Shown piece after piece: positions 1 to 64,000 of a stretch of DNA of 64,000 nucleotides. The position numbers and the translations under genes were made by a program. The notes under the pieces were generated by a model, which searched no databases, was not told the origin of the DNA, and worked only from the letters and a program-made list of their open reading frames with translations. The stretch covers positions 48,982,001-49,046,000 of the forward strand of contig OZ076409.1 of the NCBI GenBank assembly GCA_964187785.1, in the 5' to 3' direction. Within the stretch, counting starts at the first letter, position 1, and every line of letters begins with the position of its first letter. The stretch is from Amphiscolops sp. MND2022 (Eukaryota).

Positions 1-1746
1 GAGATGTTTTAACGATGATTAGTATAAATAAGCAAGTCGTAAGGAAAGTAGTAGGAAATTAGCAAGGTGAATAGGAAAGTTCATCCAATTTTCATCGCAG
101 TTGCAGATGTACATGAGAAAGTAGTTAGCTTGCGATTTTGCAGTTTTCAGTGATGAAATAGAGATGTATTTTCTGGTGAAATTCGACGTTGAGTATCCTA
201 CTGGATGGTAGCTAATCACAATTCGGTCTGAGTAATGTTTAATGGCGGTCCAATTTACAGCAGTTCACGTGTCTTTTCAGGCTGGTAAGACGCTAAATCT
301 CTTACCAGCCACCTCTTATTGGCTATTGCCAGTTGGTGCTAATTGGTAAGTCACGTGACCGGTGTTGTGAACTGCCGCAAGTTGGCTGAACCACATGGTA
401 CATCTACATATGCTAATTATGATTAATCATCACTTTACAATGTCGCAATTACCTGCACGCAGCATCATAGTTTCTATAGCAACCCAAATCATTCAAAAAT
501 GTACTAATTTCAAGTCAAACCAGAGTAAACTGTATCACAGGATGAGAAAACGATGTTTTCCAACTAATTCTAGCACCAAAATCAATACTTCAAAACTAAA
601 GATGGAAATGCGATGAATTTGTCAGAATATTTGCTGATTTTCAAGTCTAGTTTAGCTCTGGATGAAAATGCGATGAATGGTGGTCTTTTCGCTCGAAAAT
701 CAACACTATATAAACTGACGATGATAAAAGGATGAACTCTCCATAAAATTTGCCAATTTCCAGCACTGATTAAAATGACGATAAATTCAGGATGAATCCA
801 CTCAGAAAATGCTATTTCTAGCGCATGATCAGTTTTAGCGATGAGTTTAGGATGAACTCGTGAATTAAAACAGCAACTATCGAAGCAATTCAAACTAGCG
901 ATGAGTTTAGGATGAACTCATCCACTAAAATGGTAATTTCTCAACACAAGGTGAAATCATGATGAATTAATGATGGATTTGCTAAACAAATCAGATAACC
1001 AGCGCAATCACTCTTTTTTAGGATGGGTTAAGGATGTACTTTCTCATTTCTCTTCTATGTTAGTATGACGATGAATAAAGGATGTCTTACTGTCCTTAAG
1101 AAATGAGAAGCACTTTTGTGAGTTTCTACATGAAATATAACGATGAATTAGTGATGGAGTTTAACTAAAATGAGTCCCGTAAAATCCGCTGATGGATTTA
1201 TGATGAAAAGTAAAGTTTATTGTCCCATGCGTGGTTCATTCGCAATCTCGGAGATGGGATTGCGATGAACTTTGTTAACAGCACCAGTAAATCCGCTGAT
1301 GGATTTAAATGAAATCAAATCAGAATCATCACTAAATTAGACGATGAATTTGTGATGTATCTTTGATGAAATTTGTCACAACTACAAACTCTGAGGCGGG
1401 GAGCTAGTAGAAGTTATAACTTTCATCGTTTCTATATCTCGCGGTCCAGTCTGACCGGAAAACTTCTCTCCCTTGTCGTGACAAACCAATATTTAAGAAA
1501 AGTAGCACATCTAAGGCTAATGGCAAGATCATTTATGCCGACACCGGAACTAGAGCGCTCAGTATTAAGTAGATATATATAACTCACACTCAAAGGGGGA
1601 AGGGATTAAGGTACAAGTAACGTAGGGTTGCTCACAACCATGGCTCTTCTTATATGACTTCATATTGCCCATATCTAAGTACATAAGACATAATATTTAC
1701 ATTACAGATATTTAGTAGATTATATTTCCATCATGCTGGCATGACA
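1..1746 (-). repeat. 3' LTR of element A (partial, ~420 bp lies outside the window)
   Basis: Near-identical to 16937..18683; identity ends at ...CATGACA (1746), which is the TGTCATG start on the minus strand. Confidence 0.95.
541..1357 (+). repeat. Degenerate ~60-bp periodic array of GATG-N7-GATG in LTR A (same array in the 5' LTR)
   Basis: Motif starts at 541, 601, 661, 720, 840, 900, 961, 1022, 1070, 1142, 1191, 1253, 1343. Confidence 0.9.
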
Positions 1747-2043
1747 CTCCCGGGGGTGGGATTTGGACTGAGAGTGCAGGGGCCAAATGTGCAGAGGATG
1801 GTTGTCTCGGCGTTGGCTTCGACTGTTTCCTTCGTTTTGTTGGGGAGAAAATGTCCTTCGTTGGTTCTGAATTGGCATGTCCTTCGTTTGTTCTGTCCTG
1901 TGAGAGCTTCTCTGAGAAGAGGACCTTCGGTAATCGTCATTTCTGGCATCATCCTGGGTGATTTCGGTTAAAAATTTTCGACGCGGCAACTCTATTTCTT
2001 GGCCCATCGAATGTCCGCTGATCTGCATTTTATTGGTCGTCAT
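1720..2043 (-). CDS. Short sense ORF (107 aa, R/S/Q-rich) crossing into the 3' LTR of element A; possible ORF3 remnant
   Basis: Same position as ORF3 of element B (ends inside U3); no recognisable domain or visible similarity to B ORF3. Confidence 0.25.
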   Translation of the reverse strand: MTTNKMQISGHSMGQEIELPRRKFLTEITQDDARNDDYRRSSSQRSSHRTEQTKDMPIQNQRRTFSPQQNEGNSRSQRRDNHPLHIWPLHSQSKSHPRECHASMMEI

Positions 2044-2199
2044 GCTTTTGACGGGAGCTCGGTTTGTTGATTATTTCGGTAGAAATCTCGATTTCCTGGA
2101 GAAAAGTTTTCCCCCAGGCCGCCTACGCTGAGTAAACATTCAAGGCATCTTCGTTGACAAGTTCGCAGTGCGTTGTCGCCGCCATTCGTCTAAATCCAA

Positions 2200-2720
2200 A
2201 TTCTCGGGATGAATGAACGATGAATTGTTTGCTCAGCGAGACATCGATGCTGGTTTAGCGGAACGGCTGGCGCCGCTGCTTTGTTTACTCGCGATGGAAA
2301 GGAGATGAATCGTCGCCATAGCAACTGTCAAAAGTTACTTCCGCTGCTCGACTTTGAGCGATGAGAAAGAGATGAATTCGTCGCCATAGCAATTGTTGCT
2401 CGATCTGATTGGCTGAGACTGAATTTATAACTGAAGGAAATTACAACCGATTGTCAGCAGCATTCTCATCCATAAATCATCCTCCATTCAAGTCGGTTTG
2501 AAAATCGCCACGATTTCCTTTGCGCGTTTCCGCTCAACTTCGTCGGTATTGATCTGAGACTGGCAGCTGTCAACAAATCAAATACTTGAAGCTTTTTGTC
2601 AAGTCCTAGGAGAGGACGATCCATTTTCAGAGAAAGCTTGAGTTGGTTGTACTGGGAAGAAAAGTGATGTCAGTATTTGAAATCGGAGAGTTTTTCATCG
2701 ATTTTTCATCTTCTGAATTC
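2200..2720. promoter_or_regulatory. Putative internal promoter of element A antisense gene (X-box-like x2, CCAAT, GATG-N7-GATG x5)
   Basis: GTCGCCATAGCAAC at 2312-2325, GTCGCCATAGCAAT at 2380-2393, CTGATTGGCT near 2405, upstream of the ATG at 2922. Confidence 0.4.
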
Positions 2721-2921
2721 AAGTATTTGATTAACATGGCATTCAAGCTGCGTCGCGCTCTTTGAAATCTCCTATTGAATTTGTTCTTCCGTAATCATGG
2801 TTGATCAGGCCATTTAATTACTGATCAAATTCTCTGTTCCTGGATTCTTCGATTTCTTTCCTTCTTTCACCTTCTTCCATTCTTTTCAGATTGTTGCTTG
2901 CAATTCTCGTTCACATCCAAA

Positions 2922-5900
2922 ATGTCAGAGATTCATTCAGTTCATTCATTACCTGAGACCGAGACCACAGAAAGTAAGTGCACTATATTTCCTTTTCTTC
3001 ACAAACGGGTTTGGGACAATCAATTACTTAGGACGCACACTTGCTTTAGCTGACTCAGTCCACTCTGTCGGCATCGTGTCGGAACTCACGACACTGCAAA
3101 CTGTGCCACCCCAAGAAGCTCCTGTTGTCCAGCCGGTAGCCGCTGAGCCGCAGATTGACCCTGAGTTGCAGGTCGGTCAACCTGTCAATGTCCCGTATCT
3201 GCCGCAGTGTAAGTACTATCCTTCCATTCTTCAGTTCAGTCTTCGAATCCCTCATATCTCATCCTTACTTCGTCCATTAGCTGACTCCTTTTCGTACGGT
3301 GTTTCAGACCACTACCCTTGGTATGCCTCTCTTGGCAGCATCACCTTCGGGTGGTATGACCGCCACATGCGGGACATGCTGCGGGACAGCATCCAGCAAT
3401 TCAGTGAGTTTGTCAATTTACTTTTCATTCCTCTAGGCGATCGTCCGAACACTCCGATGTGATTCCGATGTAAACATCTCATCTGCATGTAGTGTCCTTT
3501 GCGGTCGATTACCCATGTAATTCATTTTTAAGATGAATTTAGGATGTGTCATGAACATTCACAGCTCTTCATGACTGACTCGCTGTAAATCCCATTTTTG
3601 AAGATGAGTTTTGGATGAAATCTTCTCCGGTCTTCTTTCTTCGCGCGGCGTACGCGCTCTTTCTTCTCCAATCGTCGTCGTCCAATAATTGTTTTCTTCT
3701 TTCAGGCCCAACGCCTATCCATGCCCCGAGACCGCGTCCCATCACCTATTCTATCGGGATCGGGACCAGTGACTTCGATGATGGCAGCGTTGACGTCAGC
3801 ACACAAGGAGGGCCTCCCCAACTCAATTTCTCCTCGTTCCTCAATGAACTGTCGTTAACTGGAGCGAGTTCTCCTGTCAGGCAGGCGCCAGTGTCTGTTC
3901 TGTCCCCTGTCTTGAGACGGTCCTTAACTGTTGCCAGTCTTCCTTCTGCTCGCCTTACTGTTGATGCAGGAGTCAATGCCATCGTCACTCCTGTTGATGT
4001 GGCAGTCGATGCCGTCGTCGCTGCCTCTGATCAAGCAGTTCAGGCCGTCGTGGAAGTCAGTGAGTCTTCCACTTCTTATGATCCTCCTGCTGAAATTGCT
4101 CCAGTTGCCGAATTGTTAGAGACTGTTCTTTGCGAGTCACCAAGTGCCAATGTTCGTCGTTTTTCCTTCAGCTTTGAGTCATCCGTGGAGCCACCTGAAG
4201 ACTTCACTGTGGATGGATCGTTGGCTGATGAACCTTCCTCTGAGTTGGCTGTCCCGGCACTAGACTCTGCCCCTGAAGAGACGTCTCCGATTGGTCCCAG
4301 TCTCGTCGACTCTGACGACGAGTTGATTGCAACCAGGCTGCCAGGTTACCTAAGCAACTTTAAAACATGTGAAGTATCTGATCAGTACCTGCATTCATTC
4401 ATCTTCCTTTTTTCATTTTTGCTAGCAATTCAGATTTTTCGTCTTTTTCATCTATTTTCCATCGTTTTAGTTCTTTTCGCTGTTCAGTTTTGCATGTTAT
4501 GTTTTTTCATCATTTTTTCATCGTTAAAAGTTTTCAAACATGGCGTTTTTCTCTTTTGTCTTGCATTCTAGCTATTTTAGCCACTTTTCATCTCTTTTAC
4601 ATCCTTAAAATTTTCCTTTTCGTTTTAGCTATTTTTCAGTGTTTTCTTTTCAGTTTACATCCCTTTTTCATCGTTAAGTTGTTTTCGCTCTAAAATATCT
4701 CAATTTTGGTTCAAAGTCGTTCTATACATCTCTTTTTCATCGTTCGAGTTTTCGTCTTTAAAAGTTTCGATTTTCATTCTGGTGGTCTGCAAACACATCT
4801 CTTTTTCATCTTTTCGTTTTTTCTTCGTTTTTCGCTTATATTTCCCGATGAAAATATTATTTTACATCATTTTTTCATCACTCCGGGTGACTTTTGGAAG
4901 TTTGTCGTGGTATTTTCATTTTTCAGTTTTGAAAGGATGATTTTTGTAGATTTGTTTTCTTTTTATTTCAGGAAGGAAAGTTCTCAAGTCAGCGTGGTTC
5001 GACCATGCTTATTGTGGATTGGCGTTAGGTTTTCCAAAAGATCACCTGACGCGTGATTCGTACGCGCGGTGCCTACTTTGCAAGCAGGATGTAAAGATCG
5101 GTAGCCGCGGCATAACGACGTTTCTTGAGCACTGCCGCGGAATGAGGCATCATCGTCTGGATTGCTTGGTGCGATTGCGACGTGGGCTCGCACTGCGGAA
5201 ACGGGATGGGACGCTCATGTCCGAAGCTGAGTGCGATGTATGTACGACGACGTTAGCTGGCGAAGCAGTGCCGGTAGTTGAGTCATGTCCCAATGTGACC
5301 GTGATCGAGGCTCTACAGATTGAGGCGACTGGCAGATCGGTGTGGGGCGACATATGCGCATCGAGCGACAGTGCGCAGGTTGAAAGTGTGAAGCTGTTTG
5401 TGTGCCTTGTCGTGGATGCTATATATCGCGACTGTGACTTCTCGAGTGTGCGTCATCTCTGGGACCTGATGGTGTCTTCGAATTTCCAGCATGCTGTTTT
5501 GTTTGGTTCGGCGTGTCGAGAGGCTGATGTACTGGTTATTATATTTTCATGTGTTGTATGTCATATGATATGTTTCATGTTTTGCGTGCACTAGTAATCA
5601 ACAATTAGGGCGTTTTTTTCTTTTATTTTTTGTTATTCTGGGTTGGGGGTGTATCTGAAAATGAGCTAAATGTCTTTTAAATGATTCCGATTTTTATGTT
5701 TAGAGTGTGGTCCTTTTGGGGTTGTGGCCCTATGTCATGCGGCGAGTACTGAGTCTGTGGACTGAGACCGAGTTCACTAGTTTTGGTGTATCTATTGTGG
5801 CGGACAGGGTGGTGGGCACCGTGAGCGTGTGTACTGTGGAGGGACTCGCAAGTTATGTGGTTCTATCTTTCAATTACTCGCAAGAATGGGAACAGCGTGT

Positions 5901-7591
5901 GGTCTCCTGGATGGTCAACTTGCTCTGTTGTGCTGTGGGGCAGGTCTCTCCTATTGGTGTCAACTGCAGTTTGTTACCCAGGCTAGAGCGTGCGCTGTTG
6001 AGGGGCTCTGGACTAGGAGCTGTTTCACTCATTCCTCTGCGGATCAGCGACCTGAATAAAGTTCTTGTTGACGCGAGTGTGCGCGTTATGGGCGGTGTTG
6101 ATGTGCATACACTGCTTAATCATTTGCAGACAAGGCTGAAAGACTTCGTGCATGATGCCGTTCTACTATCTTGTCCGAAACTATTGCAGGTGAATATGTG
6201 TTCTATATCAGTGTTTCTAATTGCATGTTTGTTTGTTGGAGATCGTGTGCTTTTAAGTTGGGCGAGTGGTGGATCTTGGTAAATTGTTATTATCCAGCTC
6301 GATGTTTTTCTAGGCTGTGCTGGAGGGAGAGGTCACTCTGTGGGATGTTCCCGACGTACTGACAGAGCTCCATACGAATTGGTTGGACATCGTTGTGCTA
6401 CTGAGGGTACCTGGTAATTCTGGTGTGCCTGACACTTTGGACATTGTGCTGTGTGGTGACCCTAGTGTGTCTCTTCGTCTTCATGCTTTGTCGCTGGTGT
6501 TTCGTGCTCGTATGTACAGTTTAATGTTTAGTAATCTATTTTGTAGGGGGGGCTGTTATATACACTTATCTATGAAGTTTGGTTTGATTGTCGTCGTTTG
6601 TAGCGGGGGGGGGCTATTGTATACACTTCTCAATGAAATTTTGTTTGATTTTAGTCGTTACTACCTTTCGTTGGAGCTTCAGTGGCTGCGAACTGAGGAC
6701 TGCACATTGGTCGTATGAAAGTTCATGCTTCGTGCACACTATTTTGTCCTATGTCGTTGAAGAGTCAGATCTCCCTGCCGTGTTGGATGTACGAGCTTGT
6801 TTGTGCATTGACCTCAATGGGCTAGTGGTTTCGGATGCCAAGTTAAATTCTCTTCGTGAGGAGTTTGCTGCCCATCTGGACTGTTTCGAGCGCCCTGACG
6901 TGTTTGAAGGGAATGTCATTCTAGTGAAAGACTTTCTGTTGTTGGTCGTGGAGGAGTTCTTGAGTGTACGAGGAGTGAAAGAAGAGGTAACTTTCCATCT
7001 GAGCGTTTGCTGTCCGGCCCTGCTATTGTCTTGTGATCCTGATGTTTTGTCAGCGGAAGTTGCACAGTTTACTGAGTTGCTAATGGAGCTGAGACGAGTC
7101 ACCGCTGTGGAGAAAAGGCGGATGGATAGAAGTTTCCCTGTATTCTTGGATAACTATCGGCGGATTGCTACTGGAGTGACTTCAGATAGTGCGAGTTCTG
7201 CTGTCGAAATTCTCCGAGCGTGTGATGGTGTGTCTGCGCAGCGGTTGTTCAGGTTTCTAATGTGCTTGAACGAGAGTCCACTTTTGCCGCTGAGAACACC
7301 TTGTGGTAGTGTGGGCCATTTACGGAGTGACATCACGACCAGCGTGTGTTCGAGTGTTTTCGAGTTTTCTCAAGGCTCATCGTATACGGAGATACGAGAG
7401 TGTCAGTGGACCTTTCTTGGAGGAAATCGCTGAATCATTTGGACGATTTACGACGCTGTCTGATGTAACGAACGGACGACATGCTATGGGACGACGTCGG
7501 TGTGGTGGCTGCCGAGGATTATCGCCAATCCCTGTACGAACTGCTGGGATTTACTGAAGAAGGAGAACGTGCTCCGAGTCCGGAGATTTGA
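2922..7591 (+). CDS. Antisense spliced accessory gene of element A: ~1050-aa zinc-finger protein, putative hAT-transposase derivative
   Basis: Predicted exons 2922-2973, 3050-3208, 3281-3403, 3706-4344, 4972-5534, 5704-6189, 6314-6509, 6655-7591, all with GT..AG introns and matching phases. Acidic S/P-rich N-terminus, then CLLC-x16-H-x5-H. As sequenced the frame stops at 7433; two +1 shifts (~7362, ~7471) are needed to reach the homologous C-terminus at 7591. Confidence 0.82.
4449..4879 (-). repeat. ~69-bp periodic array of CATC-N7-CATC in intron 4 of the antisense gene
   Basis: Motif starts at 4449, 4508, 4589, 4658, 4727, 4796, 4865. Confidence 0.9.
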
Positions 7592-10227
7592 GAATTCTAG
7601 TCTGTTGAACTTTTGATTGTGGATTATTTTATTTTATTTTTTCGTTTACTTGAAGTAGTGCTTTATATTACATTATAGTATAGTTTTAGTGGGTGTCCAA
7701 GTCAATGTGCCACTGCAAGTGGTGGGGGGGTAACTGCTGCGTCGGAAAAATCGGTGGCAGGTTGTATTTACAGAAGAATTATTTGGCGCCCGAATATTTT
7801 TTCTCTTGAGATACTAGTGATTAATTGTGCAGGTAGCGGTCGGTTAGGTTTACGGTAATGGAGTTCTTTTGTAGGTCGTAGTACTCAGCGTCTCTATTTT
7901 CCTTTGTCGTCTTTTTCGCATCGCTTATGTGTTCTTTTCTAACGTTGTTCATCCTTTAGGACATCGCGTGTATGTGTAGATATTTCAGTAATGCTTCGAT
8001 TTTGATTTCTCATCGTATTTTCATCACGTTTTCCTCGGTCGGCCGAGCGACGTCGCGAAAAGTGATTTTTCATCTTTTTTACATCGTTTGTTATATGCGA
8101 TTCATTGCATGTTTGTTACATGTGATTTTTCTACATAGTTCATCGTTTTTTCATCTTGCCTTTGAATTTTTGCATTTTTGCTGGTTTTTTGGTGTAATTC
8201 ATCGTTTTTGCATCGCAAGTTTGACTTGGCAAGTTTTTTGCTCATTTTGCTGTATAGTTCATCTTCTTTTCATCGTGGTTTTGAAATGTATGAATTTTTG
8301 CGTGTTTTCGATGTTATTTGGCTATAACGTAATCGGGGGTTGCATTTTTCATGTCTGGGGGAAATTTTTTATTAATATTGCGGTGTTTCGAAGTATTTTC
8401 TTCATGTATCTTAGCGTTATACGGTTATAACCGTTTGTCGTGTTTTGAATTTGCATGAATTTTGTGGTACATGTGTTTTGATCATCGTCGTCATGTTTCG
8501 AATTTGTCAACTACGGAACGTCATTGCATGTATTTTTATTTCGAGTTCTTGTGACCGCCGCTTGCGTGGCAGTCGAAGATAATTTCACTCAGCAGTGGTA
8601 CTGATAGCCTGTAGGCGTGCAAGGTACTAGTGGCTTCAGTCCAGAGCTGGGTGAGTGGAGCTGCTCCGCTCCTTTCAGATGAATGGAATCTCGTAGTTTC
8701 GGGCTATATATAGTCTATATGTCATTTTTTCGGTTGGTTGTTTGCCATTATTCGTCGAAATGGGTTTGTCCATTTGACGGTCGGTCCGATCAATCAATGT
8801 GATTGACATCTACGGTTATGCATGTGTCCAGTTTTAGACTATCTGTTTCTTGTATTTGCATGTATGGATTGTTACATGATGTGTTCTTTTAAATGGGTTG
8901 CCCCATTATTGACATGTCGTTATATGTTCGGTGTTAGTTTCATGTTTTTTAATTTGATATTTTTATTTTCGTTCATTTGGACAGGGCTTTGTCGTCACAA
9001 AGCCCCTACAAAACTAACTGAGAATCCACTAGCCGCTGGATAACCAACGCAGCAAGCTTCATCCGAAATTGGTTGTGAGCTCCCCGCCTCAACTAACCAG
9101 CACTCTTTTCAGAGAAATGCCAGCCAGCACGAAGGAATGTTTTTGGCTTATCGATAGGGGTGTTTTGCTTGTTATGAACTGATGTTTGCTGGGGGGTGCT
9201 CACTCCTTTGTTAGTTTTGTAGGTGTTTCGTCAGTTCTTATATTTTGCATGTAAGTTAGTAGTCTTCATGTATTTTCGATTGTTTGTTTCCTTTTTATTC
9301 GTCTAGGTTTGGATGGCTTTGGTGTGAATTGCATATATTATCTCATTCATTATTAAACGGTACATGTATATTTCCGTGCGTTGCTCATTTGTATTGCATG
9401 TAGTTTGGAATTGTTAATTTCTTTCGTGACGTCATTGAATTGGCAGGTCTTTGAACTTTACATGTATTGATCATTTCATTTTTGTGTCGCATAATTCTGT
9501 TTGCATGATTCGAAATAAAGTCGGTTGTTTTTTATCGTTTCGTGGAGTTACATGTTGTTTGAGAATTAGCTGATTCATTGTGATGTTATGTTGATGGTGT
9601 TTCCCATCACAAGGAGGTTTTGGTAAGTCATTTAATATTTTCGAATTTCCATTTAGACTAAATTCATCGTTTTGACATCCCCCAGCGAAGCTAGAGTATT
9701 GTGTCAGGTTAACGATAAATTCGGTCACGATGTGATGGTAGTGTCCATCACAAATTCATCTCGTTAATTGATTTCATGTAATTTATGAATAATTGGATCG
9801 AGTTCATCGCTATTTCATCCTCTAGCCGAGCTAGAGTCTTATGATAGCATGAACGTGAGTGCGTTCGCATTCTGATGGTATTTTCCATCTCAAATGCATC
9901 GCTAGTAAATATTGCATGTTGATTGGTCGAATTTTTGACTGAGTTCATCACTTTTTTGTCTCTCGTGTGTCTGAGGTAAATTTTCATGTGATTTCATCCT
10001 TTTTTCATCTCGAATTTTTATGTTCTGTTTTTTTCTGGTTTTTGGTCGTTTTTCATCCGTTTTACATCGTGTTTTGTTTGTATGCGTTTTTCATGTGATT
10101 TTTAGTAACTTTTCATCCATTTTACATCTTCATGTTCATTTTAAATTGAAATTGCATGTAATTGACTGGTTTTTGTGACTTTTTCATCCTTAACACATCG
10201 TGTGTTTGGAAATGTGGTTTTTCGTGG

Positions 10228-13200
10228 CTAATTCGTTACGTTTACTTTGTTGGTCTTTCTCAGAGAGTTTCTGGCTGTTGTAATCTCATGAATAAGGAAG
10301 TCAAGATATTTTTTCGGTGTAGGGTTTTCGCGTAACCTGTACCTACTTTGATTGTTTCTAGAAGGTCTAGAACTCATCCTTTCCTCATCTTCATTTTGCG
10401 TGTTTGTCTGTTGTGACTGATTTTCGTGTTGTTCGTCTCTCAGAGGTACTCTTATCCTACTTTCATCGCGGGGGGGCGGTAGAATAATTTCCTCCTGCGT
10501 CCCAAATCTAACTGTAGGTGGTCTAAAGTTGTTGTGGTCAGTTTCTACTTGCTGGTAATCTGTTCTCGTGGTTATTTCTGGTGGAATTACTTGTGGACTG
10601 TGTTGTTCTTGTACCTGCGGAATTATTTCTTCTGAAGGCTCTTCTTCGACTAAGTCTTGATCTAGATTGTCATTCTCATTCTGATCTACTTCGTCGGTCG
10701 TCGGAATATTCGAGTCGAAAATGTCCGTGTCTTCAACCCTTTCAGTGTCTGGGTAGAGATGTTTGGACACGTTGATGTCATCAATCGGAAATTCCGGTTT
10801 GAACAATCTCAGTCGCATGCGATGTACGCACTGAGTTTGGTGTGTGCCTACTTTGCGGATGATGTAGTTGCTATCGGATAGCACTTTCATCACCTTGTAC
10901 GGTCCTTTCCAGTGGAAAGTTTTAAACTCTTCTTTGCTTCTCTGAGAGTCGTACTTAGGATCTAGTAGGAACACAAATTCATTCACCTTCAGTGGCTGTG
11001 CTCGTGCTTTTCTATCATAGTACGTTTTGTACTTATGATAGGCGGAAATGATGTTATCTAGATTGTCTCTGAAGATGAAGTTCATTTTGTCTAGAATTTC
11101 GTTCACGTCCTTGCACTTTGTTTCAGCCGGTTTGTTTGCGTTTCGGAATTGCAGATCTAGTGGGTTGTATGGTGTTCTTCCGTGGAAAATTTCAGTTGGT
11201 GAACATCTCAGTGAATCATGATGCGTTGTGTTATGGGCCATGATTGCTATGTCGACATAGCGGTCCCATTGTGGTCTGTCTGCGTTTACACTAATTTTAA
11301 GGATCTTTTTCAGTTTCGCGTGCGTTCTCTCCACCATGCCTATTGTCTGCGCGTGCTTTATCGTGGCATGGGAGATGTGAATATCAGCCGCTTTCGCGAT
11401 TTCAGACAGAAGTTCAGCCGTAAACGCCGTGCCCTTGTCCGTCAGAATGTGCTTGGGCACATACGCGTGTTTCGTGAAGATCGACAGTAATCCTCTGACT
11501 ACGGAATGTGTATCAGGTCTCTTCAGCGGAACGGCGAACAGGTAGCGTGAAAAAACGTCAACAGCCGTCAGAATGTGTGTAAAACCGTTCGACGCCGGGA
11601 GTGGACCAACGATGTCTATTTCCAACAGGTCTTCTGGTCCGTCGCACGGGTCGTAGATTTTTTGTAACGGTGGACGTAGTTGCGTTTCTTTTACACTTTT
11701 AGACTTCATGCAGTTTTCACATCCGTCAGAGACTTTTTGAACTTTACAGGCTAAGTTAGGAGAGTAATATCTTTTACGAAGTTCATACAACATTTTCTTT
11801 AAACCAGGGTGTCCTTGTACCGGGCTGTTATGTAGAGTCCTAATTATTTTCAAAATACAGTCTTCAGGAACGACTAACTGCTTGTGAGACTCTAGTCCCG
11901 TGTGATCAAAAAACTGTCTGTACAAGACACCGTTTACAACTTGTAGGCGTTTTCGATTTTTGTACAACTTTTGAAAAAACTGATCTTGCATATTAACTGG
12001 GTGTTGCAAAATTTCAGTACCTTCTAAAAATCTAATCATTTTTTGGATAACCCAGTTATTTTTCTGGACCTGAATTAGATCGATCCCCTCGGCGGGGCTA
12101 ACCTGACTCATTACCGGGTGTGATAATGATACTTTACGGATGAATTGCGAGAGTTGAATCGGCTCGTCCACGTCTGTGAGGCGGTACGTCAGATGGTTGT
12201 CAGTCGCGAAGTCATCTGAGGCCGCTGTTCTCTCACAGTTGGTGAACTTCATCCCTTTCCCATCGTCATGAGCCACGTCAGTGCCAGTTGCCAATTTCAT
12301 CTCTTTGACATCCTTCTGGCGTTTGCATCTGAGTGGTTCGCTCGCGGGAAAGTAATCAGGCTCGTCTTCCTCCTGTTTTGGTGTACGGGAGGCGATGTCG
12401 ATCTCGATCCTGTGAATTGGAATAGTATCAGTCAATTTTAAATGTACACGGTCTTCAGGTCTAATCTCAAGCCGAGATAAGTAATCCGCTGCGGGATTTT
12501 CAACTCCTGTAACATGTGCTAATAGAAAATTGAACTGAAGGGTTTGATCGCAAAAATTCCAAAGTCAAGGCGGGATATGCTTCGCCTGGAAAAATCTAGT
12601 CAAGGCCTTATTGTCAGTCATAACAATGATGGGTTTTTTCGCACCCCACAAAATGTGGCCAAATTCATCGAAGGCAAAGTGCATAGCTAAAAACTCTTTG
12701 GCATACATTGTTAGAGACATCTGGCCGCCCTGAAATTTTTTAGAGCCAAATGCAACAGGGGCGTATGTGTGTTTGACTGACGGGTCAGCATAATCCTCAA
12801 TTAACAAAACATAGCCGGCAGCGTGTTCGCTGGCGTCACACATGATTACCAATTGTTTATCAGGTAATGGCAATTTCAGAGACACTTTTGTTGGTTTTAA
12901 CAAACTTTCATTGATTTCAAAAATAGCGTCTTTATGTTGTTGATTCAGTTTGAAAGGGACGTCCTTCTTGATCAATTCCTGTAAACAACAAGTTTTATCA
13001 GCTAGTCGGGGAATATAAGACCTGTAAAAGTTTACAAAACCAAGATAACGTTGCAACGCTTTCACTGAATTGGGGGGTTTCAACTTGGTTAGATAGTCAG
13101 TTACTCGTTTCTCAATGGGAGCAATACCGGTGCTAGAAATGGTTTTTCCCAAGTACTCAATTTGTTTTAGTCCAAATTCACATTTACTCATGCTAAGTTT

Positions 13201-15321
13201 GAGACCAGCTTTGTTCAACTGCTGAAAAACAAGTTCAAGGTTATTAATCAGTTCGTCAGGGGTGTGTGCTGCAATTCCAATGTCATCAACATATTGAGCA
13301 CATCGGTCCGCTTTGACCAAGGGGTCCAAATACTCACGGACTACACTTGTGAATGCTGACAAAGAACGGTTAAGACCTTGGGCTAGGCGTAAAAAGGCAA
13401 AAGTTCTAGAACCAAAATTAAATGATAACAGTTGGACAGACTGCTCATCGGCCATTGGAATGCAATGGTAGGCCTGGGAACAATCAAGTTTACAGAAATA
13501 CTTTTTCCCGGCCATGTGTTGGGCAGCGTCAGCAATTGTTGTTACGGGATGGTTGTGTTCACCGTAATCGTTTTTGATCAAGTGGTTTAATCTTCTCAAG
13601 TCAACTAAAATCCTCAATTTACCATTTGGTTTACGTTGGGCAAATATCGGAGATGAGTATTTGCTATGAGGCAAAGTAGTTATGATCCCGTACTCTTGCA
13701 TTAAAGCTAACTCCACGAGCAAATCGTCCTTCAAATTTGTCGGAGTCGGGAGACTTTGTGAATAAACAGGTTCTTCATGTTGAGGTGTTAACTTAACTTT
13801 AAAATCAGTGTTCATGCCAATATCAAAACGGTGTCTAGCAAAAATGGAGTTGTACTTTACCAGCAACTCCTCTACCTGTAACCGTTGAGACGGAGTAAGA
13901 AGCGAGTCGTCCCAGTTGAAGTTCTTCAGGAAGTTCATCCGTTGTTCATCGGATTGGGACGGGTCAAGCTTCTCGAGCTCTCGTAGTGCCAGAATCTCAT
14001 CATAGATTCGTCGCTCAATTGCGTTGAGTTTGTCTGGCTCACTGCACGTCTCGGGAGTTGGGTACCACTTAGTTGACTTCATTTCAGGGTTCACGAACAG
14101 TTGGTTGATCACTGCTTCCGCCTCATCTGGGTACTTGGTGATCAGGTTCAAGTGTTCGACTGGCATGGGTGTGATGTTTGCCGCTTGATGTGGTGTCGGT
14201 ATGCGAAAGTGTGCCAGAGTGGTGTTGGCATCAAGTGTGAACGTGTGGTTGTTCGGGTTGGTGACCTGGATTGTCGTCTTGCCCTCGTCTAGGTCAACCA
14301 AAGCTGGGGAAACAAGCAAACACGTCTTTCGCATGAATCCAGGTGAGCCCTCAACTGTACCAGTTGTGAGTGAGATGTCCGCGTCGCTGTGGACCTGTAT
14401 CATCTCTTGATGGAGAGGAGGGATCACTGTTCTGGTACTGGAACACAAATCAATTAAACCAGTTTTGAATCTGTTGTTCTTTTGCTGTCTAACTTGCATG
14501 GACATCATGTGATTAGGGAAGTGGACAAGGTGGTTTTTTATGTCTAAATTGACTGAGTACTTTTCAAAGAATGACATTCCAATTAAAATTGTGCCCATTG
14601 TTGGAAGGATTAGGAACGTTTCTTTAAAGACTTTTCCAGCAACGTAAAATCTAAGTAAGACTTGCTTACGTACTGGGACTAAGTTCCCGTTTGCTATTTG
14701 AATTTTGAAATTCGGAGGGGGGAGTTCTTGAAGGATGGCTTCTGGATGGGCCGTTGTTATTTTTCGCAATTCTGCTTCAGACATTGCACTTTGAATTGCG
14801 CCTGTATCTAAAAGTGCGCTGTTTTCATATTTGTCAAACTGAAGAGGGACGTAAAGCATTTTATCTTTCTTGTTTAAGTGTAAAGTGGGACTGAGAACGT
14901 GAATTTCTGTTTTAGTTGCATGTTTTTTAGCTTCTGAAACGTTAATACTACTCTGTTTTGCATGTTTTTTAATACTAAGCCGTTGGTCGATAGTTGAGTG
15001 TGAAGTTGAGTCGTCGTCTAGATGGTTGGTTTCCATCTCTTTGGAATCTTCCACCTGCCTCATGGTGTCTGGTTGCCAGTTCATCGTTTGTTCATCGTTG
15101 ATTTCAGCGAGTGGAGAAAAGCGGCTGCCGTTGAGTTGACGTGCATTTCCCATCGCTTTTTCATCGTTGGAAAGTCTTCGCTGATAGACGTCGTCAGCTT
15201 TTGGTCGTTTGTCCAGTGAAGGCTGCCATTTCTTCATTGGACGGTTGTGAGTCTGTTGTTGAGTCGTAAGTCGTTTGTCGCGCGTGTCGTTGGTAGCGGG
15301 CGGAAATCGTGGCGGAATCAA
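10228..15321 (-). pseudogene. pol: Pol of element A (protease, RT, RNase H, integrase) with one in-frame stop
   Basis: LLDTGA protease, LDCSQAY and YVDD RT motifs, CDAS RNase H, HHCC + D,D35E + GPY integrase. ORFs 12565..15321 and 10228..12435 share a frame and are split by a single TGA at 12565-12567 (KHIPP*LWNFCD). Confidence 0.93.
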
Positions 15322-16826
15322 AAACCCTGATTTATGTCTTCATCAGAGTAGCTTTCTTGGTCTTCTTCCTCGGCAACTGCTTGCATAGGATTCATCGGCT
15401 TTTGCTGTCGTTTTAAATCTTGTCGTCTAGCCTTGTTGTCGTCCTGTGAGTTCGTTGTGTATGGAATCTTTCCATATGCAGAGCTGCTTTCCTTGGGAAT
15501 GCGTCGTCTGCAGTCTCTTGCAGAGTGGCCGGTGTATCCACAAATCTGACAGACCAACTTCGGATTGTATTTCGGTTTGTCTGGGTCTGCTGCTTTCTTC
15601 ATCGGGATTGCATCTTCTTTCTTAATGCCGTTTGCTTCGTCACGTTGTCGGGCGCGACATTCCGTTTTGCGGTGACCTGTCTTTCCGCAGTAGAGGCATT
15701 GTCCCTCAAATCGTTTTCTTTCCGTGGGTTGCGTTGTCGTCGTTGTTGTTGTGGGCTTCGTCGTTGTAATCGTTGCTGGGGCTGAGGAGGTGACCGCGTT
15801 AAATGGTTGGATTGCCGTAGGTGGCGCGACGTACTGCTGGTACTGGTACTTTCTCATCAAGTATGTCTTGATTTCCTCTGGGGAGCTCTCTTCTTTGTTT
15901 GCCATGGTGAGCTCTTGTTGAATCTCGACTGGTAGTTTTCCAAACAAGAACATTTTGATTACTTTGTCGGCCTCATTGCCGAAGGCTTGTTTGGCAGTCT
16001 TCTTGAGATTTTTGAGGAAATCTCCGAATGTTTCTGTTGTGGGATCATAACGTGCTTGGTCCCACTTGTAACGGGCCACTTCCTTGAGATCCTCTTTTGC
16101 AAATTCTTTTCTGAAGAGGTCGAGTACGTCCTTTAGTGTTGTCATTGGCGTTATCTGGATGGATTGCCAGTATTCTATTGCGTCATCTCTCAAAAGGCTT
16201 TGAAAGAAGTGTAGTTTGTTCTCCTCGGTGATTTTGTTGGCAAGCGGGCTGAGGTGGTTGAGGAGAAGGTGTTCAAATTCGACGAATTTGTCTTTTTGGC
16301 CTCTGAAATTTGGCACGTGTGTCTGCAGAAGCTTCGTGTTGGTGGTGGTGTTTTTGATCCGTTGGGGGATCGTCTCGATTGCATTGAGTAGTCGTTCCTC
16401 ATTGCTTCGGGGGGTTGATTCTCCCTCTTCGTCTGAGTCGTCTTCTTGGTATCTTCTGAAGTTGGTGAAGCTGGTTGTCGGGCGGGTGGAGCGGGTTTCT
16501 GTAACTCCTGTCACCATGTCGAGCCCTACCGTGTGGGCCGGCTTTGAAGGACCTTTCGAAGTTGATGGCCGACTTTCACTCTCTGTCTTATTTATAACGG
16601 CCATCATTAAGTCCTTCAGTTGACTAAACTCATTTTGCAAGTCGTTTATTTTCCTTTCGTAACTTTCTCTTATTTCAGACAACTGAGAAGAGATGTCTGA
16701 AGTTTCGTTGCTATCAGAGTCATGGGCAGACGTCTGGGCCATGTCTGGATCAGTTGGAATAGATGTTTCAGACGAGGAACTAATAATTTTACCACTTCTG
16801 AGCTCAGTACCTTGTTCTGGATTCAT
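15318..16826 (-). CDS. gag: Gag of element A (502 aa)
   Basis: Retrotransposon gag-like core; two CCHC knuckles CLYCGKTGHRKTEC and CQICGYTGHSARDC; ends at slippery G GGT TTT. Confidence 0.93.
   Translation of the reverse strand: MNPEQGTELRSGKIISSSSETSIPTDPDMAQTSAHDSDSNETSDISSQLSEIRESYERKINDLQNEFSQLKDLMMAVINKTESESRPSTSKGPSKPAHTVGLDMVTGVTETRSTRPTTSFTNFRRYQEDDSDEEGESTPRSNEERLLNAIETIPQRIKNTTTNTKLLQTHVPNFRGQKDKFVEFEHLLLNHLSPLANKITEENKLHFFQSLLRDDAIEYWQSIQITPMTTLKDVLDLFRKEFAKEDLKEVARYKWDQARYDPTTETFGDFLKNLKKTAKQAFGNEADKVIKMFLFGKLPVEIQQELTMANKEESSPEEIKTYLMRKYQYQQYVAPPTAIQPFNAVTSSAPATITTTKPTTTTTTTQPTERKRFEGQCLYCGKTGHRKTECRARQRDEANGIKKEDAIPMKKAADPDKPKYNPKLVCQICGYTGHSARDCRRRIPKESSSAYGKIPYTTNSQDDNKARRQDLKRQQKPMNPMQAVAEEEDQESYSDEDINQGF
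15321..15327 (-). other. -1 ribosomal frameshift heptamer G GGU UUU (gag-pol, element A)
   Basis: XXXYYYZ heptamer in the gag frame just before the TGA; pol is open in the -1 frame from here. Confidence 0.75.
16505..16516 (-). other. Primer-binding site of element A (TGGTGACAGGAG)
   Basis: TGG immediately after the LTR-terminal ACA; the same 12-mer abuts the LTR in elements B and C; one mismatch from a tRNA-Leu-type PBS (TGGTGTCAGGAG). Confidence 0.85.
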
Positions 16827-18683
16827 ATAGACGAGGGAAAAGGATTATGAGTGAAGACTGGATTATCTGAGATGTTATTGCGATGTATTTTTGCTGTTCT
16901 ATTCGATTGTAATCTCTAATTCACTAAGTTTGAACAGAGATGTTTTAACGATGATTAGTATAAATAAGCAAGTCGTAAGGAAAGTAGTAGGAAATTAGCA
17001 AGGTGAATAGGAAAGTTCATCCAATTTTCATCGCAGTTGCAGATGTACCTGAGAAAGTAGTTAGCTTGCGATTTTGCAGTTTTCAGTGATGAAATAGAGA
17101 TGTATTTTCTGGGGAAATTCGACGTTGAGTATCCTACTGGATGGTAGCTAATCACAATTCGGTCTGAGTAATGTTTAATGGCGGTCCAATTTACAGCAGT
17201 TCACGTGTCTTTTCAGGCTGGTAAGACGCTAAATCTCTTACCAGCCACCTCTTATTGGCTATTGCCAGTTGGTGCTAATTGGTAAGTCACGTGACCGGTG
17301 TTGTGAACTGCCGCAAGTTGGCTGAACCACATGGTACATCTACATATGCTAATTATGATTAATCATCACTTTACAATGTCGCAATTACCTGCACGCAGCA
17401 TCATAGTTTCTATAGCAACCCAAATCATTCAAAAATGTACTAATTTCAAGTCAAACCAGAGTAAACTGTATCACAGGATGAGAAAACGATGTTTTCCAAC
17501 TAATTCTAGCACCAAAATCAATACTTCAAAACTAAAGATGGAAATGCGATGAATTTGTCAGAATATATGCTGATTTTCAAGTCTAGTTTAGCTCTGGATG
17601 AAAATGCGATGAATGGTGGTCTTTTCGCTCGAAAATCAACACTATATAAACTGACGATGATAAAAGGATGAACTCTCCATAAAATTTGCCAATTTCCAGC
17701 ACTGATTAAAATGACGATAAATTCAGGATGAATCCACTCAGAAAATGCTATTTCTAGCGCATGATCAGTTTTAGCGATGAGTTTAGGATGAACTCGTGAA
17801 TTAAAACAGCAACTATCGAAGCAATTCAAACTAGCGATGAGTTTAGAATGAACTCATCCACTAAAATGGTAATTTCTCAACACAAGGTGAAATCATGATG
17901 AATTAATGATGGATTTGCTAAACAAATCAGATAACCAGCGCAATCACTCTTTTTTAGGATGGGTTAAGGATGTACTTTCTCATTTCTCTTCTATGTTAGT
18001 ATGACGATGAATAAAGGATGTCTTACTGTCCTTAAGAAATGAGAAGCACTTTTGTGAGTTTCTACATGAAATATAACGATGAATTAGTGATGGAGTTTAA
18101 CTAAAATGAGTCCCGTAAAATCCGCTGATGGATTTATGATGAAAAGTAAAGTTTATTGTCCCATGCGTGGTTCATTCGCAATCTCGGAGATGGGATTGCG
18201 ATGAACTTTGTTAACAGCACCAGTAAATCCGCTGATGGATTTAAATGAAATCAAATCAGAATCATCACTAAATTAGACGATGAATTTGTGATGTATCTTT
18301 GATGAAATTTGTCACAACTACAAACTCTGAGGCGGGGAGCTAGTAGAAGTTATAACTTTCATCGTTTCTATATCTCGCGGTCCAGTCTGACCGGAAAACT
18401 TCTCTCCCTTGTCGTGACAAACCAATATTTAAGAAAAGTAGCATATCTAAGGCTAATGGCAAGATCATTTATGCGGACACCGGAACTAGAGCGCTCAGTA
18501 TTAAGTAGATATATATAACTCACACTCAAAGGGGGGAAGGGATTAAGGTACAAGTAACGTAGGGTTGCTCACAACCATGGCTCTTATTATATGACTTCAT
18601 ATTGCCCATATCTAAGTACATAAGACATAATATTTACATTACAGATATTTAGTAGATTATATTTCCATCATGCTGGCATGACA
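16517..18683 (-). repeat. 5' LTR of element A (2167 bp)
   Basis: TGTC...GACA inverted termini; inner edge fixed by the adjacent PBS, outer edge by loss of identity with the left copy. Confidence 0.92.
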
Positions 18684-19818
18684 TTGATACAGCGACACCA
18701 GATATCAATGCTTTTATAACTTCACCATGAAGCTCAAAAATAGAAAACTTTGGTTGTTTTGAAACAAGTTTTGAAAGAAAAGCCCTATTGTTTCATAAAC
18801 AAAAATAAGCTAGGTAGCTAGAATTTTTGCTTTTCAACTCTTTGTATCTTCATACCCACGGGGAGACGTCTCGATGTTGTAAGTAATCAGAGAAAACAGT
18901 TTGAAACATGAATTCTGAATTGATTGCTTCATTCATTGTTCCCACAAAAACCCATTGTTATTTCCCATTACAGAGGTTTGCTAAGGAGCCAAAAATTTTG
19001 TGTTTTAAATTTGGGGAATCTTATAAAAATACAACAAACTTTGTTTTGTATCCAAAATTTTATAATACGGCAAAACAGTTTAAGTTTTGCACATTTTTTT
19101 ACTTTTCACACATTTCGTCGAGAGAAAAATATTTCCTGATTGACGCTTTTCCCAATAGTTTTATCTGTTTTTGGAAAATTTGAAACTTTCGGTGATTCTG
19201 GTGTCTTTTTCGGGACCTTTTTCACAACAAACTTCAGAAATCTTTTCTCACAAGCTTGCCAATGATAGCTAATGATTTCAACGTTAAGCTCGATAAAAAC
19301 ATTTAACTGAAACAATCAGAAGCTGTGGAAAAATAAATCACAAAATATAAAAAAGGAGTTTGTAGCTTTTTCGAGGTAATTTTCATGTACTTTTTAAGCA
19401 CAAGATTGCCCGAGGTAATTTATCTTTCCCAAGTGGAAACAGGCGGAAAGTAACAAACTAGAATTGTACTATTGAATAATTTATCGTACCCATTGGCAAG
19501 TAAAACTTCCTTTTCGTTCGATCTAGACAAATTAGGTACAAACATAATGTAACGAAAAGGTAATGCTAACATGGAGGTGATACATTAAAGGACCTTCTGA
19601 GCTACTTGTCACAGAGTGCCGCCTGCGGCGGCAACATTTCTGACATCTCCGCCCCGCTACCAACCCAAGAAAAAAACTACAATCAGCACGACCTCATTGA
19701 CTTTTGCATTGACTTGACATGCAAAAAAGTTTTTTTTTGAAAATGAATACATACATTTTGTACAAGTCAATAATCTAATACTGTCAGTTGTGTAAAAGGT
19801 TTCAAAGTTTTTGAAAGT

Positions 19819-21309
19819 TGTGATAATCCTCACCTAGGCTCTCTGCGTCAGACTCTTCGTCTGAGTGTATAGTTACATCTACATCGGACTCACTTCGAAA
19901 CAAAAGCTTTGCGGGATGTTTTAAGTCTCTCATTTTTGAAGCCTTGGGAGGAAAATCCTCGTTTTCAGAATCTGGATTCTCGATATTAGATGCGCGAACT
20001 CCTATAGACTCATCTATTCTAGATCCCGATTGCTGATTTTCTTGTATTTCATTTATGTCTGATCTTGGGTTTGTCGCTGTTGATGAGCTTTTTTAGTTTT
20101 TATTTCCCTTAGAATTGCTTCTAATTTGTTATCCATTTCTTCTCGCATCTTTTCAATTCTGTCATTGCTTTTTTGTTCCATTATTTGGGTCCAAACTTGT
20201 ATCTCATTGCTAATTTGGCTAGGTTCAACCAAGCTGTTCTCAGGGTTATTTTCGCCTAAATTACTTTGAATAACTGTATCATTATTAGTTAAAGTCACAT
20301 TACCTGATATTGGTGTCTCTGCCTGAGTTCTCTCCATTTCCCTTTCTGGGGATGGAGTTTCTAGCCTTCTAGATCGTCTATTTCTTTTGTTTTCCATCCT
20401 CTCTCAATTGAAAAATGAATTGCAGTTATTGGGGAAGAATTTGAATTGATCCTTTTATTTGGCAAAACCAAATTGGAAAGAGAAAATGATAGTAAAGATG
20501 AAAGTTTACAGAAGAGAATTGTAGATTTTGAAGCGACTGCATTTTAGTAGAATTGGAAAAGTTGTGTCTCACCAAATTATCCTAGCTGTCTATAACAATC
20601 ATGACATCCCTTTTTACGGGCATCACCCTCTGGGAAACACATAAATAGAATTACATCACAATAACATCAGTCTATTTATAGTACAAAGGCCCTGGAGGAA
20701 TGACAATCAAATACGAAATGATAATGTCTAAGAAACCCTAGAAAAAGTATGGAATTACTTAAGAATGGTATTTGCATGACTAATCAACATTAAGATTCAC
20801 TACATCATCAATTTGGAGAGCAACACTGCTAAAAACGCATGTTGACTAGTATACATTATGCATCGAAACGCATAATACCGCATATAAGCACTTATGCGGA
20901 AATGACGCATTTTGACGTATAAGCACTTTCACTCGAAACGTATGTTGACGCATGAACGTACTATCTTGAAATGTATGTTACCGCACAATGATCGAGACAT
21001 ATTATTTCCAAAACAGATTGTGAATCACATATTACATAAATCTCAACTTCATGACTCATCAACTTGATTAACGAACATGAAAAACTAAATCTCAATACAA
21101 TCTAAGATGTATTAAGTCATCTAAAAGAACAAAATCAACAGAACTAACAACTCTACCCGAAATAACCTATTTACATGACATCAATAAAACAGATGAAAAA
21201 CAAACATAACATGTCATAAACTCAGTTGTGAAACTTCAAGTTACTTTCAGTCCTCATTCACCTTTTCAGCGCTGCACTCCGGCTCCCATGCAGGTACTTG
21301 GCTGCAACA
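19819..21309 (-). repeat. 3' LTR of element B
   Basis: Copy of 34076..35567; includes a frameshifted duplicate of the gag 5' end (ORF 20053..20397). Confidence 0.95.
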
Positions 21310-22669
21310 GTCCCGCATTTTTAAAGGTGAAAAGGGCTGCTTCAAAACCATCTATGAAGGCGCGGGAACGTACATTTCGATCACGTACTGTCTCGGCTTT
21401 GTAGGCTGTTGCAAGAAGGTTTTCGCCTAATATCTCAAGGGCTATCTGATCATAAGTTTTACCGCACCAATCGCAGAACCCTGCAATATTAGGCATGACT
21501 GTTGGTGATAATCGGTAAACATTTCTTTCTTCCGCTGGTAGAAATAATATATTTGTACTGTGTGTCGCCTGTACTATGAAGGCTTGTTGTATAAATGGAG
21601 GCACTGGTGGGTCGTTATGAACCGCCACAAAGTTAGGTATGACAGATGGAATTTGTATCATCAGTGGTACTGGGTTTGTTAGTTGATTTGGGTTTGTGAG
21701 GTGTGAGTTAGCAGCTGCACCAGGAGGCCTGTTATGTAGATAATCGTTCACATTATTGTGATCAGCTGTTTGAACTTCCGAGATATTGTCTCCCAGGTCG
21801 GTAAAGTTACTTATATCAGCACTAAAGCCTGGTGGGTAGTTAGGTCGTGGTCTTCGTGGTAATCCTCTGCCTCTGCCCCGTTCTCTCGGGGTAGGAAGAA
21901 TCGCCGCTGATGGCCTGCCGTAGCTGTTTAGTGGGGGTTGTTGAACCATTTCCTGGTCATCCGGAGATTCAGGTGATTCTTCAAATTCCGAACTCACGAA
22001 TGAAGATGGTGTCATTGAATGATTGCTCTGATGTTCATCAATTAGGTCAAGCAATTGTCTTTCTATTTGTGATCCGGCAGTATCTATTATTTCTGTGTCT
22101 AATTGCGACGCCGTTGACTGGGGGAAAAGAGTCATGGCGGGTGCCCCGGCGAATGCAGTCATCGCGTTTGATCCTGGAGCGCCCACTCGGAACCTTTCCT
22201 CAATTGCATTCACATTCCCGGGTTCAACAGTGAACTCATCTCCACTCTCACTAGAGATATCTATTACAGAGGGCGATGATCCAAAGGTGTCCATCAGATC
22301 GTCCAGTCTGAATTGTAGTCTGTCCATTCTCACTTCGATGTCGGGTTTGTGATGAAAGTAACTTATGTCTAGGATGGTAGTTCTATTGAGAATTATTCAG
22401 TGAAGTTTTATGTGAACAACTGGTTTTGACTCGGTTATAGACCATATGGTGATTAGTTTATGATTTCCTGGTGAAAAATAAGGAAAACCCGCGGAAAAAA
22501 TGAGTGTCATGTCAACAATATTCCACGATCCCCTTATAAGGGTTTCCTTTGCTATGAAGCAATGGGTTCCGCCATCATCAAGGTGTAAACAAGTCCTTTT
22601 AAGGTGATTCTTCAGGGTTTTCCCGCTAACAGCACCTTCTTTATTCTCTTCACGGCATTTCGTTGTCAT
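21266..22669 (-). pseudogene. Sense ORF3 of element B (467 codons, one internal TGA at 22397-22399)
   Basis: ORFs 22397..22669 and 21266..22333 are in one frame with an open linker (IILNRTTILDISYFHHKPDIE); ends 44 nt inside the 3' LTR; contains VIDISSESGDE and FCDWCG. Confidence 0.7.
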
Positions 22670-23122
22670 TTTAAATGATAAGTAAACAAATCTATTATGA
22701 CTTCAAGAAAAATTCAACGAATGACTCAGGAACTTGTCAATGAAAATTCTCAATCAATTTTACATGTAACTAAATTTCATGAGTAAAAACAATGGAAATA
22801 CAAAATGGTATAAAAGGAACGTTTATTAAAGTTTTCACCATTTTTAATGTGTTATCCTCTTCATAGTTTTGTTTAAACACAGTTCCGCATTTAAAAAGGT
22901 ATTAGGGTCTGATCATGAAACGTATATTTAAAACAGATGTGTTCCCTTTGAATGAAATGTGACGTCAAAAAGGTTTCATCAAAATCAGTTCAGTTTAATC
23001 ATCACATAGTGACGTAACTTTTGTGTATTAACGCATAATAGTATGCTATAATACGTTGTTCGTGCTTTTAACATCATCTGTCAATACTGCATCTATCTCC
23101 TGCTGCATATGTAGCGAGAAAA

Positions 23123-23245
23123 CGTAGGTTGCCGCATGCTCGTACTCACTCGATCCGTATGTTGACGAGTATGCGTCTTCACTTGATCCGTATGTTGACG
23201 AGTATGCGTCTTCACTCGATCTGCATGTTGCCGCATATCCGTCTT
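23123..23245 (+). repeat. 33-nt tandem repeat between ORF3 and the antisense gene of B
   Basis: Units like TCGATCCGTATGTTGACGAGTATGCGTCTTCAC with period 33. Confidence 0.85.
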
Positions 23246-23723
23246 CGCTTGATATGCAAATTATCGTATATTTGTCATAACGCTGCATGTAATTCATTGT
23301 GTATTTGCTTTCCAAAATCTCTCTCGCTTTCACTGTGTAATTACCATTGTTTGCGCATATGTCACTCAGATTATCTCACGTTAATTAATCATACCAAACA
23401 CTCTGGCAGTAGTGAATGGCATTTAATTGACCAATCAGCGGTCAGTACAAACTATACCGCTTTCCAAAACCAGATTTCATTTTGCTCTTTTGCCTTTAAT
23501 TGTTACGCCACGCCTTTCGTTTTAATTGAAAACGTTGAAGTTCTGTCCACTGTTAATTCTAAAAGTTGCTGTCTATTTAGTTTCAGTTTTCATTGTTTAG
23601 TAATCTCTGTATCCCTTAATTCAACTCCTCTCAGCAAATTGAAGTGTACTTCTTGTGTTGTTATCATCATTAAAATTGTTTTCCTCCCCTGTCGATCATC
23701 AATCAAATTATCCCTTCTTGCAA

Positions 23724-26700
23724 TTGGATTCATTCGTTTTGGACTCTCCCAAACGCCGGAAAACAAGGAAGGATCAGCCCTCTCGTCGGGAACGTGCTTC
23801 TTGGTGCTACAAGAGTCCGTCGAGTACTACTCCTGGTTAGTTCAACTCAATTTGTTTCAGATTTTCAATTTTGAATTAAGGTTCGGTGAATTTTGAATGA
23901 TAGTTAGTTGGCCAGACTAATATCAGAGTTGATCAGATTTTAATCTTGATCAGATTTGAGGAATTTTTTGAACGCTTCCGTTCTTAGTTTCGAACGACTT
24001 CCGTTTTCATTTCCTGTTTCCGTATCCAAAAACTAGTGATTATCAAACGGGTTCCGTCCTTTTGACCCATTTATTTTCTAAAACGGATCATTTGTTTTAG
24101 TCGAACTTGGATCGACTCAAACGTCTCCTGGTCGCTCACCGACGAAAATTTATCATCCTCTTCAAGTTGTTTCCCCTGACGACCAGCAACAGACTGACTG
24201 TCCTGAGACACCAGATCTTGCTCAGTTACAGATTGATGAGACAAAGAAATCCCCTGTCATTGAAGTACGCGAAATTACTGCACAAGGGACAGAAGTCACC
24301 TTGCCTGCGTTGAATCAACCTCCTTTCTCTGCTAGTTGTTCGGTACGTCAAATCGTTAATTCTGAAGCGACTGATATGGATCTCACTCCTACTCTTTTTA
24401 ATCAAGACGCTGTTACTGAGGAGATTGTCCCATCTTCTTCTCAGATCCCCTCTCCTCAATTCTCCCAGTTCCTAGCTTATTCTCGGAACCAGACGCTAGA
24501 TCCACCCTCGCCTCGAGTCGTAGGCTTAGATGCTCCTGATCAAAGGCAGATGTGTACTCCACTTAGTGAGAATCTAGAGAACTCCAACGGTGATACCCAT
24601 GCCAATACTGAACCTTGTGGACTCAGTGTCACACGACAAGAAGTCATGTTATAATCCAACATGCTCGGTAGAATTCCCCGGAGTTTCCTAGCTGGTGGAG
24701 ATGAACAAGCAACGTCTCTTCCTTTCAGCATCGTCGAGAGTCCTTCTAATTTTGGTACGGCATTACCTTTAACCTCTAGCCAGGATGAAAGGAACGCACA
24801 ATCGTCGCCTGGAAATTCTACACAGGATCCTCAGAATCCTGATCAGTCAACTTTGCGGAAAAGGCAACGACCGAGATACTCTCTAAAAACTCATATGTTC
24901 CACAAACATCCGGTTTTAAAATTCTCTGCTACTGGACCAATTGATCCAGAGAAAACACCATACAAGTGGTGGTGCCGGGTTTGTCGGTCCGAACTGTCTC
25001 TAATGAGCAGGGGAACACTTGAGCTGATGGCACACTACCGTTGTGATAGTCATTACATCAAGGAACATCGTATGAGGATGGAAATCCCAGGAATGGCCCT
25101 ATTTGACAAGAATGAACGAGAGTTACAGGGTATGGCTTTGATTGAAGCTAAGAAGGTTGCAAAAAACACTTATCCCATTGCTCCTCAATTGGATAGCTTA
25201 CGACCTTACGGTGGGCATGTGGACAGTTTGACAGGAATTTACGACGGGATTTCTCGTCTATCCAGGAACAATCAGCTGCCTGTTCAAAACTTGGATCAAC
25301 ACCGCATTTATGTAAGTCTCGTGTTTAAGTTTTCAGTTCTGCATATTTCTCTTATAAGGGGTAATTGTTGTTCTGATTGAAGTGGGGTGGAAATAATTTG
25401 CTGAGTTTTAACAAGTTTGATTTTGAAATTTTTTCACACTAATCATTGTTTCTATCTGTTCACAGGGAGTCCTGATACACATGTTTCGGGAGCTTATTGA
25501 CTATTCTGTGACAGCTTGCGCTTCCTCCGGGATTTATTCACTATCTCTTGAAAAATTTCCCACCAATGATCTCGCCATCGTTTCCTTTTGGAGTGGTAAT
25601 GTCCTACACAGAATTTGTCTTGGAACAGGACCACGCGGGCTACTAATCCCAAAGAAAATCCTTGGTTTGGTGGCATCGTTCATTACTCTTTTTGAGAGCC
25701 CCCCGAACTGTGTGTGTCTTGTCGGAATGGGGGACAAACTTAACCAATGCCTCACTTCAACCCTACCAGGAACCAAGCGTCCTAATTTGGCTCACTCGTT
25801 TGGTCCGAACGATTTCGAGAAATGTCTTGCCGGCCCCACAGTAAACATCATCGAGCGCCACGACTTCCGGTCCATACTTGATTTCCTCTTGATGAAGCTG
25901 GGGACAGCACTTGACCGAGACTGGCTACAGTCCCTCCCTCTTCTTCATAAGGTTTTCATCTTCTTCTATTTCATTGTAATTATACATTCATAGATAATGA
26001 TTGCTTCGCTTTATCTTTTAGTGCGTCTTGAGTCTCCAGTATTCTCTCAGCGAAGCATCAGGACTTATTGAGTGTCTTTCCTCCAACTGGAACAAGATAC
26101 GTGATCATTTAGCCCAAGTCTCTAGACTACCGAAGTACCGCTTCCATATGCGAGAGGTTAATTTGAATATCATTTTTAGTGATATACAACTCATCTGCAT
26201 CGTTTCCATTGTTTTGAGTGTTGTTTTAGCCAAGCACCCTCGACGAATGCTTCAGGCTCGACACAGCATATCTTGCAAGATTGTTTATCATCCGGTGTGC
26301 TATTGATCACTGTTAGTATGTTGTTTTGCTGATTGATTTTTTTTACTCCATACATTTACGATTTTCTCAATGCGCACGAATTTTCCACCATATTTTGTCT
26401 AATTTGGGTCAGAAATGATCGTTTTTCAATAATACCAATTTTTAATCCGCCGTGCACTCCTGCTCTGATCATTGGAGAATACTATTTGACTGTTTCCATT
26501 AGCCGTGTTCTTTATTTTAGCTACGTGTAGCCTCCATGACTTTTATGCGAACAATCTCTCCTTTTCCGCATAGTGACGTATATGCGAGTTGTCTCGATCC
26601 GCATGATAACGTATATGCGTATCACCTCGATCCGCGCAATAACGCATGAACGGATTACCTCGATCCGCATAACAACGTATATGCGTTTTATCTCAAACTG

Positions 26701-27911
26701 CATTTTAACGTATTATTTCTCTTTGTCTAATACTAATGTGTGTTTGACCATTACGTCATCGTTGTTCAGAGTTGCAATAGCGTTGTGTTTCAGATGATTC
26801 AGCCTTTTCTGCCATTGAGACACAAGCTGGATATGGATTCAGACTGTTCAATCAGTACACTGTGTTTCTATATAGTCAACTGCAGAATATCCTTCCCGAT
26901 AGCTCTCTTGGGGCTATAACTGACTGGGATAGATACATATCACTTGATTTCACAGATCCTGCTTTGCCATTCAAGTCGCCTGATGAATTTATCCTGAACG
27001 AAGATTTCCACAAACTAGTGTTAGCTAGTAAGTTACCACGTCCCAGCAAGTTTGTAGAACAATCTATTTCCTTTTGCAAAGCCTTTTGCAAAGATTTACT
27101 GGATCATGAGCTGGTTCAATCTAACTTGGCACGTGGTATGGCTGCATTTGATTTAGCAGTAATGGTGGAGGGTCCAGAGACCAATTACGTCAGCGCTATT
27201 GAAAAATTGAGTACTCATTTCGTGTCGACCGGATGGTTATCCCCCAGCGAGAAAGTCAAGGTGGTGAGCCAGTACAGGGCTTTTGTCACTCTGTTGCGTG
27301 CTAGTCCTTTGCCTGAGGTCAATGATTTAGTCCAATTTCTTGCTACACACTACGAGATGCAAAACAGGCCTGAATTGTATCAGTTATTCCGTTACTCTTG
27401 TCTCTGTTTGCCAAGCAATGTCAGTTTGCCTACTTCATTTGAAGTACCCATTGCCCAGTTGGAGTCTGGCAATGAAGTGTTGCGTTCTTGTGTTACAAGT
27501 TTACAATTGTCCTACCAGGCAGTACCGAATGTTTCAAATTTGTACCGGGACCCACGTACCATCAATCGTCTGTTTCGACTTTTAGGGAGAGGACCAGAAC
27601 TGCTTACTGACAAAAAATTCTCAGTGTGGAATATCCTCAAAAGCAGTGGGCCCAAGCGGAATAACCTTCAGGGGAAATTTGAGGCTGCATATCGCAAAGC
27701 AGTGCTCAAATTGGATAAGCCAGTAGTGCCTTCTAACGCTTCAACCCCTACTATTAGTCGTTCCAATAGTGGTAGCAGATCTCCGGTTTCTGATCCTGCT
27801 TTGGGACGGGCTATAGTTCCTGTGTCTCGATGTGCTAACGACAATGAAGAAGAAGGAGGAAGTGCTCCCAAAGGGGCGAAAGTTAAAACTTCTCGAGGGA
27901 AGCGAAGTTAA
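23724..27911 (+). pseudogene. Antisense spliced accessory gene of element B (~1047 codons), homolog of the element A gene
   Basis: Predicted exons 23724-23835, 24101-25311, 25466-25951, 26022-26156, 26230-26311, 26794-27911 with GT..AG introns and consistent phases. CRVC-x16-H-x5-H finger; NLS-like PKRRKTRK in exon 1. In-frame TAA at 24652-24654 and TTG where the start ATG is expected (23724). Confidence 0.82.
26560..26715 (+). repeat. 33-nt tandem repeat in the last intron of the B antisense gene
   Basis: Units like TCGATCCGCATGATAACGTATATGCGTATCACC; CGYAT-N5-CGYAT at 26567, 26600, 26666. Confidence 0.85.
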
Positions 27912-28089
27912 TTTAGACATCTTTGTTTTGCTACAAACTATTTATATATTATAGTTGTTTGTTGTTTTGTTGATTGATCAGTCCAGTTGCATTTCTATTA
28001 TTTATCTGATGTCGTTGGCAAATTTCGCACATTATTAAAGTACACTCAACGTGCGAGAGGAAAAGAAAAAAGATTGTTTGTTCTTGTTT

Positions 28090-31000
28090 TCAGTATCTGT
28101 ATGAGTCAGAGTAGTTTGGGTTGGGATTAGGTCGTAAGTTGTATTTTTCACCACGGGTATTTATGGGATCTTCTTGCAATGGGGTATTTTGGGAATTTTC
28201 TGGGGTTTTCTGGATATCATCATTAGTTGAAGTATTTGCATCTTTTTGAATTTTTTGGGTGTTGACATCTTTATTTAATTGTTGGGGATTTTCGTCAGCA
28301 TGATTTTCCTGGTTTTGGTCTGGTACAGTGGTCTGTTCCACTGGGCTCCCCCCACTATTTTTTGAAGATACAGGGGAGGGAGGGCGGCTATTTTCAGGTA
28401 GTTGAATTGGAATATAATCAGTTTCTTCAGTATTTTGTAGGGAATCTGAAGGACTATCATCAAACGGATTTGAACCAAAGTTCGTGTTCCATGATTGGGC
28501 ATATAGATCATCATTTGCTATAGGCATTTGGTCATCTTTTTGCCAATCGGCTTCACGAACAAAAACATCGGCCAATGGGGCTTGCGGGGTGAATTTCCGC
28601 AAACGGATCCTGTGTAGCAGTTGTGTTTTATTCGTGCCAAGTCTCCGTACAATGTAATTATTGTTAGGGAGCACTTTTTCGACTTTATATGGTCCACACC
28701 ATCTGAATTCTCGAAATGGTATTTTCGTTGCTTGTGTATCAGCTTTCGGATTAAGAATGTAGCAGTAATCTGTTGTTTCAAGCGGAGCTGCTTTTGCTTT
28801 TCGGTCATAGTAGGCCTTATATTTAAGGTAAGATTGCATGATGTTCTTTTTGGTTTGGTCTAGAAGAGTCTTCATGCGTTTTTGAATTTCCTCTGCTACA
28901 TCAGCTTGCGGGTGGTATTTTGGGTTGGGGTTATATCCAAGTTTGTAATCGAGTATATTGTGTGGTATTCTACCATGGAAGACTCGTGAAGGTTCACAAC
29001 CGAGTGATGCGTGGTGTGTTGTGTTGTGATTAAGGACTGCCAAAGGGAGATATTTATGCCAGTTATTCCTGAATTCGCCTGTTGCGGCTTTGAGGTGTGT
29101 TTTGACTGAAGCATGAGTTCTCTCAAGGAGTCCTATTGTTTGAGCATGTTTCATCGTTGCGTGTTTGAGTTCAATTCCGAGCACTGCCTCAACTTCATGC
29201 GTTATTTGTGCATTGAATTGAGTTCCTAAGTCAGTGATTATTGTTGTTGGAAGGTATGTGTGCTTGCATAAGATGTCCATGATAACCCTGGATACTGCCG
29301 TTGCATTGATTTTTGTGACTGGATAAGCAAATAGATATCTAGAGAAGACATCTATTGCTGTGATAATGTGATCATAGCCTCCACTGGGAGGAAGGTTAGG
29401 TAAAATGTCCATCTGTAGAATGTCTTCTGGGCCAAGATCCCATTCTGGACAATTCAGGAGTTCTGTCCTGAGGAGATCATTGTTGATACGTTTTGTTTGG
29501 ATACAAATTTGGCAGTTACTAACCCATTTCTTGATGTATTTTGCCATACTTGGGTAGTAATATTTCTGTCTGGCTTCTTGTATCATTTTCGTGATACCCG
29601 GGTGGTTTGAATTATGGCCATGGAGAGCTTGAAGGAATTCATCTAAGAGTTGAATCGGAAGAAGTATTTGGTAATGAGATATTGTTCCAGTATTTGTGTA
29701 ATATTTTCTGGTGAGTACCTCTTGTTTGATTTCTATTCTTGTTATATTTTGTAGGTAGTGATGGTATCTGTAGTCTGATGCTAATTCATTTTCGTCGAAG
29801 GGGTCACCTTCAATTTTGGCTCGTAAGTTCCTGAGGACTATGTCGTTATTCTGCTCCAGACGTATTCTTGCATTGTCTTTGAAGTATCCGGATGATACTG
29901 CAATTAACCCTGATGTGGGTTTGTGAAATTGTTGTAGCTCAGAGACGGTATTTTCTGGTTCATTGTGGGTTTCCGTTTGGGCTTGATTTCGGACGTTTTG
30001 CTTTTCTTCCCAGAGTTGATTTTCGTCTATTTCATCATCTGGGAGGATGTAGATTTGTTCTTCTTCAACAATGCCTGTTGATTGGATATTGACTTCGATT
30101 GCTTTCGTGTGGATGTCATTACGAATGGTCATCTCTAGTTTTTCAGTTGGGTCGGCTTCTGTTCTAGAAAGGAAGTCGGCAGCTGTATTCATCGATCCAG
30201 CGACATGGGCGATTACAAAATTATACTGTAAGACGTAATCACAAGCATTCCAAAGTGCTGGAGGGATCATTTTTGTTTGAAAAAAGCGGGTCACTGAACG
30301 GTTGTCTGTAAACACAATTACTGGGAAGGTGCTTCCCCACATGAGGTGTCCAAATTCGACAAATGCAAAGTATATGGAAAGGAATTCCTTTGCATAAATT
30401 GACATTTTCGTTTGAGTTGGGTTGAAGGTTTTTGAACCAAATGCTATGGGTGCATATGTTTTACGTCTCGATTGGAGTTTTTGGTTCGGGTCGTCTTCAA
30501 TCATGATTGCATATCCAGCTGCGGTGAAACTTGCGTCGGACATGACTATAAGTTGTTTGTTCTTCAGTGGTTGTTTGAGCGCTAATTGACAGGAATTTTC
30601 CAGGAGTTTGTTAAGGTTCGCGAAGTCTTCTACCAAGTTTGTTGGTACGTAGAATTTGGGTGTTTCTTTGAGAAGTTTGAAGAACGGAGAAAGCCGTTCG
30701 GACAGGCGTGGTATATAATTTCGGTAATAGTTTAGGAATCCGATATACCTTTGTAGCGCCTTTTTTGATTTGGGAAATCGGAGTTTTGAGAGGAAATCTT
30801 TGACTTTATCAGCTTGAGGAGCTACTCCTGCGGGTGTGATGGTGCGACCCAGAAAGTCGACCTGTTTGACTCCGAAATGGCATTTGGACATAGAGAGTTT
30901 TAGTCCTGCATTTCGGATACATTCGAAGACGGTTTTGATGTTTGCACACAATTGTTTTGTATCGTTTGCTGCTATGCCGATGTCATCGACATATTGGGCG

Positions 31001-33081
31001 CATTGGTCAGCTTTAATTGCTCTGTCCAGGTATTCTCTCATGAAGCTAGAAAATGCAGAGAGTGATCTGCTGAGACCCTGGGCGAGGCGACGATATGCAA
31101 ATGTTCTGCTCGCAAAGTTGAAGGCAAGCATCTGGATGGATTGGTAATCTGCCATTTGTAGGCAGTGGTAAGCCTGGGAGCAGTCTAATTTGCAGAAGTG
31201 TTTTTTCCCTGCCATGTGTTGGGCTGCATCAGATAAAGTGCTTACCGGGTGGTTATTGTTTGTGTAATCTTCGGTGATGAGATTATTGATTTTTCTGAGG
31301 TCTACTAATAGTCTAAGGCGCCCATTTGGTTTGCGTTGTGCAAAAATTGGGCTTGCGTACTTAGAAAATGGTAGAGTTGTAATGATACCATATTTGTGCA
31401 GAAGTGCAAGTTCTACAGTGATATCATCTTTGAGGTTGATAGGAGTTGGCAGACTTTGGCTATAAGCTGGTCTGTCATCGTTTGGTGTAAGCTTGACTTT
31501 GAACTCACGATTTATGCCTATATCGAAACGATGTCTGGCAAAAATATCGTGAAACTCAACGAGAATCTCTTCAATTTCTTGTCGTTCGTCTGGGCTGAGT
31601 GTTGTGTCGGACCAGTCAAAATTTGAGAGGAAGGCTTTCCTAGCTGACTCATTATCATGTGGGTTCAGTTTTTCGAGTTCCTTTAATTCGAGAAGTTCGT
31701 TGTATATTCTCTGTTGAATTGGGGTATAACTAGCTGGGTCACCTGGTTCTTCAGGGGTTGGGAACCAGTATGATTCTTGGTCAGTGTTTGGTTGTGGGAC
31801 TTTTAGTAGTTCGTTTATGTATACTTCTGTTGGTTCTTCATATTGTATCATGAAGGATAGCAACGCTGGGTCCACTGGTTGGATGTGTTTGATTTGTTCT
31901 GGTGTAAGTATCTTGAAATCCGCTAAATGGGTGTCAAGGGTTATTGTATATGGTAGGTCAGAAAAATTGATGATTTGATATCCGATAGCATTGTTATTTA
32001 CAGTGCTAAGTGATGCTGTGATAAAAATGCTATCATGGTTTTCAAATTGTTGTGATGGTGTTACAATTCCTGTGGCATTATGGTCCATCAAATGGGGCAT
32101 TTTGCTTGCTATGGCAAGTGTTTCTCCTGGTTGTAGGGTGTAGGTATTTTCGGCGAATAATGGTGTTGCTTGACGTATTGCTGTTTGGGTGTCAGGTTTG
32201 AGTTGCATTGACAGATAGGGAAATGTTAAGATGCCTTGGTTGACATCAAAGATTGCATTATTTCTGCGGAGGAAACACAATCCTATTAGCGGGTTTGGTA
32301 GATTTTTCATGATGATGAAGTTTTCTTTTAACATGAAATCAGCCACTTCGAATTCTAGTAAGACTGTACCAATGGGGACTTCTAATTGTCCATTTGCCAC
32401 CATAATTTGGAAGTTAGGTGGGGGACCAGTTTCTTTGATTGCTTCATTTGCTAATAACTTGATTTTATTGAGGTCCTGTTCGGAGATTGCACTTGTAAGG
32501 GCTCCGGTATCAATAAGACCATCAAGTGTAAGTTTTTCGAAGTCCATTGGAATGTAGTACATGTGGCGTTTTCGTTTCAATGTCAAAGAAGTTGAGATTG
32601 GAAGGTATGACAAGTTTCGTTCCTTGTCGAATTGTATATGTTCAGTAAGATCTTCATTTAAAAGAGGTTGTTTTTTATCATTGCAAGAAGTTTTTATTGT
32701 GACGTGATGTTCTGTTATGTGTTGGATTTCTGAGTTCGATTCGGTTTCAGGGTTGTTTGTTTGTTGGAGAAAGTAGTTGTCTGGGGCATTGTGTAAGAGT
32801 TCGTACAAGTCGTCAGGTTGAGTTTCTAGTGTCGATTGTTGCGAATTTTGTGTCGTTAATTCAGTTTCGCAAACTACTGTTTTTGCAGGTTTTGGGCTTA
32901 GCTGATGCTGCCAGTCATCTGCTAAGTTTTGCTTTTGTGGTGAATTTGTATGAAGGCGTGGCGTTTCTAGTTTAAATCCTTCGACGAGGATTGTTGGTGT
33001 CGTTCCATTTTTGGTCTGATGGGTTTTTTGGCTTGTTTGTATTCTTCTATGACTTTCTTTTGTGCTTCTGTTAGGGTCCAT
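28090..33081 (-). CDS. pol: Pol of element B (intact; likely expressed by -1 frameshift at 32970-32976)
   Basis: LIDTGA protease, YVDD RT, SDAS RNase H, HGHNSNH..CQIC, D,D35E and GPY integrase; no internal stops. Confidence 0.96.
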   Translation of the reverse strand: MDPNRSTKESHRRIQTSQKTHQTKNGTTPTILVEGFKLETPRLHTNSPQKQNLADDWQHQLSPKPAKTVVCETELTTQNSQQSTLETQPDDLYELLHNAPDNYFLQQTNNPETESNSEIQHITEHHVTIKTSCNDKKQPLLNEDLTEHIQFDKERNLSYLPISTSLTLKRKRHMYYIPMDFEKLTLDGLIDTGALTSAISEQDLNKIKLLANEAIKETGPPPNFQIMVANGQLEVPIGTVLLEFEVADFMLKENFIIMKNLPNPLIGLCFLRRNNAIFDVNQGILTFPYLSMQLKPDTQTAIRQATPLFAENTYTLQPGETLAIASKMPHLMDHNATGIVTPSQQFENHDSIFITASLSTVNNNAIGYQIINFSDLPYTITLDTHLADFKILTPEQIKHIQPVDPALLSFMIQYEEPTEVYINELLKVPQPNTDQESYWFPTPEEPGDPASYTPIQQRIYNELLELKELEKLNPHDNESARKAFLSNFDWSDTTLSPDERQEIEEILVEFHDIFARHRFDIGINREFKVKLTPNDDRPAYSQSLPTPINLKDDITVELALLHKYGIITTLPFSKYASPIFAQRKPNGRLRLLVDLRKINNLITEDYTNNNHPVSTLSDAAQHMAGKKHFCKLDCSQAYHCLQMADYQSIQMLAFNFASRTFAYRRLAQGLSRSLSAFSSFMREYLDRAIKADQCAQYVDDIGIAANDTKQLCANIKTVFECIRNAGLKLSMSKCHFGVKQVDFLGRTITPAGVAPQADKVKDFLSKLRFPKSKKALQRYIGFLNYYRNYIPRLSERLSPFFKLLKETPKFYVPTNLVEDFANLNKLLENSCQLALKQPLKNKQLIVMSDASFTAAGYAIMIEDDPNQKLQSRRKTYAPIAFGSKTFNPTQTKMSIYAKEFLSIYFAFVEFGHLMWGSTFPVIVFTDNRSVTRFFQTKMIPPALWNACDYVLQYNFVIAHVAGSMNTAADFLSRTEADPTEKLEMTIRNDIHTKAIEVNIQSTGIVEEEQIYILPDDEIDENQLWEEKQNVRNQAQTETHNEPENTVSELQQFHKPTSGLIAVSSGYFKDNARIRLEQNNDIVLRNLRAKIEGDPFDENELASDYRYHHYLQNITRIEIKQEVLTRKYYTNTGTISHYQILLPIQLLDEFLQALHGHNSNHPGITKMIQEARQKYYYPSMAKYIKKWVSNCQICIQTKRINNDLLRTELLNCPEWDLGPEDILQMDILPNLPPSGGYDHIITAIDVFSRYLFAYPVTKINATAVSRVIMDILCKHTYLPTTIITDLGTQFNAQITHEVEAVLGIELKHATMKHAQTIGLLERTHASVKTHLKAATGEFRNNWHKYLPLAVLNHNTTHHASLGCEPSRVFHGRIPHNILDYKLGYNPNPKYHPQADVAEEIQKRMKTLLDQTKKNIMQSYLKYKAYYDRKAKAAPLETTDYCYILNPKADTQATKIPFREFRWCGPYKVEKVLPNNNYIVRRLGTNKTQLLHRIRLRKFTPQAPLADVFVREADWQKDDQMPIANDDLYAQSWNTNFGSNPFDDSPSDSLQNTEETDYIPIQLPENSRPPSPVSSKNSGGSPVEQTTVPDQNQENHADENPQQLNKDVNTQKIQKDANTSTNDDIQKTPENSQNTPLQEDPINTRGEKYNLRPNPNPNYSDSYRY

Positions 33082-34655
33082 TTTGGTGGACGGTTTTCCA
33101 TATTGGCACCGAAGTAACAGTTTTCTTCGTCATGTCCGGGGGTTTTGCAATTGTGACATTTTTCGGCATCCGGGTCTTCCTCAAGTTTACGCCGTTTTGC
33201 TAGTTTGGGGCAGTCCGTCATCATGTGGCCTGTCTCTTTACAGTAACGGCATTGGTCTTTCTTGAGGGTTTTATCTGGTACTGTTTTTGGGGTTTGTTTT
33301 TTAGCATTGTCATTTTGTTTTTTGTTGGATTTTTCAGTGTTTTCTGCTTTTTTGGTAACGGTCATTTGGGTTTTGACAAGGGGCTCGTCTGCCTCAAGAC
33401 CGTTAAGTTCCATCTCTCGTTCAAGATGTTTAACTATTTGATCATACGTTCCATTCTCAAGGTAGGCCTGATTAATGGATTTTTTAAGGTGGGGAGGCAT
33501 TTTTGCGTAGAGTAGGTTCTCAATCATTTGGTGGGCGTTCTCCCCAAACGCTTTTTCGGCACTTTCTTGGAGTTCTTCTAAAAAATCCGAAAGTTTCTGG
33601 TTCTCTGGGTCGAATGAGAGTCTGTGAAATCTGTGTTTTGCAGAAGCGCTAGACTCCGGTTTTACATATTTCCTTTGGAAGACTTTTAGTATGTCTTCTA
33701 AGGTTGTTGTTGGTGTTCTTTGTATGTTTTTAAAGGTTTTGAGGGCCAAACCTCTGAGATGGGCGTGAAAATGGTTAATTTTCATGTACTCTGTTAGGTT
33801 TGGTTGCATTCGAAGTGTTGTATGAAACAAATCTTCGAAGTATTCAAATTTTTCGTTCTTCTCATTTTTTCCATTGAAGGTGAGTGTATTCTTGGGATGA
33901 AATAGCGATTGTGGGGAATTTTTGTTTGCCAATTTTTCTATGGCAAGTGCGATCTGGTTAACTGGGTCAAGTGGTTTTGCTGTCAAGTTTGACATGTGGT
34001 CTGCGTGGGATCCAATTGTGTCATTTAATTTCTGGGAACTTTGTCTATGGAGTTGTCGGTTGGCTCCTGTCACCATGTGATAATCCTCACCTAGGCTCTC
34101 TGCGTCAGACTCTTCGTCTGAGTGTATAGTTACATCTACATCGGACTCACTTCGAAACAAAAGCTTTGCGGGATGTTTTAAGTCTCTCATTTTTGAAGCC
34201 TTGGGAGGAAAATCCTCGTTTTCAGAATCTGGATTCTCGATATTAGATGCGCGAACTCCTATAGACTCATCTATTCTAGATCCCGATTGCTGATTTTCTT
34301 GTATTTCATTTATGTCTGATCTTGGGTTTGTCGCTGTTGATGAGCTTTTGTTAGTTTTTATTTCCCTTAGAATTGCTTCTAATTTGTTATCCATTTCTTC
34401 TCGCATCTTTTCAATTCTGTCATTGCTTTTTTGTTCCATTATTTGGGTCCAAACTTGTATCTCATTGCTAATTTGGCTAGGTTCAACCAAGCTGTTCTCA
34501 GGGTTATTTTCGCCTAAATTACTTTGAATAACTGTATCATTATTAGTTAAAGTCACATTACCTGATATTGGTGTCTCTGCCTGAGTTCTCTCCATTTCCC
34601 TTTCTGGGGATGGAGTTTCTAGCCTTCTAGATCGTCTATTTCTTTTGTTTCCCAT
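32967..34655 (-). CDS. gag: Gag of element B (562 aa)
   Basis: Gag core similar to A (FNGKNEK...FEYFEDLF); knuckles CRYCKETGHMMTDC and CHNCKTPGHDEENC; ends at slippery U UUA AAC (32970..32976). Confidence 0.93.
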   Translation of the reverse strand: MGNKRNRRSRRLETPSPEREMERTQAETPISGNVTLTNNDTVIQSNLGENNPENSLVEPSQISNEIQVWTQIMEQKSNDRIEKMREEMDNKLEAILREIKTNKSSSTATNPRSDINEIQENQQSGSRIDESIGVRASNIENPDSENEDFPPKASKMRDLKHPAKLLFRSESDVDVTIHSDEESDAESLGEDYHMVTGANRQLHRQSSQKLNDTIGSHADHMSNLTAKPLDPVNQIALAIEKLANKNSPQSLFHPKNTLTFNGKNEKNEKFEYFEDLFHTTLRMQPNLTEYMKINHFHAHLRGLALKTFKNIQRTPTTTLEDILKVFQRKYVKPESSASAKHRFHRLSFDPENQKLSDFLEELQESAEKAFGENAHQMIENLLYAKMPPHLKKSINQAYLENGTYDQIVKHLEREMELNGLEADEPLVKTQMTVTKKAENTEKSNKKQNDNAKKQTPKTVPDKTLKKDQCRYCKETGHMMTDCPKLAKRRKLEEDPDAEKCHNCKTPGHDEENCYFGANMENRPPKWTLTEAQKKVIEEYKQAKKPIRPKMERHQQSSSKDLN

Positions 34656-35567
34656 CCTCTCTCAATTGAAAAATGAATTGCAGTTATTGGGGAAGAATTT
34701 GAATTGATCCTTTTATTTGGCAAAACCAAATTGGAAAGAGAAATTGATAGGAAAGATGAAAGTTTACAGAAGAGAATTGTAGATTTTGAAGCGACTGCAT
34801 TTTAGTAGAATTGGAAAAGTTGTGTCTCACCAAATTATCCTAGCTGTCTATAACAATCATGACATCCCTTTTTACGGGCATCACCCTCTGGGAAACACAT
34901 AAATAGAATTACATCACAATAACATCAGTCTATTTATAGTACAAAGGCCCTGGAGGAATGACAATCAAATACGAAATGATAATGTCTAAGAAACCCTAGA
35001 AAAAGTATGGAATTACTTAAGAATGGTATTTGCATGACTAATCAACATTAAGATTCACTACATCATCAGTTTGGAGAGCAACACTGCTAAAAACGCATGT
35101 TGACTAGTATACATTATGCATCGAAACGCATAATACCGCATATAAGCACTTATGCGGAAATGACGCATTTTGACGTATAAGCACTTTCACTCGAAACGTA
35201 TGTTGACGCATGAACGTACTATCTTGAAATGTATGTTACCGCACAATGATCAAGACATATTATTTCCAAAACAGATTGTGAATCACATATTACATAAATC
35301 TCAACTTCATGACTCATCAACTTGATTAACGAACATGAAAAACTAAATCTCAATACAATCTAAGATGTATTAAGTCATCTAAAAGAACAAAATCAACAGA
35401 ACTAACAACTCTACCCGAAATAACCTATTTACATGACATCAATAAAACAGATGAAAAACAAACATAACATGTCATAAACTCAGTTGTGAAACTTCAAGTT
35501 ACTTTCAGTCCTCATTCACCTTTTCAGCGCTGCACTCCGGCTCCCATGCAGGTACTTGGCTGCAACA
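34076..35567 (-). repeat. 5' LTR of element B
   Basis: TGTTG...TCACA on the minus strand, followed directly by PBS TGGTGACAGGAG (34064..34075). Confidence 0.95.
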
Positions 35568-36380
35568 AAAATTAATCTACAAACTTCACTGTGAGAAGTT
35601 AAAAAATGAAACTCACTCAACTAGCTAGATGCTCTAGTGTAGTTGAAACGTTGTCCACTTCCGCTCAACCAATCACTTTCATTCATTTGATTGTTGTACA
35701 ATAGTTCTTTAGAAATGATCAAAAAGAGTTTTTGTTTGACTTTCGAACCTTCCAGTCTCGATTGTGCACCAAGAAATGTCTTCAAATTTTAAAATTCTAG
35801 AGTTGACCAACCACTCTTTGTCTACGAACCACTCACAATTTATGAGATAAACCAATTATTATAGAAAGAACTGTTCAATTTTTGTAATACTCGGATTCAA
35901 GAAGCCACTTTGGCTTGGGCAAAACAATATTGGTAGAAACCTGCGGTAAAACGTTGGAGATATATAACATATTAACAACGTTTTGTCAATAAACAAATCA
36001 ACGTATTTAAATTCGATTGGCTGCACAGCAGCGTGTAGCAGTTATGATGTACTAAAAGATGATCGTTCATTAAATAGGGCATCAAACAGAGTCTGAAAAA
36101 ATATCAATTAACAATTATCAGACGACCGTTTCATATATAGTGGCTCTAATATGTTTATATAATTGCCTGGTCCAACATTCTGTCTTTCGACTGAAAAAAC
36201 CACGTTCCAAAATTTTTTTCAAGGTGTTTCTTCAATTTCACATGCTTCGAAAAATTTCGTTTAAAACATACCACCTTGAATTCGCCCCGTGAATCAAGTT
36301 GGAAGACTCTTTCACAAGTGCTAATCATTCAGAGACAGTTCCATGAAACGTACCAATCTCCAAGTGTCTGAGATCAACTC

Positions 36381-36611
36381 CTAACTGTCATTCAGTAAAG
36401 AAAGCTTTCGTAGTAGGGCGACTGGTCTGTTGAGAAAACTTTTCCTAGTTTTCACTTTTACAACACGTACAAACTTGTCGGGTCCGCTATATCTATACGT
36501 TATTCGACCGAGGGGCCACTGGGGTGGAGCAACATTCTCAACGGTCAAGTATACGAATTCACCTACTCCTATTTTTTCGTTTTCACTTCTCCATTTTAGA
36601 CGTTCTTGCAA
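36381..36611 (-). pseudogene. Bel/Pao retrotransposon integrase C-terminal fragment
   Basis: KW...VGEFV...PPQWPLGRI....GPDKFVRVVKVKT....RPV, typical of the Pao polyprotein C-terminus. Confidence 0.8.
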
Positions 36612-37372
36612 AAAAAACGTACTCGTTTGTCCAAAGCTAAAGCTTACAGAAATTACCTAAAAGAACTTGCAAGAAAAACCAACATTTTGTGTCGAACAGT
36701 TTTTGATGTCACCTGGTACGCTAGATATTTTCATTGGCAAAGATTCTAAGATTCCACCACAGAAAACATGTGCGGGTGTTGGATGTTAGAGATCTTTTAA
36801 ATCTTCTGACAGGACGCCTTTCGGTCTCGAGTTCAAGAAGACCCATTCAATTATTCGATTTGGCAGAACAATTCTGTTATTTTGGGGATCCGGTGTTAAA
36901 TGTTTGGGATCCTTTGGATCTTGTGAGAAGACACCTATTGGTCTTGAGTTCAAGACCTATTCGATTTGGCAGAACAATGTTGTTAGTTCCTCAGAAAAGA
37001 GCACATTGTTCCACGTAGTTCTATTCAAAAGGTTTTTGGCACTTTTTTTGAAGCCTCCCATAGGGCTCCCAATTGTTTCAGTTGTTGATCTTTCTAACTG
37101 TTACACGATTGTTACGTCAGAATGACGGATTAGTATTTTTAGTTACATGACCTGTCATCCTTCTAGGTGCTATGCCCAGTTTAATATAATTAGTTTGTCC
37201 TAAGTCATACGGATCATTCAAAATTATCATCTGACGCTGAAAAATCATCATGCTGTTGAAAATACTGAACTGTTAACCCTTCGTCTGCACACGTACACTT
37301 TGTTGAAAGAAGATATTCATCCATTAGTCAAAAGAAATACACTGATCAAATTGAATATCCGTTCGCAATTTT

Positions 37373-38060
37373 TTATACTGGGAAGCAGAAAGCTAGAGAA
37401 ATGAGATCACGCCAATCCGACATGTTTTCCAACTTAGAGGACATGAAGGTAATGTTACGGTAGTACGGCACGAGTGACTTTGAAAACAATTCTTCAGCAA
37501 GAAATTCAGACGCGGACCTATTGTCCAAGTAGCCACACCAAGGGAGTAACTCTAATAGAGAGGAATTTAGGTCTATGGTAAATTGACATGATGTGGAAAA
37601 TAGTGAAAAAGCATTGGAAGCATTAGAACATGCTAGTACTTTTACGGAAGATTTGAACAACCAAATCAACCGTACGCTAGAAGAAATGAAAAAGGCAATA
37701 TAAACAGATTATTAGAGCTGTAACTGAGAGATACTTGCACTTGTAGAGAACCTGGAGGTTGTGTTTAGGTCACTGCAAAGTCTAAAGGCATGTCTCAGAC
37801 GTGTAAAAGCGTGTTCATGCCACGTGATGCCATACTTAGCAGCTCCATTGTAATTTCGACTGTTTCCTGATTTTGTGAATTCATCAAAAGTTGCACTGAA
37901 CGTTTTTTACGAAGGCGCATCATAGGTCCATACTCTTCAATCTTATTCAGATTTTTAAGTAGTGAGAAATACCTGTCTTTAGGAAACCAATAGGATACCA
38001 ACCAATGGGATGCCATTCCAAAATTAACGGATGTTCCGCAATCAATTGTAATTGCGCAAT
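37373..38060 (-). CDS. Possible further divergent TRPM-like exons (boundaries not resolved)
   Basis: Segments FGMASHWLV, LLSMASRGMNTLLHV and NITFMSSKLENMSDWRDLISLAF loosely follow the TRPM N-terminal motif order downstream of the 38.7-kb exon. Confidence 0.3.
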
Positions 38061-38632
38061 TAATGGTAGCGGAATAAATAGATCTTAAATGATGAATTTG
38101 CTTGTGAATTACCCACTGCAGTAAAAAATGTCAAGTACTCATTGGAATGAAGAAGGAGTTGTTTTGAAAGCATGCATTATTCGGAATATTATTGTATGCT
38201 AAAGCTACACTTTGCAACGTCACAAGAGATTATCGAAGCTTATAAAGGTTTCTAATTTTGCCAATCCTAAAATGAAATCACCCTTGAAGGCAACAAACAT
38301 CTCACGAATAAATGCCATTTACCTCCATGAACAAGACCTGTGAAAAATGTTCAATAATAAATAAAAAGGTGTCAGTTGTTTTTTCAGGCGAGAATTAGAC
38401 AAACAAGTTTCGTCAAATAAAACATATTGATCGATGGAATCAATAAAAATTTTATTTACATCATTTTCCTAGACAATTAATTAGGATCCCGATGATGACT
38501 AAAGGTCTGGACATTTAAAAACATGAAATAACCAGAAATAAATAAAAAATGAAATGGTTTTTTTTCCAATGAAAATTACTAAGCGAGCGTCACTTTTGTG
38601 ACATCAGAAATGGGTCAATGACCTGAACTGAC

Positions 38633-38836
38633 CTTTCATGCACTCAGTGATGACCTCGTCGACGCCGTGGAGAGTGCCTGAACCTAGGATCCATGCCTTG
38701 CAGTTAGAGAGGGCCCTGCAGAATCCGTATTTGAAGTTTTTGAACTGCGAGGGCTGGATGGGAAACTTGTCAGCTGTCCCTATTACTGACACTATCAGCT
38801 CCGGTAGGTCGACCTTCCATGTTTTCACCAACAAAT
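38633..38836 (-). CDS. TRPM: Exon of a host TRPM-like channel gene (MHR1/2, SLOG-like region)
   Basis: LLVKTWKVDLPELIVSVIG...FKYGFCRAL...AWILGSG..GV; polypyrimidine-CAG acceptor and AG|GTCAGT donor. Confidence 0.8.
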
Positions 38837-40024
38837 CTGGAATTGAGAAATTGATGGAGGAAGTAATCAGTTTATGCATTGATAAATTCTGTGTTTATGA
38901 ATGTTTGTTGAGAATGATTCCAATTTAAATGGAAAAGAGTGATTCCAATGAAACTGGAAAACGAACATGTTCAGTATGTTAATGTATAAAAGACTATAAG
39001 ACTCATAGCAATTGCATTAAAGATTACATTTTCTCCAGCAATTTTCTGAAATGAACCCACGAAGAAAAAAACATTGACAGGTGTTGTGTTGGACACAATT
39101 TTCTGATTCCATGAGATTTTGAACGTTTAAAACAGAAAAGTTTTTCACTGTTCGTCAAATATAAAATGAAAAAGTAGACTTCAGACCAACTTTGATTGCT
39201 ATTTACCTTAACAAAAGTGTGGCTAAAACTTTTCTGTTTTCATGTTTGCGAGAACAATTCTGAAACAATTTTGGAAGAATCAAAACCCAGCATTCGAAAA
39301 AAGTTTTTCATCAATGGGAAAACCTTTTTGAGAATTTCGTTAGAAAAGCCCGATGAAAAATGCAGAACTTTCTCACCATCGTCGGTATATGAAATTTGCA
39401 CTCGATATCTTGAACATTTTGCATGTTCTTTGAAGTTGCCACCAACTTTTATTATGAAATTCTCAAACCCTCTAAGAAATTTTCGTGCAAAATTATTTCC
39501 CTCTTTTATTAGACTTTTATCAAGCTACTTGAAAGCAATATCCTAAAGTTGGCGGCAACTTCAAGCGTTGAATATTTTCAGGTTTCATCAAGAAACAGTC
39601 TATTTTGGAGTGCTAAGACGTTATCATTTTTATTGTCATCTTGATGCAAAATAACTTTAGTTCACGTTATAACCTACAATCTAGCGTCATCTGTAGCGTG
39701 CTATTCAAGGAGCAGTGATCACATCCGGTCAGCAGTTGAACAGTCAAAGTGTGAAAACAACGCTGTAGCGAAATGGGAAAACATTTTCGGTTTTTCACCT
39801 TTAAAAACTCAATTTGAAGCTTTGAACCTTGAAATTTAAGAAAAGTGCATTCAATTTGAAATTCAGCTGACCAGCTGAAAACTAAAAATCAATTTGAATT
39901 GAGGGATTTCATTTTGAAAAGAGTGAATAGTAACCAAAAGAAGTGAATAGAAACCAAAATAAGTCAATTTGAACTTTGTAAATTCAATTTGAATGTTTAG
40001 ATTAGCCTTCAATATCGTCTCTTG

Positions 40025-41014
40025 CTAGCAATCGGAAACGTAAGACCTGGTGTGGCTGTACCATGAAATGCATTCGGTTTCGATGATTTCACAAACTGTG
40101 GCTTCTATAATGCTATAACACTGCTGAAAAGACCGGCCTCCAACATCAAATTCAGTAGGATTTTGAAAACCATCCATTCTTTCAGCCAAGTTTCGCTTTA
40201 TTGCACTCTTCCAGCACGAAATCGCAGGTTCCACTAAAGATAGAAAAGGACTGTAATTTGGGAGCCTCTTGATTTCCAAAATTCATTACCTAAACTCTGC
40301 GGTGGCCCGGAGCATTGTCGAAATTTCAAAATCCTGTGGCATCTTCTTCCTCATCAAGGAAAATGTTACAACAAAAAACTTGCAAAAAAAATTGGAATGA
40401 GCGTTTTTTCATGCCTAGCTGTAAACTTTATAAGGAAGACTATCTCCACGTGTTGATACAGCGCAACACACATTGATATTGACTCCACCTTGGCCTGAAA
40501 CTTTTTAAAAGGCTCTCAGTTTTACATTTGCGCGCCCTTGAGTTTTTCGGGTGTATATATTGCATCCATATTCATCGATGTAAATTTTGTTGCATTTACA
40601 ATCTCTTCACTTATGAGCCACTGAACAAATTCGTGCCTTCCATCATTAGTCGACGATGAATTTCTCTCTGCTGGACGTTCCCTTGCAATTTTTACAGTAA
40701 TCAATTGCCCTTTCATAGCACTGGACGAAGGTTGCTGAATGAAGATTGGTTTTTCCGATAGATGTGCTCGGAGTAGTAATTTCATGTGTTTCAGAGTAAG
40801 AATTGGGTTTCCTTCCAAGAGCTCAACAGCCTTGCAAACAATTTCATTGTCAACTTTTCATGCAATTGCTCCTCCTTTGGCCAGTTTGAACACACGACAT
40901 GTTTTTGCAATGTTGTACGCGGTACCTGCATTGATTTTCACAGAACTTTTGCTACAGACGAAGAGTCCTTTCAAGTTTTGTGGGCGTCTAAGAATTGCTT
41001 CCGGGCTGTTTCAT
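40025..41014 (-). pseudogene. Degenerate IS630/Tc1-mariner transposase
   Basis: Fragments YIDEYG (~40575), DNAPGH (~40310) and LPNYSPFLSLVE, interrupted by frameshifts. Confidence 0.75.
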
Positions 41015-43452
41015 AAACTCATTTGTACGATCCACGAAAAAAAAATTTCAATCAAAACGTGCGATAATTCTTGTCTGTTCAGAATGGTTTTCCAACGTTA
41101 AAAATGATTTCTGTTTCAGAATGAGATTTACTTCCGTTTCGCAGATGATCAAATTTAAAGTTCGGAATACAAAATGTTGTCAGGAAACTGGCAGTTTCAA
41201 AAAAGATTACTTTTGTTAACTAAATTTAAAAAAAATTTAATTTTCCAAAACGCGAAAACGAAACTTGAAAGGTGTAATTTCAATAGTGGAAATTGCAGTG
41301 TATTTCTGCAACAATCAACACTGAAAGCTGTGCCCCGCAATAGTTGATAAAACTGTACCCCGCAATCAGGCCTGGAGTCAGTAAAACGTTCCAGCAGTCT
41401 GGAGGGACGTGACGAAAGTCTAGTTTTTCATCAATTTTTTTCGGCTTAAGTGTCCAAGTCGTATTCAAAAAATAGTGTTCGACTTGAAACCACAATGCTC
41501 ATCTGTTATGCAGTACGCATGATTGAAATAATCACTGAAAATTGACGCTGCTACCTACATAACATAAGTCAGTATCAAATGCAGGAAAAACTAAATGAAC
41601 GAAGTGATGCAGTCACCTAAACAACGTCAGTAAACCAAAAATTTGAATGAATACCATGAAATACAAAAACTTGAAGAAGTGATGCTGTCACACACAACAC
41701 CACATGATCAAAAAAGAGAATGAGCGAAATGAAATTCAAGAAGTCGAATATGACACAGTTAAACACATCTCATCATGAAAATGAACTCAAACATTTTACA
41801 TGATGTACTTTCAATATAATAATACCAATAATCAGGTAGGTAACGCAACCATGTTTCATACATTCATATTGCATTTACGTGAAGTAATCTTTTTCCTTTT
41901 CCCAGTATTTCAATAGTATCAAGCTCAATTTCAATGTGGTCATAATGAGTGCATTACTCATATACTAAAAAGTATCTGATAGTTTTGATTACAACATTAT
42001 AGTACGTACAACTATTCAGTTCATGGTAGACAGTCTCTATTAGTTAGTCATTCATGTAAAGATGGTAACGCACCATCACCGCACTCGTAACATAAGACGC
42101 AAACTGTGCCACCAGATACGAGGTGCTAATTAACACCAACTCACAAACGTCACATGGTTGGCTGATGATGTCACGTGACCAGCATTGGTATACTCAGTAA
42201 CAGGTGTTATCGCTCACCCATTAACTTTTGCTTCCTTGTTACGTACAGTTGCTACCTAAATCGGTAAAAGATTAGCAATTTAACACTCAAATTTCACTTC
42301 AGTAATCAATTCAAATTGAACATGACCATTCGTCTTTATGGTTTTGACTAGATCACAAAGTGCCAAAAACAACCAACTCGAATCGATAGGTATGGAACTC
42401 CTTAATTACACCGAAAGTGAAACTAGTTTCCCAGATTGTAATTCACGTAGTGCCTCTAATAACGTTGAGAGAGCGAACTTGTTCGATGGAGAGAGACCAC
42501 GAAAGGATCAGAAATGATCAGAGATTTTATAAAATGAATAACCGGATTAGGTAGTTAACATCGATAGTTAAAGCTCCGGCGAACTAAATGGGAAGCGAAC
42601 ACACAAGACGTTGTTACCCGTGACACCATGTTTGATTTTGACATGGTGACAGGAGTCACAACAACTCACCAGACGAACCCGGACGACCACCACCCACTAG
42701 GTACCCACAATCATCTATCCATCACATCGAAGACATTATGACCGACATTCATCATCTGAGAGAATCAATGAGCGACAATGTCACCCAACCAAAGATACTG
42801 CAGCCATAGGTACCACACTTTCGGGGTACCAGTTAAAAGTATAACGAGCTCGAGCATCTTCTATCGAACCACCTCCGACCCCACCAACACCGACTGACGG
42901 AAAAACAGAAATTGACATACTTCCAGAGCTTTTTGCGCTATGAGGCCATTGAATTCTGGCAAGCACACAAGATCAACACACAGACAACTTTTTCACAAGT
43001 ACTCAGGTATTTCAAAAAAGAGTATGCCATTGAGGACCTAAACGAAGTCGCCAATTATAAATTCGACAAAATGCGATACGATCCCACTATAGAGACGTTC
43101 AACGACTTCCTTAACAAGTTCAAAAAGGCGCCAAAGCAAGCATTCGGTGGCTGGTCAGTAGTCAAAACAGAGACGTTCCTCTTCGCAAAGCTTCCGGGAC
43201 AGATGCAAAATGAACTAGCAGTAGCGGGAAATCACGATGCTTCAATCGAGGAAATCAAGAGGGTTGCGCAGAGACGATGACAGTTTGCGCAATTGATGCC
43301 AACCACATCCAACGCACAACCCTTCAACCAAATCAGAGTGCAACAACCCTCGAACCAAACAACCTTCAGTACTAACAGTCAGCCGCAGCCAATTCGAAAA
43401 AAAAATACGCAAGTTCGATGATCAATTCCGTCACTGTGGCATCCATGGACAC

Positions 43453-43953
43453 CGTGTCAAAGTGAAAAATGTCAAACGTCAACCTAATTACCGACTGCAA
43501 TTACAATGTGAAGCGTTTTTGTTAAATAAGAAAGCCAATACGATGTATCGTTTCCTTGGTGTAAAGTAGCCAAACTTTGATCACTTTCCCCTTTTAAAAT
43601 GAATGGTATTTCTAAGTACTCGAAAAGTGGATTCTAGTCAAACATTGACTAATTTACGTGGTAGATAGCTCTAAGTGCTCGAAAAGTGAATTCTAGTCAA
43701 ACATTGACTAATTTACGCTTTATACACGTTACGGAATTGAGCCAATTGTAGGTTGAAATTCTTGACTGGTTTCCACTTTTCTCTAATTACGCTCAATGAC
43801 CAAAATCCGCAATTTCTGATTACACTGTGCATCAAAATTCACGATGAACACACTACTCTGTTTGACTAGAATACGGTTCGTTCTCGTTTTACGGAAAATA
43901 CACTTTACACTTGATGATAAAATCCACTTTTGCGGCATATGTAGCGTAATGAA
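43453..43953. mobile_element. Unclassified ~500-bp insertion splitting the first zinc knuckle of element C gag
   Basis: Gag reads ...CGIHGH before and KWAE.. after; the insert has an internal ~48-bp duplication; ends approximate. Confidence 0.55.
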
Positions 43954-45101
43954 AAATGGGCTGAGGGCATAAAACGTCTTCGAGAGAAGAACAACAGAAT
44001 CAACAAACCAGAATCAACAGCAAACAACTGCACCGATCCAAAACCAAGACATTAAACCGAAATACAACAGCAAACTCGTCTGCCAGATATGTGGCAAGGT
44101 AGGACACTCTGCATGTGATTGCTACTACAGGAACCAAACCACGTCAGCCTACCGAAATGTTCCATACACCGAACAATCTGCGGACAAAAACACAAGTAGT
44201 TCCGTCGGCGCTTTCGACAAGCAAACATTAGGACTTACACAACAAACGAACTGTCCCACCCATACCACAAGAATGACGAGACAGAAGAAGCAGAGGAGAT
44301 GGAGCGATACGGAGACGTGGAAGAATTAAAAAACTTGTGAAGTCACGTCATCCTCCTCAAAAACCAAAATGTGCGCAAAGAAACAACAGCTAACTAACTG
44401 CGACTCACCACAACGTTTATACTGACAACTCAACGGACCCGTTCACCTACTTACTCTAAAGAGACAACGAACTACGTCATAACTCGACACTCTAGTGAGA
44501 ACTACACAATTCGACCCAAAACGAAACTGGGTGAGACCAAAATTCTTGAGAACGGAGTGACCCTTGTAAATCCCTCCCCAGTTGAACCCACTCTAGAACC
44601 TACCGAACCGCAACAATCAAAGGTAAAGAATGCGTCTAAAACAAAACATTACAAAATCCGCCATCGAAGAGCCACTCAACAACTCAACAAGAATGACAAG
44701 AAAGACCGGATGCTGTACGTCCCTCTTCAGTTCCGCAGCTATGGAAATTTCGATCTTCTCGACACCGGCGCGATACCGAGAGCCCTCTCAAAAGCCGAAT
44801 TGCGACGATTCCTCACAGTTCACCCTACAGCCCTCCTGGAGGAACTACCCGCTCCAGACTTCAAGGTGCTCCAGACAAATTGCTAATGACAACATAGTAC
44901 CATTGCCGAAACAAGTTTTTTTTCCATTTCTTCATCGGGGGCAAAATGTTTCAAGAAACCTTCATGTTACTACCTACAATGAGTAACGTCCTTAAAAGCA
45001 GATCGTTTTTCAAGAAATATTCCGTAACTCTGAACCTAGCCATGAACATTGTCAAATTCCCGGACATAACCCTTCAAGTCCACCCTATGAACAAGCAGTT
45101 T

Positions 45102-45604
45102 AACAAGACGGGAACGTCTAAAGTCAGCGCTATATCTGTGGCTCAAAAAGCGCAAAAGACTTTTTTGAAGAAAAAACTTGAAATTTTTTGTAGTTTTTTT
45201 CTTTCAGAAAATGTCGCATAGTGCCGAAAAATGTAAAAGGGAAGACTCTTTGGGCTTTTTTAACAAATATTCTAGTGCAAAATATCAAAAAACTCGAAAG
45301 GGGGACACTTTTGATACATCAAAAAACTTTTGAAAAAAAAGTCGCACATTGCAGAAAAAAAATCGAAAGGGGGGACCCTTTAGTCTCGTCCGGTGTTGTA
45401 GGCTACGGTAAAATAGTAAAAGGTGAAAGGGGACACTTTTGCACTAATTTTCGCTGACCGGCCTTATGGTAGTAGTTTTAGTAGTTTCGATTGTAAGAAA
45501 AGTGGCCCAATCAGAGTGAGATTGTAGTCTGACGAAAAAAAAAGAAAAAAAACTAGCCACTGTAAGTGTCGGGCACTTTTCACAAGAAAAGCGGGGACTA
45601 AAAA
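45102..45604 (+). mobile_element. Non-autonomous repeat (HINE/DINE-like) inserted in element C pol
   Basis: Interrupts pol homology; starts ...AAGTCAGCGC and ends with an imperfect hairpin plus GACTAAAAA, like 53610..54968. Confidence 0.55.
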
Positions 45605-47848
45605 CAAATTGACGGAATTGATGACGACGCAGAATACGTTGATACAACCAAATCAACAATTGACCTTACCAGTTATCATCCAACGAGACATTGTGCGACA
45701 TCACCAGCACCGTTGAAGGCCTGCCTGCTTTCGATTGAAAATCTCTTCACCTGGTGTCACCTGCACTGAAGGAGATCCACGAAGGACGAACGCATGTCCA
45801 AATTACCAACACATTAGATTACGCAGTACGGATGACTGAAATCATCACTGACAATCGACGCTGCTACCTACATAATATAAAGCAGTATCCAATGCGAGAA
45901 AAACTGAATGAACGAAGTGATGCAGTCACCCACACAACGTCTTTAGACCGGAAATACGAATGAATACCATGAAATACACGAAATTGAAGAAGTGATGTTA
46001 TCACGCACGCGACATCTCTTGATCAAAAAGAAGAATGAGCGAAATGAAATGCACGCACACCTCATCATAAAAATAAACTTAAACATTTTACATGAACTTT
46101 CAGTAGATCAATACCAATAATCAGTCAGCTAACGCAACCATATTTCATACATTCAATAGAGCTTTACGTGAAGGAATCTTTTTTTCCCAGTAATTCAATA
46201 GTTCCAAGCTCAAGTTCACTGTGGTCATAAGGAGTGCTTTAATCATATACTAAAAAGTATCTGATAGTTTCGATTACAACATTATAGTACGTACAACTAT
46301 TCAGTTCATGGTAGACAGTCTCTTTTTAGTTAGTCGTTCATGTAGCGATGGTAATGCACCATCACCGCACTCGTAACATTAGACGCAAACTGCGCTACCA
46401 GATACGAGGTGCTAATTAACACCAACTCAACAACGTCACATGGTTGGCTGATGCTGTCACGTGACCAGCATTGGTATACTCAGTAACAGGTGTTATCGCG
46501 CACCCATTAACTTTTGCTTTCTTGTTACGTACAGTTGCTACCTAAATTGGTAAAATATTAGCAATTTAACACTCCAATTTCACTTCAGTATTCAATTCAA
46601 TTTGAACATAACCATTCGTCTTTATGGTTTTGACTAGATCACAAACTGCCAAAAATAACCAACTCGAATCGATAGATATGGATTATCTTAGTGACACCGA
46701 AAGTGAAACTAGTTTCCCAGATTGTAATTCACGTAGAGCCTCTAACAACGTTGAGAGAGCGAACTTGTTTGACGGAGAGGGACCACGAAAGGATCAGATA
46801 TTATCATTGATTTATAGAAATTAATAACCAGATTAGAAAGTTAGCCTCGATAGTTAAAGCTCTAGCAAACCACATTACTTCTACTAATTCGAAAAATGAG
46901 CGGAATACCCCTTCGAACACACAAGACGTTGTTAACCACGACACACTGTGTGATATAGATACCATCATCCTTTTGTTGTACTTATCTTTGATTGTACTCA
47001 ATTTCGAGATGGTTTTCATTCGTTCTTTGCATAACAAATACTGAAACTAAATCCACAACCCATTTTAATGTAATTATTTTCAACTTAAGTATCGATGATT
47101 TAAGAACTGGCATTGATCAGGGGGGTTCAAAACTCTCCGAGAGAATTCAGTGAGTAATGCTCAACAAATGATCCAATGTCAAAAACTGAAGCAGGTTTTA
47201 AACCTGGAATTCAAAAAGGTACTTATCACAAACCTAAGTCAAGAATACCTAACTTTTTTGCAAGTCGCAAACTTCAGTATTTTCAGTCAGTTACTGTGTC
47301 AGACCACAAAATGTCAGACCATTGGTCCATTTTCACTAGACTTTTCTCCTGAACACCAAAAAAATATGAAGTGTCACTCTGAAACTTTTTGCAGATACTT
47401 TTTCACATGAATTACGAAGTTGCGAAAGACCTTTGGTTTTGACATCGTGTGATGTTTTCAGATTTTTTGGTGACCACTTTTGAACATATTTGAGAACTTA
47501 TCAAGGTGCCGCCTTCAGACGTTCCTGCCTTCTTTTTTGAAATTCTCTGCACCAACTGTAGTCGTTAATGGAAATATTTAAATCATCGTTTTGAGCAAAA
47601 AGTAATTTACTTTTTTTGCCCATCATCCACTAACCTAGAAAATATTCAAGCAGTTTTGATTGGCGAATAAGTCCAAGAGTATACATAAAAACCCAGTTTT
47701 AAAATTTTTAAAATCTGAAAAAAAACTGATTGAAAAATGAAATTATGCAACGACATTACCAACTTTTTAGTCGGTGCGATATGGGATAGATACCGACTAC
47801 TTTGACGACTTTTTGTCTTTTTCAATTTGGTATACTTATAAGTATATA

Positions 47849-48853
47849 CCCGGGTTGGCCCTCTTACTAGCATCTTGGCTGTCTTGGCAAGATCTTGCCA
47901 AATTCTTACTACATCTTGGCAACCATGGATCCCATGGCAAGATTCCTATTAAGATCTTACTAAGATAATACTTATTCCAAGATCGTATCTTATCACGAAA
48001 GACAAAATTTTAAGATTATAAAAAAACTATACCTTCGGTACAAGCAGCCGAGACTCAATCTAAAGGCTCATTTCACCCAACAACGACTATTTCTACTCGT
48101 TTTCATAATCAAAATGCTTAAACGTGCTGAAAAAATTTTGCATGCAAAAATGCGTGGAAAATTACGATAACCTCCGAAATTTTGACGAAAATCCTAATAA
48201 CTCCTCACCTGTTTCAATCTGAAAAATGCCGAATGTACCAAATGAAAGGTCATTTCAAGGGCTTTCCAAAACTTGTAATTTATCACTCCTGTCGATTCCA
48301 GAGGGGGAGAAATATGCTCTCAAACGTCCAGACCCACTATCGGAAAGTTACAAAGGAAAGACCTTGAAATCCTGAAATTTTTGTAAAAATCATATTTCCA
48401 GCTCTCTTTGAGCCTGTTTCGCAGCTTTATCACTGTTAGAAGCGGCGGTCATTGCTCTAATTTGGGTAATGATTCCGCTCAAGGCTTTTCTGACGCCGTT
48501 GCTGGCGACAGTTTTGCAATTGAAAGAACAATATCGATATCGAAATGGTTGTAAAAATCATTCAGTAATTTTGTTTTGAGTGATGTCTAGATTATTTTTC
48601 CATAACTCTTAATTTAATGGTTTTCTGATTCTACTTTTTCTTGATATCGAGCAGTTCGTAGCAATTTTTTTCTTGCCATATTGGGCTTCTTAGTAAGATT
48701 TTTCTTGGAAACATGGCTCTCTTGATAAGATTTTACCATGGCATCTTGCAATTCTTGGCAATATCTTGTCACGATCTTAGCTAAGATTTTTCCAAGATCT
48801 TGGCAAGATCTTGCCAAGATCTTACTAAGATATCCATGGAGGGTCGACCCGGG
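47849..48853. mobile_element. MITE with CCCGGGTYGRCCCTC TIRs (CMC/EnSpm-like)
   Basis: Terminal inverted repeats, subterminal ATCTTGGCAAGATCTTGCCAA repeats, TA on both flanks. Confidence 0.75.
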
Positions 48854-50214
48854 TAAGTATACCAAATTGATAAAAACAAAAAGTCGTCAAAGTAGTCGGT
48901 ATCTATCCCATATCGCACCGACTAAAAAGTTGGTAATGTCGTTGCATAATTTCATTTTTTCAATCAGTTTTTCAATCTTTTCAATCAGTTTTTCAAGTTT
49001 TTCAATCTCTATAGAGAAAACATTTTTACACCCAATAAAAAAATAGATTCTGATGGCCCATTGTTTAGAGCAATATGTTTACAGGCATAATTTCGCTCGT
49101 TCGGTTTTAATAAATGTTTTTCAGGAAAAGCAACATAATGATTGAAATAAGTTGAAATTGAAGTTTCGAATCTGCAGCAAGTGGGATTGGCATCCGCACA
49201 TTTCATTTGTTTTCAATTTTTTAGTCTTTTAAACCAAATTTTGTTGTTTCAAAATTCACGTGCAGAACTTTCAAGAAATTTTAAACATTTCTACGGGTTC
49301 TAAATGTTCCACTGTCTTGTCCCCTTTGTTATTTTATAACTTCAGCTGTTTTGGGATTGTTTGTGTTTACAAAAAATTTCGTAGAATCTTGCTATGATCT
49401 TGCTTTGATTATGACAAAGATACCATGTGTTGCATGAGGCTTTTGACAATTTTCATGAGTTTCATTGGATCGAACACTCAACAATTTCCGGCTTTTGTTT
49501 CATCTTTGAAATTCATTCTGGCAGAAAGTAAATTCAAAGAGCTTACATTGAATATTATTCAACATAGACTGAGCTTAAAGTATGCTCGAACATTTTCATG
49601 GAACACTGATAATCATGACCCGTATACGATTATAGTCATGCCCGTATAAAATGTCTAAATGAAGGGCTCAAATTAGAATCTTCATGCACAAAAAGTAAAT
49701 GTATTATCATTTTCCGAAATTGCACAGGAAACTTCATACAACTTCAATATGCTAGGTATTTCCCCAGAGCAATTATTAGAGCAGTAATTGCCATCACATG
49801 TCTGATCATTTCAACTTTGTGCAGCTAACTTGAATTGTTGTAGCTTTGAGAGCCTAGTAGTGCTCCATGGTGTAAAATCACAGATTTTCTAGCAACCAAA
49901 GGTGATAGTAAAAAAAGTGCATGGAAAAGGTATTGCTAAGGAACAAAAAATTGCTTGCAGCGAATTTGAATGAAAAGAATATCAGAAAAAGATGTGTTCT
50001 GAGAAAAGAGATTTTCATATACCATTTGAAATCAACTTTTCATTTTTCCGGAGTCTTGATTTTAATTTCATTAAAACTCCACTTGAAATGATTCATGAAA
50101 TTTGTTCATGGCGCCTGTCTTAATTTCACGGTCGAATATTTTTCATTAAATTCAGACGCCATAAGAACGCTGCTTTCAACTATTCCCATAATTGCATACA
50201 AAACAATTCACTAA

Positions 50215-50418
50215 CCCGGGTTGACCTACCATGCAAATCATACTGTGTTTCCATTATATGAAACTAGTTGCCATACAAAAAAAAACATTTTATGATCATT
50301 TTATGACTAGGATGGATTTGATTTTTTGTACTGTCTTTGTTTGACTGAACTGTTTCCGTAAATCACCATATATGACTTTTTATGATTTGAAGGTTTTTTG
50401 TATGGAGGTCAACCCGGG
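50215..50418. mobile_element. Short MITE with CCCGGGTTGACCT TIRs
   Basis: Inverted termini related to 47849..48853; AA on both flanks. Confidence 0.75.
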
Positions 50419-50839
50419 AATTTATTTTACAGCTACGCTACAAGGTGTCCCTGAGAAGTCAATGCTTGGTGTGAGTTAAACTAACAAAGGTTTTACTACG
50501 TGTCCAAAAAATGGGCCATATTAACACGTTGGTCTCTAAAACACGACTAAAATGAGCTCAGATTGTGCACTTTTACAACTAAACTTCGTCAATATTGCTC
50601 GTTTTTGGGGCATCTAACGAAATTTTTTTAGTCTCCTTTATTTGTTGTATTGGATCTTAAACTGATATCACGTGTTTAAAAATGTCAAATATGTTTTTTA
50701 AATTTATGATGACGATTCAGTCAGAAACGTTTTCTGAAGATAACCTACATTGATCATGTTTTTTTACTGAGTTTCTCAATTCGAGTTTTTCAATGTCTTC
50801 AGTTTTCCACATCTACCTTAATGATGTACCTACCAAGAT

Positions 50840-51555
50840 ACATGATATGGCAAAGAATGGCCAATTTTTGGAAGACCATCGAAAGAGGGAATGGCAATTA
50901 CTCCGGTATGATCTACGGACCAATTGTGGGAAACAATCTTGAGAATAAATGGCTGATATCGATAAAAAACGTTCTAATTAATTGTGGCATACCCCGAGCA
51001 AACTAGTACGCTAACTTTATAAACGATGGTGAATTTCGGAATTCGTCAAACGTTGCTGCCAAGACCTTGCAATTCAATCTTGGCATATAAAGATACAAAC
51101 AAGTTCTTTATGTGAGACCTATAGCTTTTTCTAACATCGGCTGAAGTTGGACAGTTATCTACATTGTTTAAAACCACGCGACAGGACACAGCTAACTACT
51201 TTCAGGTGTGACCCATCTTTTTTACCCAATGTGCGTAACACAATAGCAAATGAAACTAGCCTTGTATCCCCTTTTTGTGGTTCGAAATGTAAGCCAGATG
51301 AATATCATGTTATTAACCTGTAATGAACTTAGCAAAAAGAGAGAAGAGCTCCTGTCGGAATTTTTATTTAAGTATCCGAATATCATAAAATTTGACCAGC
51401 TGATGAACTCGACCAATAATACTCAACCAAGAAACCTCGCCTCTTTGTGCGAATCTATCCGGACCCTCTGTTGTGCTAAATATGACATGTAGATACCAAA
51501 CCATTTTGTAATTTTTACGCCTCCGGGCAAGAAATGATTAATTTAATTAATTTAA
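50840..51555 (+). mobile_element. 5'-truncated, decayed non-LTR retrotransposon 3' end
   Basis: KWLISIKNVLINCG, then a frameshifted C-terminal PFCGSKCKPDEYH..LTC....KREELL cysteine motif and an AT-rich tail. Confidence 0.55.
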
Positions 51556-51666
51556 TTCTTTATTCGACCAATTTTGATGTATCATCCTTGAATTATCAAA
51601 CTATGATTTTATCTATCGATTTTATCCGAAGTTGGTAATATGACGTAATTGTTGCGTAACACTAAC

Positions 51667-51847
51667 TCAGAAGCACAGCAGGGTGAGTATCGGGAGCGAG
51701 AATAGCGACATCGGCAGATTTCTCGAGTCCCAGAATCTCGTCTGTGAAGTTGATCTTGAAAGAGGCTTCGGCGTAGTTGACTCGTACCAAATGGTGTTCT
51801 CGTCTCCACTGTCTGTCTTCTATCGTCCATCTCGGTCTTTCGGTCAA
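51667..51847 (-). CDS. TRPM: Preceding exon of the same TRPM-like gene
   Basis: ...KINF...ADVAILAPDTHPAVLL; TTCTTCAG acceptor and GTTAGT donor. A phase-1 join to 38836 gives DTHPAVLLNLLVKTW, matching the TRPM pattern DTxPxxLLxLxxxxW. Confidence 0.7.
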
Positions 51848-53609
51848 CTGAAGAACAAGAAAAAAAAGCAATTTGCCGAACGCCTTTCACTTTCATGGAA
51901 CAACCTCTCAAAAATTCATACGCTGCAACTGAACTGAACACGAGATTTTTAAAAAATGATTGAAAAACCAATCGATAGTGACATTTGCATTTCATGAAAA
52001 AAAAACGTTCACTGTGTGGTTCAAGTCCCTTTTGAGTCCGTGTGTCAATGTCAGAGCTCCAAAAGTACATCTCAATCAATATTGCTGTCAAATTTTTCCA
52101 ACAGTTTGAGCGGATAGCCGCCAGCTAAAAGCAGTCATGAAGAGATTTATTGTAAACAAAAGTCTCGATGTAGTCTGTCGAACATAAGATTAGCTCATAT
52201 TATTAACAGATCAGTACCATCAGCATCGAGACATTTTACATTCCTTGTTCTCATTTCATATTTCTATAAATTACCAAGATTCTCATCTCATATCGTCAAT
52301 TTAGCTCCTCGAATTTGGTTAATGATTTTGCGTGATTGAAACTCTAAAATATCAATGAATAAGGATGTAATCTAATGAAAACTACAAAAAACATATATGA
52401 TTTTGACATGAAAAACAATACAGGCATGCGAATAGTGAAATGTGCTTTAAATCTTTGATTTTAGTGACCACGTAAAGTGGACTTGAGAACGTGCAGCTTG
52501 ATACTGACTAAAGATCATACAGCAGTGAGCTGTCAGGTTTTTGCTAACTTGTTTTCAGGGCTTCTTATTGCTGTCAAGTTCTAATCACTCAGTATCGAAA
52601 AACAAGAGCGGTTGTTCATGAAAGGGAACTATGATTAATGATCCGACATATTTGCAAAGAAATCCTACTTAAAACATTTATACATGTATCAATCAATGAC
52701 CAAAGAACTGAAGCATCTAAAAAGAACAGAGAAAGAGCTAATACAGCTCGTCGAATCTCTGCTCTGTGTACTGCTAATTAGTTTTTATGTTCTTTTTACT
52801 TCACTAAAAAATTCACCATGATCGGAACTTCGTGGGCCAAACATGCAAGAAATTATGCTTGGATCTAAACTATCCGCGAGAAGACACGTCAAAATCTCCG
52901 TATCATTTTACTCACTATAGTGAAATCAGTGCTCTTCGAAAAAATTGCTAACTATCTCACTAGCATCCCCGATACTTCCAAGATGCCGAACATTCTCTGA
53001 AGGAATTGTCAGCAACCAGAGGAAATGAGAGTTGAGCTTACACAAAAAATGCTTGTCATTGTTTTGCTGATTTTTCCTAAAAACATGCCTTTAAAGGATC
53101 GCTGACGATACTTTTGTTCTACTCTTTTAGCTGACGGCATTTCCAGATTATGGCGATGATCTTCCTCTGAAAAATCGTATTGAATGAAGCTTGTTATCTA
53201 CAAGCTCATGAATGCCAAGATAGATTTTTCAGTAATGCAATATAATGAATGAAATATCGGATTAGCATAAATTGACGAGCAGTCTGATTTCCACTCCATT
53301 TTACTTTGAAAAAGTGGTGTAGAATTTAATCCAAATTAGTGTTTGAATCTGAAAGATAAGCAGTTCATGAATATCATTAAGCTGGATTGCAGACCAGGGC
53401 AATTCCTTCCAAAAGATCCTTAGAGAATAATTCCTGATCCATCAAAAGTCAAGATTTGTACACACGATTAAATGACAATGCAACTCAAAAGCTGAACAGA
53501 CCGTTGATTTTCCCAGTCTATCAGTTTTTGATTTTTCCTGAGGACCTAATATGGTCGGTAATTTTGAATAATGCATTTTTAGAATTAAATTAGAGTTGAT
53601 ACTAATGTG

Positions 53610-54968
53610 AAAAAGCCGTGACCGGCCCAAGTCGGCGCCCGCTCGTTGCAAAAATTTAAGTTTCTTGAATATGCGAAAAACGAAAAATAACCCTAAGGAT
53701 ACGCATAAGACTCGGATACAACATTTTCCCCAACTTAAAACACATAAAAACCATTTTTCGAAAAAATTCAAAAATATCAGAAAAACCATTTTTCGAAAAA
53801 ATTCATAATCCCGAAAAGGATTACCAGAAATTTCGTCGTCGGAAATTTCGTCGTCAGAAATTTTGTCGCAAGAAATTTCGTCTTGGGAAATTTCGTCGTC
53901 AGAAATTTCGTCGTCGGAAATTTCGTCGTCGGTGATTACGTTCTATAAAACGTCGCATTTCCTTTAATCTATTAGGAATCGTCTTATTATTGAGTCTTAA
54001 TATTTATCGATATTTGTGCAATAATTACTATCATTAACTACTTTTTGTTATGGTTTTGAAGTTTCAGACCTTATAACTCCCCATATACACCTGGTTTCTT
54101 ATCCCCCCAATACGAAGTTGTTTCGACACTTAAAGCAAAAATTTCCTTTACCAAAGGATTTTTTGATAATTTTCTGACAAAAAAGCAAAAATTCCCCCTG
54201 AAGCAATCTTGAATTGTATTGTAAAGCCCCGGTAAGTAGTTCCACCGGTAGGACTGAAAATATACCATTGCTTAATAAGCATCTTGATGAGTTGATTGAA
54301 TGCAATTAACTTTTTGACTCAATTTTGGTGTCAAAATGAAGCTTGTTCTTAAGATCTCATTTTAATAATTAAGTAATTGTATAATTGAAATGATATCTTT
54401 TGCTGAACGCTGTTATTCTAATCAAGACGACGAAATTTCCGACGACGAATTTTCTGACGACGAAATTTCTGGCGACGAAATTTTCGCTTCCCCCGAAAAG
54501 GAACTTTCAGCTCGCAAAACGCCCGAGAAGTGCCTAAACAAAGTATGACAAAGTATTGAGAATAAAACATTTTTTCGGTTGAGTTGTAGAACAAATAAGG
54601 TCTCACTATACCAAACAAACTCCGAAGGGGCACCCTTCGGCTTCAAATGAATTTGTATCAACTCTAAATTTCCTAAAAATTGAAAGGGAGACCCTTTTGT
54701 AACTTTTTCCTAAATACGTTATATCCGGTATACGCTCTATCCGGAATTCGTTATATCCGGTTTGCGTTAAATCCAGTATGGGTTGCGTTATTTACGAAGG
54801 GGACTCCTTTGTTGATCAAATGTAGTATGTAGATGGTCAAAAGGGACTTTAACAAAAATGCAGAACTTTCGGTAGGACTATTTAGGACAATTCAGTGTAT
54901 CGAGAAAAAAAACAGACGAAAAGCTATGACTGTAGTCGCTGTCTTAAAGAAAAGTGCCGACTAAAAAA
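53610..54968 (+). mobile_element. HINE/DINE-like non-autonomous repeat with a nested foldback insertion
   Basis: AAGTCGGCGC near the 5' end; AGTCG...GTGCCGACTAAAAAA at the 3' end. Confidence 0.5.
53818..54491. mobile_element. Foldback/MULE-like MITE with tandem GAAATTTCGTCGTC arms
   Basis: Inverted arrays 53826-53932 and 54424-54486; flanking direct repeat CCCGAAAA(G). Confidence 0.75.
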
Positions 54969-56866
54969 GGTGCCGAGAGAAATACCTGACCTCAATTAAA
55001 AAAGACTTGGAGAAAATAGAAGCAACGTTGTCTGAAAATTTGTCGGAAGATTGCAGCAGCTCAAGCAAATCACTTTGTTCATCAAGTACAACTCGTCCAG
55101 GAGGCATTGCCGTTTTGTTCATCTTTTGCAAGTAAAATTAGTTTTTTTTTCAAAAACAACATCGTTTTTGCAGGTAAAGCTGCTGATTATTCATAGGCAA
55201 ATTTTTCATTTTTCAAGGGCAAACGTGGTTCTGAATCACAAGCACACTTGACTGTGCCACCAACGTATTTGTATTTAAAAACAGCAGGTAGTTCTACCTG
55301 TGGCCCACTTCAACTCGAATTCTGGTCTTCGTTATTTCGAAGAAAGGTAGATAGAAGTAAAGTCAATTGATATCCTTTCATATTAGCGGTTTTGGCATAT
55401 CACATCACGGTATGATTTCAAAGCGGTCACAGTGCAAAATGCGTCACATAATGTTTGTGAATGTTTATTGAAACAATTAGACTAATGAGCAATTACGTAA
55501 TTAATGTGCTACATGCACTGGCAAACGTGCTAGCAAACAATAAACGAAAGGACGGACAAATGATTGACGAGCAGATGCGTTCGTTTGAGGTCGTTTAGGG
55601 TCACACTAAACAGAGGGAAAAGATCGGAAAAAGGGGGAAAATGCCGGGACCCGACGAGATTCGATTCCTTGAAACTCATGGATGATGTATTCTATCTGAG
55701 CCATGTTGAGGTACATTGTGAAGGTTGAAGGTCAACCATATCGGGAACATTGTTCGCAGACAACAAATTTGCCATCAGTCGGCATCACTACCCATGGACC
55801 AGAAGAAAACCGGAAACTACTAGATGCAAGCTGAAAGGTTGAAAGTACAATCCATTTGGCTTGTGGCTGAGCATGAAAAATTTTCCATGTTTGCAAAGGT
55901 AGACAGGACCAAAGGATTCCCTTTTTTGTCTTCTGGACACTGTGAGTGTTTTTTCAAAGAAGTTTCCTCACAAATTTTTTCTAAATGCGTCTTGTAGCTG
56001 TGTACAAAAAATTTGGAGACACCACTGCGCCGCCGTTTGTGTTATTTTAATTTCGGTTCTACAATGGGTCTTTGTCAAACAGTTCGAAATTAAAAACTGA
56101 AATAAAGAAAACCTCAAGTCAAACATTCGATGACCTTTCTTTCAGACTCAGCCAAACGAATTCAAGCTGATTTCGAGTTCCTTCAAACGGACGAAAAATT
56201 GATTGGTTTTAATGAGAAAGGTGAAAAATAGCTGGCTGATTCAAATCATTATTTGACTAACGTGAAAACAAAACAACCTTTTCAGGTCCTCATTGCCAAA
56301 AAATATTCCTGCAAAAAATCTCGGAATTTCCAAACAGGTCAAAGCCACTCCGTAGTGAATTACATCAGCAGACCATGAAACTAAAAGGAAAGAACAAAAG
56401 GTTCAGCCTTTCCTAACTAGTTTAATTTTTACAGTCTCTAAATCAAATTCCGGCAAGGTATGTATAAAATTGTGTCAAAAATTATTCAACAGGTTACATG
56501 AAACAAGTTCAAACATCAATGTTTGAATATTTTGAGCCACGTTTGTTTTAACAGGATATTAGTGTCGACAATAATAATATGCGAGTCGCAGTGGCAAACC
56601 AGTATTATTTTTCATATTTTACAACCAAACTTAGATTACATCCAAACTATATTCGTTATATCTGGCCCTTTGCGACGTTCTTTGCGGTAAAAGAGAATCG
56701 ACTGCTGGCATAATTCAACTCAAAAACAAAAATAATTTCGGGATTTGTTTGATTCGATCCCGCCACCTATATCTGGGAATTTCTGGAACGACTACTCCAC
56801 ACTAGTTCACCAATCAAGAATCTCATCCCATAATATTGAAAAGCACCAAAAGTATGTGAGTCAAAT

Positions 56867-57647
56867 GGTTTAGTATCATTTCACCCCACGTTCATTTCAC
56901 CCCATATCATTTCACCCCATGTCATTTCACCCCACATTCATTTCACCCCAGGTTCATTTCACCCCAGGTTCATTTCACCCCAGGTTAATTTCACCCCAAA
57001 TTCATTTCACCCCACGTTCATTTCACCCCACGTTCATTTCACCCCACGTTCATTTCACCCCACATTTAAATCATCAAATGCGTCTCAGATTAATTACTAA
57101 AGCCACCCAATTTCAATCTTAGCGCTACTCGAAAAGCGTCTTGAATCTAATTACCAATTAGATAAGCAAACGATGCTTTCTATGTGAACCACAAATTCGA
57201 AACCGAATAGTTTCATTTATCGGAATTGTAATACTTCTGAAAAAGGCGCTGAAAAAAAAAACAATTTTCTTCTGTCAATCAAAATTTACAATTATGGATG
57301 GTGCGAATCTTCAGCGAAAAATTTCTTATTCGGTGTTTCTACGGCAAAAAAAAATCCTACAGGTCAGAAACTGACAATCAAATCAAAGCTGACTCAAAGA
57401 CAGTAGACATCAAAGTTTAATTGCTAATTGGTTAATTAAGGCGAGACGCTTTTGTATAATTACAATATGGTGTGAAGTGAAAATGAGGTGAAATGAACGT
57501 GGGGTGAAATGATTGTGGGGTGAAATGAATGTGGGGTGAAATGAACGTGGGGTGAAATGAACGTGGGGTGAAATGAATGTGGGGTGAAATGATATGGGGT
57601 GAAGTGATATGGGGTGAAATGATTTTGGGGTGAAATGAACGCACACC
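56867..57647. mobile_element. Foldback/MULE-like MITE with tandem CATTTCACCCCA arms
   Basis: Inverted minisatellite arms; GG...CC ends; perfect 9-bp TSD GAGTCAAAT (56858-56866 and 57648-57656). Confidence 0.85.
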
Positions 57648-57884
57648 GAGTCAAATATTTCTCTGAATTAGAAATTTTTCGTTTTTTCAAGAGTGTATAA
57701 ACAACATATTTCATGGTTCTAATGTGTTTCAGGAAAATTCTAGAATCCTAACACCGAGTTTCACAAAAACACTCCATATGCACCGTTTTCGAATTTGCTC
57801 CACATGACCGTTTAAAGTTTCGCTTCAAGCACTAGACATAAACACAGTAGTTACGTCTAGGTAGAATGTTCTTCAATATTTGCA

Positions 57885-60800
57885 TGTTATATTCTACGAC
57901 TAAGAAACTAGGAAAGAGAAAAGCGTTTTAATTAAGCTTTCTAAATTCGTCCTGTATCACAAGCAACGGTATGACAAAATTAATAATGTTAAAACTAAGT
58001 TCTTTTTGAGTTTGTTTACTAACAATTCCATTAGTCATCAGTTTACGCATTCGATTAAATTTTGTCCGTCTACGATGTTTGTGATTATGAAACATCCATC
58101 TTCCATGTTTGCTATGACCAGATTCCTTAAACTCTGGATTACATGATCCGCTACTCTATTTCCTGTATTTATTCGGGGTGTGCAGCATTCGATTTCAATG
58201 TTCCTCTTTTTGCAAAACTCTCGGTATTCTTTCGAGATGAATGCTTCCCCTTTAATTGATTTGGTTTTCCAGGTATTCCGTAAAGGTTAAAATTACATAT
58301 TTATAATATAACTTATCACTTTTGTGTCTGATGTTTTACAAAAACTTACAGATAACCATTTCCTGAATCTATCCACTGCAAATAGTATTTGTACATCTAA
58401 GTAAATGTTTTGTCGTAAAATGTTCCCGTAAGATCAGTTTGTACTTCTTGTCCGGGTTTGGTTTCATTTTCAAATTTTCCGGAGTGTTTTTTCGGAAATT
58501 TGTATTTTAAATTTTTGAAAGTGCAGTCCTTGACTTTCGTTTCGATGCCATTTTTCTTCTCTGGCCATCACAAAATTTTTGCTTCGGTCTCCATCTTTGT
58601 CATTGCAGAGTGGCCGAAGTGTAGTATAGAAGCCGTCTTCTGATGTCGATAGGCAGTACCAGTTGAACGTCGATGAAGGCGAGGCCCCCGCGAATTGATA
58701 ACTTGTCGAATATCGGCTTGTATCAGTCCGGTTCGGTTTTCTCGCCATTCTCTCCTCATACTGCCTCTGACAATGGTGAGTTTTGGAAACAAGTGTATTC
58801 AGGTCCATCCTACATTCAAACGCTGCTTTTTCGATGTTTTCTTCGGTCGCTTTCTTGTTCGCTGTCAAATTTCCCTCGATATGGTTTATCTGGATGTAGT
58901 TTGCTTTCTTTCCGTCTGTATTGTACTTGTTTATTTCAATCATTGGCAGGTTATCTCCGCGCATTATTACACTGCTTTCATCCGGGGTTTCTTCGGGCTC
59001 TTCCGGTACTAGCTGATTTCCTCCACCGAGTCTATTCACTCATCTCATAAGTTCTGCGTCAATCTCAGCAATCTCTTCCCTACTACTTTCATTTGGTCGG
59101 CTGGTGCAAATACCGTTCGCTGGGTTTGATAGTCAAACCGGGGTATCAGGGTTCCCGGCGGGATATTGTGTTTCTCTGCTCCACTAATCTTCGTGTTTCC
59201 GGACTATTGTTGCGTCGTCTATTGATATCCATATCTTCACGGGTGGCTCCCCAGTGATGGACATTTTCGCGGTCCATGTTTTGAGTTCAAGTTTTCTTTC
59301 AATTTGAAGCTTGAATTGGAAGTGCTAATATCGGACTGCCCTGTTGAAGTTGTTTCGCTCTGTTCGGTTTCATTCACGAAGTTTTTGTTCTTTAACATTC
59401 TATTGGTTTTGATAGGTTTTTTTGTGGTCATTTTGTGCTTCAGGGTTGTCGGTATGTAATTCGGTTTTACCTTTGTTGCAATTTGATTGGTCTGCGCATG
59501 TTTGCCGGAATTTCAAGTTCAATTCAGCTTGTTCGGTTATAATGTTAATTACGTCTTCTTCATCGTAATCTTCCAGTGTGGCTCACATACCGGATTTCGG
59601 CTGAGATAATCGGTAAAATTCAAATTACCTGTCCGTCAATATGTTTTATTACGTTATCGAAAAGCGTCAATTGGTCTAACCACCGTGGTAATATCCTGCT
59701 ATATTGCCTATTATAGCAGTTCTGTTTATTTAATGGTTCTAATTCCTGGTGATGCGTGAATAAGGTAAACTTTCTTCCCGTATATATAAAATTGGAGTTT
59801 CTCTAATCCCTACACTATAGCTAGGAGTATTGTTCCCAGTTTAATTTAGGTATCTGCTACCGTATGTTATTGATTTTGTATTCCCATCGTCTTGTTTCTA
59901 CCACAATGAAATAACGACGCCAGTTGTGCAAGCATTTAATGTTACTATGTTATCTTTGTTTGTCGCATAGTGTGCTAGACATGGTCGTTCTGTTAACATT
60001 TGTTTTAGTTTTCCAAATTTTTTTGTTCCTTTTCTCCCCCTGTCCATGGTTCTTTCTTTTTCAGTAGTTCTCTCAGTCAATCAGTTCGTTGCAAAAAATT
60101 TGCGAAGATTTTTGCGATAGCCCCGAGAAATGATTTCATTTTTTTGTGTTTTCTTGTGTATTTAATTTAAGTATGGCTTCCACTTTCTCATCATTCGGTT
60201 TTCATCAATCTCGTGTCCCAAACAAGTTGTTTGACTCATGAAGAACTCGGATTTCCTCTTGCTCCCTCGTTAACCGCCTTTTTCTAACCGCCTTAACACC
60301 CGAAACACCCCAGAAGAGGCTAAAGAAAACAAAACCACGGGTTGTGTCATACCCCAAAGGATGTCCTGGAAGGCCCGAAGGAGATCAAGAACCCGGCGGT
60401 GGTTTGCCCGAAGATTTTGGAAACTGCATGAAGATCAGCATGTTTTATCATTTTCAGTGCATTTGTAGCTATTGCCCTTTATTTCGCATATTTATAATGG
60501 TTATCTACTTGATCCTTGTTTTGCCCATTTTAGATCTTATTCACAGAATTGATGTACTTTAGCTAAACCTCTGTTTTTTGGACTCGGAGGTATGTGGGAA
60601 GTCGCAGGACCACATTAGGAACCTAGGATTCGTTTTTACAGGCTTGTGGGGCGTGTCCGGATTTTGAGAATGCCGGCGCGTCGCCTCGAAGCTCTAATTA
60701 GAGGAGTCTCCTTAGACGAAAGAAAAATCCCCCTTGGAGACCTTTTTGGGATCAAAAACTAGTGTCTAGGGCTGTAGTAAGACAAGTAAGACAAGAGTGC

Positions 60801-62063
60801 CTGTTTAAGCACCCTAGTATCCCCTGAATTTTCCGCCTGTTAAAGCGGATACGCCTTGTCACTGGTTTCTTTAGATAGTTTGACTTGTCCGTATGCGTAG
60901 TCCAGGTCTATTTTTGAAACGATTAGTTGCTTCGTTCTGACACGAGTAATTTCTACCAAAGTTTGGTTCAGTAGCGCTTCCATATTCGACATGTGTGGTC
61001 TCATTTTGATGCAACAATCATTCAGTTCGGTGCATTCTATTTTTATCGATTTATCACTTTTTGCGGTTTTACAGTTAATACTACCGGGGATACAAAACAG
61101 TCGTCGTCTATATCCTTTCTTTTTTTCTCCAAATGGCCGAATTTTAACAACCTTTCTTGGTCTGTACTTCCCCGTAGACAGGTATGCCTTTTTGTTTTAC
61201 TGGGTAGTGTCCCGGTTTCACTTGAATTTTGTTTCGGGATCTTTTATTGTTTCGTCAATCTAAGTCTAGCCCGTATCTGTTTTTGATGTTTTCGTGTTCC
61301 ATATTTACCAGAAATATCTCCCAGAAATTAACCTCGTTTTTGTTTACGTTTTGGTATCTACTTGTTACTTTCTGTCTTTCGGTTAATTTCAGTATCTTTT
61401 CCTCTTGTGGCGTTATCGTTATTGGTGATCCGTTAAGATCGTTAAGATCATTCTTTTTCAATTTCAATCAGTCGTCTCCATAATTCTTCGGTTGTTTCGT
61501 CTTCAGTTAGTTTAGCCCAGAAAAAACCTCCGCGGTTGTGGTGTGTATTGCATCTTGGTGGCTAATATTTGGTGAATAACCGAATCAAGTTTTTTAATTT
61601 TATACTGTCTGGTTATTTTTGTACTCGGCTCGGCTTATTTGATACAGTGTTTCGGGTCCCACTCCCCAGATGAACTCGTCTAGGATAAGTTGTTCTTTTC
61701 CTGTCCATCCGGATTCAGTGACGTCTTCTCCTTTTAGTACTGTAGCAATGTCTATTTTATGTTCCCGCTTCGTAAATTGTCCGAATCGTTCTAACCACAG
61801 TCTCGGTGTAAATGCTGCGTTTTTTTCTTTGCTTCCAGGTGCGGTACTGTGTTTTTCGCAGCCGCAAAAAGTTCTAATGTCTTCGTTCTAAACACTCGCC
61901 TATGTGCTATGTTATATTCTACAACTAAAAAATTAGGAAAGCTAAAAAAGTTTTTAAAGTTAGCTTTCTAATTTCATACTGTATCACAAGCAACGATATC
62001 ACAAAATGAAAAATGTTTAATCTAGGTTCTTTTTGAGTTTTTTTACTAACAACTCCAATAGTC
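57885..62063 (-). mobile_element. Old decayed Gypsy element D
   Basis: Diverged direct repeats ~57885..58036 and ~61910..62063; RT remnant KIDLDYAYGQVKLS (~60900), RNase H remnant LTERPCLAHY (~59980), integrase remnant LHFGHSAMTKM (~58610). Confidence 0.8.
60296..60350 (+). repeat. Interspersed repeat end, second copy at 63947..64000
   Basis: ACACCCGAAA..CCCAGAAGAGGCTAAAGA.AACAAAACCACGGGTTGTGTCA in both places; this copy interrupts element D. Confidence 0.7.
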
Positions 62064-62197
62064 TTCTAGACTATTGTTCATGAACCGAGAGGTCAAGGAA
62101 AACGGATGAACCCTTTAACAGTGGATACTTGAAATTTTATGCAGAGATTTAACAGACAAATTGGCAGAAAAACCTACGTTGTCGCAAAGACAACTTT

Positions 62198-62325
62198 TTG
62201 TGCTGTATATGAAATTCGTTCGTGAACGAGCAGCTTCATGTGCCTGCAAGCTATAATAGCTTGTGCTGTATATGAAATTCGTTCGTGAACGAGCAGCTTC
62301 ATGTGCCTGCAAGCTATAATAGCTT
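62198..62325 (+). repeat. Perfect 64-bp tandem duplication
   Basis: TTGTGCTGTATATGAAATTCG...GCTATAATAGC twice. Confidence 0.9.
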
Positions 62326-64000
62326 CCAAATCCCCGTCGGAGAGATATCAGAGTGTTCATAACTGATCAGGGTGTTGTAATCTTGCAGAGCGGATTTTAC
62401 CCCATAACGATATGAATGATCACTCGATATCTCAAACACGTTTTTCAACAAACATGTTGTTAGTTGGCGCTTTTCTTTTAAGGAAATGATCCCGACTATT
62501 ACAGTCACCAGTTTTGTTCTCAGTCTCACTCTGAATGGTCCACTTTTTGTGCACTGGCACTGTGGCACTGTGCCTTTTTACCATAAGTACTTAGTACTTG
62601 ATTTTGAACGCATCCAAAGCCTCTTGCAAAATCATTCCAAAGCAGAAGGGTTCCCCTTTCCACTTTTTTCGGCTCTATGAGAGTTTCCCTGCTTTTTTAA
62701 GCTTTGCAAGACATTTTCCTCGAACCTCGAAAATGTTTGCCTCCAAAAGGTCTCTGAAGTGTCCCTCTTCAATTTTTTGGTATTTTGCTACAGAACGGAT
62801 GTTAAAAAATCCAAAAAGATTTTTTTATAATCTTTGGAACTATGAAAGTGTTCGAAATTCTCACTTTTCTCTGATATCAGGTATCCTCAATTTATATCCA
62901 CCAATAATTATTTTCAATACTATCCGGATTTTCGAGGTGGAGGTTCAAAAATGGAGCTACATGAAAATATGTACAATGTAATTTTGTCGCATGGGAGTTT
63001 CGGCAAGAGTTTCAGAAACTCATAGCGAAAATTGTTGAAGAACATCTGGAAAATTCTAGCATCATTTACAAATCCTTGCAAGGCAGAATGTGGAAAACCA
63101 CTTGCTTTTTAACTGTTCTACTTCGATTTACAGACAAGCATTGTCTAGTTCTCAGATCTGGACATTCTGTTTTTGAATTTTCGTTTTGTTTTGTCAAGGA
63201 AATGAGACTGAAGGGAGCTCAATTTTTTCTCAAGATATCTTGTTTTGAGTGTACAAAAAATATTGCAGAACAACTGTGCCTCCTATTATTTTTCATTTCC
63301 TTATGAAACTAAAAATTTTAGTTTTTGCCTCGGAAAGTTTTTCTTTCCCCTTAATTTCTGCTATAACGTCTAAACCTTCACTTTCACTCAATTTGAACAC
63401 TGCCCCTTGGCCAAGGTATTAAATCAAATTTCCGTACAAGGTGAATGTGTTTCTCTGGGTGTGTGGGTTCGAGTCCTGTGCTGAAAGAAAAACTTTTATG
63501 CTCCCAAAATAAATGAAATACCAATAAATGAAAGTTTTTCAAAGGTAACGCTTTCGGTACAAAATAGTGCCAAAAAACTCTGAGGTGGCCTCTATGCTCT
63601 CAAAACGCTTTCTCCTTAAGGGCTTCGGTTTTTAAAGGGGGCTTCGGCTTTTGAAAAATCAGAATAAAAGTTGCTGAAGAAACCCCAGGGGGGGACTTTT
63701 GGTCTTTCCGCAAGCTTTCCCAGCAATTAAATGGTTGGTTCAGTGCAGGACTCGGACCCATGTAGTGTAACGTCCGGCAGTCGGCGTTGCTGAAGTTTTT
63801 GAAAATTTCGATCAAAAATTCGAAATGTGCGGCATCAAACAAGCACATTCAAGATGCCGACCCGGCAGGTACAAAAACCGAAGAGGAAGCGAAAAAAGAC
63901 AGAACGGAGCCAGACTCAGCCCGAGAGACAGACCTCGCTGTCCCTGACACCCGAAATAACCCAGAAGAGGCTAAAGAGAACAAAACCACGGGTTGTGTCA

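Follow-up and report, generated by a model that had tools for sequence, protein, structure and literature searches.

Element A is a Ty3/gypsy retrotransposon of 19.1 kb that includes an intron-bearing gene in antisense orientation. It carries about 55 strictly conserved copies of GATG-N7-GATG, which are very probably selected protein-binding sites on double-stranded DNA. Sister families each have a different motif and a matching finger variant, and thus each family likely makes a protein that recognizes its own DNA. That the arrays are bound by the element's own antisense zinc-finger protein, which would likely keep copies of the family transcriptionally active, is proposed tentatively, at slightly less than an even chance. 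Taken by steps, the binder is probably the element's own protein and, given that binder, activation or anti-silencing is the outcome we would favor.

Distribution of the dyad in element A

Within the window, i.e., the whole 64,000-nucleotide stretch of DNA analyzed, element A is identified as a Ty3/gypsy LTR retrotransposon by its LTRs and TSD and by a gag followed by protease, RT, RNase H, and integrase (Table 1). The LTRs (-419..1746 and 16517-18683) have TG...CA ends with the TSD TTGAT and are 99.5% identical over the visible part, and Pfam matches occur in the order zf-CCHC, gag-asp_proteas (weak), RVT_1, RT_RNaseH, Integrase_H2C2, and rve.

A regular-expression search of positions 1-10,200 found 46 sites at n = 7, 23 on each strand, and 0-2 at every other n from 0 to 20, where a Markov model predicts 0.23 GATG-N7-GATG sites for the non-coding parts. 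These counts (46 also in 1-10,199) bear out an earlier sequence-only reading, which had claimed more than 40 copies in both orientations against less than one chance copy per 10 kb and had named a peak at n = 7 as the check. Its regional tallies stood for 2208-2710 (5), intron 4 (7), 8011-8274 (5), and 9665-10199 (8), but had to be corrected for the visible LTR (17 instead of 16) and intron 3 (3 instead of 2); one site, at 9582, lies outside the arrays it named. Depletion in coding exons, also put forward for checking, was found in the antisense exons 3706-4345, 4972-5534, 5704-6189, and 6661-7590, which hold no site, but not in gag-pol, which holds eight (10375, 12250, 12298, 13936, 14734, 15082, 15151, and 15600; 0.31 expected), 8/8 of them starting in codon frame 0. 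The motif is absent from introns 5 and 6 of the accessory gene as well. The same eight sites contradict the claim that gag-pol is free of arrays, which does hold for element B, where one site per LTR (20654, 34912) equals background. In unrelated DNA, n = 7 was matched 18, 6, 6, and 12 times in 200, 200, 200, and 190 kb, and these 790 kb contained no 60-bp arrays, in line with the comparison that the reading had suggested. Part of the 18 comes from a GAT microsatellite and from repeated copies, and in the 190 kb with 12 matches n = 7 ties with n = 11 as the top spacing.

Table 1. Features of element A, in window positions.
Feature	Position	Strand	Remarks
3' LTR, visible part	1..1746	-	starts at window position -419; 17 sites, main array 541-1368 in ~60-bp steps
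Five sites between LTR and antisense gene	2208..2710	.	likely promoter region of the gene, inferred
Predicted accessory gene, antisense, intron-bearing	2818..7590	+	inferred exon boundaries, based on GT/AG signals and frame conservation
Intron 3	3406..3705	+	3 sites (3456, 3532, 3603), by regex
Exon 4	3706..4345	+	acidic, Ser/Pro/Thr-rich: 31 D/E, 9 K/R, 68 S/P/T in 211 aa
Intron 4	4346..4971	-	7 sites (4449-4879), steps 59-81 bp, four of them 69 bp
Exon 5	4972..5534	+	C-x2-C-x16-H-x5-H zinc finger and helical region; candidate DNA-binding part
Exon 6, accessory gene	5704..6189	+	
Last exon region, accessory gene	6661..7590	+	helical; weak hAT C-terminal lead in clade-B homologue
Array	8011..8274	-	5 sites, 59-70-bp steps
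Array	9582..10199	-	8 sites on - (9665-10199) and one on + at 9582
pol (protease, RT, RNase H, integrase)	10228..15339	-	7 sites; in-frame stop near 12,565
gag with CCHC knuckles	15318..16844	-	1 site (15600); frame opens within 5' LTR
5' LTR, 2,167 bp	16517..18683	-	17 sites; followed on - strand by TGG-initial primer-binding-like site

Conservation of the 4-mers and their register

Across ten subfamilies, column identity is 96-97% in the two 4-mers and 82-84% in spacers, lone GATGs, and background, at a synonymous divergence of ~1 or more, and the dyad is retained down to 42% finger-exon identity. The 46 perfect sites are accompanied by only nine with one mismatch (5.6 expected by chance), and linkers between sites are no more alike than shuffled DNA. 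By these measures both 4-mers and the 11-bp register are under selection, as had been proposed from diverged surroundings in which the 4-mers and exact spacing are kept, and GATG-N7-GATG is best understood as a putative binding site of a dimeric protein. The regular 60-70-bp steps would suit neutral relics of old tandem repeats, but Tandem Repeats Finder detected no 60-70-bp tandem array, and the chance-level near-misses, the shuffled-level linkers, and 4-mers that outlast such synonymous divergence leave that origin with a negligible probability; unless the alignments are biased, the column-wise test refutes it.

The steps also fall close to multiples of 10-10.5 bp, with a Rayleigh R of 0.69 at 10.2 bp. 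Together with the A-rich spacers and the presence of both orientations, this would fit a structural signal, acting either through DNA bending or nucleosome positioning by phased A-tracts and GATG, or through pairing of + with - copies within the genomic RNA. Such a signal is most improbable, since GATG is far better conserved than the A-rich spacer and the motifs of other clades are G/C-rich. Only one spacer is common to the 22 distinct + and 21 distinct - spacers, which indicates that RNA pairing is not kept, and pairing between copies was set aside.

The accessory finger protein and the dyads of sister clades

The accessory gene encodes a CxxC-H-H zinc-finger protein under purifying selection, with dN/dS of 0.06-0.34 across exon segments and the lowest values in the finger (0.06-0.14; 5 unsaturated pairs). 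The ligands C33, C36, H53, and H59 are conserved in 90% or more of the sequences in both sets compared (55 and 129), and the pattern C, C, G, H, H, R reaches the same level among the 129 relatives. Residues around the finger helix are invariant within clades and different between clades. The sequence-only reading had included neither an element-encoded candidate binder nor the motifs of sister clades.

Pfam searches of the window exons and the exons of 21 relatives returned no informative family and no match for the window finger; zf-BED matches only 5/129 relatives at E <= 0.05 (best E 1.6e-4), with weak matches to KIN17- and Prp9-type fingers as well. For the finger, Atlas leads are zf-C2H2_12 and zf-BED (0.90-0.92; recognition below threshold), and a clade-B query placed 24 of 30 Atlas matches in Dimer_Tnp_hAT clusters at 0.91, with low recognition. 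A finger profile ranks the fingers of local hAT ORFs first, weakly; HMM and hhalign comparisons with hAT ORFs from 50 same-genome loci (mostly Ac-type) confirmed no homology beyond this weak finger signal, and hAT homology of the middle and C-terminal parts was not confirmed by Pfam, HMM, or hhalign. Protein databases yielded no longer relatives of the finger exon or the C-terminal alignment (weak negatives), PDB sequence searches gave nothing significant, and AlphaFold gave models of low quality (mean pLDDT 49 and 59), with fold searches lacking a meaningful match. By eye, the protein appears to be collinear with Buster/ZNF862-type hAT transposases, with the first catalytic Asp missing. Derivation from a hAT transposase is only a lead.

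Each clade of related elements features its own dyad. GATG-N7-GATG occurs in 22-58 copies in 21/21 clade-A elements and in 0-2 copies in 31 other elements; ACG-N8-ACG in 15-43 copies in 11/11 clade-C elements (other gaps 2-8); and GAC-N5-GTC in 15-23 copies in 6/6 clade-D elements (other gaps 3-4.5). Clade B is weaker than the other clades, with 6-15 copies of CGCATA-N4-CG in 6/8 elements, the exceptions being window element B (3 sites) and a close copy (2). One degenerate D-related copy lacks the motif, and one A2 element has 18 copies of ACG-N8-ACG, an off-diagonal exception. In a blind test on a fresh 190 kb, the sole finger element, whose finger is D-like, contained 32 copies of GAC-N5-GTC vs. 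1-11 at other gaps. The clades of P0156 (no close genome match, best 49%) and P0224 (not found at a strict threshold) lie outside this sampling. Judged from sequence, these families thus combine an element-encoded accessory protein under selection with a family-specific short motif, as in VANC/TnpA-type systems, less firmly so for clade B.

Grouping by finger gives the same clades as grouping by RT. The match is therefore based on four lineages, in which an element's own protein and lineage-specific host factors are inseparable. Five LTR elements without the finger gene have no dispersed dyad; they comprise three distant RT families (28-32% identity) and one element without an RT match, and as controls they are therefore confounded with lineage as well. 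It is this confounding that keeps alive the view that a transcription or insulator factor of the host is drawn to the arrays, a different one in each lineage, and that the accessory gene has another job. There is precedent in an LTR element with twelve repeats for a host factor (PMC2493044), and the half-site resembles CGATA, the clustered target of the host BED protein BEAF-32B (PMC5021357). Host recruitment would, however, require four host factors, all reading short dyads of 10-11-bp register or length. Moreover, the extended motif CGATGAA-N5-GATGAA, with 6,322 matches genome-wide vs. 70 for a reversed control, lies almost wholly within clade-A DNA (28 of the first 30 matches, with one further match showing a weak clade-A match and five sites), and no arrays occur in the 790 kb of other DNA, a sample that does not single out host promoters. 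A host factor as the binder is on balance unlikely.

Possible roles, known systems, and abundance

If the element's own protein is the binder, it would coat the copies of its own family, with two fingers sitting head-to-tail, one helical turn apart, on half-sites (A/C/G)GATG(A/G)(A/G). Steps of ~49, 60, 70, and 81 bp would phase successive pairs and so allow cooperative loading, and the acidic N-terminal part might recruit host activators or block silencing. As fingers diverge between lineages, the motif would change alongside, such that each family acts on itself alone. A bolder and more doubtful extension is that a hAT transposase without catalytic activity was taken up by a Ty3/gypsy radiation as a spliced antisense gene and became a private transcription factor, whose finger may co-evolve with a helically phased code in LTRs, introns, and codons, giving lock-and-key self-activation of the VANC/TnpA kind with little CpG methylation signature in the genome.

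VANC and TnpA are described as binding family-specific clustered motifs (PMC5735166; 10.64898/2026.08.24.746577). As in the Arabidopsis VANDAL/VANC system, a transposon encodes an accessory protein, a short motif lies in introns, intergenic, and terminal non-coding parts, and the motif varies between related families (PMC5735166). VANDALs, however, are plant Mutator-like DNA transposons and VANC works via loss of DNA methylation (PMC5735166), whereas the element here is an LTR retrotransposon with a gapped dyad as the candidate binding site, no methylation signature, and no VANC-like domain by Pfam; unlike in strict VANC systems, its arrays are no longer recognizable as tandem repeats. TnpA of Spm belongs to CACTA DNA transposons and binds their termini (10.64898/2026.08.24.746577), while the present sites span a whole retrotransposon. 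The self-recognizing anti-silencing systems covered by these two sources belong to DNA transposons of plants and act on DNA methylation (PMC5735166; 10.64898/2026.08.24.746577). Clade A shows no CpG hypermutability, with CpG transitions at a ratio of 1.22 in LTR pairs and at 0.209 vs. 0.199 in 30 copies, so a VANC-like reversal of DNA methylation is without support.

The Hermes hAT BED finger, a similar Cys/His finger, reads a 4-bp core site and then A/T-rich DNA, present in many copies, with cooperative paired binding (PMC10368747). The Hermes sites differ in their position close to DNA-transposon termini, and the pair studied is quasi-palindromic (PMC10368747), as opposed to the direct repeat at 11 bp here. 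The Drosophila gypsy insulator bound by Su(Hw) is likewise a cluster of protein-binding repeats in an LTR element, but its protein is a host protein and its repeats form one block of 12 (PMC2493044). BEAF-32 similarly places a BED protein on clustered CGAT-containing motifs, but as a host protein and with no spacing rule described (PMC5021357), in contrast to the strict spacing here. A literature search, judged by titles and abstract starts and with subscription papers mostly out of reach, returned no published description of a motif-array and finger system. The present case is best read as a putative VANC/TnpA-like scheme in an LTR retrotransposon of an animal-type genome, with a gapped dyad as its motif. 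If true, it would reveal how retrotransposons, one family at a time, escape or get around host silencing.

To our knowledge, antisense extra ORFs of LTR elements have so far had no assigned function. In Grande, RIRE2, and Retand such ORFs occupy, in the same orientation as here, the interval that separates pol from the 3' LTR; one Retand ORF has a transposase_28 domain and a regulatory role has been suggested (PMC7264820). Those are plant elements for which the accessible text mentions no cognate motif arrays (PMC7264820), unlike the present gene with its several introns, zinc finger, and associated dyads. The present case supplies a candidate function for such ORFs, along with four naturally occurring finger-motif pairs for which diagonal specificity is predicted. 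It is also a natural series from which the DNA recognition of this finger type could be learned.

All evidence for self-recognition (selection, the clade-by-motif match, and finger conservation) would also fit binding by the element's own finger protein for another purpose, either self-repression as a brake on copy number or a role in handling the element's cDNA (nuclear entry, compaction, or choice of insertion site). Sites cover the entire element including gag-pol, and their density in clades C and D is as high inside ORFs as outside, which would suit the coating of a whole DNA molecule; hAT BED fingers are also described as binding subterminal repeats for transposition (PMC10368747). Against this, the density in clade A is ~5x higher outside long ORFs, with a peak in the LTR and introns, and the acidic N-terminal exon fits an activator. 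Another purpose is a minority possibility, if a substantial one. As for self-repression, the LTR pairs are mostly 97-100% identical, and the family's size and recent activity do not point to a strong effect of this kind. At about 6-7 extended motifs per element, the 6,322 genome-wide matches would correspond to roughly 900-1,000 clade-A element-equivalents, an abundance that may help explain the 1.07-Gb genome size.

A spaced dyad in element A

Across window positions 1-10,200, a regular-expression count finds 46 GATG-N7-GATG sites in element A (the 19.1-kb Ty3/gypsy retrotransposon at the left of the window), 23 on each strand, against just 0-2 copies for each other spacing from 0 to 20, which bears out the abundance of this spacing noted in the sequence-only reading. 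The regional counts of that reading held overall, with corrections in the LTR (17 sites rather than 16), in intron 3 (three, not two) and at 9582, where there is an extra site. When every pair of 4-mers is scanned de novo, the motif again comes first in element A (54 copies vs. 1.67 expected). Gag-pol, where that reading had noticed no arrays, in fact holds 8 sites where 0.31 are expected; all start at codon frame 0, which appears to be the sole frame in which GATGA avoids reading as a stop for the seven sense-oriented sites. Arrays are absent from four unrelated regions totaling 790 kb (18, 6, 6, and 12 sites), and the related element B, where the same reading had noticed none, carries the motif once per LTR.

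Selection on the two 4-mers, likewise proposed earlier, is upheld by pairwise alignments of element A with ten subfamily members, in which they are 97.0% and 96.3% identical, compared with 83.5% for the spacer, 77-80% for the flanks, 83.6% for lone GATG/CATC, and 82.2% for non-coding background. Comparison among the relatives, which are not independent of one another but were used to lessen ascertainment, gives, at sites below 5,000, 93.2% identity in the 4-mers against 76.0% in the spacer, 76.2% in lone copies, and 69.4% in the flanks. The non-coding DNA of element A holds 46 perfect and 9 one-mismatch sites, with 5.6 of the latter expected by chance; that the arrays are a neutral relic is very improbable. 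When 503 sites of relatives are mapped to element A, 424 are perfect, 65 differ, and 14 are unaligned, which indicates slow turnover. Tandem Repeats Finder does not detect a 60-70-bp array, and the linkers between sites are about as alike as shuffled DNA (e.g., 0.53 vs. 0.50).

A profile of 561 sites resolves two like half-sites, approximately (A/C/G)GATG(A/G)(A/G), 11 bp apart. The 35 same-strand steps in element A group at 48-49, 59-62, 67-72, and 81 bp, and the Rayleigh R reaches 0.69 at a period of 10.2 bp, one of several examined; p is 6e-8 under independence and 0.006 when just the distinct values are used, and a 12-bp period yields 0.03. This periodicity is taken, with moderate confidence, as helical phasing of the sites; that DNA shape or RNA pairing accounts for the arrays is improbable.

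Motifs of the finger clades

GATG-N7-GATG is a real, strongly selected feature within a larger clade-specific pattern. Elements were fetched from four finger clades (A, including subclade A2, to D) and more were found in unselected regions, with one LTR counted per element and the mean of six neighboring gaps as background. Each of the 21 clade A/A2 elements carries the motif 22-58 times, where the background does not exceed 2.3, and the other 31 elements have 0-2 copies. Clade C features ACG-N8-ACG (15-43 in 11 of 11 elements; neighboring gaps 2-8), clade D GAC-N5-GTC (15-23 in 6 of 6; neighboring gaps 3-4.5), and clade B CGCATA-N4-CG (6-15 in 6 of 8; element B has just 3 and a closely related copy 2). 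One degenerate D-related copy lacks any motif, and a dispersed dyad is absent from five LTR elements that carry no finger gene, controls that are distant lineages and include two with identical RT.

Once detected, the motifs of clades C and D turned up again in members fetched separately. Over clade C as a whole, CG-N9-CG adds up to 1,076 copies, and other gaps give about 240-370. A blind test on a fresh 190 kb was passed: the sole finger element, whose finger is D-like, coincides with the sole GAC-N5-GTC peak (9, 22, and 11 per 10 kb vs. 0-3) and holds 32 such sites, other gaps giving 1-11. In clades C and D (L101-L110, L151-L158, L159-L166) the motif is equally dense in and outside long ORFs, and is thus written into codons. 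Genome-wide, there are 6,322 copies of CGATGAA-N5-GATGAA and 70 of the reversed control; of the first 30 extended-motif matches on one chromosome, 28 fall within clade-A DNA. Locus L196 (G000:C1:6156538-6159555) has 5 GATG-N7-GATG sites and matches clade-A LTRs over a short stretch only, at 74-75%; it could be a solo LTR or belong to a more distant subfamily.

Clade A retains its motif down to 42% finger-exon identity. In A2 (L131-L138) the half-sites shift towards CGATG, and CG-N9-CG is in excess (215 vs. about 120) in the register of the clade C motif, which may mark a route from one motif to another. An RT tree built on 45 of the 52 elements (the remaining 7 had no long RT match) and the finger tree yield the same clades, so that the match between motif and finger rests on four lineages and is not proof of co-evolution. 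Binding of the arrays by a host factor, as with gypsy/Su(Hw), is doubtful and ranks third in probability among the explanations considered. Within clade A (L031-L050, L139-L150), RT is near-identical (mostly 95-98% aa) while accessory exons share 57-85%, and DNA identity to element A jumps near the accessory-gene end, which suggests frequent recombination among subfamilies.

The accessory gene and its predicted role

Features of elements A and B and of the remaining window
Feature	Window position	Strand	Description
Element A	-419 to 18,683	gag/pol on -	TTGAT target-site duplication
LTRs of A			2,167 bp; 99.5% identical across visible part
gag and pol of A		-	Ty3/gypsy order
pol of A	near 12,565		In-frame stop
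gag frame of A	16517-16844		Opens within 5' LTR
Accessory gene of A	between pol and 3' LTR	+	Intron-bearing
Element B	19819-35567		Related Ty3/gypsy; 1,492-bp LTRs, 99.6% identical
Finger gene of B	24082-27911	antisense	Element B's own
CGCA-N12-TGCG in B	20879, 26567, 26600, 26666, 35137		Palindromes
Extra frame of B	21266-22396	-	376 aa
Direct repeat	41506-46870		1,084 bp at 87% identity; may represent an older LTR element
Short tandem arrays	53824-54486 and 56874-57641		Inverted pairs; TCACCCCA-rich and others

The accessory gene, with exon limits drawn from splice signals and conserved frames rather than RNA, includes one acidic exon rich in Ser, Pro, and Thr, the finger exon with its C-x2-C-x16-H-x5-H pattern, and two more. 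The finger exon has at least 150 matches in the 1.07-Gb genome (G000) at 72-100% identity. Purifying selection on the gene is indicated by a dN/dS of 0.06-0.14 for the finger segment (5 of 11 pairs with unsaturated dS) and of 0.09-0.34 for the remaining segments.

The family assignment of the finger is unsettled. A profile built from six finger sequences matches 619 database proteins. Of these, 129 were aligned, and each of the residues C, C, G, H, H, and R is retained by at least 90% of them; Pfam recognizes zf-BED in 5 of the 129 and ZN292-like C2H2 in 28, and no Pfam family matches the copy in the window. Atlas, with low recognition scores in both cases, suggests zf-C2H2_12/zf-BED for the finger and Dimer_Tnp_hAT for the clade-B C-terminus. 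HMM and hhalign comparison with same-genome hAT ORFs did not confirm the hAT link beyond a weak finger signal.

In the best-supported reading, advanced tentatively from sequence, the element's own finger protein would bind the dyads as a head-to-tail pair, load cooperatively along the phased arrays in LTRs, introns, and spacers, and, once bound, keep its own family active. The same binding in the service of self-repression or cDNA handling is unlikely, and ranks second. VANC-like reversal of DNA methylation is unsupported, because CpG transitions between LTR pairs are not raised in clade A (13 of 1,773 vs. 51 of 8,477) and two background regions have a CpG observed/expected ratio of about 0.92; the other clades show 2.2-fold (B, on 8 events), 1.2 (C), and 0.9 (D). 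Any anti-silencing would more likely act through chromatin or direct activation.

As far as the available parts of the sources extend, VANC (PMC5735166) and TnpA (10.64898/2026.08.24.746577) are element-encoded proteins with family-specific clustered motifs, a pairing also predicted for element A. However, the arrays of element A are not tandem repeats, and binding and activation are predictions, so it is not classed with them. The accessible portions of further sources indicate that the Hermes BED finger has a similar site grammar (PMC10368747) and that the half-site is similar to the CGATA of BEAF-32B (PMC5021357), that plant elements carry antisense extra ORFs of unknown function at the same position (PMC7264820), and that Arabidopsis elements encode accessory proteins (PMC13547354), with nothing akin to the element A system in the part available. 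A literature search covering few subscription papers found no description of the system.

Long open hAT transposase frames of 597-697 aa are present in the same genome (L231-L235), a pool from which the accessory gene may have been drawn. One clade-A copy (L038) has its pol broken by an insertion of 5.8 kb that carries 613-bp direct repeats (L037+L038 element positions 11706-17541).

Follow-up and report, generated by a model that had tools for sequence, protein, structure and literature searches.

The window, a stretch of 64,000 nucleotides from Amphiscolops sp. MND2022 (contig OZ076409.1, positions 48,982,001-49,046,000 of the forward strand), carries on its minus strand a Ty3/Gypsy LTR retrotransposon, element A. 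Its 3' LTR (-419 to 1746, minus strand; 2,166 nt) starts 420 nt to the left of the window, and its 5' LTR (16517-18683, minus strand) is followed by the 5-nt target duplication TTGAT. The LTRs have the ends TGT...ACA and are 99.6% identical, with 7 mismatches and 1 gap over 2,167 nt; the U3 part of the 3' LTR is rich in GATGAA/TTCATC motifs. Pfam matches give the order gag, then PR-RT-RH-IN, on the minus strand. The gag gene (15318-16844, minus strand) starts within the 5' LTR and encodes zinc knuckles, and pol (10228-15339, minus strand) encodes protease, a dUTPase-like stretch, RT, RNase H and integrase and is cut in the window copy by a stop at 12565-12567. A PBS-like sequence (16499-16516, minus strand) abuts the 5' LTR, and its first 12 nt are common to element B (19819-35567). 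On the opposite strand, a predicted gene (2922-7591, plus strand) sits between pol and the 3' LTR, which ends at 1746. It is separated from the end of pol by a non-coding spacer (7592-10227) with TTCATC arrays.

The first-pass annotation had joined the open reading frames of this antisense gene through seven in-phase GT-AG introns, and this model was borne out by a GT donor and an AG acceptor at 7 of the 7 named junctions. Exons 1-7 of the window copy are stop-free in the phases that the model requires, and such a fit of phases alone would be expected in one per ~2,200 random sets of seven introns. The introns are 72-627 nt long, with a GC content of 30-42% against 49-58% in exons 2-8. All exons lie on the plus strand. 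Coding exon 1 (2922-2973) begins with the ATG at 2922 and is followed by the Pro/Val/Glu-rich exon 2 (3050-3208) and by exon 3 (3281-3403), which has a short conserved aromatic block and an acceptor that lies 3 nt further upstream, in frame, in most diverged copies. Intron 3 (3404-3705) contains conserved CATC/GATG motifs and leads to exon 4 (3706-4344), which is acidic, Ser/Pro-rich and of low complexity and differs in length among close copies mostly by multiples of 3. Intron 4 (4345-4971) holds a dense TTCATC array. Exon 5 (4972-5534) encodes a BED-like finger and then a helical region; the claimed CX2CX16HX5H finger was located, as C-x2-C-x16-H-x5-H, at 5070-5150. Exon 6 (5704-6189) is predicted to encode a three-stranded sheet and helices, exon 7 (6314-6509) belongs to the gene model and is conserved in diverged copies, and exon 8 (6655-7591), where the gene varies most, encodes a helical domain and a conserved acidic tail. 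The N-terminal third of the protein is acidic and lysine-free.

A product of ~1000-1050 residues had also been proposed, which is right for the family (~1,050 residues) and wrong for the window copy, in which exon 8 is broken. The frameshifts in exon 8 of the window copy are absent from 39 of 39 close copies, and the frame ends at a stop at 7431-7433; the TGA at 7589-7591 is reached by 34 of the 39. This frame damage had been overlooked in the first-pass annotation. Ahead of the ATG lies a further 3' splice site (2802-2889, plus strand), made up of an inverted repeat, a CTGAT branch-like site, a pyrimidine tract and a CAG ending at 2889. The splice site itself lies at 2888-2889, and its CAG is present in the window and in all but one of 17 other aligned copies. 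From the conservation of this acceptor upstream of the ATG, the gene probably has either one more exon, a ninth that is non-coding, or a site of trans-splicing in this region.

Copies of the element retain the splice sites and the frame: together with the start and the stop, which stays TGA or TAG, these are kept in diverged copies in which silent sites are close to saturation. The dN/dS comparison across copies that had been suggested as a check gave values far under 1, at 0.09-0.16 in 20 of 20 pairs of the window with a diverged copy, and in the five alternative frames, exons 5-8 contain 13-39 stops per copy. Changes common to several of 37 close copies comprise 53 silent and 26 replacement changes, counted on sequences in which replacement sites exceed silent sites 3.1 to 1. 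Private changes of single copies are nearer neutral (120 replacement, 82 silent, 3 stops). The copies also fit the idea that antisense introns survive retrotransposition, since introns are kept in every fetched copy covering the gene. Among the 150 best exon-5 matches, there is no open frame of more than 392 residues, as an intron-free copy would show. Judged from these patterns, this accessory gene has been conserved, introns included, on the antisense strand of a Ty3/Gypsy lineage.

The gene had been regarded as unusual cargo. By its distribution it is a fixed accessory part of several families, a point that the first-pass annotation had overlooked together with the likely hAT origin, the motif arrays and the diversity of alleles. 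A one-off capture was rejected because the antisense gene is present in 19 of 20 copies that had been selected solely by RT. In 20 of 20 diverged loci, the exons occur in order with integrase on the opposite strand. Family A is young and abundant, with 150 of 150 scored RT matches at 97% identity or above, and its copies were found on all 13 large contigs. Homologues of the antisense gene with shared intron positions occur in three further Gypsy families, B, C and D, whose identity to family A is 37-73% in integrase (C and D) and 48% in pol (B). The homologous spliced gene of element B (24082-27911, plus strand) comprises a finger exon ending at 25311 and exons at 25466-25951, 26022-26156, 26230-26311 and 26794-27911, all on the plus strand. 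Introns 5-7 have corresponding positions and phases in A and B, and exon 6 measures 486 nt in both. Direct BLASTP gave weak matches between the exons of A and those of B (E 0.005 and 0.13), and the homology of the two genes follows from the shared introns and from profiles through family C, for which hhalign matched exon 6 to A (E 6e-7) and exon 5 to B (E 1e-8). Protein databases returned 45 proteins for exon 6 and 71 for exon 8 that look like those of the same or close species. Two distant exon-5 matches have 37-48% and 27-34% identity to the window's genome, values low enough that other organisms probably carry relatives.

Similarity of the protein to hAT transposases is weak and collinear, extending over the BED-like finger and then the start of the RNase H core. 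The exon-5 profile scored 31 against the hAT transposase finger (best of 15 controls, 16) and the exon-6 profile scored 30 against the hAT helix and first catalytic strand (controls, 20). Pfam zf-BED reached E 0.07 and 13.6 bits on the finger, below the 20.6 cut-off, and ZBED2 reached E 0.35. The column of the first catalytic Asp varies among alleles (V, R, H, E, Q, D and others). Exon 6 likely encodes the beginning of an RNase H-like core that lacks this Asp, and the profile matches suggest that the antisense gene likely goes back to a hAT DNA transposase no longer able to cut DNA. For exons 7 and 8, no hAT profile match exceeded the controls, profiles of exons 6-8 gave no match to Ac-type hATs of the same genome, and a search of the genome for DUF4371, run without a positive control, found nothing. 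The hAT dimerisation domain PF05699 had no Pfam match in the examined exons of A, B, C and D. The last exon of B fell near hAT dimerisation clusters in Atlas (24 of 30 matches, 0.91), a placement of low recognition value, and Atlas found nothing for exon 6.

The predicted model of exon 6 has low confidence (pLDDT 46); its best matches, which reach Z 5.2, have three-strand-plus-helix folds, often of RNase H-like type, and the likeness is one of arrangement only. For exon 8 the model is confident for residues 20-200 and had no clear match in the PDB (Foldseek, VIA; best Z 5.3, helical hairpins) or among viral structures. PDB sequence searches with four alignments gave nothing below E 0.35, and no inverted repeats of at least 40 nt were found around the antisense gene. 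In exons 4, 5, 6 and 8 of A, neither TRP28 (PF04195; E up to 1-3) nor the VANC domains DUF1985 and DUF287 had a Pfam match, and the same domains had none in three B exons and 11 C/D exon frames.

Elements with 99% identical RT, a value that refers to the RT-picked copy set, have last exons that are 30-99% identical. Forty-two last exons form 16 clusters at 88% identity, with 28-35% between clusters at the lowest. Over 15 alleles, conservation is highest in the finger (0.87-0.89 against 0.48-0.75 in exon 8a). Recombination exchanges gene halves freely between alleles, and many alleles coexist within one genome. In 23 of 28 allele pairs, four-fold sites stand at 0.28-0.39, where 0.26-0.28 would be expected. 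An RNA-level escape, with silent sites pushed under random identity, was not supported, as four-fold sites are at or above random.

Counted on both strands, TTCATC occurs 17 times in the LTR, 12 times in introns and 20 times in the spacer, against 1.0-1.3 in shuffled sequences, and a single time in 3,155 exon bases. Motif bases are 95% conserved in intron 3 (75% for other bases) and 87% conserved in intron 4 (69% for other bases). The top hexamer is GATGAA in 4 of 4 family-A groups, CGCATA or ATGCGG in 5 of 5 B groups and ACGATG in D, so that the arrays differ between families with different fingers. Enrichment is strong in A, B and D and weak in family C, and the motif z of the B LTR, 3.2, is under the 3.9-4.4 of ordinary host stretches; the arrays could be host-factor sites. 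Finger and motif share ancestry, and the four families are therefore not independent tests of co-evolution. The element region shows no CpG depletion (o/e 0.8-0.95), which makes a VANC-like effect on DNA methylation unlikely; another silencing layer would be the target.

We propose, with a probability of roughly 0.45, that the gene encodes a hAT-derived, cutting-inactive protein whose BED-like finger binds motifs of its own element and keeps that element transcribed in the face of silencing. A hAT gene would have been captured by an ancestral element in antisense orientation relative to the genomic RNA, so that retrotransposition would leave its introns in place. Transcription would start from a promoter in or beside the 3' LTR. 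Finger and motif would co-evolve to give each family a private address, and the acidic N-terminal third and helical body would recruit or block host chromatin factors. Template switching would exchange gene halves between elements, and selection for rare versions would maintain many alleles with a finger that stays almost fixed. A wider form of this proposal is possible and rather doubtful: a domesticated DNA-transposon enzyme would have become a multi-exon, self-addressing anti-silencing factor, with at least a dozen ancient alleles, as little as 30% identical, held within a single transposon family as a balanced polymorphism resembling immune evasion. Alleles of the dead transposase body would then be swapped by recombination onto a single near-identical gag-pol chassis.

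As to the sign of the effect, the sequences would fit activation or repression. The same protein and motifs acting with the opposite sign would make a self-encoded repressor that holds down copy number or shuts out related elements, and the evidence related to binding (motifs and finger conservation) fits this equally well. Dead transposase derivatives are known as repressors, and the KP derivative of the P element offers a precedent. Retroviral antisense genes such as HBZ are likewise described as regulators in the sections cited (PMC7264820, PMC11963269). We nevertheless hold a repressor to be unlikely, given a family as young and abundant as A (150 of 150 scored RT matches at or above 97%) and an acidic, lysine-free N-terminal third that resembles an activation region; repression also gives no plain reason for deep diversity of the body beside a fixed finger. 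Unlikely, too, is an action on the cDNA instead of on transcription, in which the protein would bind the LTR arrays as a hAT transposase binds subterminal repeats and would aid end pairing, nuclear entry or integration-site choice, in line with the dense arrays in both LTRs and with the original role of BED domains (PMC10368747). The arrays are, however, just as dense well inside the element, in introns 3 and 4 and in the spacer, remote from the ends, integrase is intact and strongly conserved, and copies are scattered across all 13 large contigs.

C2H2-like fingers are able to bind RNA, and exons 6-8 have no significant Pfam, PDB or fold match. Both points would suit an accessory factor of other than transposase origin, for example an RNA-binding or anti-piRNA protein, with the motif arrays as host enhancer sites. 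Two collinear hAT profile matches above controls and a motif that varies together with the finger family speak against such a factor, which we judge quite unlikely. The allele pattern, with 16 last-exon clusters on a 99% identical RT and four-fold sites near random between alleles, might instead reflect allele-specific self-recognition, each version working only with itself in the exclusion of rival elements or as a poison-antidote driver. A tight two-part system should resist the free recombination of gene halves, though, many alleles sit together in one genome, and neither a second product nor a toxic domain came to light; there is little chance that such a system operates here. Finally, the private changes closer to neutral and the broken window copy are what would be expected of a functionless passenger, either a relic of a nested DNA transposon or host gene or an antisense RNA with an incidental frame. 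Private damage is nonetheless normal for any gene after insertion, and pol of the window copy is broken as well. With dN/dS near 0.1 at saturated silent sites, splice sites and stop kept, and the gene carried by four families and by 19 of the 20 copies chosen by RT, the passenger reading is refuted by the selection tests and is almost certainly wrong.

If the proposed hAT descent is true, one class of mobile element would have recruited the enzyme of another. The gene bears on how animal retrotransposons resist host silencing and on what antisense extra genes do in LTR elements. A near-constant RT beside a deeply polymorphic accessory gene marks the place where elements are likely to contend with the host or with each other in an arms race. 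The protein, the predicted motif, the natural swap control of A against B and the alleles are all named, so that binding and function are directly testable. Genes of this kind are missed by TE annotators and may be confused with host genes in gene counts.

Among the closest known systems, brtn of the fungal element Boty and HBZ of HTLV-1 are both spliced genes. In the sources cited, brtn of Boty (BcGypsy1) lies antisense between pol and the 3' LTR of a Gypsy element (PMC8365987, PMC7264820); the gene described here differs in its animal host, ~1,050 residues, BED-like finger and likely hAT body. HBZ is, as the present gene is predicted to be, an antisense regulatory gene expressed from the 3' LTR (PMC7264820, PMC11963269), but it encodes a small bZIP protein of a retrovirus and has no homology to this gene. 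Plant Gypsy elements carry antisense ORFs between pol and the 3' LTR, including Grande gene23, RIRE2 and Retand TRP28 (PMC7264820, PMC11963269). These resemble the present gene in position, orientation and occurrence in most copies, and also in a probable, predicted nuclear DNA-binding product and in family-specific repeats in the same region. Unlike it, they are, in these accounts, confined to plants, with TRP28/SMC-like domains and without a BED finger; the main texts of both papers do not mention introns, and the sections cited describe no allele system.

The likeness to VANC of the Arabidopsis VANDAL transposons is one of analogy. VANC proteins are described as binding family-specific motifs, located in introns and at the ends, of the transposon that encodes them, which they de-silence (PMC5735166). 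VANC is likewise an intron-containing accessory gene that evolves faster than the core enzyme, and family-specific short motifs have likewise accumulated in introns, spacers and ends (PMC5735166). VANDALs, however, are DNA transposons, and VANC, with its DUF1985/DUF287 domains, removes DNA methylation (PMC5735166); the motifs here are dispersed, and anti-silencing is here only proposed. BED domains bind short subterminal repeats, as set out for hATs (PMC10368747), and the present protein shares with Hermes, as presented there, a BED-like CCHH finger, a helical region, a predicted sheet like the start of the core and a helical C-terminal part, together with short repeated motifs in the encoding element. 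It differs from hATs in that the first catalytic Asp is not conserved, a long acidic N-terminal extension is present, the gene lies inside an LTR element, and no terminal inverted repeats were seen around it in the search for repeats of at least 40 nt. The ORF3s of bdelloid rotifer LTR elements provide a further parallel, as captured non-envelope genes of animal Gypsy-like elements that are shared between types of mobile element (PMC5408684). According to that source they encode a DEDDy exonuclease, a GDSL esterase or env-like proteins, unlike the gene described here, and the words 'intron' and 'transposase' are absent from its main text. In the openly accessible main-text literature, no antisense gene with a BED finger or hAT-like body was found in an animal LTR element. 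Plants and fungi are already known to harbour elements with antisense extra genes, and the present gene adds a variant from an animal.

The gene of eight coding exons and seven introns on the plus strand of element A (2922..7591) is real and under selection. It lies antisense within an LTR retrotransposon, as the first-pass annotation had claimed; the element is a minus-strand Ty3/Gypsy in an animal assembly of 1.07 Gb in which Wnt genes are present. The LTRs of element A (-419..1746 and 16517..18683, minus strand) differ by 7 mismatches and one gap over 2,167 nt, end in TGT...ACA and are flanked by the target duplication TTGAT. On the minus strand, gag (15318-16844) was identified by Pfam-type domain matches and pol (10228-15339) by matches to protease, RT, RNase H and integrase; the window copy of pol is interrupted by a stop at 12565-12567. 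The family is young and large, and 150 of 150 scored RT matches are at least 97% identical. A dUTPase-like stretch (about 14210-14450, minus strand; Pfam E 0.056) sits between protease and RT. In element A and the neighbouring Gypsy element B (19819-35567), the gag frame starts inside the 5' LTR (16517-16844 and 34076-34661, respectively), upstream of a primer-binding-like site, and a typical purine-rich tract is absent from the genomic strand just inside the 3' LTR (A, 1747-1765; B, 21310-21330). The window also holds a decayed, internally short third Gypsy-related element (41506-46870, plus strand; repeats 87% identical) and three foldback- or MITE-like elements (53797-54486, 56876-57638 and 47721-48972), two built on inverted arrays whose units measure 15 nt and 16 nt, the other having 190-nt inverted arms.

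Every junction of the seven proposed introns is GT-AG in the window, exons 1-7 are stop-free in the required phases, and splice sites and frame are kept among 39 close and 20 diverged copies from the same genome. In the close copies, each intron has a GT donor in 38 or 39 of 39 and, intron 2 excepted, an AG acceptor in 36-39; at intron 2 the acceptor count is 33/39 at the window position and 39/39 when an AG 3 nt upstream is allowed. Under window junctions all eight exons are in frame and stop-free in 25 of the 39; exon length changes in these 25 are multiples of three, and in 3 of the 25 a donor or the start codon is damaged. Donors and acceptors are each conserved in 18-20 of the diverged copies (19/20 for the intron 2 acceptor with the 3-nt slide), ATG is kept in 18/20 and all 20 terminate in TGA or TAG. 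The full-length product claimed earlier is encoded by the family, 34 of 39 close copies running to 7591, and not by the window copy, whose private frameshifts close exon 8 at 7431-7433. An eighth 3' splice site, ending at 2889, is found in the window and 16/17 other copies. Its distances from the ATG are not divisible by three, so the transcript is probably trans-spliced or includes an additional non-coding exon. A near-invariant short inverted repeat upstream of the gene (2802-2827) overlaps a branch-like site. No intron-free copy occurred among the 150 best exon-5 matches, in which the longest open frame was 392 residues. Overall, the earlier observation is confirmed with two corrections, and its interpretation is supported and extended.

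Between the window and each of the 20 diverged copies, dN was 0.14-0.29 and dS 0.9-3.1 (near saturation and therefore rough), with dN/dS of 0.09-0.16 overall and 0.05-0.24 exon by exon. Exon 8 identity at codon positions 1, 2 and 3 was 66, 80 and 42%. The other five frames contain 13-39 stops per diverged copy, and their dN/dS is 1.1-2.7 in four and 0.26 in the reverse frame sharing third positions. Changes were also counted in 37 close copies, after 3 whose ends are truncated or rearranged had been set aside: those shared among copies were 53 silent and 26 replacement (expectation 1 to 3.1), and those private to one copy were 82 silent, 120 replacement and 3 stops, the pattern expected if selection acts while elements transpose and copies decay once inserted.

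The antisense gene is a fixed part of a Gypsy lineage. In 20 copies selected solely on RT score (ranks 2-21), it was antisense at the expected distance in 19. Element B is likewise a young Gypsy, with 1,491-nt LTRs that are 99.6% identical; its pol is 48% identical to that of A and it has a collinear antisense gene; exon comparisons by hhalign gave E values of 0.038, 0.10, 0.006 and 0.001 for matched pairs versus 0.19-0.48 for mismatched ones. Introns 5, 6 and 7 of B share places and phases with A, B has one extra intron, and exon 6 measures 486 nt in A and B alike. At its four junctions, the gene of element B retains GT in 19-20 and AG in 18-20 of 20 copies. Families C and D were sampled through 12 loci picked using two distant finger proteins, and integrase lies on the strand opposite to the gene in 11 of them; it is 37-61% identical to A in family C (5 loci) and 61-73% in family D (2 loci). 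Family C bridges A (E 6e-7) and B (E 1e-8) in profile comparison and has introns 5 and 6 placed as in A. Intron 5 of some family-C copies lacks stops and keeps the frame (L133:5716-7065, minus strand); the resulting 450-residue frames might be mistaken for a loss of the intron. The window copy of B has an in-frame stop in its antisense gene (24652-24654) and lacks about 96 nt found in other copies, and its 82-nt exon at 26230-26311, almost invariant across 20 copies in which other exons are 40-70% identical, is a candidate functional surface. The 3' exons of the family-B gene are tandemly duplicated at locus L125 (G000:C6:9969300-9979299) and at C3:32523739-32531354. Element B also carries, sense to gag-pol and adjoining the 3' LTR, a 376-residue ORF (21266-22396, minus strand) that occurs in 19/20 B loci (34-98% identity), has no Pfam match and has no counterpart in element A.

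The N-terminus is acidic, as originally described; the residues of exons 1-4 are in addition Ser/Pro-rich and without lysine. The CCHH finger (C-x2-C-x16-H-x5-H), also described originally, lies in exon 5 (5070-5150). The finger scores weakly to zf-BED and ZBED2. It clearly matched the finger found in a divergent group of hAT transposases reached via P0071, with E 3e-7 as one comparison and 0.014 for the best reversed control. Profiles built on members of this group from the same genome scored 31 for exon 5 against the hAT finger (at most 16 for 15 controls) and 30 for exon 6 against the hAT helix and first catalytic strand (20 for controls); exons 7 and 8 scored within controls. The position aligned with the first catalytic Asp varies. 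AlphaFold predicts three strands and a helix in exon 6 at low confidence and a confident helical domain in exon 8, for which no known structural match was found. In the Atlas, the last exon of the element B gene falls near hAT dimerisation clusters at a low recognition value. The gene is probably of hAT origin and, if so, has very probably lost catalysis. The divergent group (L170, L172-L177), comprising several families in this genome and absent from the best PF05699 matches, contains the nearest candidate relatives of the donor.

Arrays of TTCATC/GATGAA occupy the LTR (17), introns (12) and spacer (20) of element A (shuffles 1.0-1.3); the exons contain the motif once, and the rest of the window is at background (24 vs 19). 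Introns 3-4 are conserved above silent sites because of this motif, whose bases are 95 and 87% conserved versus 75 and 69% for other bases; introns 5-7, without it, are 41-49% conserved. GATGAA is retained in every family-A group even though the groups differ in alleles. The corresponding motifs are ACGATG/CGATGG in D and CGCATA/ATGCGG in B, with a weak signal in C, and the central finger residues are nearly constant inside a family and different between families, a covariation resting on four related and hence non-independent families. Enrichment in the element B LTR alone is no higher than host background, and one decayed LTR of a Gypsy family without the gene gave z 4.0 vs 8.4 for A.

The alleles are deeply diverged, with variation lowest in the finger. 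In the RT-selected copies RT is 99% identical, yet the exon 8 protein is 30-99% identical to the window. Usable exon 8 sequences from 42 of 46 loci formed 16 clusters at an 88% threshold (28-80% identity between clusters), one probably a frameshift artefact. Four-fold sites are near random between most alleles. Compared in the same element pairs, the antisense exons carry 0.43-0.84 silent differences per site and integrase 0.04-0.35. Tree topology differs between the 5' half, the 3' half and integrase, and exons 1-3 of some close copies reach 86-88% identity where their exons 5-8 reach 95-98%, showing that gene halves are exchanged between elements, presumably by template switching; any cause assigned to the diversity itself is likewise provisional.

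The gene is predicted to be transcribed. We propose, at a probability of roughly 45%, that its protein would sit on own-family arrays in integrated copies and hold those copies active. Because CpG is not depleted, DNA methylation is an improbable target, even though the genome has 5 matches to methyltransferase-family genes. The sign of the effect could be the reverse: KP of the P element, a dead transposase derivative, works as a repressor, and a self-repressor here is conceivable if unlikely. Action on the cDNA, rather than on integrated copies, seems a little less plausible. An accessory factor of non-hAT kind is improbable, and allele-specific self-recognition about as improbable or slightly more so. 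That a gene with these substitution ratios is a passenger is scarcely credible. The sequences establish the gene's structure, its selection and prevalence, the arrays and the diversity of alleles; transcription, binding and the direction of the effect belong to the proposal. We retain array binding that keeps integrated copies active as the preferred reading.

Spliced antisense messages have precedents in HBZ and in brtn of fungal Boty. The arrangement, an antisense gene between pol and the 3' LTR, is of an already known kind: antisense ORFs of unknown function occupy that position in plant elements and in Boty, according to the accessible portions of PMC7264820, PMC11963269, PMC8365987 and PMC8220671. 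The combination of features is undescribed in the literature searched, where no such gene was found with an animal host, this size, a likely transposase origin, motif covariation and an allele system; the available part of PMC13524379 contains nothing on antisense genes. Excerpts of other reports describe rotifer elements carrying other captured ORFs (PMC5408684) and an Ectocarpus DNA transposon with an accessory gene on the opposite strand (PMC12477816). As far as the available sections of the sources go, VANC is the closest working model for the antisense gene (PMC5735166, PMC13547354), and BED binding to short repeats is the closest biochemistry (PMC10368747).

Follow-up and report, generated by a model that had tools for sequence, protein, structure and literature searches.

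Does a retrotransposon in this 64,000-nucleotide stretch of DNA (the window) carry a gene that descends from a DNA transposase, and what would such a gene do for its carrier? An earlier note had read positions 4972..7433 as a catalytically dead hAT transposase, that is, a class II enzyme repurposed by a class I element. Our analysis suggests that the antisense gene of a Ty3/Gypsy clade, in which introns are predicted, is, with fair probability, an ancient hAT capture whose product would serve as a non-cutting, DNA-binding accessory protein. Position, exon structure, selection, conservation of the zinc finger and lack of a conserved acidic triad were observed directly, as were the LTRs and target duplication of the carrier.

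An antisense accessory gene in two neighbouring Ty3/Gypsy elements

Element A is a complete Ty3/Gypsy retrotransposon on the minus strand, with 99.5% LTR identity and a 5-bp target duplication at both flanks. Its 3′ LTR (1..1746, 99.5% identical to 16937-18683) starts 420 bases outside the window, and those 420 bases match 16517-16936 in the 5′ LTR (16517..18683). The latter is adjoined by a PBS-like 11-mer (16506-16516) that is identical in element B. The pol region (10228..15339, minus strand) encodes protease, RT, RNase H and integrase, with a single in-frame stop at 12565-12567, and is accompanied by a gag frame with a CCHC knuckle (15318..16844, minus strand). The start of this gag frame lies inside the 5′ LTR. 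Its neighbour, element B (19819..35567, minus strand), has LTRs at 19819-21309 and 34076-35567 that are 99.6% identical, and four of its five flanking bases match. The hallmarks of Ty3/Gypsy elements were thus found here, i.e. LTRs, PBS, gag, the order PR-RT-RH-INT and a target duplication of 4-6 bp.

The accessory gene of element A is oriented antisense to it, in the interval that separates pol from the 3′ LTR, and has eight predicted exons (2922-7433, plus strand), whose splicing at GT/AG sites gives an open frame of 1004 aa. Exon 1 starts with the ATG at 2922 (2922..2973) and is followed by exon 2 (3032..3208), a low-complexity N-terminal part that is homologous but variable in siblings, exon 3 (3281..3403) and exon 4 (3706..4344), which is rich in S/P/V/A/E/D and likely disordered. 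Exon 5 (4972..5534) has conserved splice sites and encodes a CX2C..S.G..HX5H zinc finger, then a helical region placed where hAT proteins have their DNA-binding/dimerisation domain. Exon 6 (5704..6189; 162 codons, phase 0-0) carries TSFGVSI and is a putative RNase H-like part in which no Asp residues are conserved; its pattern, beta-beta-beta-alpha-beta-alpha-beta, comes solely from a crude strand/helix heuristic. Exon 7 (6314..6509) carries the TLW..NWxxI helix (NWLDI), the start of a putative helical insertion domain, and exon 8 (6655..7433) a helical domain plus a hATC-like segment with AQRLFRFLMCL. The positions in the earlier note correspond to the last four exons (exons 5-8), while the predicted gene start lies four low-complexity exons upstream. 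Likewise, 7433 is the end of the window copy but not of the family: exon 8 is frame-broken here near codon 237-241, with a stop at 7431-7433, whereas siblings run to 310 codons, and the last exon is open over that length in 28 of the 30 best-matching copies (the window copy being one of the 30). Counted from the finger exon onward, the core is 724 aa long in each of four intact siblings of A; intact hAT frames of the host span 570-700 aa.

Element B carries a distant homologue of this gene (24853..27911, plus strand; 760 aa spliced, without internal stop). Its exons comprise the finger exon, which extends to 25311, 25466-25951, 26022-26156, an additional 82-nt exon at 26230-26311, and 26794-27911; the N-terminal part, from about 24082, contains a stop in the window copy. 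The motifs that had been quoted for both genes are real and in frame on the plus strand, in B the finger, YSLSLEK, NWNKI and PELYQLFRYSCLCLP. A 486-nt phase 0-0 exon is common to A and B, though their last exons share only about 16% identity; A exon 8 and the B last exon matched with an HH probability of 76 (E 2.3e-5).

The gene is widespread and under purifying selection

At least four families (A, B, C and D) carry the accessory gene, which has hundreds of matches in the genome. The gene lay antisense beside pol at 57 of 60 sampled loci (A, 20/20; B, 20/20; C/D, 17/20), which were picked by hand via the accessory gene itself across the identity range of 147, 139 and 108 matches for A, B and C/D respectively. 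For every junction end, 19 or more of 21 A copies had GT/AG at the predicted site, the exon-6 counterpart in C/D is about as long as the 162-codon exon of A and B, and conservation of the accessory exons across families is far above chance. Median pS was 0.75-0.88 against a pN of 0.18-0.26, and dN/dS in unsaturated pairs was 0.115-0.129, compared with 0.87-1.23 on the opposite strand. The gene is under purifying selection. The earlier view of an element-borne accessory gene with predicted splicing is supported, and it is this selection, together with retention of the gene, that leads us to call it repurposed; that the repurposed protein was a class II transposase is the part of the claim for which the signals stay below tool thresholds (see below).

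The four families split alike in the integrase and accessory trees. Within family A, the median difference at four-fold sites was 0.12 for integrase versus 0.67 for the accessory exon, and 73 of 135 pairs combined an integrase value < 0.15 with an accessory value > 0.5. One accessory sub-family without pol sits inside 35-51 kb CACTA-like DNA transposons; these, with 2-bp duplications, are the sole TIR-flanked carriers of the gene.

The zinc finger is conserved, the acidic triad is not

The finger at the N-terminal side, a BED/C2H2-type feature of hAT transposases, proved near-invariant, with its C, C, H and H ligands conserved in 51-52 of 53 rows; Pfam zf-BED scored below threshold (E 0.21). 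In contrast, in an alignment of up to 53 rows none of the columns expected to hold the triad showed a conserved acidic residue, and CxxH was missing. The columns in exon 6 were placed by analogy and the Glu column by structural register against Hermes. At the expected end of strand 1 we found Q/E, with Asp in none of 30 B/C/D rows, at that of strand 4 Gly (41/49) or Asp (6/49), and at the expected Glu, seven residues after the Pro, mostly Pro/Leu/Ala. Within the limits of this placement, the view of a protein that has no conserved DDE triad is supported, as is the lack of a conserved ERxFS in the C-terminal segment. Two details had to be amended. An Asp, said to be missing, directly follows TSFGVSI in 8 of 14 aligned A copies; and, while RW is indeed not conserved ahead of the NWxxI helix, a Trp precedes it in A (TLW).

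Signals of a probable hAT descent

We regard a hAT origin of the accessory gene as likely, if unproven. Several weak and mutually consistent signals, each below the threshold of its tool, point to it: the size and order of its parts, the zinc finger, neighbours in ESM that bear PF05699, and the rank and register of Hermes. An AlphaFold model of the B last exon was confident (pLDDT 88; a first fold of the A last exon, from 17 sequences, reached 43). When compared with 48,161 chains, it ranked Hermes (8edg_A) first, at a Z of 5.5 that is below the level the structure-search tool deems meaningful for helical folds and tied with the unrelated helical Fel d 1 (Z 5.2). Model residues 103-200 superpose on Hermes 426-566 (84 residues, rmsd 3.3), such that residue 200, the Pro of CLCLP, corresponds to Pro565 of Hermes, seven residues before the catalytic E572. 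In the ESM Atlas, 23 of 30 neighbours of the last exon fell into a set whose lead cluster has PF05699 on 60% of its members, a result (score 0.90, recognition 2169, 128 shared features) that is weak by the tool's own calibration; for the exon-6 query no hAT cluster came back.

Other searches were negative. Foldseek with the B last-exon model gave no match at E ≤ 0.001 in PDB or BFVD, and neither these searches nor a second look with VIA contained a hAT row. Pfam assigned no hAT family to 17 or 90 last-exon members or to exon 6, and PDB sequence-profile searches, exon 6 included, lacked a hAT match. When host hAT frames were compared by local HH and HMM runs, no score was significant; the same holds for profile-profile comparison with Ac-type and hAT-19-like profiles of the host, in which the finger alone scored best (E 0.005, probability 7). 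No longer homologue emerged from protein databases, a result that the tool itself rates as weak evidence. A representative search yielded 300 proteins at E ≤ 0.001; the 150 listed were only fragments or single-exon products of ≤ 438 aa, the other 150 could include true hATs, and the names of ten that we looked up were uninformative. Scans of metagenome and viral contigs gave no match. For the proposed hAT likeness, order, size, finger and the first rank of Hermes are weak signals in favour, whereas Foldseek, Pfam and the host-hAT profile tests were negative; the suggested structural check, applied to the B last exon, gave a confident model but no Foldseek match. A short motif chosen to locate a donor hAT family matched a BEL/Pao pol instead, and PF14291 had no match in the genome or in controls.

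Alternative explanations

Could the gene be a genuine, selected antisense finger gene whose body is not hAT-derived, the likeness stemming from a common helical arrangement and from motif reading? The uniformly negative sequence-profile and Foldseek tests and the tie with Fel d 1 would fit this, yet Hermes was a target named beforehand and came first in the expected register, the ESM neighbours indicate the same family for the last exon by a separate method, and finger, strand-rich exon, W-helix and C-terminal segment follow one another in hAT order at hAT size; we consider such a body rather unlikely. That a hAT DNA transposon, intact or decaying, simply lies nested within the LTR element is very improbable and largely refuted. 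Such insertions are common and the last exon of the window copy is frame-broken, but place, strand and exon pattern are the same across four deep families, dN/dS is about 0.12, and there is no conserved DDE. Moreover, candidate pairs flanking the gene in A and B numbered 3, 58, 0 and 4, and none was a TIR pair with a 7-8/8 duplication, in agreement with the earlier note.

Granting hAT descent, the protein might not regulate transcription but instead target integration or tether the integration complex in the nucleus, or else poison host hAT transposases in a dominant-negative manner. Purifying selection extends beyond the finger over the whole scaffold, many host hAT families have long open frames, and the contrast between integrase and accessory divergence would suit an exchange of diverse alleles of the kind seen in conflict genes. 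Against tethering stands the sub-family in CACTA-like transposons, which lacks gag-pol and an integrase partner, and against poisoning the extreme divergence from host hATs, which makes mixed dimers less likely. Both together appear improbable, and a captured hAT protein acting as a regulator is the reading we develop below.

A possible regulatory role and related systems

We propose that a Ty3/Gypsy clade anciently captured a hAT transposase, giving rise to an antisense accessory gene whose product retains the finger, probably together with the scaffold of the transposase, and has no conserved DDE triad. Its introns would survive reverse transcription because the antisense orientation hides them from splicing of the genomic RNA, and the accessory mRNA would start from a promoter located in the 3′ LTR or close to it. 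The protein would dimerise, its finger would bind repeats in the LTR of the element or in its internal region, which has 33-nt repeats, and its low-complexity N-terminus would promote or protect element transcription. Given a hAT origin, an anti-silencing or regulatory role has something short of an even chance; the tethering and poisoning roles named above come next. More tentatively, a hAT transposase captured a single time may have shed its catalytic residues and established itself as the third gene of a large clade, where it would form an exchangeable, diversified module beside homogenised pol sequences; passed to giant CACTA-like DNA transposons, it would have been traded between element classes as an anti-silencing DNA binder.

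Among known proteins, hAT transposases (Hermes, PDB 8edg/2bw3/4d1q) likewise have an N-terminal zinc finger and a comparable size and part order; Hermes 426-566 is the stretch matched by the last-exon helices, and two host hAT frames (L233/L234), which we take to be hAT-19-like, share the HX5H spacing of the accessory finger. Unlike hAT transposases, the accessory protein lacks the conserved D/D/E, CxxH, RW and ERxFS, and its gene has no TIRs of its own, several predicted introns, a long low-complexity N-terminus and an LTR-element carrier. VANC proteins are anti-silencing factors of the Arabidopsis VANDAL transposons, which are Mutator-like DNA transposons. By analogy, the accessory protein is also element-encoded, and it would bind tandem repeats of its element and diversify from family to family; the likeness is meant as one of role and not of sequence. 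Hosts are known to have domesticated transposases. In literature listings and abstracts, which are limited evidence, we found no retrotransposon that had done so, with introns preserved through antisense orientation and a later move into a giant DNA transposon.

Antisense additional ORFs (aORFs) of plant LTR elements, i.e. Grande gene23, RIRE2 and Retand TRP28, are similarly found in antisense orientation in the stretch from pol to the 3′ LTR, retained in most copies, near tandem repeats and proposed to be nuclear or DNA-binding regulators (PMC7264820, PMC11963269). A review finds no similarity of these ORFs to other TEs and calls their origin unknown (PMC7264820, PMC11963269); origin and role of such accessory ORFs are described as an open question (PMC7264820). 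The aORF features (antisense, conserved, beside pol) apply to the 57 of 60 gene-picked loci above. The present gene differs in its traceable candidate origin, its length of about 1000 aa, its seven predicted introns and its apparently non-plant host. It suggests that antisense ORFs could derive from a DNA transposase, and it offers an activity that can be tested, namely whether the finger binds DNA of the element that encodes it. A comparable reuse of a hAT-derived finger as a sequence-specific DNA binder may be seen in the host-domesticated genes ZBED and CGGBP1, most such genes being truncated or intron-bearing single loci (PMC8097297); the accessory gene, by comparison, probably keeps a full-length scaffold and is carried by another transposon in hundreds of copies.

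An antisense accessory gene in two Ty3/Gypsy elements

The window holds two Ty3/Gypsy elements, A and B, with the gag-pol of each on the minus strand. The left LTR of A begins 420 bases upstream of the window and its right LTR lies at 16517-18683; the pair is 99.5% alike, and the same five bases stand at both outer flanks. B occupies 19819-35567, with LTRs 99.6% alike. In both, the gag frame starts 110-195 codons within the 5' LTR (A, 15318-16844; B, 32967-34661; both minus strand) and contains a PBS-like 11-mer at an MVTG motif. B has an extra frame of 376 codons, sense to gag-pol (21266-22396, minus strand), which extends into the 3' LTR; 19 of 20 B loci have a homologue, 6 of 20 loci of the related families C and D have one recognised by its C-terminal part, and a Pfam search gave no match.

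The accessory gene of A is encoded antisense to pol, between pol and the 3' LTR. Its eight predicted exons (2922-2973, 3032-3208, 3281-3403, 3706-4344, 4972-5534, 5704-6189, 6314-6509 and 6655 onward, plus strand) have GT/AG ends throughout and join into a single 1004-aa frame, residues 1-330 of which are low-complexity. Among 21 copies spanning 55-100% protein identity, GT or AG stood at the expected place in at least 19 for every junction end of exons 5-8. We regard this exon structure as established, with splicing predicted from sequence. The window copy departs from its siblings' frame near last-exon codon 237-241 and reaches a stop at 7433. Among the 30 best-matching loci, 28 were open over 310 codons, one had an early stop and one was the window copy. 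In B, the homologous exons (finger exon to 25311, 25466-25951, 26022-26156, 26230-26311 and 26794-27911, plus strand) join into 760 aa with no internal stop, and the strand-rich exon is 486 nt long, phase 0-0, as in A. Profile alignment matched the last exons of A and B (probability 76, E 2.3e-5, 197 columns); direct comparison of the other two exons was below significance, and their B-derived profiles do match further families.

Selection and descent

Over five exon sets, median pS lay at 0.75-0.88 and median pN at 0.18-0.26. Unsaturated pairs gave dN/dS of 0.115-0.129; they numbered 18, 27 and 10 of 66 in A, whereas in B just one pair of 45 and one of 105 qualified. Reading these codons from the other strand gave 0.87-1.23. 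The accessory gene is real and under selection, and its conservation is established.

Searches of the same genome returned at least 147, 139 and 108 matches, lower bounds from 900, 6696 and 7264 candidates respectively. Among 20 loci per list, hand-picked over the identity range, the gene was antisense to and beside integrase/pol in 20, 20 and 17. A search of protein representatives yielded 300 relatives without informative names. Last-exon identity between families is 13-21%; in 48 loci with both integrase and accessory gene, A, B, C and D split alike in both trees (unrooted, topology by inspection), which fits one ancient acquisition followed by inheritance alongside pol.

Across 135 family A pairs, the median four-fold-site difference was 0.12 for integrase vs 0.67 for the accessory last exon, so old accessory alleles are joined to a young shared pol. 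This suggests module swapping, a picture favoured by the choice of these loci for accessory diversity. The contrast was small in family B (0.59 vs 0.72). The A copies L041-L060 are mosaics of near-identical integrase and old accessory alleles, and their N-terminal exons assort independently of the finger exon (e.g. L052, L050).

Relationship to hAT transposases

The earlier note had read the product of 4972-7433 as resembling a catalytically dead hAT transposase and, if so, as one repurposed by a class I element. The 724-aa core does show the hAT order of parts: finger, strand-rich exon, Trp helix and last-exon segment. With the predicted structure of the B last exon (90-sequence alignment, pLDDT 88), Hermes transposase (8edg_A) ranked first among 48,161 solved chains (Z 5.5, rmsd 3.3, 84 residues), but this Z is tied with that of Fel d 1 and lies under the tool's trust range; Foldseek with the same model found no match at E <= 0.001 in PDB or BFVD. 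Model residues 103-200 aligned with Hermes 426-566; residue 200 is the Pro of CLCLP, and Hermes Pro565 lies seven residues upstream of catalytic E572, so the match covers the C-terminal segment that had been likened to hATC and ends short of where a catalytic Glu would be expected. In the ESM Atlas, 23 of 30 neighbours of this exon belonged to a set whose leading cluster has PF05699 annotated on 60% of its members, a weak result by the tool's own calibration; a query with exon 6 gave no hAT lead. Against the resemblance, Pfam and PDB sequence profiles gave no hAT match, and comparison with profiles of host frames, 21 of Ac/Tip type and 29 of hAT-19-like type, was not significant. Taken together, the gene probably derives from a hAT transposase, on a modelled last-exon fold and with a putative RNase H part. 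Many hAT frames of the host (L233, L254-L260, L282-L288), 570-670 codons long, carry an HX5H finger, and their catalytic motifs look intact.

Residue conservation was scored over 49-130 rows. The four zinc-finger ligands are retained in 51-52 of 53 rows. Predicted strand 1 ends in Gln in B (13/14) and Glu in C/D (14/16); in A, where the register is uncertain, an Asp lies nearby in 8 of 14 copies. The earlier note had read both A and B as lacking this Asp. Predicted strand 4 ends in Gly (41/49) or Asp (6/49). The residue at +7 from the LP proline is Pro, Leu or Ala, and 6 of 20 B rows have a Glu at the next position. The aligned rows lack CxxH, and one Asp in a helix of exon 6 is 92% conserved. 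DDE catalysis is unlikely, because no acidic triad is conserved across these rows. Finger and missing triad are established features of what is likely a disarmed hAT transposase.

Were the gene instead a nested hAT transposon, terminal repeats should flank it. The earlier note had seen no such evidence, and around the gene in A and B no inverted-repeat pair turned up whose flanks duplicate at 7-8 of 8 bases. Selection and constant position also oppose nesting, which we reject.

Antisense ORFs are known from plant LTR elements, where their origin is described as unknown and their position, between pol and the 3' LTR, is the same (PMC7264820, PMC11963269, available text). Rotifer LTR elements also acquire additional ORFs; the searched text mentions neither transposase nor hAT (PMC5408684). 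Titles and abstracts in our literature search named no hAT-derived LTR accessory gene.

A CACTA-like carrier and possible function

Three C-type loci lacked pol. In the L151 sub-family, four copies share >25 kb at 98-99%, with gag-pol absent. Its terminal 25-mer occurs 171 times in the genome; where inverted pairs enclose gene matches, their spacing is 35.3, 35.3, 37.6 and 51.4 kb, and at other sites about 1-1.5 kb. Of five pairs examined, four have two-base duplications at their flanks. A 654-aa frame matches Pfam DUF1258 and, sub-cut-off, Transposase_21 and DUF4218. These TIR pairs, duplications and frame identify the pol-less carrier, by sequence, as a giant CACTA-like element of 35-51 kb with 2-bp duplications (G000:C2:29298732-29334034 and similar loci L302-L304, L313). 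At the DNA level its gene copy is 66-67% identical to L153 and L169, both linked to pol, which makes transfer from an LTR element likely. The giant elements also hold weak SET-like frames and one frame that by eye we take to be BEN-like, without a Pfam match; derivatives of about 1-1.5 kb have the same TIR.

Antisense orientation would spare the introns during reverse transcription. The protein may be a non-cutting DNA binder, probably dimeric, whose N-terminus would be disordered. hAT fingers bind subterminal repeats of their own element and have often been turned into sequence-specific binders (PMC8097297, available text). The 33-nt tandem repeats of B (20904-20969, LTR; 23121-23285, upstream region; 26565-26729, last intron), also found in introns of B-family siblings, are candidate binding sites. 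VANC proteins provide an analogue for the role we favour, a self-directed transcription or anti-silencing factor. Carriage by a pol-less DNA transposon fits a function that does not depend on integrase.

Other repeats in the window

The window also contains an older pair of LTR-like direct repeats (41506-46870), similar to each other at about 87%; near 44700-44980 a degenerate stretch resembles RT. Long inverted repeats are present in three MITE-like elements (47721-48972, 53797-54486, 56876-57641), of which two are composed of 15-16-nt subrepeats.
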